A DNA stretch of 64,000 nt, taken from contig NIVC01000201.1 of NCBI GenBank assembly GCA_002269645.1, positions 248,001 to 312,000 on the forward strand, given 5' to 3'. The DNA comes from Macrostomum lignano. Lineage: Eukaryota. This document shows positions 1 through 64,000 of the stretch, piece after piece. Made by a program: the position numbers and the translations under genes. The notes beneath the pieces were generated by a model that was not told where the DNA came from, ran no database searches, and worked only from the letters and a program-made list of their open reading frames with translations. Position 1 is the stretch's first letter. Each line of letters starts with the position of its first letter.

Positions 1-87
1 CTGCAATGAAGGAAAAAACCAATTTTTTTGTAATTGCATCAAAGGATAGAATAAGTACAGCAGACATGTACTTCACTGACTCTGCAA

Positions 88-678
88 TTGGGTATACAGG
101 TAAAACTGGTCAATGACTACTATCTAAGGAAGCACCAGCTAGGGCATCGCAATCTTCAATTTTCGAATTTTTCAAATCAGCAAGTAAACAACTTCCAAGT
201 GACCCAAATGTACCGAAGAATGGTAATGGCAAAAGTCCTATGGCCCTTATGCTTCTGTATCAGAAAGACTATTCAAGAAATGAAGATGCGGCTAAGTCGA
301 AAGTTACAAAAGTTACGTCTAGCAAAGATGCACCCATCTAACAGGCAACCTACGTTTGTCAATAGAATTCCAATCAATGAGGATTTGACTGCTATAATTC
401 AACATAGAATTCATGACATGATCATTTATGCAAGAGGTACACAGAACAACTGGTGTACATTCTTTGAGTCATTATATATTTCACTTAAAGATAGACCAGC
501 ACCTGACTATATACTGAGTCCTGCATGTGAATGGGATGAAAAAGGCCATGAAGACTATTCCATCAACCGGTGCAATCAACCAAGGAATCAACCGATCAAC
601 CAATGGAAACTTGGTTGTGTAACTCCTAGAGAAGTGAATGATTGTTCTGGTGCACATTGGATATTAGAAGAAAATTAA
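88..678 (+). other. Unassigned 196-aa ORF (possibly a decayed transposon gene)
   Basis: Open frame in the ORF track; no recognisable domain; start is a non-ATG codon. Confidence 0.2.
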
Positions 679-1057
679 CAGCAATCTTAAGTGCAGCCCA
701 GGGATCAGGTGATGGTGCAGCTACAGCACATTCAAGGGAACTAGAAGCACCACCATCCCAATGTTCAGCAAGCTCACACTGAGAGGGACTATTAATGGCA
801 ATGCAAAATCCAGAGGTTGTTGCTTCTAATAGAGATCTAGCTATGCAAAATGCAGAAATTGAGATTCATGGTGCAGATGCAATAACCCACGCATATTGCT
901 CTTCTCAAATAATGTTAGCTGAAAGAGAAGCTGTTTTTGAAATGAATGAAGAAACTAGACATCTTGAGACAGAATTTGTATGACAGCGCACTACTCATGC
1001 TGAATCTATTGCTATAGAATCTTGCCCATCAACTGATGCTAATACTGAAGCGCGGAT

Positions 1058-1372
1058 CCTGATTGCGACTTAGTTCCTCTTGATTGCAACTTAGTTCCTC
1101 CTGATTGTGACTAAATTCTTCCCAATTGGGACTTAGTTCCTCCCGATTGCAACTTAGTTCCTCTTAATTGCAACTTACTTCTTCCCAATTGCAACTTAGT
1201 TCCTCCTGATTGTGACTTACTTCTTCCCAATTGTGACTTAGTTCCTCCTGATTGCGACTTAGTTCCTCCTGATTGCAACTTAGTTCCTCCTGATTGCAAC
1301 TTAGTTCCTCCTGATTGCAACTTAGTTCCTCTTGATTGTGACTTAGTTCCTCCTGATTGCGACTTAGTTCCT
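1058..1372. repeat. 21-bp minisatellite (CCTGATTGCAACTTAGTTCCT), ~15 copies, followed by a pyrimidine tract to ~1490
   Basis: Unit read directly in the sequence. Confidence 0.95.
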
Positions 1373-1842
1373 TTGTTCTCTTTTCTTCTCTTTCTCTTTT
1401 TCTCTCCTCTTTCTCCTCTCTCTTCTTCCTCCTTTCTTTTCTTTTTCTCTTCCTTTCCTTTTTTTCTTCCCTTAATTTTTTTTCATTTTCCCATTTTTGA
1501 TTTTGCAACTTACCTTGGCCAGTAGCCATTTTATCTATCTGGTTCGGATAGGTCGGATAGGTGTTGGGCATGTATGATTCCAATTTTCAACATGGCTGGA
1601 ATCTTTGAAAGAAACCGCCAAGTGTTCAGTGGTTTTTTCAGTTGGAAACTCTTCTTTTGGTGGTTTTTTGGGTGGTTTCTTACTGGGCAGGTTTTTTGGC
1701 AGTTTCTTGCACCCAGAACTGTCTAATTGGGAGGATTTTGTGTGTGGGTGGGATCCTTGTATGAAAACATTGGTGTTTCTGCTTGGAATCAGCCAAAGAA
1801 ACAGCCACATTTTGTAGCAGGGATAAAAGGTACTAGCCATAG

Positions 1843-2342
1843 TTCAGATTATGTATTAGTGTATGCTAGGTTTAATGCTAGAAAAAAATAACAAGACCTT
1901 GTTTGTATGCCAATATAAAAAAATGTTATTTGACTCAATGTATCTGTATGCTAGGATATATCTTAATAAACTCTAAAAAATGTTAAGACCCTTGTTGTAT
2001 ACTAGGAAATCCTGGCATATAGGTTTCCTTCTAAGCTATATAGGGTATTAGTATAAGAAATAAATTAAACTAGGATATCTGAATCAAGGGAACTATTTAA
2101 TGCTTATTATTTAGATATACTAAAAATGAAAACTATATGTCTACTATAGTTTGGAAGGCAACATGTATGCCAGGATTTCTTAGCATATAAGAATAAGAAG
2201 GTACTAAACAATTTTTAGCATAAATCAAAGTATATCTTGGAAAAATTTTTGTATCAGCATACAAACATGGCATACAAATGAGGTCTCATAATTTTTTCTG
2301 GCATTAAACCCAATGTATACTAGTCTAAATACACAATCTGAA
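1843..2342. mobile_element. Degenerate ~500-bp palindrome (MITE/foldback-like)
   Basis: The left arm TTCAGATTATGTATT...GGTTTAATGCTAGAAAAAA...AGACCT.TTTGTATGCC matches the reverse complement of 2230-2342. GTATACTAGGAAATCCTGGCATA (~1998) matches the reverse complement of ~2165-2190. Confidence 0.7.
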
Positions 2343-3374
2343 ATTTTTTATAATATAGGTTTTGGTATATAGTGGTAAGAATTTAAGCAATATTATTAGT
2401 TTCATCATTAAGAAGTATATTAAAACTATATTAGGCTGTATATTATAAAGGTGCATATAGGCTAGATCAGTCTTTTAGCCTAGAATTTTCCTTTTTAACT
2501 TGGTTAGAGTCATTATCTTGGCTTGCAAATACTATTTTATATCTATATTAACATACTCTAATTTTATATATCATATCATACTAGTATGCCATACTATCCT
2601 ATAGTTAACTAGTCAAATATTCCAATGGATTAGGCCTAAATAATTATAATTAAGCTAAAACTAGCTAGCACTAGCCCATAGGCTTGATAACTAATCACAC
2701 ATATTTGATATATTATAATATAGTGATATCTATTAATAAAAACAAAAGCTTTATTAAAAGTTGCACTATTAGTCTCTTTAAAAAATATAGTCTACTTTGT
2801 CCTTGTATTAAACATTTATTAAAATAATTTTACCATCAAGAAGAGATATGCAGAGCTTATGTTACAAAACTAATGCATTTCATTTTCACATTTTCTATTA
2901 TGTTATGCACTTCATTAATTCCACCTACCAGATTTTAGTTAGCTACAAGCAGACTAAATAATGGAGCCTGACATACCACCTGGCTATCTGCCCTTGAGCA
3001 CTTACGAGTGCTCATGATCCCACTGATAGGGATGATCTTAGCAAAGTTGCTCAAGATCGCAGGTAACAATTAAACTTTGACTTTTTAGCTAAAAATTTTT
3101 AATCCTTGATTACTTCTTTTACTTAGTAGTGTGCTTCTGAATAGAGAAACTATTTTTCTTTTGAATTAGCTAGGGTCTCTGCTTTTACCAAACCATTGGC
3201 CAGTTATGTCTAGTTCAATTTTGGTTTGTCCTTATTTGATATTTTGTGCCGTCGTTTTTTTTTCATAAAAATGCTTTCATCATGTGGTTGTAAAATCAGT
3301 CTTTTTTAATGTAAAAATGTAGTTTTATAAAAGCTATCTAGAACATAGAACTCTGAGCCCATTAAAACCATGTC

Positions 3375-3900
3375 TTAAATCTAAAAACCCACACCCTAGA
3401 TTCAAGAACCCACACCTTAAATCTAAGAACCCACACCCTGAATTGAGGAACCCACACCCTGAATTTAAGAACCCACACCCTGAATCTAAGAACCCACACC
3501 TTGAATCTAAGAACCCACACCCTGAATCTAAGAACCCACACCCTGAATCTAAGAACCCACACCCTGAATCTAAGAACCCACACCCTGAATCTAAGAACTC
3601 ACACCTTGAATCTAAGAACCCACACCCTGAATCTAAGAACCCACACCCTGAATCTAAGAACCCACACCCTGAATCTAAGAACTCACACCTTGAATCTAAG
3701 AATCCACATTCTGAATCTAAGAATCCACACCCTGAATCTAAGAACTCACACCTTGAATCTAAGAACCCACACCCTGAATCTAAGAACCCACACCCTGAAT
3801 TTAAGAATCCACACCCTGAATTTAAGAATCCACACCTTGAATCTAAGAACCCACACCCTGAATTTAAGAATCCAGACCCTGAACTGAGGGACCCATACCC
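3375..3900. repeat. 21-bp minisatellite (AAGAACCCACACCCTGAATCT), ~25 copies
   Basis: Unit read directly; explains the overlapping periodic ORFs. Confidence 0.95.
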
Positions 3901-4166
3901 AGAATCTAAAAAGCCCTCACTGAACCTCAATGCACATGCTGAATCTGAATCTGATAACCTCTCTTGCATCTAAGAGCTCATATTCTGATTCCCGGAGTTC
4001 ACATCCGGAATATAAAACTGAGATATCCAAAATCGTGAAGTTTCATCATTTAAATAAACTATCTCTTGCATGCACTTAAGCGGTGCAAGTACTTTTAATA
4101 ACAGCTTTAAAAGTGTAAATTTGCTAGCGATCCAACTGATTGAAACTTTTCACACTCGCGCTCAAG

Positions 4167-7100
4167 GGGCATGCGGGTCACTTCCGGCGTGGTGACCCTG
4201 GAGAAGGACGGGCAGAATCTGATCGGGATCAGCATCGGTGGTGGGGCGCCCTACTGTCCCTGCCTGTACGTTGTGCAGATCTTCGACAACACCCCCGCCG
4301 CTAGGGATGGCACGCTGAAAAGTGGCGACGAGATCGTCAGCGTCAACGGGCAGAGCGTCAAATCCAAAAGTAAAGTGGAGGTGGCCAGGTTCATTCAGAG
4401 CTTCAAGGTGAGCTGAGTAACGATTGACTTTGAGCTTTTGGAGTAATATCAAAGCTTTCTAAAATGCTGAGAATTGAAGCAAATGTTTAGTACGAGAGTG
4501 CCTTCCCAGAGCCAGAGATTTAGTTCCAGTGTGCCTTCCCAGAGCCAGAGAGATTTAGTTCCAGAGTGCTTTCCCAGAGCCAGAGATTTAGTTCCAGAGT
4601 GCTTTCCCAGAGCCAGAGATATTTAGTTCCAGAGTGCTTTCCCAGAGCCAGAGATTTAGTTCCAGAGTGCTTTCCCAGAGCCAGAGAGATTTAGTTCCAG
4701 AGTGCTTTCCAAGAGCCAGAGAGATTTAGTTCCAGAGTGCTTTCCCAGAGCCAGAGAGATAATAGTTCCTCAGCTTTCTAAGTCTTAGAGAGATTATAGT
4801 TCCAGAGTGCTTTCTCAGTCTTAGAGAGATTATAGTTCCAGAGTGCTTTCCCAGAGCCAGAGATTTAGTTCCAGAGTGCTTTCCCAGAGCCAGAGAGATT
4901 TAGTTCCAGAGTGCTTTCCAAGAGCCAGAGAGATTTAGTTCCAGAGTGCTTTCCCAGAGCCAGAGAGATAATAGTTCCTCAGCTTTCTAAGTCTTAGAGA
5001 GATTATAGTTCCAGAGTGCTTTCTCAGTCTTAGAGAGATTATAGTTCCAGAGTGCTTTCTCAGTCTTAGAGAGATTATAGTTTCAGAGTGCTTTCCCAGA
5101 GCCAGAGAGATTTAGTTCCAGAGTGCTTTTCCAGAGCCAGGGTGCTTTTTAGCCCCCTACTAAACACCTATAATATTGCCAACACTCGCAGAGCCAAGTA
5201 ACCATTGGCTACAACTGTCTTCACGCCGACCCCAAGCAGGGCAAGTCTTTGGATATAGGTAAGTAGTATGAAACGATTTTTTAATAAAAAAAATATGCTT
5301 TTATTAAAATTAATTCAGTGCTATTTATTTACTTATTTTTTCAGTGCTGAAGAAGGCAAAGCACCGAGTGGTTGAGTCCATGTCCAGCACTACGGCTGAT
5401 GCACTGGGGCTGTCCCGCGCTATCCTGGTCAACGGTGGGTGTGCTGGCTGTTCTGCCTCAAATTCTGAGTCCGCATTCTGAATCTGAGAGTCCACCTCCT
5501 GAATCTGGGAGTCCACATTCCGAATCTGAGAGTCCACATTCCGAATCTGAGAGTCCACCTCCTGAATCTGAGAGTTCACATTCCGAATCTGAGAGTCCAC
5601 CTCCTGAATCTGGGAGTCCACATTCCGAATCTGAGAGTCCACATTCCGAATTTGAGAGTCCACCTCCTGAATCTAGGAGTCCACATTCCGAATCTGAGAG
5701 TCCACATTCCGAATCTGAGAGTCCACATTCCGAATCTGAGAGTCCACATTCCGAATCTGAGAGTCCACATTCCGAATCTGAGAGTCCACCTCCTGAATCT
5801 GAGAGTCCACCTCCTGAATCTGAGAGTCCACCTCCTGAATCTGAGAGTTCACATTCCGAATCTGAGAGTCCACCTCCTGAATCTAGGAGTCCACATTCCG
5901 AATCTGAGAGTCCACATTCCGAATCTGAGAGTCCACCTCCTGAATCTGAGAGTCCACATTCCGAATCTGAGAGTCCACATCCAAAACTGAGAGTCCACCT
6001 CCTGAATCTGAGAGTCCACATTCCGAATCTGAGAGTTCACATTCCGAATCTGAGAGTCCACATCCAAAACTGAGAGTCCACCTCCTGAATCTGAGAGTCC
6101 ACATTCCGAATCTGAGAGTCCACATCCAAAACTGAGAGTCCACCTCCTGAATCTGAGAGTCCACATTCCGAATCTGAGAGTCCACCTCCTGAATCTGGGA
6201 GTTCAGATCCTTTACATGTATGTAGGAAACCCATCCAAATAACAGTTTTAGTTATGAACATGAATACGCAGCAAGCATCCTCAATCCTCCGCAGACGGCC
6301 TCATCAAGAAGCTGGAGGAGATGAACAGCACAGCCGGGATGTTCTTCGGCCTGATGAACCATGCCAAAGCGCTCATCAAGTCCTTCTACCGGCTCAGCCA
6401 GGTGCAGCGGGCCTTCGGCGAGGTGTTCTCCGAGATCGGGGTGAAGGAGCCGCAGCCGCGAGCCTCAGAGGCCTTCTCGCACTTTGGCAGCATCCACAGG
6501 CGGATGGAGCAGGCGGCCATCGACTGCTTGAGAACTATTAAGCCGGTGCGGACCACCTCTGTCATGGGGGTCAAGCCCTGTCATGGGGTTCGGTCAAGCC
6601 CTGTCATGGAGGGTCAAGCCCTGTCATGGGAGGTCAAGCCCTGTCATGGGTGGTCAAGTCCTGTCATGGGGGGGGGTCAAGTCCTGTCATGGGGGTCGGT
6701 CAAGCTCTGTCATGGGGGGGGGTCAAGCCCTGTCATGGGGGTCGGTCAAGCTCTGTCATGAGGGGTCATGTCCTGTCATGGGGGTCGGTCAAGTCCTGTC
6801 ATGGGGGTCGGTCAAGCCCTGTCATGGGGGTCGGTCAAGCTCTGTCATGAGGGGTCAAGTCCTGTCATGGGGGTCGGTCAAGCCCTGTCATGGGGGTCAA
6901 GCTCTGTCATGGGGGTCAAGCCCTGTCATGGGGGTCAAGCCCTGTCATGGAGGTCAAGCCCTGTCATGGGGGGTCAAGTCCTGTCATGGGAGGTCAAGCC
7001 CTGTCAAGGGGGGGTCAAGCCCTGTCCTGAGGGTCAATGTCTGTCATAGGGTCAAGCCCTGTCATAGGGTCAAGCCCTGTCATGGGGGTCGGTCAAGTCC

Positions 7101-9846
7101 TGTCATGGGGGTCGGTCAAGCCCTGTCATGGGGGTCGGTCAAGCTCTGTCATGAGGGGTCAAGTCCTGTCATGGGGGTCGGTCAAGCCCTGTCATGGGGG
7201 TCAAGCTCTGTCATGGGGGTCAAGCCCTGTCATGGGGGTCAAGCCCTGTCCTGAGGGTCAATGTCTGTCATAGGGTCAAGCCCTGTCATAGGGTCAAGCC
7301 CTGTCATGGGGGTCGGTCAAGCTCTGTCATCAGGGGTCATGTCCTGTCATGGGGGTCGGTCAAGTCCTGTCATGGGGGTCGGTCAAGCCCTGTCATGGGG
7401 GTCGGTCAAGCTCTGTCATGAGGGGTCAAGTCCTGTCATGGGGGTCGGTCAAGCCCTGTCATGGGGGTCGGTCAAGCCCTGTCATGGGGGTCAAGCTCTG
7501 TCATGGGGGTCAAGCCCTGTCATGGGGGTCAAGCCCTGTAATGGAGGTCAAGCCCTGTCATGGGGGTCAAGCCCTGTCATGGAGGTCAAGCCCTGTCATG
7601 GGGGGGTCAAGCCCTGTCAAGGGAGGTCAAGCCCTGTCAAGGGGGGGTCAAGCCCTGTCCTGAGGGTCAATGTCTGTCATAGGGTCAAGCCCTGTCATAG
7701 GGTCAAGCCCTGCCATAGGGTCAAGCCCTGTCATAGGGTCAAGCCCTGTCATAGGGTCAAGCCCTGTCATAGGGTCAAGCCCTGTCATAGGGTCAAGCCC
7801 TGTCATAGGGTCAAGCCCTGTCATAGGGTCAAGCCCTGTCATAGGGTCAAGCCCTGTCATAGGGTCAAGCCCTGTCATAGGGTCAAGCCCTGTCATAGGG
7901 TCAAGCCCTGTCATAGGGTCAAGCCCTGTCATAGGGTCAAGCCCTGTCATGGGGTCAAGCCCTGTCATAGGGTCAAGCCCTGTCATAGGGTCAAGCCCTG
8001 TCATAGGGTCAAGCTCTGTCATAGGGTCAAGCTCTGTCATGGGGTCAAGCCCTGTCATGGGGTCAAGCCCTGTCATGGGGGTCAGCTGACTTGACTTTGG
8101 TCATCTTTTGTTGCTATGCGTTTTACGTCGTATGCGGTACATATCGGGGATTTTAATACTTTTATTTAATATAAACTTTTCAGATGATCAGCGATATGAA
8201 CACCTTTGTTACTAAGGCTGTGCCAGATACCAAACTGACTATTAAGAAGTACCTGGATAGCAAGTTTGAATACTTGGTAAGCTTACACTCACTGTTATTT
8301 ATAGTTATTGTTAATCTTGTTTTTGTTATGACAGATCGTAATTACATCAAATAATTTGATGTTTCAGTCCTACTGCCTCAAGGTGAAGGAGATGGACGAT
8401 GAAGAGTACAGCTACATAGCACTGCAGGAGCCTCTGTACAGAGTGGAGACGGGGAACTATGAGTACAGGTGAGGTTACAGTAATCACTACATTTATGTCC
8501 TTTTCCCTGTTTCCGCCTAATCACCCATTATCCGCCCCAGAATCACCCATTATCCGCCCTAGAATCACCCATTATCCGCCCAGAATCACCAATTATCCGC
8601 CCCAGAATCGCCCATTATCCGCCCTAGAATCACCCATTATCCGCCCAGAATCACCCATTATCCGCCCTAGAATCACCCATTATCCGCCCTAGAATCACCC
8701 ATTATCCGCCCAGAATCACCAATTATCCGCCCCAGAATCACCCATTATCCGCCCCAGAATCACCCATTATCCGCCCCAGAATCACCCATTATCCGCCCCA
8801 GAATCACCCATTATCCGCCCCAGAATCACCCATTATCCGCCCCAGAATCACCCATTATCCGCCCCAAAATCACCCATTATCTGCCCCCCAGAATCACCCA
8901 TTATCCGCCCCAAAATCACCCATTATCTGCCCCCCAGAATCACCCATTATCCGCCCTAAAATCACCCATTATCTGCCCCCCAGAATCACCCATTATCCGC
9001 CCTAAAATCACCCTTTTTCGGCCCTAGAATCATCCATTATCCGCCCCCAAGAACTACTTTTTATCCACCCCTCAAACCACAGGCTGATTCTGCGCTGCCG
9101 CCAAGAGGCCCGTGCCCGGTTCGCCAAAATGCGGAACGATGTGCTGGTGAAGATCGAGCTGCTGGATAATAAGCATGGTGAGCCGCTGTCTTAGATCCTC
9201 AGTTTGAGCAGAGCATCTCCCAGATCCTCAGTTTGAGCAGAGCATCTCCCAGATCCTCAGTTTGAGCAGAGCATCTCCCAGATCCTCAGTTTGAGCAAAG
9301 CATCTCCCAGATCCTCAGTTTGAGCAGAGGATCTCCCAGATCCTCAGTTTGAGCAGAGCATCTCCCAGATCCTCAGTTTGAGCAAAGCATCTCCCAGATC
9401 CTCAGTTTGAGCAAAGCATCTCCCAGATCCTCAGTTTGAGCAGAGCATCTCCCAGATCCTCAGTTTGAGTACGAGTCTCCGTGATCCCACTCGCCCCCGC
9501 AGTTCAGGACACGGTCTCGCAGCTGCAGCGCCTCGTGCAGGCCATGAGCACCTACCACACCGACTGTCACGAGATGATGAAGGCGTGCAGAATTTTCCCA
9601 ATCGAGATGGACCTGACTAAGAACACGTTCCAGTACCAGAGCACCACGCCGCTACACGAGGAGTTCGGCGATGATGATGACGGGGACGAGTTCGGCGCCT
9701 CTCAGCGCGACGACGAAATGCTGGACTGCACCGACGGCGGCGGCGCCGGTGAAGAAGTCGACGGAGGTCGCTCACAGAGTCGAACGGGGCTGCACCGGCC
9801 TGCCAGCGGGGCGACCTTTGATGAGCCGCTGCTGCAGCTGGACTGA
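4167..9846 (+). CDS. PICK1: PICK1 (PRKCA-binding protein; PDZ plus Arfaptin-type BAR domain), spliced, first coding exon missing
   Basis: Exons 4167-4407, 5192-5258, 5345-5434, 6295-6545, 8184-8276, 8368-8468, 9083-9177 and 9503-9846 all have AG/GT boundaries with consistent phases. Translation gives PICK1 motifs: QNLIGISIGGGAPYCPCLYVVQIFDNTPAA, ADPKQGKSLDIVLKKAKHRVVE, ADALGLSRAIL, KYLDSKFEYLSYCLKVKEMDDEEY, EPLYRVETGNYEYRLILRCRQEARARF, FPIEMDL and an acidic tail. Confidence 0.97.
4495..5135. repeat. 33-35-bp intronic minisatellite (CCAGAGCCAGAGAGATTTAGTTCCAGAGTGCTTTC)
   Basis: Unit read directly within PICK1 intron 4408-5191. Confidence 0.95.
5460..6200. repeat. 21-bp intronic minisatellite (GAGAGTCCACATTCCGAATCT / GAGAGTCCACCTCCTGAATCT)
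   Basis: Unit read directly within PICK1 intron 5435-6294. Confidence 0.95.
6555..8085. repeat. G-rich 18/23-bp intronic minisatellite (GGGGTCAAGCCCTGTCAT) with higher-order structure
   Basis: Unit read directly. A homogeneous 18-bp block spans ~7670-8030, and the marker variant GTCCTGAGGGTCAATGTCTGTCATAGG recurs at ~7024, ~7248 and ~7657. Confidence 0.95.
8518..9045. repeat. ~22-bp intronic minisatellite (ATCACCCATTATCCGCCCCAGA)
   Basis: Unit read directly within PICK1 intron 8469-9082. Confidence 0.95.
9192..9470. repeat. 29-bp intronic minisatellite (AGATCCTCAGTTTGAGCAGAGCATCTCCC), ~10 copies
   Basis: Unit read directly within PICK1 intron 9178-9502. Confidence 0.95.
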
Positions 9847-9894
9847 GCTGCGTATCCTGACTCTCAGTGCCGCTTCTGCGATCGGCTTGTGTTG

Positions 9895-10415
9895 GATCTG
9901 ACCCTGCTGTGTCCCCTGACCCTGCTGTGTCCCCTGACCTTTCTCTGTCCCCCTGACCCTGCTGTGTCCCCCTGATCCTGCTGTGTCCCCTGACCCTGCT
10001 GTGTCCCCCTGACCCTGCTGTGTCCCCCTGACCCTGCTGTGTCCCCCTGACCCTGCTGTGTCCCCCTGACCCTGCTGTGTCCCCCTGACCCTGCTGTGTC
10101 CCCCTGACCCTGCTGTGTCCCCCTGACCCTGCTGTGTCCCCCTGATCCTGCTGTGTCCCCCTGACCCTGCTGTGTCCCCCTGACCCTGCTGTGTCCCCCT
10201 GACCCTGCTGTGTCCCCCTGACCCTGCTGTGTCCCCCTGACCCTGCTGTGTCCCCCTGATCCTGCTGTGTCCCCCTGACCCTGCTGTGTCCCCCTGACCC
10301 TGCTGTGTCGATCCCCCTGACCCTGCTGTGTCCCCCTGACCCTGCTGTGTCCCCCTGATCCTGCTGTGTCCCCCTGACCCTGCTGTGTCCCCCTCATCCT
10401 GCTGTGTCCCCCTGA
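9895..10415. repeat. 19-bp minisatellite (TGACCCTGCTGTGTCCCCC) just after the PICK1 stop, probably in the 3' UTR
   Basis: Unit read directly; AATAAA at 10549-10554 lies downstream. Confidence 0.9.
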
Positions 10416-11244
10416 CTCTCTTCCCTTTTGATCCTAAGACTCAATGCTTATGGTAGCTTTGTTAACCTCCGAGGCATATCAGCTATGAATATTCGTCAAC
10501 CTACCAACCATAATTTTCATGTTGTTACCTGAATTGGATATCTGTTTTAATAAATATTCATAGTCTCTTGAAAATGGTGGCAGATTAAGTGCCTGTTATG
10601 AAGTTGTTAATAATTTATTTAATCTTCCAAAGCAGATGAGGTGCAATGCACTTTTATTATGCTAGTTTACATTTGTCACTGCCAATAATTACTCCTGTAA
10701 AATGCTTGCTACAGCCAGATCGCTTTGTTTGTTTGTTGTAAATGTCAGTTTTGTGCCTTCGAATGCTTTGATTTACTTTTTCGTTGCTTCTAGGTTGGGT
10801 ATTTTCTTGCTGTCTTCCCAATTAAAACTGTTTATATCAAAGCTCGCTGTTCGGTGCCGGTTCTTCCTCAGCTCCTTTATATTTTCCAAGAAACATCCAC
10901 CGGCGAAAGCGCTCTCCAGTAATCGTTTTTGACATCCGCGTTTTACTTGATGCTTGTTGTTTTGCTTTTTTCTAAAGGCATTTTGTACTATTTTGTCATT
11001 TTGTTCTTCCAGTCAATTTAGGACAAGTTTAGGGAACTGTTGACTCAAAAACGAATTTAAAAGAATTCCAAGATTTCAAATATATATTTAGAATAATTTT
11101 CTTAGTTGATAATGTCAAAAACATTTTGATGCATTGCTTGTTGGAAGAATTATTTTTCATATTTAAAATACTCGCATAAACTTATGTACTTGGCCCTAAT
11201 GGCAATGAGCAAGGATAAAACACTATTCATGAGCAGCACTCAGA

Positions 11245-12150
11245 CATTCTCCAGCATCCGTAGGCAGTGATGGAGCATTCTCCATCATCCGGTGGCAGTG
11301 CTGCAGACTTCTCCAGCACCTGAAGGGAGTGATGGAGCATTATCCATCATCCGGTGGCAGTGCTGCAGCATTCTCCAGCACCTGTAGGGAGTGATGGTCA
11401 TTCTCCAGCACCTGTAGGGAGTGATGGTCATTCTCCAGCACCTGTAGGGAGTGATGGTCATTCTCCAGCGCCTGTAGGGAGTGATGGTCATTCTCCAGCA
11501 CCTGTAGGAAGTGATGGAGCATTATCCATCATCCGGTGGCAGTGCTGCAGCATTATCCATCATCCGGTGGCAGTGCTGCAGCATTCTCCAGCATCCGTAG
11601 GCAGTGATTGACATTCTCCAGCATCCGTAGGCAGTGATGGATCATTCTCCATCATCCGGTGGCAGTGCTGCAGACTTCTCCAGCACCTGAAGGGAGTGAT
11701 GGAGCATTATCCATCATCCGGTGGCAGTGCTGCAGCATTCTCCAGCACCTGTAGGGAGTGATGGTCATTCTCCAGCACCTGTAGGGAGTGATGGTCATTC
11801 TTCAGCACCTGTAGGGAGTGATGGTCATTCTCCAGCACCTGTAGGGAGTGATGGAGCATTATCCATCATCCGGTGGCAGTGCTGCAGCATTATCCATCAT
11901 CCGGTGGCAGTGCTGCAGCATTCTCCAGCATCCGTAGGAAGTGATTGACATTCTCCAGCATCCGTAGGCAGTGATGGATGATTCTCCAGCATCCGTAGGC
12001 AGTGATGGTATTCTCCAGCATCCGTAGGCTGTGATGGGCACTCTCCAGCATCCGTAGTCAGTGATGGAGCATTCTCCAGCACCTGTAGGCTGTGATGGTA
12101 TTCTCCAGCATCCGTAGGCAGTGGTGGGGCATTCTCCATCATCCGTGAGC
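11245..12150. repeat. 30-31-bp minisatellite (TTCTCCAGCATCCGTAGGCAGTGATGGAGCA family)
   Basis: Unit read directly; the same unit recurs at 14543-14844 and 30699-30815. Confidence 0.95.
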
Positions 12151-12452
12151 AGAGATGTGGCAATTATACAAATAAAGCCTTTGCAAAGATAGCAGGCATT
12201 CCCCCTAAAAAAGCATCCCCAAGATAGCAAGCAATCCCCCCAGATCGCAATCATCTATGAATTACAAAACTGTTTACTCCTCAGAGTCTCTGCTTGTCCG
12301 CCGCTGTTCACCAAGTTGGCAAGCGCATTGTCAGATGAAGTCAACACTTGCACTGTCAATGCCATGCAGCGCCCCATTGTTCTCCACACCCTCTTCTCAT
12401 TGTAAACTCCGTCTGGCCTTCACGTTTTCAACTGCAAATGCGGCAATTGCAG
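12140..12452. repeat. Dispersed segment A, duplicated at ~30810-31132
   Basis: Near-identical sequence ATCCGTGAGCAG...AAAGCATCCCCAAGATAGCAAGC...GCGGCAATTGCA at both places. Confidence 0.9.
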
Positions 12453-13039
12453 TCGTTCGGAATGAGCTCGCGTGTTTCCCGCTGAACTTAGAGTTCCCGC
12501 TGACCTCTATGTGCAAGCCTATTTGCATGACAGAGGGGTGGCAGGACATTGCTACATTGTACAGATACATTATTAACCAACTGTCCATTTATAGTTGAAT
12601 TTCAGCTCAAACTATAACAAAATCTGTTTAAAAATAATTTAACTTAAAAAAATCATTTTATTTAACAGTCTTCTTCCACAGCATATTATGAAAGACATTC
12701 ATTTATATAATAATAATATTTTTTGTTTTACTTTTCCGACCGCATCAGCAAACATACTCGTATCAAATGAGAGTTTGCCCTGTCAAATTCGCCTTTCAGT
12801 GCATCGTCTTTAAAAAATCAAATACATGTACTAACGGCAGTCATTGGTTCCCAGGTGAAAAATTTTTAGTTTGGCTCTATGTAATCGATTAGATAAAAAA
12901 CGGCTTAACCGATTTTTATGAGACTTGCACTGTTCAGTCAGAATCACAACTAATTTCCGCTGTAAAATTTAAACTCAACTTTCTGAAAATTATTTTACAA
13001 TGCTGCAAAACTAAAAATAAAGTTTAGAAAACAAGAACA

Positions 13040-13335
13040 GATGGCGGAGGGAGAGGGCGGAGGAAGACGGCGTGAGAGGTCGAGAGAAGAGGGCGGGAGA
13101 AGAGGGCGGGAGAGGGTGGAGGAAGATGGCAGGCTAGGGGGGGGAGAGGGCGGTGGGCGAAGGCGGAAGAAGAGGGCGGAGGAAGACGGCGGTAGAGGGC
13201 GGAAGAAGAGGTCGAGAAGAGGGCGGGAGAGGGCGGAGGAAAAGGGCAGGCCAGGGAAAAGAGAGGGTAGGTGAGAGCGGTGGGCAGAGGCGGAAGAAGA
13301 GGGCGGGAGAGGGCGGAGATAGAGGACAGAGGGAG
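13040..13335. repeat. Purine-rich (GAG/GGA) low-complexity tract
   Basis: Composition seen directly. Confidence 0.85.
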
Positions 13336-14399
13336 ATGCATACGTTTTTGGTGCACAAGCCGAATTTGAAGGGGAACTCAGGCGAAGATGTGCAATACGA
13401 CCCAGGTGTGTTCTCGACATTCGAGTATAATATATTGTTTTTTTGCACACAATACTCAGCAAAATTGAAAACAGCCACCCTAGAGCATTGACAGAGCTAC
13501 TGAAATGAGCTCACTTACACAGACTAATTCTCGAAAAGTTATCAAAATAAACCAAGTTTGTTGTCAGCAACCCTTGCCCATTTCTCAATCTCAATTATCT
13601 TAATTAGCAGGCTCGAATAAGTCATTTCTGTGCACGCTTAGTCAATCACAAATGAAAATTCAAATGACGCAGGTTTTTCAAAATCTCGTTCAGGCCCACA
13701 GGGTACAATCAACTCAAATGAGTCACCGACTCATGCAACATGAAATGAAAATTGACGTGCAAAATGCAAATCAAAAGCAACCAAAGCGAAGTAAACTAGA
13801 TCTCACTGAAAATCATGAAATTCAAAGAGCCAGCTCATTGTGTGCACGGTTAATTAACACATTAGACAGGGTGGGGTTCGTTTCTGCGCTAATTAGGCTA
13901 AGATCTACATTTCATCTCGCACAATATATCGTGCGAGATCGTGCGCCCACCACACCTGGGGGAGGTCGGGGGTGACTGACATGGCAATTTCCTTACCCTG
14001 GCCAAACCCGCGCGCAGTGTCTATTCTAAATTTTATCGATCGATCGAAGGGTGGGGTTGGGGTGCCTGCTAGCCCTTATAAAGATGTGTTTAGAACTGCA
14101 GCCTGAACCACTTGCTACGTTCGTAGGCTACTTTGTTTGAATTCATCAGTGTCTTGGCAAGCAGCTCAATTTGGTGAGTTTATTAATTACCAACTCTAAT
14201 TATACACTGCCATTATATGCTTTCAAGCAGGAATTATGCTTATATCTACGTCTGTTGTACAAGATCGTCTCTTGACCATCTAATGCATCTGAATAGTTCG
14301 CCTTTGGCACTCTAGTGACTAGCTAGGGAATGAAAGGAGCAGAGGAAAATAAGTCGGTGCCTAAACTCACGAACTCCCTCTTCCATACAATGAGTCTCG

Positions 14400-14545
14400 G
14401 GACAAGGTTGACAAATTTGGGTTAACACCATATTTTAGAACTGAAAAATAAGTTACTGAAAACCGTTTTTTTGCAACAATAGGACAATGGGTCATAGGAT
14501 GATCATTCGCTGTGTATCTGAGACAAGCCTTCGGATTACTAAAAG
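14400..14545. repeat. Dispersed segment B, duplicated at ~31138-31282
   Basis: Near-identical CAAGGTTGACAA...GCCTTCGGATTACTAAAAG at both places. Confidence 0.9.
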
Positions 14546-16129
14546 CAGTGATCGACATTCTCCAGCATCCGTAGGCAGTGATGGAGTATTCTCCAGCATC
14601 TGTAGGCAGTGATCGACATTCTCCAGCATCCGTAGGCAGTGATCGACATTCTCCAGCATCCGTAGGCAGTGATGGGCACTCTCCAGCATCCGTAGGCAGT
14701 GATGGGCACTCTCCAGCATCCGTAGTCAGTGATGGAGCATTCTCCAGCACCTGTAGGGAGTGATGGTCATTCTCCAGCATCCGTAGGCAGTGATGGTATT
14801 CTCCAGCATCCGTAGGCTGTGATGGGCACTCTCCAGCATCCGTACCCGGGCTGCCAAAAAACGTTCGTCCAACGAAAAGGATATTGGGCAAAGTGAATAG
14901 TCGTATGGGCTGTTGAAAAAACGTTGGAACAATGTGGGACATTCAACGAAGGAAAATACCGCACATTTGCGGCACATTTACTTTTAGTAGCATCATACGC
15001 ATGTTTGTATACCTGTACAAAATAGACGAATTGGGCGGAAATTTTTTGAAAAACTGTTTACTGTTAATCGGGTAAACTAATCCGTTCCCGCTTGTATTAA
15101 TTATGCAAAGCTTTTTGTACATGTAGCTCGAAGATAAGATGAAAAAATAAATTCGCTGGACGACGCTACGGAAGCTGAAACTGTTTTTCTGCTACATGTA
15201 CGAGCGTACAGGCAGCTATAGCTGAGCTGATGGCAATTACAATGAATCAGATATTTCTGTTATAAGTTACATTACACGTACTATTAATTATGAGCTTAGT
15301 TTCCAGTTTGCTGAAGGCGCCGAATAACTTTATATTTTGATTTTGATTTTGATGGTCGGGTGAAAAACGTCTTCATACATGTATAATATGGTTGCCCGTT
15401 AGTTAGCTACTACTGACAGTAAGGTCCTAAAGAGTATTCGTTTGAAAGCATCAATATAACCCACTGGAAAATCACACCCGATTACTCAATTAGTTGTAGA
15501 AAACAGTTGGGTTCACGGAAAGATACGATTTTTCCATGGAATCGTTCTGGAATTCTATAGAATTCTATAGAATATTTGTTCCTATTGGTTGAAGCGCGGC
15601 CAATTGAGAGAACACTGACAGCCTCCCCCACCAAACCGCAACAGAGAAAGAATGACACGGTGGGGTGACAGTTGACAGTAAAAAGGTGTGTGTATACTGT
15701 AAACTCCATGCACTAATATTTTTCCTATATTTCCTATCCTTCTAACCAATTACAGCATTAAGTCTGTCTTTCAAAGCAATATAAACCACTTCCTTTATAT
15801 TTGTAAGGGTGCTTTCGTGATCTTCTAAGTGCAGTATAGAGCATCCATTCGTTCATTTCTATAAAATAGAATTTCTCATTCTCAATTAAAACATTGAGTA
15901 CTGGTACTGGTCCTCGTCGTTCGTCACGTCATCCCGAAACGCTGCCTTCGAATATTTGGAAAGCGGATTAATCTAGAGACACGATTCTTTCTGCGGGTGA
16001 TACCGACTGGCACACTCTAATGATGTGTAGAATCCCAAAGCTGAGGCTACTGATACAGCTTGGCAATTCCTGATTGATTTTCCCGGATTTGCCCATTTGC
16101 CCGGAATTCCTGCTACTTGCATGTGCGAC

Positions 16130-16320
16130 GCTTCTGCTCATCTGAGCCTCTTATAACACCCCAGTGAACTCTTTCCAAACCAACATGATTTCTGTTGTGA
16201 GCAGCCTGTCAGATACCCGTTGCATACTAGGCATTGATGAACTTCACTGCAAAGCGCTTGTTTTCGCTCTAAATGGCAAGTTGGTTGCCTTTCCACTGTT
16301 GCACACTATAGGATGCGAAT
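16130..16320 (+). pseudogene. C-terminal remnant of a CACTA transposase (outer element)
   Basis: Frame reads YNTPVNSFQTNMISVVSSLSDTRCILGIDELHCKALVFALNGKLVAFPLLH, resembling the animal EnSpm C-terminal pattern FYxxPxxS...K...xPLLH; upstream frames are broken. Confidence 0.5.
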
Positions 16321-19300
16321 AATTATTTACGGCGCCTCAATTTATTCCCCGCTTTTGTAATTTACCGTGTAGCTCGCTGTTCTTCGAATTCATTAGTTTT
16401 TTTTCTGTTTTTTGTATTCAATAGAAAAAAACAATAATTTTGTGCAGCTGGTTTTTTTCATATTCATGAAATGAATGAATTTATTTGTACCATGTTACCT
16501 CCTAGTTTATAGAAGCAAAGCAATGCCAAAGCGCATATTGTTTTACCAAAAGCAAGTTCATTGATCGACGAGAATATTTCCTGGTCAGAAGGTTGATAAA
16601 AGATAAGATCTGTTCTTATCAAGAAGCTATTGAAGCATCGTGGGAATTGCAGCCAAGCATATGCTATAGCATTATTCTATACTAGCTCTGTACAACATAT
16701 ATAGCGTATGCTTGCTTTCGCGTTAACTGAGAATGAATTTAGTCCCCCACCCCCAACTTAGGGACATTTTAAAGCAAAACACAAAGAACAAAGAAGCACG
16801 GAACAAAGAATTCTTGAGCCAACTTCAATGAATGATATTCTTACAAGGTGCATTTTAGGTGCAAATAAAGTGACACTATATGGAATCGGTGAGAGAAAAA
16901 CAGCCTGCCTGAACCGGCTGAACGTGAACTTTTCCAAAAATAAAAGACCCCCCATAATCCAGTAAACAGACGCTCTGATACGAGCGTACGCGTTGATTGC
17001 TGTAGAATTTTTTGATCCTGATATTTTAAATCATCTTGTAGTAAGTAAAATTGGCATATACGGGCGTATTAACACATTTATTTTTTATCTGTCTATTCTG
17101 TTATTCTGCTGTGCCACTGCTCAAAAGTGTGCAATATCCAGTGGCTAACACGCGAGAAGTTGAAATCCTCTTCCCAATCAATCCATTAGTTTCATATTTT
17201 CTCCTGCGCTTCTTGTCAGTTTCTCCACTTAGCTTTTTAGTTTGTATTTATTTGCTTTATAAATTTTAATTAACCTAAGGTAGCATAAATTTCTACATTG
17301 AAATAAAATTTCGAATCGTGCATTTTAAATCTGCAACAGACAGGCACGAATCTTTTCTTGCCCAACTGGATTTCACGAGTTGTTTGTTGTTGGACACATT
17401 ATGAAATCAAATATAATCATAACAGTGGTGGGTCTAGGGTCTAGAATTTCATTTAAGGGGGCGGTCCAAGTTTGGGGCGCCAACATAAATATCAGGGGCG
17501 CCAATTTTTAAGCTAGGGGGCGCAGAAATCAAGTTAAAGGGCTCCCCCAAAAAACTTAGGTCTTGGGGGAAGCAATATTTTTTATCAAGCTGTTTTTGGG
17601 GGGGGGGGGCGGCCGCCCTTGAATAGATCCGCCCCTGAATCATAGTTATATTTGTAAAATGCTGCAGTTTATAAATAGCTCATAAGGGTCTAAAATGAAA
17701 AAGCTGCAATTAAAAAAATTAATTTTGTTAAGTGTAAAAACTTAAAGTATGGAACTGGGAATTTTGGATTGGTAAAGCTGGAAGCGTGGGCCGCATGAAC
17801 ACTATTGCGCCTCCCGTGAGTTCAGATGTTGGCGCGTCCAATGCCGTGCGACTTCACAGTCTACTAAATTTTAAAGTAACATTCAGCTCAGCTGCTTCTC
17901 ATTGGGTCGTGCGGGGAAATTTTTTAAACCTCCTTCCTGTATGCAAAAATTTCAAACCAATCGGAAGATCTGAACCATGAAACCTATTCTAACATTTGTT
18001 TTTTATTTCCGTTTCATTCCCTATCGCAAAGATTTGCATGTATCACGACTGATTATATGCTTTAAGATCGTATTTAGCACAACTTTGAGACAGCATGTCA
18101 TCGGACAACAGGTTTGTCTTGGTTCTTTTTGAAGACGATAGTGTAGAAATCGTCCTAAAAGAATGGTTTGAAAGCGGAACTTCTGTGCACTGGCCCCCTG
18201 CAGCAGAGTACAATCAAGCCATCAAAGGCCACAGGACACCGAATGAGAACTGGGCTGTGGAAACCGTTGAAGTTGTCGGATCTTGAGGTAAGACAAGGGT
18301 CCATTCCATTTAATTACTCAACAATTCTTTCTTGGGCAATCGCATCTCACACCAGGGAAAATGCCTTTTAATTTTAAACTTCAGCCACTCTCCCAGAGGC
18401 CGTTAAACTACGACGGCGCTTCCCAGTGGTTAGAAAAATTGGGGCGTACCCTCTAGGCCGGCGCCCCGGCGGCCCTCAAGGGTACGCCCCATCCCGCAAG
18501 ATAAAAGTTTGTAGGTTTTCTTCTTTGAAATATTTTTGTGAGGAAATTATGTAAAGAGCAGAATTTTTAAAGTTGATTTTTTTAGTTTCGGGTGTTTTTG
18601 TGCTCAAACCTGACAGTACGCCTTTCAGTACGTGCAGTGGACAGTGGGGCGAACTATTGATATCCTTATTAATTATTTTCTTGTATAATGAGCTCATTAT
18701 TTATTTGCATTGACCAATCCTCATACTACAGCTAACTTGAACTTTTAACCCTTTGAGCAGCCATCTCTTTGAAAAAATTGCTGCAAGCTCCAAAGTGGGG
18801 TATAGGCGACTCGTGCAAATTTTTCTGAGTTCCATACACTTCAGAAATTGGATGTGAACGCAAAAGTGTGCGTTTTAGCCTACCTACTTATAAGTAATAC
18901 CTTTTGATCTTCGAAATCAACGCAACAAAAAATATATTTTTTAATACTCCAGTACTTAAGCACTAGCGCATGTACAATATTGCTTGTATTCTTAAGTTTT
19001 CATTTAGATGAGTCCGATTTGGTGGTCAATTCAGGATTTTTAAAGTAGTGGGGGCAGATTTGCCCAAATTTTTGTTTTGGCCTAAAAAGCCAAAGTAAGC
19101 TCAAAATTTACCCCCCTTATATGCAAGTCTAGCCATGGCAAAGGGGGCGGCCGCCGGGTCTACTACATCTACGAGTACATTTGACCGCCACAATTTGATC
19201 GCCGTTCTATTCAAGGTGAAATAGGGCGGCGGGCAAATTGTCTGGCGGGCAAATTGTGGCGGTCTCCGCTGTCGGTCTCCCGCGGCCGCGCCCCCCCCCC

Positions 19301-19689
19301 CTTGGATAGTGGCGTAAACAAATACTCATTTCAAAGTTTTACATGTAAGTAGGCGGCATACCCTTGCACAAGGTTGCATAATTATTTGAAAGCCGTATGC
19401 TTGTATGGGGTGGACAGTTGACAGTCGAAATGCCTATATCTACATGTACCTCCATACAGTAATACTTTTCCTATTAAACAACAATTAAGGTCAAAGATAA
19501 CATATGCGTATGCCAGCAAAGGTTTAAAATTTTCAATAATTAATTGTACGGTACAATGCGATAGCAAAACAAACTAATCTTAGATGCAGCTGTTATCTAG
19601 AATCTCGATTTATCTTCCAGAATTTTAGAGAAATACAACTAGGACAGGGGAAATCCCGGAAAATCAATCAGGTTTGCCAAGCTGTATTA

Positions 19690-20250
19690 AAGGGGGACCA
19701 AGCGCATTTTTACCAAAATACAGAGCCACCCCTCCGCCCCCTTGGGTCTTTACCCTTCAGAATCCGCCCCCCCCCACATAAGAAATTTCTGCTTGCGCCA
19801 CTGCTAACAGTTCAAGTAATTCTGGAGAGCACAGAGTGCTGTCTAGAGAAGCTGTTCAGGCTTGGCACAACGCGCCCGCCAAAATTTTGTTAATGTCAAC
19901 TTTTGCTCATTGTAATGTTCGAAATTCCTTGCCAAGGATTGGCTAACTATTTTACTTTAAGTGCCAGATAGAGAATCTAGCTCAAGACTGCGGGCCAGAA
20001 GGAGGGGAGAGGGGAGAGATGTGAGATGTGAGAGGAGGGAAGAGAGGAGAGAGGCGAGATGAGAGAAAGAAGGGAGATAAGGGGAGAGAGGAGAGAGGCG
20101 AAAGGAGAGATGTCAGAGGAAGGGAGCAAGCAGTAGCGCAACCAGAAATTTTTTGAGGGGGGGCGGATTCTGGAAGGTAAAGTCCCGTGAGGGGGGGGGC
20201 GGAGGGGAGGCTCTGTTTTTGGCGAAAATTCGCTTGGTCCCCCCTTCAAT
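19690..20250. repeat. Two inverted copies of a ~115-bp GC-rich small element (19690-19803 and 20131-20250) around a GA-rich spacer
   Basis: The reverse complement of 20131-20250 aligns by eye with 19690-19803 (GGACCAAGCG...CAGAATCCGCCCCC...GAAATTTCTG.TTGCGC.ACTG). Confidence 0.8.
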
Positions 20251-22055
20251 TTTTTCTGGGTCTCCGCCTATTAGCAAAAAAGCTGAGAAGAGATGCAAAC
20301 CTTGAGCGGGCTGGATTGTTATTGGCATGGGAAGTTAGAAAGGACCCGAGGGCCGGATAGAGAGACTGCGGGCCGCATGTGGCCCGTGGGCTGGTGTTTG
20401 CTGACCCCTGCAGCCTGCAGTAGGCTATGCATGACGGGCCCAGTTAACTGCATAATGGCAAATAAGAGACATGGGAGATTGGAGATAGGAGACTGTCTCC
20501 CCTGTCTCCCCTTCATTTATCTCCCCGATTACGAGTAGGGCACAGTCACTCAGTCACATTTTGATACATAGACATAGATATTTTCTCAGTTTTCATATTC
20601 ATAGGCGGTCAGAGCTCAAATGGGACAGGTCATGAATAAATAACAATCTAACCCCCGCCTTGTCATTTTTCCGGATGAATAAATCCACTGAATCATAAGG
20701 TTTCAAAGTGCATTTGCGTTCTCATGACAGTTTTTTGCCACTCAATTATTCTAGTCTTACTGAATCCCCGAGTTAACAGAAAATTATAGCTCGGCGCACG
20801 TCCGCCAGCTTGAATATTCTCGCTATATTGTTCTCTATTTGCGATCGTCTTTTACAACCCGACATCAATAAAACCCGTGTGGGCTTTATCTCTCATTAAC
20901 AGAAATCTCTCATCAATTATAGCCTGTATAAAGCTTACTCATTTAGAGTTGCTCTTAGAAAAATGTTTTGAATTTCCTGGCCAGTGGCAATAACCCGTAA
21001 TGACAGGGCAATGCAAGGAATTATTTTAACCTAGAGGTGACAGCTAATTTTGGCCAATTCATTTCAGTTGGGGTGGGGGGTCAGAAGAAAGGCTAGAGAA
21101 GTGATATGGGAATTTATACGTTGTACCGTTCTTGCCTGCTTAAGCGAACCTATGCGAAACAAACAAACTGTCCTGACTCCTTATCAGTGCAGGTCATCAA
21201 GTTTTTTCTATTCCCATATTGCACCAAAGATAAAGGAAGAACAAAGACGAATTTCGTGCGAGGCTTGACAAGGTCTGAACTATATATGTATATTTTATAA
21301 GTTACAACCTAGCATAAACACATAAATACTTTGATACGGAAAGTATTGATTCGATCTGACCTAAAATAGGTGCCAGCAAAAGAAAGAAAATATTCATAGC
21401 ATTTTATATGTGCTTAAAAGTAAAACCAGATGGTAACAGATGGAAATTGCAGTTGTACAGCTAGTTGATTATTATCAATGGGATAAGTAAAATATTACAA
21501 AAATTCTGTTGGCTTGAATTGGAGGTAGGAATATTGTATACAATACCATTAGTATTTCATATACTGGGGTTTAAGAAAATAAATCCCCCATTTCAGCCGC
21601 ATCACCTCCCACTAAGTTTCCGGCCCCTCCACCCCTCCTACACAGTTTTGAGCTAAATTACCCCTCCGGCCTCTATAACACCGAATTTTAAGCTGTACCT
21701 AATTCTAGGGTTCAAGAATGTAAACAATAAAGAGAGAAGCAATATAATCAGTCTCTAAAATAACTCCAGTTCATGAATGACCGATCGCCAGGCTTGTAGT
21801 AAACTCGTGAAACTGCGGATCCTAAAAGTAAAGATAAAATGGCAGTTTGCGATCGAGTATGCATCGTAATATACTAATATTTAACTCATAATCCACAATC
21901 ATGTCTGCGTGTTGAAGCTGAGAACATATTCAGGAAGAAATTGCATAATTGCAGAATACAGGGAATACGAGAATCGAGATAGAAGGAAATCGGATTGATA
22001 TAAAAAAACAGAGAAAGATATTTTTAGTACTCACTTGCGACTCACGCGTCCTACA

Positions 22056-24081
22056 TCAGGCCTCCTCGGAGTCACCTGTCAGAGGAATGACAAAAAATGG
22101 CTTGCTGGATCCCTGTCCGCTCCAGCAAGATTGGCAAGCAGATTCGCAGGCAAAATCCAGCACTTTCGCTCAGGTGTGCCAGTTAGAACACCAGATGTCA
22201 TCCTGTACAAGCCGATTCCCAGACGCAAAGATGGATATGGTTGGCGTAGATGTTGTCAACTGGGTGTAAAATCCTGCCAGTGACTTGATTAGCTTCACTT
22301 ACAGCTTCGATTAGGACGCATACTTTGTCGATTATGCAACAATTATCACCTCGCTTTGTGCTGAATTTCAACGGTGGAATGCGCTGCTCATTCAACAGAA
22401 GATCGCGAACTCTGAGCACCTGCTTAACTGAATGCGCTGCCATGTGCCTTGTCACCTTTACGCGGCGCTTTACAGATCCAAGAAAGTTTTCGAAAGGGAA
22501 AGTCGAAAAGTTGTTTAAACTGCCTAGCTTTCGGACAAACTCATCCAAATGAAGAATAGTGTGAAGATTGAAACTTATAAACTTCTGGCTGTAAAGATGG
22601 GCAGCCCGTTCAACAAAAACTTCAATGCAAGTTTTTGCCTGCGTCCACCACTTGGAGTACCTTTCGTTGGAGTATGCGTAAATGGCGAAATGGAGGTAAA
22701 GAAAGTGGTTATACCTTTCTTCATTTAAAATGCCTTTGAAGAGGACAGGTCCTAGGTACAGCAAGTACTGTCTGAATTCAGTAGCCTTCATGTGCTTTAG
22801 TTCCAAGTCGATTTTCCGGGGTCTTCGTTGAAAGTTTGAAGGTGTCCAACCGGCAGCCATAGTAATTCGGTCGCCCAATAGGCTCATCGGACCGGGATAG
22901 ACGAGACACTTCTTGCCATTAGATTTGTCGAAAAATAGGTAAAATAGCTTCCTTGTGACTCCAAGGCAGACGGCATGCTGGTAGTCAGGGGGAAAAGCAT
23001 CGACAAAACTAATGTTAGGCAAATTTAGAAGGGGCGATAGAGCGATTTTTTTATTTTCCTGGTTAGACTCCTTTCCCTCTCGGTATTGTTGGCTGCTACG
23101 AGACTCCCCGACGCTCGTTGAAAATGTTACTCTGTTGTCGGTATAAGGTCCAGTATCCCTGCAGTACATGCAACCGACGTACGACATGTGCCCTAGAGTT
23201 ACTGAGACCCAGGCTCGAGCAGGCGCATCGCAAACAAATCGGATAGTCGAGAAGCTGATGCTTAAATTTTCGATAATTTTTATGGGACCCGTAAGAAAAC
23301 GTTTAGCCTCGTCGCAAAATTGTCGAAGATAATCATTCAGAGGTGGCTTGCCACAACCAGCCCATACGGCTACTGGAAAAGGTCTGCTGAATACGCTGGG
23401 AATAGACATTAGTATGGGCCAAAGACCGAAGTGGCTTGCTCGGTACAAAGGCAAGCCGTCAAAATTAACGATGGCTTCAATTTTGTAAACCTTCTCAGTT
23501 TCACTATCGTGTTGTAGATATTCTGGCTTCATGTGCGGCTGGTTTTTGCGAAACATTAGTTCTAGATTTTTCAGAATCGAAATGTAGCGAAAATGGCCTT
23601 TTCCCATGGACTCCAATTTTTCCGTTGGATCGCCAGCATTGATGACGGCCTCAATAGAGTTGACAGACTTCGGCGCAGGCAAGCCTATGTCTCTTAGACC
23701 ATCAACAAGGAATTTTTTAGATCCACGACTTAGGTTGAAACAAGAAGAGTAGACTACCAGCAAGGCGAATATTTTATCTTCTAAAGAGCGGTCATCCTCT
23801 TTCTTGTCAATCTCCTCATCTTCATCCCTGCAAACTCGCGCGAACTCGTCAAAATCAGGATAGCTGCCATTGTCGTTGCCAAGATCTGGATCCGTACCTT
23901 CATTGACTTCTGCTACAGAGGACTCCGAAGCGATGAAACCGGCGACTCTCCCAGAATCATCTGCTTCGACTACTTTTCTTTTTTTCTCTTGCAGTGCGAT
24001 GTCTTCCAAAGCTTCTTGTTCTCCTTCCATGAACAAGCCCAGCAAATCCTTATTTGCTTGTCGCCTCAATTGCCTTGTCAT
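22056..24081 (-). CDS. CACTA/EnSpm DDE transposase, with one frameshift near the C-terminus
   Basis: The 627-aa ORF has VNFDGLPLY...LWPIL, CDAPARA...HMSYVGCMYC, PDYQHAVCLGV, KATEFRQYLLYLGP, FNLHTILHL and FSTFPFENFLG. A shifted frame from ~22240 continues PYPSLRLGIG...KCWILP...FFVIPL to a TGA at ~22056. Confidence 0.92.
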
Positions 24082-24445
24082 TGTTTTCGTCCGAATCAGA
24101 CTTTGATGATAGTTGACTGTTGTAATAAAGTAATTACTACGATTGCTTATTTCGTATTAAAGAAAGTATATGAACAAAAGCTGGGAAGAATTGAAAACTA
24201 TTCCTTTGGGGGTTTGTGCGCGCTGATTGGACAGGTATGGGTGCGGGGACGGTAGGGCCAATGAAATTAGAAAAGCCAGGGCGGCCTTTTTCATTCGAAG
24301 AACTATAGAAGACAATTGCTTCTAGAAGCAACCTAAACCACTGAATCATTAAATAAGCATAAACTATAGTGTGAGCTCCAAACTCTTGCTTTATTTGGTA
24401 CTCAGTTTTGCACTAGCATAGTCTAGTCTGCATGCTACAACTACA
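24082..24445. promoter_or_regulatory. Putative bidirectional promoter between the transposase and accessory gene A
   Basis: The ATGs are head-to-head 364 bp apart; a GC-rich core has CCAAT boxes in opposite orientations (24226-30, 24258-62). Confidence 0.5.
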
Positions 24446-27266
24446 ATGAAGTTTTTAGTGATCTTTAAAGACGACCGTCAAATTGTTGAGGTCTCGGAAA
24501 GCGAACTGAAGCTTCCTGAAGGCTTTCAAAACCTTAAGGAAGAGGAATGGTTAGAAAAGAGGGACTCCACTGAGAAGTGGAAGTGTGAAGCCTTGTATGA
24601 AGGCTGTTTTTACTCTGCTCTAATTATTCAGGTAAGCAACCGATCCCAACGATATTTGAAATGTTAAAATTCTTGAATCGATCTAATATTTGTACGCTCA
24701 TATTTTCTCATTAATTTAAAGGTAATACTAAGCAACAACCTAGAGCCTGGGAGCTTCCGCTTTGTGCGTGAATTGGTGGCCAAAAAGACCCGACTGAACC
24801 GAATTCTCGAGTTGGTTCAACCCAGAGTCTTTCAGGAGCGTGACATGAAGAAAGCACGAAGGCATTACCAGACTAAGGTAAAATTAAGCACAGCCGATAT
24901 AATTTTTATCGAGAACTTTGTTTTCTCCGTTTTACCTTTTAAACTAATTTTTAAGAAAAGGGAAGAAATTAAATGTGAGAATAATCTTTAAAACTGACAT
25001 TTACTTGATAATTTCTCATGCCGTAACCATCCCAAACAGAATCTGTCAGACGGCTCAGCCACCGATTCCGAGGCAATCTTCGAAGATAAGAGCAGCCGCT
25101 GTTTGCAACCTCCAGCTTTGCTACCTAAACAACATCCGCCTACGATTGCACAGTTAGCGCCAATGCCTCCTATTAGTGATGATGAAGCAGAAGCTGGCGT
25201 AGACGCCGATATGGAAGCTGAGGCGGAAGCTGAAGTGGAAGCTGAGGTGGAAGATGAGGCGGAAGCTGAAGTGGAAGCTGAGGCGGAAGCTGAAGTGGAA
25301 GCTGAGGTGGAAGCTGAGATCGGAGCTGAGGTGGAAGCTGAGATGGGAGCTGAGGCGGAAGCTGAGGCGGAAGCTGAGGTGGAAGCTGAGATGGGAGCTG
25401 AGGTGGAAGCTGAGATGGGAGCTGAGGCGGAAGCTGAGATGGGAGCTGAGGCGGAAGCTGAGATGGGAGCTGAGGTGGAAGCTGAGGCGGAAGCTGAAAT
25501 AGAAGCTGAGTTCGTAGCAGATGATCGATCGACGATTCCTAAGTCGCCTCCCACCATTTTATCTTTTAATTTTGGTTTTGGCTTTCTTAGAAAACTAGAA
25601 GAGCAGATCCAAGCCGGTGTTAGCTTTGAGATGGAAAGTCCAAGAGGCATCAAGTTTCTGTCCTTATATGCCCTACGCGAACTTACTATGCGCAAGAATG
25701 AATTGAAAGCATTAGAAAATGGTTTGACCAAACAAATCACCGCAATGCGCACTGAAGTGCAGAGCGTGCTACGCTTTTTGGAACCGGTTGGCGCTGACAT
25801 TCCAACTGATAATTCTGAGCCTTCATTCTGGCCGATCAACTCCTGGGAAAAATATGTGCAATTCGCTTCCAATCCAAATGAACATATTTCTACTTTGGTA
25901 AGTTCATGACTGAGTTTTTTATTTTCTTTTCATTAGAAGAAATGCTCTAACTACTACTCAAAGCCCACTAGTACTATCACTGTGAAATAACAATCTATAA
26001 GTATTCTCACCTGTAAAAATCTAAACAGAAGAGCCTGCTACGTTCATGCAAGCGAGACAAGTGGTCCGATGCTTTAATGGCAATGCTTAACGAGAGCTTG
26101 TCGAAAGAGATGCAGGCGGTTATTAATTTAATCGGGTCAGACATGCGAAGCCGAGCTGTTGCTGCTGGAGTTGCGACCAACCTTGCTGATGCGCAGCTTG
26201 GATTTCAGAGCACTCTGCTCAGCCATTTCCAAAGTAAGTCTACTTAATCAACGTTCAATGAGACTTTTAGAGCTAAATATCAAGAAATTAGTCGAGCACA
26301 GTGCATGCTATTCATAGTAACTTTCAACTTTTTTTCTAACAGAAGCAATCACATTCATCTATGGCGCGACCGCTGAAGCCGGCAGGCCCTCTGAACAATC
26401 TGTAAGAAATACTTGCAGACAGCAGCTAAAGCATGGCGGTGACCGATTAAAGGGGCGGTCGCATCGCACAGGAAGCCAGCTGCTTTCCGGAGTCCAGACT
26501 CAAAGCCCCGCTTCTGACAGCACCGTACAAAGACAGTCTCTGGTGGCAGCGACTCCAAGCCCCGCTTCTGGCAGCGCCGTGCAAAGACAGTCTCTGGTGG
26601 CAGCGACTCAAAGTCCCGCTTCTGGCAGCGCCATGCAGACAGTCTCTGGTGGCAGCGACTCAAAGTCCCGCTTCTGGCAGCGCCGTGCAAAGACAGTCTC
26701 TGGTGGCAGCGACTCAAAGTCCCGCTTCTGGCAGCGCCGTGCAAAGACAGTCTCTGGTGGCAGCGACTCAAAGTCCCGCTTCTGGCAGCGCCGTGCAAAG
26801 ACAGCCTCTGGTGGCAGCGACTCCAAGCCCCGCTTCTGGCAGCGCCGTGCAAAGACACAGCCATTCATCTTCTTTTTCCCTAGTGAGTAAAAACGTATCT
26901 AAACTGAATAATGAACGATGAATACGATGATTGATAAGCATTAAATACTACTGTCAGTAAGATAAAATGTGCATGCAGTAATTTTTTGTTTTCTTTCCAA
27001 TGTCACAGACACCATCGCGACTATCAGCGGGAGAAGTGCCGCCAGCGGCGACAGCAAAGCCGAGCTCCCAATCCAGAAAGCGAGCGAGTATTCAGTTGGA
27101 TTCTCAGCCTCGAAAGCGGAACAACCATCGCCCCCGTTCAGCAAAGTCAAAAACCAACTACCGCACTGACTGCTCTCTCGAATCTAATGACGAAACCGAA
27201 TCAAGTGGATCAAACTGGTCCGAAGATCAGCGAGAGCTGGATGATGGACAATTTAAAATCTTCTAA
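24446..27266 (+). CDS. DUF4806-like accessory gene A of the inner CACTA (6 exons; frameshift in a coding minisatellite)
   Basis: Exons 24446-24631, 24722-24877, 25040-25897, 26029-26233, 26343-26882 and 27009-27266 have GT/AG boundaries. It has a long E/A-rich tract, a C-terminal LKHGGDR motif and a 2-bp deletion at ~26635. Confidence 0.75.
26500..26860 (+). repeat. 54-bp tandem repeat within exon 5 of gene A (18-aa period [18 protein letters not shown])
   Basis: Unit GCGCCGTGCAAAGACAGTCTCTGGTGGCAGCGACTCAAAGTCCCGCTTCTGGCA read directly, ~6.5 copies. Confidence 0.9.
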
Positions 27267-30200
27267 TTATGAGAGCACGTATTTTACGAGTAAATGCTGT
27301 CACAAAATGATTCTAAAACTGACATTCTTTCAACACCTTTGTTGCCAACTATTTTTCGTTCTAATATTGTGTTTTAATATCAGTTCCATTTAACTTCGCT
27401 AAATAAATTCAAATTTCATTAGATTTAAGTTTCTTATTCGATTTCATTCATAGACTCAAACTAATTTTCTAAAAAACTGCAAAAAAATTCACAAAAGGCA
27501 AACTTCGTAAGCAAGTAGCAGCAAGGTTGTTTAAATTTATAATGGAAGAGACAATTGCTTAAAAAAATCAGATAGCTCTGAAAATTATTTGGAAATAAAT
27601 TCAATTTTGAAACAACCAGAAAGCTAGCCTGCTGCCAGAGCAAAATATATCAGTAAAAGCCATGCATACTACTGTTAGTAGAGTAAACCAATTCTTGCCT
27701 TAATTTATTGGGCAGTCCACCGGGCGCCGGGTATAAGGCCGGCGCCCCGACTGGACAAAGAGTGCGCCCCGCTACCGGCCACAGGCCACCGGGCGCCGCG
27801 GTCTGCGCACCCTTGGGCGTACCAGAATTTCCCACTGGGTTTCTGAGCAAAGGGACAGTGGAAACAAGCGACTCTGATGCTCCTCGTCTTCGAAAGACAG
27901 TCAGTCGCTTCATCAATGAAGCTGTGGAAGCTGGGAGCTCGCGTGTTGGCAGACAAAGTCGACGAGTGGCCCGACCTCTAGATTCACCCCCACCAACGCT
28001 TCATGCCCTTGCGTCTCCACCTCCGCCGCTCGAAACGTTTCGGCAAGCTGCACAGCAGGATAATTCTGCTGGGACAGCCCCGATGCTGAGCACCCCGACT
28101 ATTGCATCAACACCAGCTGGTCCAGTCCAAGTCTCAAGCTTGCCAAAGGAAGGGCTTGCAGGCATCAACCTAAGTATCACCAACTTGAGTTCACAAGTCG
28201 AGAAGCTCACTGCAGCCGTTGAGCGACTGGAGAGTGAGTCTGCATAATTTTCAAACTCGAAACGCTTAAATTTCTGAGGACAGTTGTGACAGACAATTGA
28301 ATGAGATAATCCATTGAGATAGAGTAGTCTAGCAGTGTAAATTTAAATTTAAATGTAGTATAAACGAACGTAATATTCATATATAGCTTTGAAAAACCCC
28401 AAATGGCAAAGGCTTAATTTTTAACAGAGAGATGTGACTAAAATACTTATTGACAGGTGTGATTCGCGCACAGCATACTTCAGTGAAAAGTTCTTTGGTT
28501 GACCTTCAGAACAAGTTGGTGGCTCGCACATCTGGTGGACCTTCAGAAGATGACGGTGACTTACACAGTCTGTTCGATGGACTGCCATATACAGAGTTCG
28601 TTGCCTTACAAAACTGGGTGGCGGCTCTTCAGTCTGATCGAAAGGCTGTCAAACACGCTGTAAGCTGCCAATGTTGCTATCATTTGAATGCATAGTATAT
28701 CAGGCGAAAAAATCACAGAGGTACGCTCGTAATTAATTTAACTACTTTATCTCGTCCATTCAAGGTGTCGCACTTTCGCTCACTTGGAGGGAGACGACTC
28801 AATCATCTAGTCTTTAATATACTGCGGCTTCTGATGACCGATGAACTGGCGGCTCAGATGAGCCTTCGTGGAGCAACCCGCCAAGGCAAATCAAAAAAGA
28901 GTTTTTCGAGTCTCGGACTGCTGCCGATCATTGCTAGTAAGTACATGAGTAGTGCATACAATATCTAAACCACTAAGTAGGCAGTAAAATCGAAGATTGC
29001 AACAGTTAATGAAACGGTTTTTAATAAGGTTATGGACATGGAAAAATACAAATTATCAATTTATACTTTTTTTGCTTCAGATGCAGCAGGAGGCATTTTC
29101 AAGGACGCAACTGCAGTTTCGGTGGGCCTAGCCGTGGCCGAACATTTGAGGCACGCCGGCACTCGAGTGAAGAAGCAGAGCCAGGCTTCACAGCAGCTCG
29201 AGATGGCAGCTGGAGCTGTCGCATCTTCTTCAGAAGAGTCGATGGAGGCTGATGATGAAGACGACTTTGACTTGTTGGATCAAATTTACTCAAACTAAAG
29301 CTGTGCACTATGTATGTTTCCTCTCCTCATATGTTAGCTATTCAATCTTGGTATTTAATCCAGGGTGATATAATTTTTAGGACCAGCACTAGTAAAATCG
29401 ATTGAATAAGAAAAGCAAAAATGAAAGTTTGCATATAGGGGCCATGAACTGTGTCGCTTTAATATTAAAGTCTAGATTTAAAAATCGTTGATATGAAAGT
29501 GTATACCAAACAGGTAAAAAGAAACCTTGGTTCAATTGTTATCACAAAGTGAAAAAAATAAGTAATTTTAACTATATGCTAAGGGTTTCTTAGAAATCGT
29601 AGAAAGCCGAAAGGGTAAACCTTCGGTGCAGGAGCTTGGGACTTTGTAGACAGGATTAATCTTATTTTTATAAAAGGGGGCCTGACTGATCTTAAAAACT
29701 CATTTTATGTTTAGTTTTAGTAAAATATTATCTTATTCTGTCCTTATATATCAGATTAAAAAACTTTTTATGTCTGGTTGTGCATAATATTTCATAATTT
29801 AACTGTTTCGGTCGCTTAAGGTTTACTGTTTGTGCAGTATTAGCTACTAACAGTAGTGAGCTAAATTTTCGAAAAGTGCGTTTGCCAAATTATATTAAAA
29901 GTGAATGTATTAATGTAATTAATGTATTTTTTAAGCTTAGTGAAGCAGATAAAACCTTTTGCTTTGTTTTTCGCGTCTGTTAGTCTGCTGCATCTTTTTT
30001 GTAGTTTAAACTTTTTGACAATTTTACTAAGTGTTTTACTTGAATGTGTAAAATGTATGTGTGGAATTAATCGGGTCGGATTACCACTGAAGACTAAAGG
30101 TTACATAAATGATAGCCCATGTATCCCAAGTATGTAACCCCAAGCTTAATGTTGTACTTACTCTTGTGTCTTCTTACATTGCAGTACTACATGTAAAAAT

Positions 30201-31649
30201 GTTTCTTTAACAGTACTACATTGCAATACTACAGTATTGCAGTACGCTCGTACTACATGTAAAACCTTCTTTACTTTCTTAACTCTATGCTAATATTTAT
30301 GAACATCGCCAATATATCGTAAAAAAGCTATATGTGAACTTTTTTGTTAATAAAAAATAAAATAAATATACTCGCTTTCATAAACTAGCTCTGATACCGA
30401 GTGAGTTTCTTTTGTTGATATTACAGAAAAATGAGGCAAATCCTGCGTTGCAAACTATAGGCTTCAATATATAAAAACAAGATGGAGTGCCTTTACTGTG
30501 CTCACTACTGCTAGTAGTATGTACGAGCTCTCACAGAAAGGTTGTTAGAAGGTTGTTTAATGGTGGGTTACCAACGTTGGCCTACAACGTTGAAAAAACC
30601 GTACAAAGCGGGTCAAAATTAATGTAATTTAAATGTTAAAGAAACACCTAATTTCAATGATTGGAAAAACGTTGCACCAACATAAGTGGCAGTCCGGGGT
30701 AGTCAGTGGTGGAGCATTCTCCAGCACCTGTAGGGAGTGATGGTCATTCTCCAGCATCCGTAGGCAGTGATGGTATTCTCCAGCATCCGTAGGCAGTGGT
30801 GGGGCATTCTCCATCATCCGTGAGCAGCGATGTGGCAATTATACAAATAAAGCCTTTGCAAAGATAGCAGGCTTTCCCCCTAAAAAAGCATCCCCAAGAT
30901 AGCAAGCAATCCCCCCAGATCGCAATCATCTATGAATTACAAAACTGTTTACTCCTCAGGGTCGCTGCTTGTCCGCCGCTGTTCACCAAGTTGGCAAGCG
31001 CATTGTCAGATGAAATCAACACTCGCACTGTCAATGCCATGCAGCGCCCCATTGTTCTCCACACCCTCTCTTCTCATTGTAAACTCCGTCTGGCCTTCAC
31101 GTTTTCAACTGCAAATGCGGCAATTGCAATTGCAGGGGCAAGGTTGACAATTTTTGGTTAACACCATATTTTAGAACTGAAAAATAAGTACTGAGAACCG
31201 TTTTTTTGCAACAATAGGGCAATGGGTCATAGGATGATCATTCGCTGTGTATCTGAGAGGAGCCTTCGGATTACTAAAAGTAGTGTTGTCTTTAAATGAG
31301 CATGTCTGGTTTACGGGATATAGCATATTCTTAGCATTACTATTCTTAGTATTTAGAAAATTTATACACATTGATATGTACTTTTCAGTAATAGTAACAG
31401 CTACTATATAAGCTAAATAGCTTTATATTTTTAGTATAGAGGATTTGGATTAGAGCTGCGTCTTCGTGTCGCGCTGTTTATGATTTTCTATCTTGATTTA
31501 CATTACAAATAGCTATGAAAGTCCTGTGCATTTTAAATGCATTTTAAAATCATTAAAATCATAAAAATTGTTTTAGTCGGTTGTGTCACTTAAGCGGTCT
31601 GTCTTGAACAACACATTCCATGAGATCTTGTATCTCGACATCAGTCAGA

Positions 31650-32049
31650 TTAGCCGGCATTGGTTCTGCATTCGTGTCCGAAAATAGACTTTGCGTGAGA
31701 GCTTCGAAGCATGGTAAAAAACTTTAGGAATTTGCCACTTGTATTACTTCTTACATTAGCTCCTTTGCGAACAAGCGGTTCGTTGTCCTTGTCCTCGTTG
31801 TTGCGCGATAGACTCTGCGCAATTTTAAAAGTTTGTCTTCCAATCCGCTCCTTTTCGATTTCCTTGTCCAAGTTATCCATTTGATCTCTCATTTCCATCA
31901 TATTTTTTGAAAGAGCATCTTAAGGCATGTCTCAGTTTTTCGAGGTACCTCAGCTGGTTGTCCTTGCTCTACACCCTGACATGTAGATTGATACAGATTC
32001 AGGTACTAGGTACATTCGTTGAAAACTACTATTCTCCTTAGCTCGCATT
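31650..32049 (-). pseudogene. Maverick uncharacterised gene remnant (MYLVP motif, coiled coil)
   Basis: MRAKENSSFQRMYLVPES starts right after the GGFLP gene and resembles the KKM(V/Y)LVP start I recall in that position in Mavericks; frameshifted. Confidence 0.4.
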
Positions 32050-32050
32050 C

Positions 32051-32430
32051 CTACTTTCGTTTAATTGATCGTATTACATTTGCTCCTCCCGCGGCGGTAC
32101 CAACTACTCCAGACGTTATCCTAAGCGCAGTGCTTATAACAGGTAGAGCAGCAATTATTGGAGCCAAAAAAGGTAAAAATCCTCCGTGTTGGACAAGTAT
32201 TTTCTTTTTTGCAGTAATTGGAGTCTTCTGTTCCAAAAGCTGACGTATATATCTGCGATGCTTCTCAAGTCGTCTTTTGTTACAGTTACTAATTTTAATA
32301 CGTCCACTAATAATATTAAACAGAAAGTCTACTAGACACCGTATCTCAGACTCTGAAAGTATTTAAAAAAACTTTTTCTCTGCTTTGGATGCTTTAGCCA
32401 ACACACAATTTGAAGTAAAAAAGCACATTG
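32051..32430 (-). pseudogene. Maverick GGFLP protein (adenovirus protein X-like core protein)
   Basis: Across frameshifts it reads CLVDFLFNIISGRIKI...RLEKHRRYIRQLLEQKTPITAKKKILVQHGGFLPFLAPIIAAL; the GGFLP plus hydrophobic helix recalls adenovirus pX. Confidence 0.75.
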
Positions 32431-32534
32431 ACACAACAAGCAAGCATTTCGTTTTCCTTTTTCTGTTAGTTTGCTTATTCTTACAAAAGAAATTCACTAA
32501 ATTTTCTTTAAAACAATTAATCTTTGCTTATAAG

Positions 32535-32850
32535 TTAGTCCGACCTACGTCTAAAATGCAGTACGAAAAAACGTGCTTTAGGACGAAAATTAAACGGCTT
32601 TCCGCGCTGGTCCGACAGTCGAATAGAAATCTCTTGAATTTGTTTTCGATTTGTTTTCAAGTAGCAGGGCGTTTGCAATGCACTTCTATTGCGTACAAGT
32701 TCTCCGTTTTTCTTTTGTCGGAGTTCCACAACTCGAAGCAACGGTACTGATGTACTTCCCACTGCTTAATACTCGATTACACATCATCCAAGTAAATTTT
32801 GTTATTGCGCCAAATACCATTTCTCAACTAATATTGGTGTAGTTTGATGT
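32535..32850 (-). pseudogene. Maverick minor capsid (penton) C-terminal remnant
   Basis: IYLDDV.EY*AVGSTSVPLLRVV...IQEISIRLSDQRGKPFNF...VLHFRR matches the recalled penton pattern IYxDIIExQIVGD..PLLRxV...LHFRR. Confidence 0.7.
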
Positions 32851-33009
32851 ATAATCTCTCCTTTCGTTTTTTGAAGATAGTCTCCAAAAATAGATAAATA
32901 GATAGATAGCGAAACAAGTCTTGTAGAATCACCAGGCGATAGAACACAATAGTACACTGCCAGCGGTAGGCTTTGATAATTTTTTTCCGAGACTAATCCA
33001 GAAATTTTC

Positions 33010-33700
33010 TTCTAAGAGTCAAATTTGAAAGCTTCCATAAATGTAACTGGTAGTTCTAACCCAATAGTTTTTCACCTGAATTTCGTAAAAGCCAGGCAAA
33101 TTTTTCATCTGTACCAGACGCGTACGGTTGCCAGGAAACGTAAGCATTCAAGTCTGCCTTTGCCCAAACACGCCCCCAATAGTTTTTCTTTGATCGTATT
33201 ATTGAGTATTATTTGTCGACCGAGATGTTTAACTGTGGTTCGATCGCGCACACTACAAGTTAGACAAATATAACTAGCTGATAAACTTCGCATGCGCGCT
33301 TCTGGATCAGATGGGTTAAAAAGACCTTGTCAAAGATACAGACCAGTCAAAGGGATATAATGCGCATGCTTTGTAAACATACTAGTACGCTCGTAAATTC
33401 TGGCAACTTAGCAATCTCACTTCGCAAGTCATCAACAACAAGCAAATCGTGTGGTAAAAAACAATTAATCATCTGCGGCGTAAATTCGGGCACAAAAACG
33501 ATAGGGCCAAGGCCAGTCTTTTCCCAGCATGTTCTAATTTGTTGTTGCTCGTCTGATTTCAAATTTAATCCATTGCACCAAACAAGGCGTGTTTTTATCA
33601 AATAATTCTTTTCGTTGAGTCAGCAAACGCAAAGTCCGTTCAGTTTTACCCGAGTAAATAATAGCTCGTAAATGTAGAATCATGAGCTAGCTGCATACTC
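33010..33700 (-). pseudogene. Maverick FtsK/A32-like packaging ATPase remnant
   Basis: Degenerate Walker A SGKT (33642-53) followed by LL....F; Walker B LLVVDDL; RIISL..SYICLTCSVRD...HLGRQI motif; frameshifted. Confidence 0.8.
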
Positions 33701-33724
33701 GTATTGTATGAGTGCATTTTCAAG

Positions 33725-34113
33725 CACCAAAGCGTTGCTTAACTTGCATGCATAACCTATAACTTCGCAGCAGCTTTTCTCTCCAACAAGTAGATGGATC
33801 GTGGGCAATCTCTCGTGCACCAGATACTAACAGCTTATCCGCTTTAAACCTCTCTTGCACGTCAGAATTTTTATCATAGGCCACGTCGTGAAGCATGCAA
33901 AAATGTCAAGCCGATTAATTCCTCGTTGTCCCTTTGCAAGCCTAGCTTGTAGTTGAGTACCTTGACCACAAAACTGATATCCGCCGGGCAAATGTGCTTC
34001 AAGTGGTAAATTGTTAATTGACTAATTTACGACACCAAAAGCTTGTTGCTTCTTAACCTTTCTAGTTTCAATTGTTGCAATCTTTAAAGCTATTTTTACG
34101 TATATTTAGGCAT
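33725..34113 (-). pseudogene. Parvovirus-VP1-type phospholipase A2 (PLA2X) remnant
   Basis: LPLEAHLPGGYQFCGQGT (Ca-binding loop), then RLAKGQRGINRLD, a frameshift, then CMLHDVAY (catalytic HD) ...ERFKAD. Confidence 0.85.
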
Positions 34114-34195
34114 AATTTTTTTAAATTGCTTAGTGTTACAAAGCACCCGCATAGTGCACCAATCACCAAAAATCAGTTTATTATATAGTTATTGA

Positions 34196-34620
34196 TCAGT
34201 GCTGCCAAAGCCGCCAAAGCCGCGTCTTTTGCTTGGTCGGCGGTTCAATCATTCCAATTAAATTGTCTGCCTCCGTCACATAGACTGAAGCAAGCACGGC
34301 TTGTTCCAGAATCAGCTGTGCGATGGTAAGGCCAGCATAATAGTTTAAATCTTCTGGGCTGCAGTTAAACAAAACAATAATGATTTCGCCCGTATAGTCA
34401 GGATCGTTGACGCCCCCGCCGACAAATATACTGCGTAGCGCCATGCTAGACCGTCCTGCTATTCTCCCATAGGTGCCTGGCGGTAGCCGAACTTTGATTC
34501 CTGTTCGGACACTTCAGGATTCGTAGGCCGGAATGAAGTCATCTACGCCTGCGTATAATCATATCCAAATGAACTGACAGTTTTTCGGGTTGGAATCGTG
34601 GTTGACTCATACAAACGTTC
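34196..34620 (-). pseudogene. dut: dUTPase remnant
   Basis: Motifs read across stops and frameshifts: PTRK..SFGYD, RTGIKVRLPPGTYGRIAGRSSMALRSIFVGGGVNDPDYTGEIIIVLFN, IAQLI, GFGST. Confidence 0.9.
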
Positions 34621-34744
34621 GACCAAAAGTTTTTCTTGGAATATAAACGCTAGAAACTACATTCACGTCGACAAACACAAGCTTAAACAAGTTGTTATGT
34701 AATGCGAATCTAACTATAAAAATATATTAAACTCTAAAAATTAA

Positions 34745-37700
34745 CTTGTCCAGGATCGTTTCGTATCGAAAAAGCTCATTAAAAGCTTTCTTTGTTGCAC
34801 CAAAAACACTTTTTGTTTTCGACAGCAAATGGATTGCATGCGCGAAAAACTCATAAGCCTAAAAAAGGCGTAGGCATCATAAGCGTAAAACTCTAAAATA
34901 GTCTTTATGCTTTAAACTTTGTTCCACGGACCTACAGACACCTTTGCAGCGCGAGACTTGATCTATAGTTCCATTGGCATACACGAAGGAGTAATTTTTT
35001 GGTGGCAAATACGAGCTATACTAGTTCCAGTAGTACAAAACCTTTAAACTAGTCTTTCCAAGCCAAAAGTCGACCCTTGTGCTTTGTCAAGTACAGAGCA
35101 TGCATTGGAGAATAGTTATTCGTGTTTAGCAAACGTTCTGCCAAATCTCTGCAAAAAGTTGTTATTTTAATCACTTAATTCTTTACAACAACGAATTAAA
35201 ACGAACTGCGCTAAATTATCTTGCGACATTTCTTGATTTTGTTATAAAAAAGTGTCCAATGTGTCCAGTGCCAGCTTTTATGGACACCCAAGATTTTCTT
35301 TACGTTTAATTCAATAGATTTAGATTATTATACCTATTAAGACGTGACTTTTATTATTTCAAGAATTTCTTTCGTGTAGTTTAAGTTTTAAATATTAATA
35401 TGAGCGTAATTTAGTTTTAGAAGAAGAATACACGGCCAAACCAATAAAGTTGTAGTTTTAGTTAAAGAAAATGCAAAAGACTAATCTCCATTTGCAATGG
35501 GGTGAAAAGAATGCGTAACCTTAACGGCTTGAATCCTATACGATGCCACCAAATGTGATAGGTTTAAAATTAATGCGACTTGCCGGAATGAAATATTGAA
35601 CTAATGCTAATTTGGCTACCAACGACAAGTAGTCTGTCGCGGATATTATATATAGCACCGAAAAGAGACAGGCCCTTTGTCTCGAGTGACCTATAGTTTC
35701 CTATGGACCCTATGTCTCGCGGGACTCTAGATTTCCGCTGGGCTCCTTGTCTCCTAGGCTCTTTGTCTAGTTGCAAACTATGAATCACTTGTACTTTAGC
35801 ACGGCGGTGACTCAGCGTCTGGCACAACTCAGACAGGCCCTTTGTCCGCGATTGTTAGCTCCGCAATGAGCGGAGTGACTTGGTCCTCTATTTCCGGTAA
35901 CAACAAAGGTTCCAAAAAACTTAGAATTTCGGTAGCTACGAAAATATGGCCTAAGGCTTTACTGCTTATATTGCACCAGCCGAAGAGCGTTACCCTGAGA
36001 TGGTCTGATAAAGTAATGCCAATGGTTTCTTGATATATTACGTTCCCCGATAAGTCAATCCGAAAGCTAGATAAGTCACGAAAGGTAGTTCGCTGCCGCA
36101 TATCGAAGCTATGATTAAATGACTGAGACAAATCGCTATCAAAGAAGATTTTGATTAAATTGAACTTAATAGCTTAAATTGAGTTTCGAAATAATAATAA
36201 ATTGACGTAGTTATTAAACGATAACTTAATAAATAAATAAAGTAGTGCACCAGCAGTAAAATAATAACGACTTAACAATAATTAATTAGCTAAGATAAGC
36301 TCGGCCTCCTGTGTCCTTACTAAACATAGTCTGTTAGAGCTAAGATTTAAGTCTACCTGACTAAGCTCAGTAGTTACGAGCTTCACTCACACTAAGACTC
36401 ATAACGAGTACTAATCACTAGTCATTAACTAAGTCAATTATCAGGCACTACAGGCCGGGCCTACACAAGACAATAGTACTAGACTGGGAGCACACAGTCC
36501 GGGCTAGAAAAACGAGAGCCAAGGCAAGAGCGCAATTTAGAACTGGTGCGCGCGGTATTTATATACCCGCAAAGCTAGTGCATTAAAACTAACTAAAACT
36601 AAAACTAACAGTCACTTTGTCGCGCAGATACGGTATGCTATTCGTTGGCGCTTGTGCACGAGCTTCAGTGAATTAAATTTGCATGTTAGTATTACGTCAT
36701 TATTCATAAATAATATAATAATTGATTGCGTGATTAACGAGTAATCCCAGGAGTCCTACCATACATGTACATTCTAAAATAAAGACGTTATAGAGATTAT
36801 AATATTATTGATTAGACATAGTATACTTGGTAAATACTGAAATGGAGCAATCACATGAACAGATTACTAGCAAAATTTGATGAAGAGTTAAAAAATGTCT
36901 GAGATAGGTCCCAATATTCAAATGCTTAAGTTGCATTGCTAGTTTTTGTTAGTTCCACTTGGTAGAATTCTGTGCTCGTTTGAGACACTTTTACACACTT
37001 CACGTCCTGTGTAAGAATTGGCGAGTTGATATATAGGTGTTGAATTTGGCTAGAAATAGCAATTGATGACATGGTTTCCGTTCTTGACTCGGTATTTGTA
37101 GGCCTATTGCGAGCTATTGCGATTGTTAGGTTGTTGTAACCGACTAGTGGTGATGGTGTACGCAGTTGGTCTAGGACAGTTGTTGGTGGTGGTCGTGGGT
37201 TCGTTGGTGGACTAATTGATTGACTAATAGATCTTAGGTAAGTGCGATCTAGCTTGGTTGTTTGTCTCTCACTATGAATCGAAGTCACTCTTGCAAGAGT
37301 TGTAGAAGATGACATTGCAGAATTGGATGCGGTTGCCTGCTCATCGCGTAAAGGCACCATTCTTGATTGCTGTAGAAATGGTTAGATGAGGGTAAATTTG
37401 GTAAGCGTATATGCAATATGTATACAGAATCTGAACTAGCAGACAATCAATCTAAACAGAAATCGAACTAGCAGACAATCAATCTAGAAACTGAATTAAA
37501 GTAGGTAATTATCTTACCTTTTTTAACACAGCTCTCGGCCAATTCCTCCTGACGTGATCGCTTCATTTGACTAACGATGCAAGTATAGTCGAACAACTGG
37601 TGTAATGTAAACTTAGTTTGAGTTTTATTGAATGTTTTCCTTGTGTGCTGTATATATAGACACGCTGGCGATGACAAATTATAATATAATATAATATAAT

Positions 37701-39750
37701 AATATTAATATTATATATGAATCATATTATACATATATATACACACAAAAGCATGCAGACGTGGTTGGTATAGTATCTGTAAACCTTTTGCTCAAGTTAG
37801 TGGGAAAAACTATTCGTACTTGATAATAGAGAATTTTTTATCTTTCTTCAAAAGGGTGATAATAATCGCAAGTTTTCAATTCCACATTTCGATAACACTT
37901 AAAATGTGTGAATAGCTTTGAAGTTAATTTAACTTGAGTAAAATCTTATGAATAGTGTGTTTGTGTCACCATTCCTAGATTCGTTAACCTTGTATTTTGG
38001 ACAGGTGTCTATGCACATGTCATTCGTCTGGATAACCAATTATTCGTTGCGTAAAAGTTACTCAACGTGCACTTGAAATTTTAGACTGTGTGTACATGGA
38101 ATTTCAAACTGCGTGCACATAAAATTTCGGACTGCCACTTTTTGGGCCTTTACTAACTATATATTTCGCCAAAAGGAAATCGGCTTTGTTAAAAAAGCGT
38201 ATACTACTAATCTGTTGTCAAGAGATCAAACTCGCTGGCGATGACAAAAATTGAAAACAATCAAGTTGATTAGCTCGATGCGGTTTCAGATACAAGACTG
38301 TACCTTGCTTGCGACCGATGGATATCAGAACTTTAAATGCAACTCTTTTCTTACGGATCGGTTCGGACCGGACTGCTGCAGTCCGGTCCACACCTTCGTG
38401 GGACGTATTTAATAGTGTGCTTGCATGGCTTTTGCGATTAACTCGAGTGTCACGTTATTGGCGTAGCGGCTAACTATGGCTATGACCCTTAAAAGGGCCG
38501 TTTTGACGAGAGTTGTAGTGAGTCGTAGTCTCAAAATAAGTTGAAGTCAACTCTTGTAAAGCGGATTTTGTAGCGGAGCGCTTAGCGATAAAGGCAGGAA
38601 CTGCCGTAGTTGTTTTTATTGGTAGTATCAATATTAGGCTTGGTTATTACTGTCAATACACAAACTATAGCTTTCTGGGCACTGGCGGCTGCAACAATGG
38701 TTTTTGAAGATAAATTGAATGTGAAGTCAAGTGGCAGACGAATGATGCAATGGCGACGTAACGTGATGAGCAATGGCAATGAGCACAGTGAAGGCAGTGA
38801 GACGCAGTAGGCAGGCAGATGAGCAGTGGCGAGGTTGGCGTCAGCCGTGGCGTGAGATAAGGAGGCTCGAGGCAGCCAGACAGAGAGAAGGAAAACAAGG
38901 CTAGACAAGGCTAGGCAAGCCAGACGGGACGGAGGACAAGCCTAAGGAGAGAGAACACCGAACACAAGTGAAGCCCCCAGCCCGCCAGGCGAAGGTTAAT
39001 AAAGAGCGCAAAAGGGGGTAGCGTAAAACACGGAGAGTTTTCATTGGCTGGCGAGAGGACTTGAAATTATCGATCGTGCCAAAATTCACAGACGGGCGCA
39101 AGGTCTATCAAATACACAGTGAATTAGCAGTTGATACAGATTATTTGCACGCTACTATAAGTAAACGTTAAAATAAACTATTGGAGAAATTAAAATGAGA
39201 AATTGCAAGGGAAACTATAGTCCAACGGCCCTTTTGCGGGACCACTTAAACTAGCAACGTCACACGAGCATCAAGTCTAGCTGTTCGATTGCTCCATATT
39301 GCCAATTACTACCTCAAGATGGAAAATCATCAATTTTTGTCAATAGCTGATTAATAACACGTGCGAACCAGTCATTGTAGGCCTCGGGAGATAACAGCAT
39401 GTCACTATTTGCAATAGTCTCATCGAATGATATTGTCGCATTGTTGGTATTGAAATAGGCCGAGATTATCTCCTTGCTTGATTCATTGCCGTCGCCGTCG
39501 TCTGCTGCTGTCTGTTTCGGTCGAGATAGTTTCACTTTTAAGTGAAAGCAGACTCATTAATAAACTAGGCGAATCAATTTTTATCAATATTTTAAATATT
39601 GGTCCTCTTAAAGGTGCAATCAACTCGGCAGGAAGTAAAACCCGAGCTCTCTTGTTCACTCTGTTCAAGAGTTGGAGTAAATTCAATAAAATTAACCCAA
39701 CCACGATAAGCTGACTCGCGCAAAGCGATGGACCACCCATCTGGTGGGTT
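34745..39750 (-). pseudogene. Protein-primed family-B DNA polymerase (pPolB) of the Maverick, highly degraded
   Basis: Motifs appear in the expected order: IDDF..GSNW (39300), LRRHC and LRYK..F..VDFNL.*DYDS (38515-38750), LDCFQFLSS, KKGK..YFNS (37480), LFGAIYNIRDR (35650), LNTNNYSPMHALY..KGRLLAWKD (35050-35170), PKNYSF..CKGV..KHKDY..KKALMSFFDTKR (34750-35020). The middle motifs are weak. Confidence 0.7.
37679..38232 (-). mobile_element. 554-bp insertion (probably a 5'-truncated non-LTR retroposon) inside pPolB
   Basis: Flanked by a perfect 16-bp direct repeat CGCTGGCGATGACAAA (37663-78, 38233-48), with an (ATTAT)n tail at one end. Removal joins LDCFQF-LSSPA-CLYIQ in one frame. Confidence 0.75.
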
Positions 39751-41799
39751 TTCGAGCAGGTTTTGCAGCGATCCGGTCAGTAATCGTTACGGCGAAAAAC
39801 AATCACAATGCGAGTGGGGATGCAGCTCAGCTTGATTGCTGAACTTTTTTCGGCATTGTGCACGTGGCATTGTGTGCACCTAGCTAGTGCACTGGGCCGT
39901 ATCGAGCACAATATTATTAGGTTCAGAGTTAACTACGGTATGTCATTTGCGGCTGTAAGAAAAAATGATGATTTGGTTTGGTTGGATTTAGCTGACACAT
40001 TTACTAGACATGAGGAAACAAGGCAAAATGTTTGTGAAATAATGCATCGCAACTGCGATTTGATTATAATTGTTTACTTGTTTAGTTCAGTTTAGTTAAC
40101 ATTTGAGATTTAAAAATCATTGACATGGTTAAGATATTCAATTCATGACTGTTTTGAACACCCATAAGAACAAAATTTTTCGAAAAAAATGTTACAAAAA
40201 GCCTTTGTTTTGATGTTGATTAAAAAAACTGCTTGTGGAAAATTTTCTGCGTCGTATCCAACTAGATAATCCGAATAGTAACCTGCATACTCTTTTTAGA
40301 CTAGGGAACCCGAATTTTGGCCAAAGATGACCAATAAAGCCAACAGTGACTGCTATGAATTTTTACTGAATCGTAATGTACACAATTAATAGTATCGTTG
40401 ATAAATCGTAAAACTAAAACTACCTGACAATTTAATTTACAATTATATATAGTTTAGTTTCCTGCTGGACAAAGTTAGATTTTAGCGTTTTAATAAATTA
40501 AACTACCTTTAGCATTGTTGATCGGCTTAAGAATAGTTTGCAAAACTGGTTTCTGGCCTGTAGCTTCTGTTTGACCTGCTTTAAATCAATTTTTTTAAGC
40601 GGACGCAGATTCAGACTCGCAGTAACTATTAATAGGACAAGTCGCTAAAACGGAAAATAATAATTTTAACATGACTATTCTATCGTAAATTCTGATAAAT
40701 TACAAAACCTGGTTGGCATACAAGGAGTTAACGGCAGGAAAAATGTTTTGAGCGTTTTTTCCTAAATAATGTTTCCCTAGCCAAATTTGACAAATATAGT
40801 AGAAAATTTTAGTTAAAACTTTATGGGTAAAAACTTTGTCGAAATTTTTACTCATCATCATCAGAGCTGTACGAATCGTCCGATGAAGACAAGCTAGCTG
40901 TAGTAGCGTCCGCAGCACCGCAGCAGCAGCAGCAGCATGCTTTAAAAATGCCGTCTGGCTGCTGTACTCACCAAGATCTTTAGTGGAGCCTCCACCCAGT
41001 CTGTACCATCAGCTCCACCAGAATTGCTTTGCTGTTTAGCACTGCGTTTTCGCACTTGTTTTTAAACGGTTCAGTAGACGTCGCATTCGATGGAGGTTTA
41101 TTTGATTCAGCAGTCTGACGCTGGTGCTTAATTGTAGCTAACTTGGTAGGCGTCACCTCGCTTGAAGTCTGCAGGCTTTGTTTCTCTGCTTTTGCTGGCA
41201 GGTAGACGGGGACGGACTCCTTACTGGCTTGCTTGCAGGCAGGTGTGCAAGCACACGTCAAGGTCAAGGACTACTATACGTTACTTTAGTCGTCCTTGGT
41301 CAAGGTGCTGCAACATGTCAGAAGATTCGATAAGCGTTAGAGAGCGTACAGTGAATGTAATACGCCAGACGAGGCTCCCTTTCGGACAATACAAGCTCGT
41401 TGCTTGCACTGTCATTTGGTAGGTACCGCTGACTCAGAAAATCAGAAATGAGCATCTCTTTTCCATGTGGATGTTCATTGTCGATCCTGATTGTGGCATA
41501 AGGATAAGCAGACTTTATAGCCAGCCATTGTTGAGGCACATACCCGAGGACGTCGTTAGCATGCTGATGAGGTGCTTTTGTTATTCGTGTCAACGTTCGA
41601 GCATCTTGGATCTCGTTCAACTTGGCCGATAGACTGTTTTCGACATGGCTGCAAAACATTGTATTAATTATTATTTATAGTCCTTTAAATTAATCGCGAG
41701 TCGCGAGAGTCGTGCTTAAAAGGCGAGTTGTCGAATTCCGGCCTTTCTGCGATTCCGCGAAAAAGCTCCATAGGAGCTTTGGTTTGGAGAATTATTGGA

Positions 41800-42720
41800 T
41801 ACCATTTTTTACTCTTGATTAAAGCCTTCCACGCAATAGACTGAAACTGGCAGGATGAACTGGTTGTGGATTTAGACTGTTCTCGAATTTAATAAATCGG
41901 ATTTGCCTCGGAGCGCAAAATTACTCTATTGATGCAAGCGACCATGTCTTACAAGCGATCGAATTTTAGTATTAATTCTTTTGCTGCAATGAGAGCTCAT
42001 TAAAAATTACCCATTTTCGGGTCTTGCGTCTATAGCAAGCATTGCATGATATGCAGTCATATATTGCCCGAGCAGCATTTTTACGCAATACGCTAGTCTC
42101 CAAGACGTATCATTTTAACGTAAATACTGGCATTACCTGCACTACACGGCATGTCAGTTCATGCCTTAAAACGCTGCATTGGTCTCAAGCGTAGTGCCCT
42201 GCAACTGGTCACATACTGCATGAAAAAAGCAATTCCCATCACCCGGGATCCGAACAACACCTAGCGTATTTTAAAGGAACCACAGCTGGTGTGGCCAACT
42301 CACCACTGTCAAACCTGAAAGATTGAAGTTATAATTAAGACAGAGCTTTTTTATATACTCTGTATATTTACAATTGCAAAAAAGTCATAAATGGACAAGA
42401 ATTAGAATGTTTTTACAGAAGGCTTTGCCAACAAGATAGTACCATTGCACTAATTCTGTTACGAATTTTTCATTGGTGTCAATCTTACCACTTGTTGGCT
42501 TGATTTAGTCTGCACAGGACAGCTGGTCAGAGGCATTCACTTAGGGGCATGTAAATTTCAAGCATTACTAATGAGCATGTAAGAACAGTTTGCAACCCTC
42601 CTCCTTTTGCAACCAGGCTTGGGACTGGCTTCGGCGGAGTTAAAGCCATCGCAAGAGGGTGCATTTGCATGTACGAGGACCATTCCAAAAGTTCATGCAA
42701 TCAGAGAAGAGATTTTCTCT
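41800..42720 (-). mobile_element. Degenerate second copy of the OTU-Helitron
   Basis: 42170-42330 aligns with the OTU segment 51570-51720; 42365-42710 aligns with 48455-48715. Confidence 0.75.
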
Positions 42721-42724
42721 CTCA

Positions 42725-42925
42725 TGAGCTAATTTGAGCTTTTATCACTGCACTACGAGACTCTGGCCGAACCCTTCAATCGGAACACTTAATTCATTCA
42801 ATTTTCCTATCGCTTGGAAGACGAGTCTAATTAAGCTTCTATCATTGCACTACGATACTCTCTGGCCGAACCCTTCAGCCGGAACACTTACTTCATTTAA
42901 TTTTCCTACAGCTTAGGAGACGACT
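42725..42925. repeat. Two tandem ~100-bp units
   Basis: TGCACTACGA...TCTGGCCGAACCCTTCA..CGGAACACTTA...TTTTCCTA repeated twice. Confidence 0.8.
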
Positions 42926-43234
42926 TTAACAAACTCACAAAGTAGCAAAAATCAACTTTTAATCAACGGGCATACATAATATAAAATCTCTTCCTTAATC
43001 TGCACAAATGCACCGGTAATTAATAAACTTCTGGATTGGCCCACGTATTAGAGTGTAAGAAATCTACCAGGGACATACAAAAGCAGCAAAATGTCCATTT
43101 TAGCCTAAAAGCCTAAAAACCTAGACTCTTTCAGGCCCAGCACGTCTGCAGCCAGCCTGCTATCAACATTGGCAATTGCAAAAATATTCCTTGCAATAAT
43201 GTAACACTTCATTTTTAATGTTCCAATGAAGATA

Positions 43235-43465
43235 GCTGAAATTCTCAGAAATCCCATTAGCTGAAATTCGCAGAAATACCATTAGCTGAAAATCTTAGAA
43301 TGCCCTGCCCATAAGCTGAAATTCTCAGAAATCTCATTAGCTGAAATTCTGAGAAATCCCATTAGCTGAATTTTTCAGAAATCCCATTAGCTGAAATTCT
43401 GAGAAATCCCATTAGCTGAAATTCTCAGAAATCCCATTAGCTGAAATTCTCAGAGTGCCCCATTA
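43235..43465. repeat. 25-bp minisatellite (TAGCTGAAATTCTCAGAAATCCCAT)
   Basis: Unit read directly. Confidence 0.9.
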
Positions 43466-44009
43466 AAGAACTTCTTAGAATGCAATTAAACGGTTGCTAT
43501 TGGGTTACCCACTATAGTGGTTTTTGCGTATTAAAAACTTTAATCAATTTTTCAGTCCATCTATATCTTAAATAGCGCATATCCTAAATTTTAGTCTCCA
43601 AATTTGGCTTACGCACCCAATCTAAAAGAACTTTATATTCATGCCAATGCCAATGCAGCAGGAATTTTAGCATGTAGGGCCAGGGTAGCAATTCTTTTTT
43701 CCATGCTAAAACTTTACTTGTGATGGCTTTTCAACACATGTGCTTCAATAACTCACTGATTTCTTGAACTGCCAGATAAATCTTCGCATGACATTCTCCT
43801 TGTTTCATCCGCCTGCCTGTATAGTTTCTTTAGAAAGGTATATTTAATGAACAAAAATTTACAAGTCTGTATATTACTCGGTCAGGAATGTATAAAAATC
43901 TGTTTTAAGCAATGTTGTAGTACGTTAGTGTGTAGAAACAAATTAAATAATGTAAAAAAATTGTAAAATTAAATAATGTAAATGTAAAATAATGTAAAAT
44001 AAAAAATGT

Positions 44010-45296
44010 AAAAAATTTTGCATGTTCAATGAACACGCGCACTTTTATTCCTTCTCCAAAGTCCAAGTTCATTTCGTCTACATCCCGGAAGGATTCGTGC
44101 GAAGCCGGTAGTTGCATAAAAATTCGCCTGTTGTTTTCCCTTTGGTCAGAAGAGTCACCAACCGCGCCTGATGGACACGGAGCACCCAGAGGTTAAAACT
44201 GAGTTTCATGTACCAGTACTGGTATCATGTACTGGTATTCGTGTACCAGTCAGTCAAAGTCGTAACCTCTGTGCTCTGTGTCGTCCGAGTTGAGCCGAAC
44301 TTCAGAGCAAGTACATCCAAGTACAACAGCGCCGGCGTACTCCTGTACTTTTGCTCGTCGTATCGACAAAATGTCGCCGACACTCCAATTGACAGTTTGA
44401 TCGGAGGACGACCCCCAAAACGTGCAGGAGACAGAACGACAGGACTGGTCAACAAGAGTCACTGGCTACGTTTATCCGCTTCCCAGCCTTCGTCACAACT
44501 TCCTCGGGCTGCTGCAGTGTGTAGATTGCTCCAAGGACATCGACTTTTCCAATAAAAGGCAATTAAGAGGGGACAATTTTTAAAGTCTTTTAAAACCTCA
44601 AAACGCTTTTTGAAGTTCATTTGAATCCTACCTACATCAATAGACGAATGAATATAATGGACTGCTAGTCTAGCCAGCATCAAAGGATGAAGGCATAGAA
44701 TGGATTGCTAATCTAGTCGAAATAATTTATAAAAGCCGAACATACACTACTGTGCTACACAATTGCTGATACAATTCACATTTTCTATACTAATTTGTCT
44801 ATTGTACATATATATTGTATACTGTCTGTCTATACAATACATACAAGTAGATAGATCCAATGCAACTTACCCTTGCAGGCGTACGTTTTGAAGGTCGCTT
44901 ATTCGCGTATAGTTACACGCCCGTTCACTAACAGTCGGAACTTCATTGCTTCGATATATTGATCCCTTGGAGTCAACTGAAAGAGACACCTCCATAGGAT
45001 TATTTGTGCTGTTGTATCTCGGATCTGAAGTCTACCATTCCACCGGCTATGCGAACAGCATCGGAAGTATTGCAAAAATTCCCAAATAGACCGCAGGTCC
45101 TTGCCGAAAACGCTGACTCTCATCTTAGCCGAGTCGTCCACCAAGACGAATGAAATAACTTCGTTTCGAACTTCGTTTTTCGTGTACAACTTGATCTCCT
45201 TCAACTCGGTCACGAGGCCAGTAACCGCTGCATTCATGTAGCCCAGTTCAGGCCGGAGATTTAAGCCTTAATCTTCTTGCTGATTGTAGACGCCAT
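44010..45296 (-). pseudogene. RPA70-like OB-fold ssDNA-binding protein gene, frameshifted, with at least one intron
   Basis: The first OB fold reads NLRPELGYMNAAVTGLVTELKEIKLY...SFVLVDDSAKMRVSVFG. The linker PRYNSTNNPMEV...YTRISDLQN is followed by a GT donor at 44870. The second OB fold reads TLVDQSCRSVSCTFWG...ILSIRRAKVQEYAG...RLNSD..LTDWY, resembling RPA70 DBD-B. Confidence 0.75.
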
Positions 45297-45430
45297 TGTT
45301 TCTAAGTTGTTTAGTTTTAACAAAGTAGAAACAAAACTTAGAAAATAGAAAGAGTTTCTAGAAATGTTGCAGTGCAAAATACTTCAGTAGAAATAGCAGA
45401 TTCAAAAACACAATTGCAATACATTTTGAC

Positions 45431-45491
45431 TTAAATAGTCAAGCCTACACCCCAATCACCACCAGTCAACCCACACCACTAAACAGCCAAT
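45431..45491 (-). promoter_or_regulatory. TATA-like box (TATTTAA) with two upstream CCAAT boxes for the RPA70-like gene
   Basis: TATTTAA at 45437-45431 and CCAAT cores at 45452-56 and 45487-91, ~135 bp upstream of the ATG. Confidence 0.45.
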
Positions 45492-46594
45492 CAGAATACA
45501 GATACCCCTCCCTCCCCTGTCTGCAATCTCTTCGTTTCCAGACTAAATCCGCCGGGGTGGGTGGGGTCTAGACCTTACAAAAGCGTGATCTCGCGAGGCT
45601 AATTGAACTGCCACGGCCAACCCCTCTCAAGGTTATCTGCGATTATCGTTTTTGTGTTTTGTATTTTGAGTTTTGTGTTCTATATATTTAGTTAAGAGAA
45701 GATAATAATTTTCTTTAAAGTCAACACCATTAAACCAGTTATCCTGGGTTACTTTATGATGTTCTGGAGATGCACAAGTGAAAAGATGGATTTTATTAAA
45801 TTAGTCTTTGTATGGCATCCATTATTTAGCATGCAAAATGTCCATTTCAGAAGACTAAACGAGGCGAGTATTTTAAACAGTACAATGATCTTCGGCGCAA
45901 GCGCCAGGCACCAATGGCTGCTGCATCAGGACCTACTGCCAAATCACAAAAGCAGTATCAGCGAGAGTACAGATGGCGCAAAGCAGCGCAGTCGCATCAA
46001 CTGATCAAGAACCGACATTAAAAAGTAGGCTGATAGCACATGGAGCAAGAAGTTCTGATCATCAACACAAGACTAATTACAACTGCGTCAAACATGTGCC
46101 GGGATTAGTGTACGGGAATCAAAATATTTTTTAATTGTTAAATAAATTGCTGTTCCATTGTTGAAACTGCTTAAATTTAATTAGATTACCTTTGCCTTAC
46201 ATTTTTTGCTCCACGTTAACTTTTGTTTGAATTTAATTTGGATGACGTTGTTCTTTCTATTAATACTCACACTGCATTTACTATGTATAGTGTGCTTTTG
46301 GTAATCTTTTTATGTTTTTCACTGTTACGTTAAGTCGTTATATTGCATTCTCATACTGCTGTTTCCTTCTTTTTTCACTGCTACAAACTACTAGCCAATC
46401 AGCATCTTTTGCATTTACAGTGTTATAAATACACACCTAAAAAACTGTTTCTCCCATTTTGTTACCCAGATCCACTACCAAACTCAAAACTCTTGAGAGA
46501 ATTTTACCTTAACTTCTATTTGCTTTTAATCAGAAGTGAATAATTATTACAATGGGAAATTGTCAGCCTAAGCAATTTTCTTACAATAGGCAAA

Positions 46595-46925
46595 TTAAAC
46601 CATCAATTGTAACTTTTGGTAACTTTTAAGAGCTTCTCACCAGAAGCGAATGGAAACATCAATGGCAACTTTTGAGAACTTTTGGGAGCTTCTCAACAGA
46701 AACGAATGGAAACATCAATGGCAACTTTTGGGAACTTTTAGTAACTCCCTATCCCCGTACGTGTAAAATTGAAATGGTAACTTTTGGTAACTTTTCTGCA
46801 AAAAGTTACCATATTAGAAAAGTTACCATATTCCGGCCCTCTGATTGGCTATGTGTGTAAATGTTTCCTAACGCGTACGCCTTCCGATTGGCTGCGAGAA
46901 TGGTAACCTTTTGGTAACTTTCATA
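46595..46925. repeat. Cluster of GGTAACTTT/GGCAACTTT motifs in both orientations, including a ~45-bp duplication
   Basis: Motifs read directly; inverted copies AAAAGTTACC at ~46801 and ~46818. Confidence 0.75.
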
Positions 46926-47301
46926 GGCAAATGTTCCCATAAATGTTTCCATAATTTTTCAACGGGATCGTACGTATTGTTACTGCTTTTTCATTTCACC
47001 TCTCTTAAAAGTGTAGAGTTTTATAAATACTTAAAACTTACACAAACTTTCTTCTTTCTTGTTAACTCTTAAAGCAAACAACCCGTAGAGTTCTAAATAC
47101 AGAACGCGTACACACATTTGCTTTCTCTCTTTCTTCACTCTTTGAAGCAAACGAACCAATCGTACAATCTTTAGTACAATCTTACAAACTATCAATCTTA
47201 GTCAAATTATTAAATTTAATTCTAGGCTTAAGTATAAATCAAACACGATTGTGTTAAATTAAAAAAACTGACAATTTCACCATACCTGCCTTCTTTCACA
47301 G

Positions 47302-47456
47302 AAATAGAATGCTACTTCTGCGGGGAAAATCACTGAGTGTCTCGCTGCGAGGCAGTGAAGCAATACTACGCACAACAGCGGCATGAGCAGCAGGCACAGC
47401 AGCAGCAGGAGAAGCAGCAACAGCAGCAGCAGCGACAGCAGCAGCACAAGCAATAG
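47302..47456 (+). pseudogene. Exon-like remnant: CX2CX3HX4C zinc knuckle followed by polyglutamine
   Basis: After a polypyrimidine-AG acceptor it reads IECYFCGENH*VSRCEAVKQYYAQQRHEQQAQQQQEKQQQQQRQQQHKQ*. Confidence 0.45.
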
Positions 47457-48799
47457 TACTGAATAGCATCCACCACAGTTCCACCACATTCAAGTAATAA
47501 AATCCAAAGAGCAAGTGCTGAGCTTTCAGTGGAAAATTATCTTTCAATATTCTAAATAACTGTTTATTCGTGATTTAATATTGTCTTGCTCTAATAACAT
47601 TGGGGTTTGATCTGATTTTTTGTTAATCCTAAAATAAACATTTCAAAATAGCTTAATTTGCTGCCTTTTTGAAATTTGCTAAATAGTGTGGTTTCTGAAC
47701 TTTCTCTTTTGAATTAGTGTAGAGGCGCAGTCATTGGCGGAAACTAATATAAAACAAATTAAATTTTACTACATGCACTTACAGTAAAACACTGCAACCT
47801 GGAACTGCAATATTGATGACGCACACGAACCTGTACATTTAAAGTAATTTAACTAACTAAAATACCAGAATGGCTGACAATAAATATACAGTAAACTTTT
47901 CTGCTTAAACTTCAAACAAAGCAACTTTTTAAAATTATGCAGTGTTCCGAAAATAAGGGACGTAATAAGAGAGCAGTCCCCATTGATTAATCCTTTTCTC
48001 TGCGTATTCAGACAAAAAAACAAGAAAAACTTTCCTACAAAAAATTATCGTGGGACTTAATTGCATCATTCGACTTGATTAAAAGAAACACTGCTTCGAA
48101 CTTTGCTGAACTGCTTCGTTATTTTAGGAGTTTACTGAATTCTACTCATTAAGTGCAATAAAAACAATACAAAACAATGTTGCAAAACAATTCAACAAAG
48201 TATTGGATCAAAATTTTAATCATTAATCATTTTAAGTTTCCAAGTGACTATAACCCAGCCATTGAGCCATAATCGGACTACTACTACTACTACTACTACA
48301 CGAAACAGTTATGACATTAGTGTCATAGTGTCATTAGACATCAATTTGTTAGGCAAGTCAGTACCAGTCTCTATTAAAGTGAATAATATGGTTACGCAAT
48401 ATAAATAAAGTATTGTGCTATGCTTCCACACTGAACGCTGTTAATTTATTTACTCTGTATTTACAATTGCAAAAAGTCATAAAAGAATAAGAAACGAGAT
48501 ATTTTTGCAAAAGGCCTCGCCAACAAGATAGTACCATTGCACTAATTCTGTTACGAATTTTTCATTGGTCAATCTTACCACTTGTTGGCTTGATTTAGTC
48601 TGCACAGCTGGACAGAGGCATTTAAGAACATAAGCATGTAAGAACAGTTTGCAACCCTCCTCTTTTTGCAACCAGGCTTGGGACTGGCTTCGGCAGAGTT
48701 AAAGCCATCACAAGAGACTATCTGGGGTCTTGCTGATGGGTCCGCAAATACAGCAGCCTCTCTGCCTCAATGTTTCGCTTGCATAGTATTTATGGGGTT

Positions 48800-51700
48800 C
48801 AATTTTTTTTGTCATTACTCATCCGCAACTCCGGGTGCCAGCCGTCTTCGCCATTCGGGAACAGCAGCACGTACTCCAGCGGGTCATATGAGCGGTGCGT
48901 CTCACTGATTCGCTGGAAACCGCCTCCACGCAGTTGAATAACGACGTCCCGACTGGCCGGTGTGTTCTCATTGTCCTCCACAATCAGGATCCCGACCTCG
49001 TTTGCCGTAGGCAAGTTGTAGCGCCTGATTTTGAACGGAGTTTGTGGGATACAAAGTCTGTACAAATTGGATAGTTGGATAATTTATTACGCAAAATATG
49101 CTATTAAAATGTCTTGCAGACATACCGAATGTGTTCCCCAGATGGTCGACGGTCAGGGTGAATCACGATTCGCGCGTCTCCTAACTCCGGATCTTGACTG
49201 ATTCGATGAGCGACTGCCCTCAGGCTGCGGACATAGCCGTTGCACTCGTGAAGCAGCGTCTGCAGCAGCTCCAGTAGCTCCGGCTTCACCTTCTGGCTGA
49301 GACTCTGGCGGCTTTCAAGTTCGCGATCATTGAAATACACCTGCCAGCCATGGGGCTCAGCTGAATCTTCTGCAAACAGCGGCGCCGTGTTGTGATGCAA
49401 CTGGCCGCTGATGATGAAGCTGGGACACCAGCCTGGCACCAACTGCAGTTTGGCACCCAGCGATGTCAGGTGCAGCGCCGAGTTGTAACTTCTAATGTTG
49501 GTCAGGAACTCGGCACTCATTCTGTGTCTCCCCAGGTACAGATCTGCCAGCACTTGAGGCACGGTGCGGCTGGGTAGCTTTACCTTGCCTTTGGCGCAGC
49601 AGAAATTCCTCGTCTCAGACCTCGGCACGCATAGCACGACGGTCTTCTGCGTGTTGACCACCAGGCCGACGCTCGCCGAAACGGCAACCAGCCTATCCAG
49701 CTGTCGTTGGGCGCCCTCGACGGTCGAGGACAGCAGGGCGAGGTCATCGGCGTAGCCAAGCACGCTGAGCCGTCTCTCCGTTTGGCGTCGACCCACGCGT
49801 CGCCGCAGCAGGAAGCCGTCGTCGTCGGAAGGCAGAGCAGTCCGTAGCACCCAGTCAAGCACCAGAATAAATAGGAACGGCGCTAGCGTATCTCCCTGGA
49901 GCACCCCGGAGGATGTCTCGAAGAAATCCGATAGGCCGTCCGGTGTTGAGACAGCAGCCGTCGTGCCGTGGTACAGCGCCATGACAGCAGAAATCAGCAG
50001 CTCTGGCACGTTGTACGCACGGAGCACCTCTGGGAGCGCGTCCATCACGACCGAGTGGAAGGCCTTCCTGAAATCGACGAAGATCAGGATCAGGGTCAAC
50101 TGGCGGATGCGCGCCTCCTCGATGACTCGCCGAAGAGCCAGGATCTGCGTCACTGTGCCGCGATGGGGCCAGAAACCGTTCTGCTCAGGCCGCAGGTACG
50201 GGTCCAGCACAGGCTGTAACCGCAATAGCAGCATGCGGTTGAACAGCTTCGCGGCGCAGGACTGTAGGCAGATGCCTCGATGCTCCTCGAGCTTGGTGGT
50301 GCCCGGCTTCTTTGGCTTCTTTGAGTGAGCTTCCAAGATGTCAGCAGTTCGTCTACCTCGGCGGTCTGGTTCCCGACGTCCGCGAGGATCTGCGGCGTCG
50401 CCGAGGACTTGCCTGGGCTGCCTTTCGTTCTATAAGGTCAGTTTTGCAGTCCGAGGCCCTACCGGACCGCCAGAGGGCGGCGCTGTTCCAGGCGGTGATC
50501 GAGACCGTCCTGTTATACAACGCCGAGACCTGGACGCTGACAGACTCGCTCGAGGCTCAAGTCTACGCGGCACACGCTGGCCTGCTGCGCGCCGCCTTCA
50601 AGATCGGCAACGAGCGAGTCACCAACACGGCGCTCTATCATCGCGCCGGCCTGGCCCGTCCTAGCGATCTGCTGCGCCGTCGGCGACTCCAGCTGGCAGA
50701 CCACGTCATCCGCGCCGAGGCCTACTGTCCGGAGCCGGTGCAGGAGGTGCTGCTACTTACGTTGCAGGCACCCTACCGGCGGGGACAGGCGAGGACTCGG
50801 CGCATCGTCAACTGTCTGCTGGCTGACGCCAGCGCCCCGGACTCTGCCGGCGGTGCGGCCTTTGTTCGCGCCCAAGCTTCGAAGCGCGCCATCTGACGCT
50901 GCTTTTGCGAACTGGCAGCGTACTCTGTTGTTGTTGTTGTTCGTCTCAGAGCACCAAAGTAATGCACCGCATTGGTCGCATGCTCTGTCCATTGGGCCAC
51001 AGTTATGGGCTGGCGCTTCAGGCCTGATAATCCGTTCTGGCCTGTGATTGGAAGGATTAGGATTAGGAAGGATTAATGGCAAACAGTTTTCCCAGTTAAT
51101 CTTTCAGTTTACAAAAAAATTATTGGAATAAAACAACTTGAGTTCGATGACAAAGAAACTATGATGACCAGTCACATCAGTGACCTACCTCTCTTGAGCA
51201 GGTCTTGCGCCAAAATGACCTGCACTCTGCTGAGTTAATCTTGGCTCCTCTGCATCAACAATGGGCTCAGAAACTGGAATCGGATTAGCAATTCGCAATG
51301 ACTCATAATGCTCATGACGCAAAAGAATTCGGACGATTGCAGTCGGTGGCTGCAAAGGGGACATACAGTACTGCAATACACTGCCATTTTCTTGATAAAT
51401 CAACAGATCAACATTAAAACAACGGCTTAAAAGCGGAACAACTTCATCAGGCACATATGTGCCTTCAGAAAAAGAGGAATCAACAATGAAATCAGCATTT
51501 TCTGGCAAAACAAAGCCTGTTCAATCAATTCTGGCATAATCTGCACTACAGGCTCGTCAGCTCGTGTCTTAAAGATGCCGCATCGGTCTCAAGTGGAGTG
51601 CCCTGCAACTGATCACAGACTGCATGAAAAAAACAGTTCCCATCACCAGGAATTCGGATTATGCGCAACGCATCGAAAGGTACCACAGACGGTGTGGCCA

Positions 51701-52280
51701 ACTCACTACTATCAAACCTGGAATATAGGAAATAAATTATACACAACTTCATTTGCCGGTTCTTAAAGTAGTGACGAATAAATTTTATGCTATTCTATAC
51801 TGATCTCATAAATAAAATTCTTGGAAAGCAATCGACCTTAAAAGATGAGGAAAAATGCATGAAACAGATTCCAGTTTTTAATTATATGACCAAGTACCAA
51901 TAAAACATCAGCTAAGACAGAAAATGCGCCGAATTAAGCACAATGGGCACTTGGATTTTATATAGCTATAAAATATATAGCTCCAATTACAATAAAATGT
52001 CACCCTACCTGCCAGCCGACACTCCTCGACGGCGAATTTGCTCGGCTTCCACTCGAGCTCTTCGTTGATCTTCGGTTTCTGAAGCGCGTCGCTTCTCCGC
52101 ACGAGTTCTGTCTGCAGATCTACGCTCTTCTCGCTGAGCGTCTGTTTCCGTTGCCCTTCGCTCAGCCTGCTGCTGCCGCAGTCCAGCCAGCCGCTCTTCT
52201 CGCTGAATGGCACTCTCTTGCTGACGCTTCTTCTTTGCATCTCTGCTCTTCTTCAATGCGCTGGTGCCACGTCGAGCCAT
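48800..52280 (-). mobile_element. Helitron RepHel 5' portion with an OTU-like protease domain, truncated before the HUH and helicase motifs
   Basis: N-terminal E/R-rich repeats (52005-52280), OTU motifs IPGDGNCFFHAV (51546-51752) and LLRHEHYESL (51185-51508), Zn module GPMDRACDQCGALLW-SET-RNFCCAKGKV, FLTNIRSYNS, RRYNLPTANEV and ISETHRSYDPLEYVLLFPNGEDGWH. Confidence 0.88.
49620..50940. mobile_element. RTE-like non-LTR retrotransposon, 5'-truncated and 5'-inverted, 1321 bp
   Basis: 10-bp TSD TCGTCTCAGA (49610-19, 50941-50) and a (TTG)n tail at 50926-40. The RT core (HRGICL, FVDFRKAF, GVLQGDTLAP, YADD) is on the minus strand at 49620-50315. The RT C-terminus (FVYLGG...LLYNAETW) is on the plus strand at 50323-50896. 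Confidence 0.93.
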
Positions 52281-53269
52281 ATTGGAATTCGAATTGAAAA
52301 ATAATAATTTTGAGTGATAATGAAAAGAAAGAATAGTATAGGGGTTATGTGCGAGAAAAGAGAAAGGTATGAAGTCTATAATGTCACGCGTTTTAAACTC
52401 GGCAACCACCCAATCCCAAAAAGCTGGACACCATTTGTACAGTCAGACTGTCAGTGTGTACAGCAAGCCTAAATTCTCTCCAATACCCGCCTGCTAATTG
52501 GTCAGGACTTTTTTATTATTCAATACTCTCTCTCAAACACCTAACTCTAACTCTCCTATGTGAAAGGATTCAGATAAATTTTCTGAAAGAGGCGCAAACC
52601 TCAGTAGCCAATGTACATCTCTGTGGCACTTTTGGACTTTTTTTATAATCAGACGTTTTTATTACATTTTGGAGGGTCAGTCTCAACACGGTTCGTATTT
52701 TGTAAAATACGACGGTCGAACTAAAACGTACTTTAGCCTATAGATTTAGGGTCTTGAATATCACATGAATTTTAAAACGCATCTCAGAAAAGGCAACTCA
52801 GTTTTTTAGCTTTAACTTGCGAATGTAAATCGATTAGATACTGTATATATGTACATGCATTTCACTCTCTCACTCTCCCTCTCTCCAGCATTTAAAGTTG
52901 TTTGTCAAGTGTGCACGGGGACATTTTATAATGTACAATCTTTTCTCTCGCAGTGTACATTTATAGTTATCTAGCCTGGCGACAAAAAATACTATTTTAC
53001 TGGGCGCTGCAAAGTTCAATTCCAATAAGAATGACTCACAGTAGAAAGTTCTGCTTGACCTTTGCAGAAAGGCATATTTTATTCGAATATTCGCGCTTCT
53101 TCTATGCTTTACAGGAACTACTTTTCATGCTTAAAATGACGCTTCTTTTATGATTATTATGACACTTGTGGTTCTGAAGTAAGCCTCGACGCTAGCATTT
53201 TTTAGGTTTGTCATGACGCTTCTTTTATGTTTAACAAAACTTACACTACAAGCTAAGCACGAAGCATTT

Positions 53270-53736
53270 ATGACATAATCAATTTTTCAATCGGTCGGTA
53301 TATCACTTCTAATTAAAGTTAACAATATGGTTACGCAGTCTAAATCAAGTCTCGTATTGTGCTTCTACACCGTGTCTTCAACACTGTGACGCAATTCAAG
53401 TCGGAGGTACAATTCAGCTGTGATGCAATCTTTATCACAATCGGAATTCAGTCAGTCAGTTTTTTCTCTAGCATTCTTACAATGCATTTTTTTCAAGTAA
53501 AAAATTTGGCTTGACCTTTGCAAAGAAGCATGTTTTTCGAATATTTAATCCCTTTAACATTGAGCAATTTCTTAGCCAAGATGCATGTACCGTCCCAGGA
53601 AAATTTCTGATCGAATGGTGCAAGTTTGAAGAAAATCGGTTGAGCCAATTTTTCTGAAATCTATTGCATGTATACCTACCGACAGACAGACATTTTTAGT
53701 ATATACGACTAGCAATCTTCGCCCCCCGATGGGGGA
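53270..53736 (-). mobile_element. Small non-autonomous Helitron (DINE-1/Lep1-like) with an abutting 3' terminus
   Basis: The minus strand reads hairpin CCCCC-ATCG-GGGGG, 8 nt, CTAG|TC-GTATATACTAAAA, then a TGTC microsatellite and the AACCGATTTT core shared with other copies. Confidence 0.8.
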
Positions 53737-53834
53737 CATCTGGATAGAATCTCTGTTCTCTACAAGTAACAAAAAGACAGCCAAATAAAGACTTCACAAA
53801 GACGACAGACAAACTGCTCAAATAAAGTGTAATG

Positions 53835-54125
53835 CAAAAAGAAATCATCCCAAGACAGCAAGCATCCCCCAGATAGCAAGCATCCCCCAGATTGCAAGCA
53901 TCCCCCAGATAGCAAGCATCCCTCAGATTGCAAGCATCCCTCAGATAGCAAGCATCCCCCAGATAGCAAGCATCCCCCAGATTGCAAGCATCCCTCAGAT
54001 AGCAAGCATCCCCCAGATAGGAAGCATCCCCCCCTCCCGGATAGCAAGCATCCCCAGATAGGAAGCATCCCCCCTCCCGGATAGCAAGCATCCCCCAGAT
54101 AGCAAGCACCCCCAAATAGTAAGCA
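53835..54125. repeat. 18-bp minisatellite (AGATAGCAAGCATCCCCC)
   Basis: Unit read directly. Confidence 0.95.
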
Positions 54126-54229
54126 TCCACAATACAATAAGTAGCTAGTGCTACAATTTCCTTAGCTCCATAGTGGCTCCTTTAAAATTAGCATGACGCT
54201 TACTTTTACGTTTGAAATTGTGTAAATTT

Positions 54230-54905
54230 TATTTTTGACATGGTGGCTCTTTCATGTTTGACATGATGGCTCTTTTATGTTCTACATGGTGGCTCTTTAT
54301 TGTTTGACCTGGTGGCACCTTAATGTAATGATGGCTCTTTAATGTTTGAAATGGTGGCTCTTTAATGTTGGACATGGTGGCTCTATAATGTTAGACATGG
54401 TGGCTCTGATGTTCGACATGGTGGCTCTTTAATGTTAGACATGGTGGCTCTTTAATATTTGACATGGTGGCTCTTTAATGTTAGACATGGTGGCTCTTTT
54501 ATCTTTGACATGGTGGCTCTTTAATGTTCAACATGGAGTCATGTATATGTTTGACATGGTGGCTCTTTAATGTTTGACATGGTGGCTCTTTTATGTTTGA
54601 CATGGTGGCTCTTTTATGTTTGACATGATGACTCTTTTATGTTTGACATGGAGTCACATATATGTTTGACATGGTGGCTCTTTTATGTTTGACATGGTGG
54701 CTCTTTAATGTTCTTCATGGTAGCTCTTTTATGTTTGACATGGAGTCACGAATATACTTGACATGGTGACTCGTTATTGTTCGACATGGTGGCTCTTTAA
54801 TGTTAGACATGGTGGCTCTTTAATGTTAGACATGATGTAATCCTCTTTAATGTTTGACATTGCGGCTCTTTAATGTTCGACATAATGGCTCTTTAATGTT
54901 TGACA
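54230..54905. repeat. ~23-bp minisatellite (TTTGACATGGTGGCTCTTTAATG)
   Basis: Unit read directly, ~28 copies. Confidence 0.95.
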
Positions 54906-54966
54906 TTGTGCATTTTTGTGTTTAGCATTTTCTGTTTTTAAGGTTTTTGAATAAAAAAATCTTTTT

Positions 54967-55031
54967 GCACTACTAAGATTCGAACCCAGGTCGCTGCATT
55001 AGCAGTCCAGTCTGTTCGCATCTATGCTATC
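54967..55031 (-). pseudogene. tRNA-derived fragment (Ser-GCT-like anticodon arm plus B box), SINE-head-like
   Basis: The minus strand reads TGGACTGCTAAT...GGGTTCGAATC; there is no complete acceptor stem. Confidence 0.5.
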
Positions 55032-55099
55032 TCTTGTCAATTGGAGAACTTGAATTGTGGCCCTTATAATTAAATTCTTATAGCAAATCGGTTAGAGTA

Positions 55100-55528
55100 A
55101 AAAGTTATGACATAATCAATTTCTCAGTCAGCCAGTATTAGTCTTAATTTAAGTTAGCAATATTGGTTACGCAATTTCAATCAAGTTTTGTGTGCATTTC
55201 TTTGGCACTGTTTTCTACTTGTTGTGATGTAATCCTTATCACAATTGGAATTTAGTCAGTCAGTTTTTTCTCTAGTATTCTTCCAATGCATTTCAGGTCG
55301 AAAGAGCTGCTTGACCTTTGCAAAAAAGCATGTTTTTCGAATATTTAATCCTTTTAACGTTGAGCAATTTCTTAGCCAAGATGCATGTACCGTCGCAGGA
55401 AAATTTCTGATCGAATGGTGCAAGTTTTAAGAAAATCGGTTGAGCCATTTTTTCTGAAATCTATCGCATACCGACAGACAACTCATTTTTAGTATATTGG
55501 ACTAGCCATAAGCCCCCCGCTGGGGGGC
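55100..55528 (-). mobile_element. Small non-autonomous Helitron copy with an abutting 3' terminus
   Basis: 7-bp-stem hairpin GCCCCCC-GCT-GGGGGGC (55512-28), 6 nt, CTAG|TC-CAATATACTAAAA; the body aligns with 53270-53706. Confidence 0.8.
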
Positions 55529-56235
55529 CCTAAAAATGACTCAGAAGCAGACAATCAATCGCATGGCTTATACAGTTTATTCTTGCGTCGCAGTAGCTAG
55601 AACTGTTTGAGATAAATTTTCAGGTTAGCCGCTCATAACAGAAAATTCCAGTTGTCTGCTTCCTTTTGCCTTGACTTCTGTTCATCAGGGTTTTTTGATA
55701 ACCGAGAGGGAGGCCCTTCCCTGTTGCAGCAGCAAGCAATCCAATTATTCGAAAGTGCAATATTATATATTAAGCAAATATTATCGCGAAAAGTGTACGA
55801 TTATATGTTATAACTTTTATGCTGAATATGACAGCGCTTATTAATTACATTCAATTCATTCATCTATCATTTGTACAGTACATGCATTTCTAAATTTGTC
55901 ACAGTTCAATCTTAATCACGCCATTGGAGGATATAATTTTGATCCAGTTTTTAATCGTAATCAACCTCGGGAATATTTTAGGCATCTAAAACTTTTACTA
56001 ACACTTTTTACTTACTTGTTGGATATATTAACATGCACTGCCATAAAGTTTACATCGAATTTTTTAGTGTCCGAGGGAAAAGCACTTTTAATATACAGAA
56101 TGCTTGCTGCCTAGTTATCAAGGCAGTCACCAACATACTCGTACGAAAATAGAATACCATAAAATGGCGCAGTCGATAAAGAAAAACACTACTAAAAATC
56201 GTGTTAATATAACTGGGCCAATGTTTGTACATCTA

Positions 56236-57400
56236 TCTTCTTCTAAATATACTAAATCTCTAATATTTGTTTGTTTGTATGCTTGTCCATAACGCTCTAG
56301 AGATTGCAATTCTTCACCGATTTTGATCGCGTTTTCGCCAAAAGATTCAAAATTGTCTGGAAAGAAGACAGTTAAAATTTCTTGTATCTGCTTCAATGCT
56401 AAAGGGATTAAATATTCGAAAAACTGTTTTAAATGGGCGAATTCAATGCAAAATTTTATCAGCGAGAAATTTCACAGCCAATTTTAATTGATTGCGCCAG
56501 AGCCAACTGATAAGAAAACTCACTCCGCTCCACTTAAAGGGGGGCAATAAAAAAATTATTCTGGCTGCTGGCAGCCAGCTCTAATTATCTAGTCTTCTAA
56601 ATATACTAAATCTCTAAGGTTTGTATGCTTGAATGTCCATAACGCTCTAGTAATCTAAATATACTAAATCTCTAAGGTTTGTATGCTTGAATGAATGAAT
56701 GTCCATAACGCTCTAGTCTTCTAATCTTCTTCTAAATATACTAAATCTCTAAGGTTTGTATGCTTGAATGTCCATAACGCTCTAGAGATTGCAATTCTCG
56801 ACCGATTTTGATCGCGTTTTCGCCAAAAGATTTGTAATCAGCCTGGGATTGTATGGTTAAAATTTCTTTAATCTGCTTCAATGCTAAAGGGATTAAATAT
56901 TCGAAAACATGCTTTTTTGCAAAGGTCAAGCAGCTCTTTCGACTTGAAATGCATTGTAAGAATGCTAGATAAAAAACTGACTGGCTGAATTCTGATCCTG
57001 ATAAAGATTGCATCACAACAAGTTTAAAACACTGTGCCAAGTTGAAAGACAGAAATTGCGTAACCATATTGCTAACTTTAATTGAGACTGATGCTGACTG
57101 CCTGAGTATTTGATTATGTCATAGCTGCTTCGTCTGAATTTCACTCGAACGGCCTTGGCGTTAGTATTCGTGTAACGTTCTAGAGATTGAACCAATTGAC
57201 CAATTTTAATCGCTTTTTCGCCAAAAGATGCAAAATTGTCTGGAAAGAAGACAGTTAAAATTTCTTTAATCGGCTTAAATGCTAAAGGTATTAAATATTC
57301 GAAAAACGAGTTTTCCCAATGCTTTTAATGGGAGGGCAAACTAGGTTGAATTCTTGACTGGCTGAATTCCAATTCCAATTATGATTGCGCCATAACTTTT
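56236..57400 (+). mobile_element. Head-to-tail array of a small Helitron
   Basis: Copy 1 (56236-56592) starts A|TC and ends with hairpin CTGGCTGC-TG-GCAGCCAG, 10 nt, CTAG. Short units follow at 56593-56650 and 56651-56716, then a longer copy from ~56725 to 57130 and a partial copy at ~57170-57400. Confidence 0.85.
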
Positions 57401-57939
57401 CTCTCTCCACTGTGTATGCTTCAATACTGGTTGCAGTGTGCAAGGAGAAAAAATGCTCAGTGGCTGCGTGTGTACATTCTGACCCTGGCTCTGACTGGCG
57501 GACTCCATAGAAAATTGCTATTTATAGATTTCACTCAGTCAACTGTGCATTGGCTCCGCCTGCACGCCTACACACTGAGCAGCCTATCACTGCTATGTAT
57601 TTAACTGCAGTTCTGAAGCATATATGGCTGATTTTGTTGTCCTCCCATCAATAGGCGAAGTAGCCGCACTGTAGGCACTAGGACTAGGTTTAGGCTAGGC
57701 GTAAGGTCCAAGGTTCGAGTCTGCCTCCCCGGCGGATAATCAAATTAAAATAATTCAATAATTTATAGCTTGTGCCTCGACTAATTGGAACATTTTTTGA
57801 TTAATTTCAATTGAAACATTTTTCATTAATTTGCAATTCAATTTTTGCTACTCGGCACAAGCAACTAATCAAATTTGATTTGTTAAAACTGCTTCGAGTA
57901 TAACTGATCCCATCAATGGGTATTGTCCATCTCCATAAA

Positions 57940-58420
57940 AGTACGAAATTACTAAACTGCAGACAATGCTGCTAAATTGCTTAAAGGTATTGCTAAATGC
58001 AGAGCTTTCCGAGACTGCCGATATGTATCGAAAATTGATTAGTGAGCCGTACAATTCTGAGCAAATTGCAGCTTTCTGAGGGGACTGAGGTGCCGGCTGA
58101 AAGAAGAACTGCAGGCTGCTGAGAGGATGAATGAAAATTGTTAATTGAACACTTGTAGACTGCAAATGGAATGACTGCAGACTGCTGAGGGAAACTGCAG
58201 ACTGTCGAAGGGATCATTGCAGATTCAAAAGGGGAAACAACTGCAAACTGCTGAGGTAGTTCCTCCAGACGTATGAGCGTATAGCTGCAGACTGCTGAGA
58301 GGGAAAACGGCCGACTAATAGGGAGACAATGGCAGACTTCTGAGGGTAATAACTAACTATTGAGCTTTGAGTGGATATTAACTGTGGAATATTAAGTACA
58401 AGTTGTTGAGGGGATTACTG
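57940..58420. repeat. Degenerate GACTGCTGAG-core minisatellite
   Basis: Recurring GCAGACTGCTGAGGG motifs. Confidence 0.65.
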
Positions 58421-58827
58421 CGGGCTGCTAAGTGAAATATTTTTTGCTAAGAGGACAATTCTATGAGCTGAGGGTATACATGCTTAATTTTAGTAAAAGT
58501 TGTAGAATGCATGATAGATGATAGATGCCGGCTGCTAAGAAATAACTGCAGTCTTTTTGCGGGAATAGATGCAGGGATAATTTCAGGTTGTTGTAGGGAT
58601 AAATGCCTATTTCTGGGGGTTAACTTCAAACGGCTGAAGTTGGTAAACTAGATTATTTCGACCACATGTCAATAGGCAAAACAGCCGCAGTAGGCAGGCA
58701 GTATCCGGCAGAAGCTAAGCAGAATGCTTTGATGTCAGCAGTTCGAGCCTGCATTGAAGCAGCGAATTTATCTTTGTGACCTGTGACAATAATGATTGTA
58801 TCCTATGCAGATTTTGCGGAACAGTGC

Positions 58828-58915
58828 CGGTGAACCATTGCTAAACTGCTGGTGAACCATTGCTAAAGTGATGGTAAACCATTACTAAAGTGATGGTAAA
58901 CCATTGCTAAAGTGT
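58828..58915. repeat. 22-bp tandem repeat x4 (GGTAAACCATTGCTAAAGTGAT)
   Basis: Unit read directly. Confidence 0.85.
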
Positions 58916-59079
58916 TTACCTGTTTTTCTTTGTTTTTCTGAGTAATTAATTGAAAAGTAAGATTTTAATAAATGCTACTTTAAACAGAAGAAAACTCAAC
59001 ACAAGAAAAAGCGACAAAAGAATCACCATGTCAACCATAAAGAAGCAGTCTGTCGAGAATAAAATACTCAATGTGAATT

Positions 59080-59960
59080 TCTAAGATGTCAGGGCTGGTA
59101 TGGAAAATTTCTGTGATATCAAGACTCATGGGAGAATTTCTAAGATCTCAAGGCTCAGCGGGAATTGCTATAATGATGTGATTCTGGGGAGAATTGCTTT
59201 GATTTCAAAGCTTGAGTTCAATTGCTGCGATGTCGATCTTAATGAGGGAATTTCTGAGATGTCAAGGCTTACTGAGGAATTATTGAGATTTCAAGGCTTA
59301 CTGGGCCATGGGCCAGATCAAGGCCCATGGGAGAAATTCGGAGATGTCTTGTCAAGGCTCAGAGGGAAATTCCTATACTGATGTGATTCTGGGCAGAATT
59401 GCTTTGATTTCAAAGTTCATTTGAGAAATTGCTGAGGTATCAAGGCTCATTAAAATTATTTGCTGTCAGGGCTCATGGAGATAATTTCTGGAATGCTGTG
59501 GCTCTTGGGGGAATTGCCGACATTGTTAGGGTAAGAGTAAGACGTAAACCATATAAATGAATAGGCCTGTCTAACATTAAATACTTATTGGGAATTGCTA
59601 AGTTGTCAAGGCTCATGGGGGGATATCCGAATTATAATGTGGCTCAATGCTCAGGGGGATTGTTGATTGCAGCACCTGCTCATATTGCCAAAATTTTTGT
59701 GGCTCAAATAGAGAGTTGTTGAGATATCAAGGCTCATTGGGGAATAGCTGAGATTTCAAAGCTCACGGGGGATCCCTGTAACTGTAATGCTGTGGGCTGT
59801 GACTCTTGGGTATTGCTGAGATACTAAGGTTCACAGGGGAATGGCTGAGATTTCAAAGGCTCCTAAAGGGAATAGCTGAAATTCAGGTAATGTCAAGGTT
59901 AATTGGGTAATTGTTGAAATGCTGTGGTTCATAGTGGGAATTGCTGAAATGCTGTGACTT
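59080..59960. repeat. Degenerate ~30-bp minisatellite (GGGAATTGCTGAGATGTCAAGGCTC family)
   Basis: Recurring TCAAGGCT and GCTGAGAT cores. Confidence 0.75.
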
Positions 59961-60019
59961 GGCAGGGTTAGGGTTCAATCATAAGACTCGTGTGAAAGTG
60001 CCAAGATATCAAAAGGTTA

Positions 60020-63000
60020 CCCACTAAAAAAGCTTGGTCGGATTCCGATCGGAAATGCAGCTCGGAAACCGAGTGGAAATTTGTCCCGGGAAATCCATTC
60101 GGATTCTGATCGGATTTGACGATCGGACTCATCCAGAGCTTTTCGTTTCACTTTCCGAGCTGATATAAATGACGAAGCACAAAGCGAGTACAAACATGCA
60201 TGTGCTACAATGTAGCCGAAGATCAGTGTACACGCAGTCACGCATGTACATTTAGACAGCCCGATCCCGTCTGAAAATTCAATGACACAAAGACCGGGTG
60301 TGCATCATTTTACATCAAATACAAAATTGCTCAATGGCAGCAGATGGAAAGGAATAATAAGTGTTTATTTAGTGTTTACAAAATAGAACATTGCAGCAAC
60401 GCGTGGTGGGCCACCAAAGCAGTCACTAATAGGGTGCAGGTTGGAGACAGTTCGACAAGTATTTTATAGTTGTTAGGTCAATTTGATTAGGCCTAGTGTA
60501 GTGCGGCTGAAAATGTTCTGTTAAAATTGCACTAAATATTTAATTGTTGCTATATAGTAACTATAGCAATTGCAAATAGCATTATTATGTTATTAATTTC
60601 TACTTTTTTGACCCTTGAAAATAAAGCAAATATTAATTATAAATTATTTTAATCGTTGTCTAATTAAAATATAATCGCACCAGTTTGAAAAGCGCGCTGC
60701 AATCGAGTGAACAATTGTAAGGCGCTGCGCTGCGAGTGAACTGAAGACGTTAAATTGCTGTAGTGAAACTGTTCAAATTCGCGGCCTTCAAACCCAGTTG
60801 TACTACACTAGCATTTCGGTCTCGGAGCAGTTAAAATTTAAGTTAGCGCGAAGTTTCGACGAAAGGGACAATTTTTTACTATGCCACCAAGTTACATATT
60901 TTCCTCGTCAGTGCTGTCGGATATGCGTTGCACTCGCATCGTCGAGCGACGCCTGCTTGGAGTGGGGGCGCCATGCCCGCCGGCCACGTCCGATTCAGCT
61001 GATCCCTCGTGGCTTCGACGCTTCCGGACGCCATCGAAGAACCGTTCGATTGCCTTATTGATGTCGTGCAGCGTAAATGAAGAGCCCAACGCGTCTGAAA
61101 TTTGACAATCACAACATAAGCAGGTTGTCAAGTCCACAACTGTTGACCTGAGAGAAATACATGTATGAATTACGGCATGAATACGTATGGTTATGGCAGT
61201 ACCCACCCCGTACATTTATCAGTACGTTGTATCAGACAGTATATCACTATTGATATCACTATTAAGAATCAACTCTGGTAATTGGTACATATGCGACAGT
61301 AAAGCATAACCTACCCTTCACAATCCCTCCAAAGCACTTGTCGAAAGACATCTTGGAGTTCTCTTGTTGGCCACGGCCTCGGGCATCCTTGCCGCCAGTG
61401 CGATTGAAGCGCTGCTGGAAGTCTCGCGCCAGAAGCTCGTTCATCGCATAGCGAACAGACTGAGTCACAGAAGGGCCCAGGCACTTTTTCTGAATGAACG
61501 AAGTCTAAAATTCACACATGAAAGCGTCTGGACCATTTCCCCGAGTCTACAGTACCGAAGTTCCGAACGCATGGTGGAAGTTTAATAGTAAGAGAAATGC
61601 TCATAAGATATTAACTAACCAGCGCAGTCTTGGCCTCCGCACTGGCAGAAATCTTCTCGACTGCACTGTTGAGGTCGGCCTCGTTTGCGACAGGAAGCCC
61701 GAATGGAATTTCGAGCGTGGGTGCCGCAGCAGCTCCCCGGAGACTGGACGACTCAATCGTGGCCTTTAGCTTCATGAGTTCGCGAATGCTCAAGAGCTGC
61801 AGACAGTAGAGCCCTGAATAATGAGTTGAAAGTTGCATAGTAAATTAACTTCAATTTACGTGCCAGTTCCAAGCTAGACGCTGTCGATTTCATCCACCTA
61901 GCTGTTCAAGCAACGAGTGTGCGCTGGTCACCAGTTACATTTTGCGGCTGTTGTCAACTACTGCTATCTCAGCGTCAATAACAATAACTCCATTACCTTC
62001 AACAGATCCCCACGTGTACCCACAAGCCTCAACCTGGCTTCTGGCTTGCGTTTCCAGCTGAGGCAGAGCTGAAAACTGTGGATTAAATTTTCGTTAGAAA
62101 CCGTGGCAAGTTCTGAAAAAAACTGTTGCAAGACTTCATGAAACGAGTTTTACAAATTACCTGCGCAGGCTGTCGCAGCTGTTCGCGCGAGAAGCTGGCT
62201 CTTGGGGCTGAAGTTGGAGTGCACGAAAACTGCCTAGACGGGTGTCGAGTAGGCGTCGAGCTTCCAGACGAATTGAGAGCTGCTTGAGGGTGCAGTCGCT
62301 CAAAGGCTGGGCTGTCGATCGACTGCGGTTCTGGTGGAGGTGCCATGGAGGTGCGGTTCTGAAGTTTCCTGACAGTGCTCTGCGCCATTGTGCCGTCGTA
62401 GGCCTGGGTTGGTAAAGAAATGATTAGAATAGATAATTTTTTTCTCAGCACGTTAATCTGTAACATAGTAGGAGAAATGATATACTCAACAGTAACCATA
62501 CACGCATTGAATGAGATGATGCAGACATAACAGAGGTGTATAGATATAAACATAACAATGTGATGTGTGACAACAAGCCGTCACGCTAGCCTGGCATTGG
62601 GGTGAGGTGAAGACAGTGTTAGATTAGAGAAATTAAAGAAAAGAATAAAATCCAAACTATTAAAACTGTCTCAATCATTTTGTAATATGTCTGGCAAACT
62701 GCCAAGTGCAATAATTTGAAATTAATAAGCATACTGTACTCCAAATGCATGAATACATAAAGACTATAAATGCTTGACATTTTTAAATAGACACAAATGT
62801 AAGCACGTACTTCTGCAATTCCCGAAGCTTGCAGAGTTGGCAGTGGAGGGAGGCAAACAACACCAGAAGACCCAGACAATGATTCACTTCTCTGTGTGGG
62901 ACCCCGGTTGGCTTGTCCATGGCTGGCTGCATCAGCAACCTACAATTATATTATTTTATATTTTATATTAACGCACGTGGCAGACCTTAGTTGTATACTA

Positions 63001-64000
63001 AATATTAAATTAAATATTATTTTACATTATACTTACAGCATCAATATCTGTTGCATCATTGTCTGTCTCAAGATTCTTCATAGGAGGAAATGTCTGTCTT
63101 TTGTTGGATCGAACACGATCTGGCAGAATTTTAGTAGCTTGCTTGGACGATAGTGCTTCTCTTTGACCACAGCTCGTAGCATGGCAACAGTGTCACTGGT
63201 GTCACAGGCATGTGGAACAACTTGCAAAACAATGCAATCTTCCAACTTGTCATTATATATTACCTGAATATGAACTTCTTCAAGTTTGTCCACTTGCCTC
63301 CATTGCTCAATAGTCCACTTAGTAAAAGAGCCAAGAAGGCAATCTTCCTCATCAGCTTCTATTACTTCATAGTCAGAGGTAAAATACACAATAAACTTCA
63401 TTGAGTCACTGCAACAAGATTACTGAACTAAAGTTTTATTATTTAATGATTTAGCAACTGCACAAGACACTGCATGTACTAAGAAGGACTATTTACTCAT
63501 TGTGGTGTAATGTTGGCCAAGCAGTAACTAAAGTTTTTACAGCATAATATGGCACATAACATGTAATTATTCCATTGGAACAAGTGAGTTACAAATTTAG
63601 AGGATACACAAAAAATGTTTATTGAATTGTTCATAGGGGCCTATTGCTACTTGCTAACTTACTAGTAGACAACTTGTCAAAATACATTTACACTAGAATT
63701 CTGCCACAAAAATCATAAATAGTCTGACTAGGACATTCACATTGAAGGACACATTACTTAAATAATACGTACTCATATTTGCAAGCACTTAGGAAGGTTA
63801 TAATAAAGCATAGAAATTATACAAAACAATAATAATTGTTTTTTGTAATAAAATTAATTAATAATAATAATAAAAATAATAATGATCATCTTATTTCATA
63901 CCATGATCCGAACAAATGCTTTAGTTTGTTAATGGCTATAATGGCTATACTACTTCAATATTATATAATATATATGGAATTATATATTTTTTTATTCTAG
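60020..64000. mobile_element. Third CACTA/EnSpm element, left end only (runs past the window)
   Basis: Starts CCCACTAAAAAAG with subterminal TCGGA/GATCGGA repeats (60037-60130) and carries DUF4806-like gene C; no partner TIR in the window. Confidence 0.65.
60892..63401 (-). pseudogene. DUF4806-like accessory gene C (multi-exon, apparently frameshifted in exon 1)
   Basis: The N-terminus MKFIVYFTSDYEVIE resembles gene A ([15 protein letters not shown]). Later exons read GLPVANEADLNSAVEKI, SVRYAMNELLARDFQQRFNRTGGK..KMSF and DINKAIERFFDGVRKR. GT/AG sites are seen for most exons. Confidence 0.7.

What the first reader, a model, noticed from the sequence alone, without database searches (positions are those of the whole stretch)
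31650..39800. Fossil Maverick/adintovirus hidden in apparently non-coding DNA
No long ORF survives, yet at least six hallmark genes can be read across stops and frameshifts, all on the minus strand: pPolB, dUTPase, PLA2, packaging ATPase, penton and GGFLP/pX-like. The order is virus-like. No integrase, protease, major capsid or AGTAGT termini were found, and the left side appears cut off near the 30-bp repeat unit. It may represent an undescribed lineage for this host.
Basis: partly seen in the sequence, partly recalled or inferred. Interest (0 to 1): 0.72.

Follow-up and report, generated by a model that had tools for sequence, protein, structure and literature searches.

The report
Decayed Maverick with polymerase-less living kin
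This stretch is a broken, rearranged remnant of a virus-like Maverick element, and the same animal genome holds about fifteen near-identical insertions of a close relative that kept its capsid and integrase genes but lost its DNA polymerase, so they likely spread by borrowing that enzyme from the two insertions that still have it.

Summary
The fossil is real. dUTPase, PLA2, A32-type ATPase, penton and pX remnants are confirmed. All 9 genes examined carry stops and frameshifts and decay neutrally.

- Only the two ends of pPolB survive.
- An AGTAGT terminus is present at 38208, joined into pPolB, so the locus is two nested pieces.
- The element runs on to about 42050 and includes a TATA-binding-protein (TBP)-like gene.

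The family is alive in this genome. Two insertion sites carry a full polymerase. About 15 sites with 6-bp target duplications carry a near-identical copy with one shared 3.16-kb polymerase deletion, seen in runs from four studies. These copies keep integrase, capsid, protease, ATPase and TBP genes, plus a 293-aa frame that likely encodes the terminal protein. They are likely replicated in trans by the full copies (inferred).

The scan had already noted the TBP gene, and a Polinton split into polymerase and capsid halves, on other DNA of this genome. Fossil Mavericks are ordinary; the polymerase-less amplification is the noteworthy part.

The parts
41696..42049 (-). Remnant of an unnamed 144-codon frame of the family; right-hand limit of similarity to the living element (piece A)
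   Evidence: tblastn E 2e-29; blastn ends at 42048
40957..41674 (-). Remnant of an unnamed ~280-codon gene (no Pfam hit)
40104..40644 (-). Broken TBP-like gene (4 stops, about 8 frameshifting indels)
   Evidence: tblastn E 1e-36; profile hits; unbroken homolog: Pfam TBP 2e-7, PDB profile 5e-9, AlphaFold pLDDT 91 and Foldseek to TBP 5e-8
39265..39879 (-). pPolB N-terminal region, residues 1-207 (zinc finger and likely terminal-protein domain), broken
38448..39264 (.). 817-bp solo-LTR-like insertion (TGT...ACA ends, 4-bp duplication CGAG); absent from both sister copies
   Evidence: empty site also in run X11
38209..38447 (-). pPolB residues ~208-315 (linker and start of the likely vOTU domain), ending at the junction with a terminus
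36772..38208 (-). AGTAGT terminus and first ~1.5 kb of a second copy or second end of the same family (piece B)
   Evidence: 72-81% blastn to the end of the full-length copy on C84; bridged by a contig of run X3
35560..36772 (.). Unrelated dispersed repeat inserted in the fossil (69-82% to 37 other places listed)
35291..35474 (-). Further remnant of the family's non-coding arm, 68% identity
34747..35159 (-). pPolB tail, residues 1271-1400
   Evidence: junction at 35160 bridged by a contig of run X3
34199..34632 (-). dUTPase remnant
33723..34063 (-). PLA2-like gene remnant
   Evidence: homolog Pfam Phospholip_A2_4 4e-9
33195..33738 (-). A32-type packaging ATPase remnant, 3' part deleted
   Evidence: 19 of 25 aligned homologs hit Pox_A32 while the family's own protein does not at E 0.01
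32538..33207 (-). Penton (minor capsid) remnant, 5' part deleted
   Evidence: model of the homolog matches mavirus penton E 2e-5, TM about 0.33 and viral minor capsids
32054..32493 (-). pX-like core protein remnant with GGFLP motif, preceded by a TATAAG box at 32532
31556..32048 (-). Remnant of an unnamed ~230-codon gene; left break of the element at 31583 (integrase, major capsid, protease and second terminus lost)
30699..30837 (.). Host 30-bp minisatellite; not part of the element
   Evidence: same unit at 11245-12157 and 14545-14844

Best explanation
The window holds a dead, nested remnant of a Maverick (Polinton) family that still has unbroken members in this genome, most of which lack the polymerase core and are likely copied in trans by the polymerase of the few full-length insertions. 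History of the fossil: (1) a terminus of the family was joined into the pPolB gene of a same-family copy. The junction is shown; that the element's integrase made it is inferred. (2) Deletions removed the polymerase core and both outer parts (shown). (3) The segment was duplicated or diverged into three assembled copies 2-4% apart (shown) and has decayed without selection since (shown by pN/pS near 1). (4) A solo LTR then inserted in this copy only (shown). It makes no functional viral protein. Living family: about 15 insertion sites carry one shared 3.16-kb pPolB deletion, against 2 sites with a full polymerase (shown, with assembly caveats). The deleted form keeps the ends, integrase, capsid genes, protease, ATPase and TBP-like gene (shown), and a 293-aa frame that stops four residues before the conserved cysteine of the next domain (shown). 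That frame is predicted to be the terminal protein. Inferred mechanism: the deleted genome is excised or released, primed at its unchanged ends, copied by helper pPolB and re-integrated by its own integrase, like a defective viral genome that outbreeds its helper.
For: Fossil: gene remnants, reversed control empty; terminus-pPolB junction in all three copies; both internal junctions bridged by contigs of run X3; 9 of 9 genes with at least one stop and one frameshift; changes not shared among the three copies pN/pS 0.97 left and 0.73 right, shared changes 0.31 and 0.35; solo LTR, empty sites. Nesting precedent: another AGTAGT element with a 6-bp duplication sits inside a copy on C4072. Living family: 30 places with the exact deletion junction; 0-5 mismatches per 4.4 kb among 9 loci; 45 identical 36-nt ends with 36 distinct flanks, 15 of 20 upstream-type flanks pairing with an exact 6-bp duplication (shuffled mean 0.44, maximum 4 in 2000), two more pairs read by eye from the same table; polymerase core absent in 9 of 9 deleted copies examined, all 14 other frames unbroken in 3 of 9; junction present in contigs of 4 of 4 runs from 4 studies. 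Domain order terminal protein, vOTU, polymerase is from PMC11161782 (sections 6-8 read); invariant Gly-Ser before the last strand and invariant Cys with near-invariant His in 11 pPolBs fit it.
Against: No replication, excision, particle or transcript was observed. The terminal-protein and vOTU labels got no significant PDB sequence hit and were not folded. The deleted copies differ from the polymerase-bearing copies by 4-6%, so those are relatives, not the direct parent. The assembly is chimeric across copies (C84, C4161 and C4450 join ends of different sites), so the interior of any one site is uncertain. Contig depth at the junction is only 1.9-6 times that of the polymerase core, lower than 15:2, and depth is no copy number. 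6 of 9 deleted copies show 1-4 broken frames. The sister copies change their pairing along the fossil, so their number and origin are unsure. The fossil is nearly uncovered in runs X16 and X18.
Confidence: 0.78

Rival explanations
1. The polymerase-less copies spread without any helper polymerase, by integrase-driven cut-and-paste with host repair or replication making extra copies, as an ordinary DDE transposon would.
For: They keep an unbroken rve integrase with chromodomain and make 6-bp duplications. They outnumber the full form.
Against: All 45 ends found are identical over 36 nt, including those of polymerase-bearing copies, which suits shared trans-acting replication but is also needed by integrase. 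Capsid, protease and ATPase genes are retained at 14.7 kb. A polymerase is available at two sites.
Confidence: 0.2
2. The many deleted copies are mostly assembly or segmental-duplication products of one or a few insertions.
For: Chimeric contigs and identical flank pairs exist (C2542/C3539). Many copies end at contig ends. Depth ratios are lower than site ratios.
Against: 36 distinct flanks and 17 different 6-bp duplications; junction seen in four studies.
Confidence: 0.07
3. The window fossil is one element rearranged internally (its own end attacked its own pPolB, as in auto-integration, or a block moved), not a second copy inserted into a first.
For: No part of the element is present twice in the window; the left and right pieces are about equally diverged from the living family (shared pS 0.18 and 0.15).
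Against: Needs a circle or block to re-enter in the same orientation. Nested insertion of AGTAGT elements is seen elsewhere in the genome. The second target duplication is lost, so the two routes cannot be told apart here.
Confidence: 0.3
4. The fossil has been co-opted by the host (regulatory or coding).
For: It persists in three assembled copies; one TATAAG box survives before pX.
Against: Every gene examined is broken and post-duplication changes are neutral; two repeats inserted into it.
Confidence: 0.03

Closest known systems
Polintons/Mavericks (adintoviruses), Alpha-like virion module (PMC8502044, passages; PMC8097293, passages)
   Same: Full-length relative (19.6 kb on C84) has AGTAGT inverted ends, 6-bp duplications, pfam03175 pPolB, rve integrase, A32 ATPase, penton, major capsid, adenain-like protease (weak Pfam hit), PLA2 and pX. 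Most Mavericks in genomes are fossils (96% in vertebrates, PMC8097293).
   Different: All genes lie on one strand. PLA2 and pX are separate genes, not one PLA2X. dUTPase and a TBP-like gene are present. Terminal repeats are short (about 108 bp). The window copy is nested and lacks the polymerase core.
HNH-bearing pPolB2 Polintons of nematodes and oomycetes (10.1101/2023.08.22.554363, passages)
   Same: pPolB carries an Endonuclease VII/HNH domain inside the exonuclease region (Pfam 1e-11).
   Different: That paper treats the HNH domain as unique to nematode and oomycete pPolB2. The nearest Atlas clusters with both domains are mostly arthropod and cnidarian. No tree was built, so class membership is untested.
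Non-autonomous internal-deletion derivatives of DNA transposons (PMC3014272, passages) and defective interfering viral genomes (recalled)
   Same: An internally deleted form with intact ends outnumbers the complete form.
   Different: Here the deleted form is 14.7 kb, keeps integrase and all virion genes and loses only the replicase core plus 1.6 kb of a non-coding arm. That paper found no non-autonomous Polintons in Anolis. Defective vertebrate Mavericks described in PMC8097293 are broken by stops and frameshifts, not by one shared deletion.
Adenoviruses and the Stylophora polinton with a stand-alone terminal protein (PMC11161782, sections and passages)
   Same: The deletion leaves the N-terminal domain as a separate open frame cut just before the likely vOTU cysteine.
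   Different: Those genomes keep a polymerase gene; this one does not. The terminal-protein identity here is inferred from position and motifs.
Viral TBP homologs (giant viruses and mirusviruses in the search listing; herpesvirus vTBP, recalled and named in earlier scan notes)
   Same: Two-repeat TBP fold, 20% identity to cellular TBP.
   Different: Encoded by a Maverick, upstream of pPolB, apparently spliced (frame opens after a pyrimidine-rich AG in 6 of 6 subfamily copies looked at); DNA binding untested.

Membership tests
Polinton/Maverick (family, judged on full-length relatives) | Protein-primed family B polymerase | tested here: met
   Open frames of 1414-1415 codons on C1136 and C2373; Pfam DNA_pol_B_2 4e-20
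Polinton/Maverick (family, judged on full-length relatives) | Retrovirus-like integrase | tested here: met
   rve 4.5e-8 plus chromodomain 1e-6
Polinton/Maverick (family, judged on full-length relatives) | A32/FtsK-type packaging ATPase | tested here: met
   19 of 25 aligned homologs hit Pox_A32; the family protein itself does not at E 0.01
Polinton/Maverick (family, judged on full-length relatives) | Minor capsid (penton) | tested here: met
   Model (pLDDT 74, pTM 0.47) best matches mavirus penton, E 2e-5
Polinton/Maverick (family, judged on full-length relatives) | Double jelly-roll major capsid | tested here: inconclusive
   442-aa frame with 38 homologs, four named 'F54H12.2-like'; that this name marks the Maverick capsid is recalled; not folded
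Polinton/Maverick (family, judged on full-length relatives) | Adenain/Ulp1-like protease | tested here: inconclusive
   Peptidase_C5 only at E 0.04, below cut-off; His and Cys motifs visible in the printed translation
Polinton/Maverick (family, judged on full-length relatives) | Terminal inverted repeats starting AGTAGT and 6-bp target duplications | tested here: met
Intact (autonomous) Maverick, judged on the window locus itself | Unbroken core genes, two ends and a target duplication | tested here: not met
   Polymerase core, integrase, major capsid and protease absent; one internal terminus only; 9 of 9 remnants broken. Filed as a remnant, not an intact member.
Autonomous Maverick, judged on the 14.7-kb deleted form | Own polymerase | tested here: not met
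   Residues about 296-1348 deleted in 9 of 9 copies examined
Alpha adintovirus (PMC8502044) | OTU-pfam03175 PolB and PLA2-type accessory gene | tested here: inconclusive
   pfam03175 and PLA2 met; OTU only by Cys/His pattern; PLA2 not fused to pX; no tree
pPolB2-HNH class (10.1101/2023.08.22.554363) | Placement in the pPolB2 clade | not tested
   HNH-type domain present; no reference sequences fetched, no tree
TATA-binding protein fold | Two-repeat saddle fold | tested here: met
   (TM about 0.45, rmsd about 7 A: the two halves are placed differently in the model)
TATA-binding protein fold | Binds a TATA-like box | not testable with these tools
   TATAAG lies 50-60 nt before penton, pX, ORF167 and PLA2 starts, but 8 hits on the coding strand against about 4.8 expected is weak

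The most novel reading that the evidence does not exclude
This family is a Polinton caught behaving as a defective interfering virus in an animal germline: a polymerase-less but capsid-, integrase- and TBP-complete genome, whose deletion frees the terminal protein as a stand-alone gene, has been replicated in trans and re-integrated at about 15 sites, outnumbering its helper. The window fossil and a third, inverted deletion form show that the family keeps losing or splitting off its polymerase.
Probability: 0.5. Interest if true: 0.65.

Novelty: new variant of a known kind. Interest (0 to 1): 0.45.

Why it matters
The fossil itself adds little: most Mavericks in animal genomes are dead. Its living relatives bear on an open question, namely whether Mavericks replicate outside chromosomes as viruses and can complement each other. 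A single deletion form with about 15 independent target duplications shows that a Maverick without its polymerase can still multiply. It also gives a junction marker that makes free DNA, transcripts and particles of the defective and helper forms separately detectable in the natural host. The TBP-like gene, shared by the fossil and at least five divergent subfamilies, suggests an element-encoded switch for virion genes; the scan had noted this before on other DNA.

Tried and rejected
- Inverted-repeat search of the window: no pair bounding the element; only one internal terminus exists.
- Rfam on the window and six relative loci: no hit, so no group I intron in this family at gathering thresholds, unlike other Polintons in earlier notes.
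- PDB sequence profiles of the presumed terminal-protein and vOTU domains: nothing significant.
- PDB profile of the ATPase: generic P-loop hits only.
- Pfam and Atlas on the penton: no named family; the fold search was needed.
- Representative-library search with the TBP-like protein: 4 unnamed homologs at 40-42%. P0006 (a fibronectin-repeat protein) and P0001 (a 7048-aa protein with 62 repeated stretches, sequence not fetched) were rejected as spurious.
- Sequencing runs: no RNA holder listed; nothing is claimed on expression. Run X16 holds the living family but hardly the fossil; unexplained and not used.
- The VIA-align search did not run.
- No phylogeny was built, as no named reference Mavericks were on hand.
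- The stretch left of the window (L176) was fetched but not analysed.
- Literature searches for a Polinton TBP, flatworm adintoviruses and polymerase-less or helper-dependent Polintons: 5 papers, listing only, none on a Polinton TBP by title; 0; 0; 111 papers, 25 listed; 1, unrelated; 0; 1, listing only; 7, listing only. The library lacks most subscription papers, and I did not see Repbase or Kapitonov and Jurka 2006. Non-autonomous Polintons, and nematode Mavericks that carry cargo in place of core genes (recalled), may be described there. No supplements were read.
Full report
OBSERVATION. No stop-to-stop frame above 151 codons lies in 31650-39800. A DNA search of the own genome with 33000-34600 gave 74 matches from 40 of 55 candidates scored: two copies at 95-96% and over 25 near-identical ones at about 82%. 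Stretches around these carry unbroken frames, which I used as natural references. By tblastn they map onto the window's minus strand as, from right to left: a 144-codon frame, a 284-codon frame, a TBP-like gene, the pPolB start, the pPolB tail, dUTPase, PLA2, ATPase, penton, pX and a 240-codon frame (E 1e-14 to 1e-80). Integrase, major capsid, protease and ORF167 gave no hit in the 64 kb. Profiles made only from proteins returned by public-collection searches hit the window ATPase, penton and TBP remnants, and the reversed window gave nothing.

GENE IDENTITIES. Pfam names dUTPase, PLA2, pX, rve plus chromodomain, TBP, DNA_pol_B_2 and Endonuclease_7 in the relatives. The ATPase is A32-type through its homologs (19 of 25). 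The penton model (8 sequences, pLDDT 74) matches mavirus penton best (E 2e-5, TM about 0.33) and viral minor capsids. The TBP-like model (10 sequences, pLDDT 91) matches only TBPs in its first 44 ranks, and its profile hits 35 PDB sequences, all TBP-containing. The major capsid rests on homologs named F54H12.2-like (meaning recalled). The protease rests on a sub-threshold hit.

ANATOMY OF THE FOSSIL. The full-length reference on C84 is 19.6 kb between AGTAGT ends with about 108-bp inverted repeats. In the window the order is permuted. Piece A (42049-38209) ends in pPolB near residue 315 and is joined directly to an AGTAGT terminus at 38208. Piece B continues with 1.5 kb of the upstream arm, a foreign repeat, a further arm remnant, and then jumps to pPolB residue 1271. 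Residues 304-1270 give no match, and they hold every catalytic motif. Contigs of run X3 bridge both junctions (records 26 and 28). An 817-bp element with TGT...ACA ends and a 4-bp duplication interrupts pPolB in this copy only. The junction at a precise terminus points to integrase action. Insertion of a second copy and intramolecular attack cannot be told apart.

AGE AND DECAY. The window differs from the living copies by about 9-17% substitutions and from its two sister copies by 2-4.6%. All 9 genes aligned have at least one stop (18 in total) and at least one frameshifting indel (46 by this aligner). Changes shared by the three copies have pN/pS 0.31-0.35, which mixes earlier selection with decay. 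Changes not shared have 0.97 (left) and 0.73 (right), that is neutral (simple counts, no correction). The order of events is insertion and deletions, then duplication or divergence of the segment, then the solo LTR. No rate is at hand for an absolute date.

THE LIVING FAMILY. A polymerase-core query found three identical places (C84, C1136, C2373), then four partial matches at 91-95% and other subfamilies at 71% or less. The multi-copy form lacks 3162 bp of pPolB, from residue about 296 to 1348, and 1.64 kb of the upstream arm. Its exact junction occurs at 30 places, with 0 in the control. Nine loci differ by 0-5 mismatches per 4.4 kb. All 45 exact ends were fetched and give 36 distinct flanks. 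15 of 20 upstream-type flanks pair with an exact 6-bp duplication (shuffled mean 0.44, maximum 4). Two more pairs among ends my script typed alike are read by eye, and two ends stay unpaired. That makes 17 sites: 15 include a junction-bearing contig and 2 involve polymerase-bearing contigs. Within single contigs, 6 of 9 two-ended copies show the duplication and 3 are chimeras of different sites. Of 9 deleted copies examined (of 30 places), 9 lack the core, 3 have all 14 other frames unbroken and 6 have 1-4 breaks. The junction is in contigs of 4 of 4 runs from 4 studies, at 1.9-6 times the depth of the core; depth is no copy number. In 4 of 4 copies checked, the frame across the junction is 293 codons and stops four residues before a cysteine that is invariant in 11 pPolBs. 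PMC11161782 (abstract, sections 6-8 and passages read) describes a terminal-protein domain followed by a vOTU protease in Polinton pPolBs, with the linking Ser or Tyr next to Gly or Pro before the last strand. The invariant Gly-Ser in alignment A6 fits this, but PDB profiles gave no support.

MECHANISM. Shown: remnants, junctions, decay, the shared deletion, the target duplications and the retained genes. Inferred: that the deleted form is copied by helper pPolB at its unchanged ends, supplies its own terminal protein, integrase and capsid, and re-integrates (about 0.65 for this step, against about 0.2 for polymerase-free cut-and-paste and 0.07 for artefact). The overall confidence of 0.78 reflects near certainty for the fossil and moderate support for the helper model.

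COMPARISON. The family works like, and by its full-length copies is, a Polinton/Maverick with an Alpha-like virion module (PMC8502044, passages). The window locus fails the test for an intact member and is filed as a remnant. Fossils are the rule (PMC8097293, passages). PMC3014272 (passages) found no non-autonomous Polintons in Anolis, and PMC6431247 (passages) did not mention them in what I saw. An HNH domain in pPolB is known (10.1101/2023.08.22.554363, passages) and is common in arthropod and cnidarian clusters. Searches showed no paper on a Polinton TBP or on an amplified polymerase-less Polinton; coverage is incomplete and no supplements were read. Earlier AI notes on this genome call the host a flatworm (not checked here). 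They report the TBP gene with TATAAG boxes and a Polinton split into polymerase and capsid halves. I confirmed the fold and found weak support for the boxes. Look-ups for this deletion family and for this place returned nothing.

VERDICT. A real but ordinary fossil that leads to a less ordinary living family. New variant of a known kind; interest 0.45.

Noticed in passing
G000:C4072 about 14540-22995 (L122:7041 to L123:7995): An 8.45-kb element with AGTAGT ends, inverted repeats of about 1.2 kb and a 6-bp duplication sits inside the major-capsid gene of a polymerase-less copy. It encodes a pfam03175 polymerase (E 5e-17) with no tblastn similarity to this family's pPolB, and I saw no integrase or capsid frame. 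It fits earlier notes e1-8581114 and e1-8580994.
   Followed up: partly
G000:C300 (two places), C4827, C2428 (L144-L151): A third derivative of about 8.8 kb: the protease-side 1.5 kb and the upstream 0.9 kb flank an inverted middle holding TBP, a pPolB with a different 1.15-kb deletion and frameshifts, and dUTPase. The 1153-bp skip is seen in 3 of 4 runs. Its exact ends were not resolved.
   Followed up: partly
L107-L111 (C297, C362, C1391, C273, C4380): In one subfamily the TBP-like frame runs on into a P-loop kinase-like sequence (LEGVIGAGKST; deoxynucleoside-kinase-like by recall; Pfam gives only weak P-loop hits).
   Followed up: partly
G000: At least 150 pPolB matches (150 scored of 790 candidates), many in open frames above 1200 codons: a very large Maverick load with several families.
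   Followed up: no
run X16: Holds the living family, including one 3255-nt contig through pPolB, while the fossil is almost uncovered. Could be another strain, an RNA library or enrichment of free element DNA.
   Followed up: no
window 22198-24156 (-): 652-codon open frame with no Pfam hit; looks like a DNA-transposon transposase (CACTA/Mirage-like by recall).
   Followed up: partly
window 49104-50429 (-): 441-codon reverse transcriptase frame, Pfam RVT_1 E 3e-27.
   Followed up: partly
window 30699-47913 versus C3922 and C616: Two sister copies of this segment at 2-4% substitutions. They are nearly identical to each other on the right and not on the left, which suggests assembly mosaics or recombination between duplicated segments.
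   Followed up: partly
window 37658-37728: About 70 bp of AT-rich sequence absent from the living element, starting with a 16-mer that also occurs at about 38233 beside the nested junction; possibly a templated repair insertion.
   Followed up: no
L024:1570-1660 and homologs: The linker after the N-terminal pPolB domain is a poly-glycine run encoded by a GGC/GGT repeat, variable in length among copies and subfamilies.
   Followed up: no
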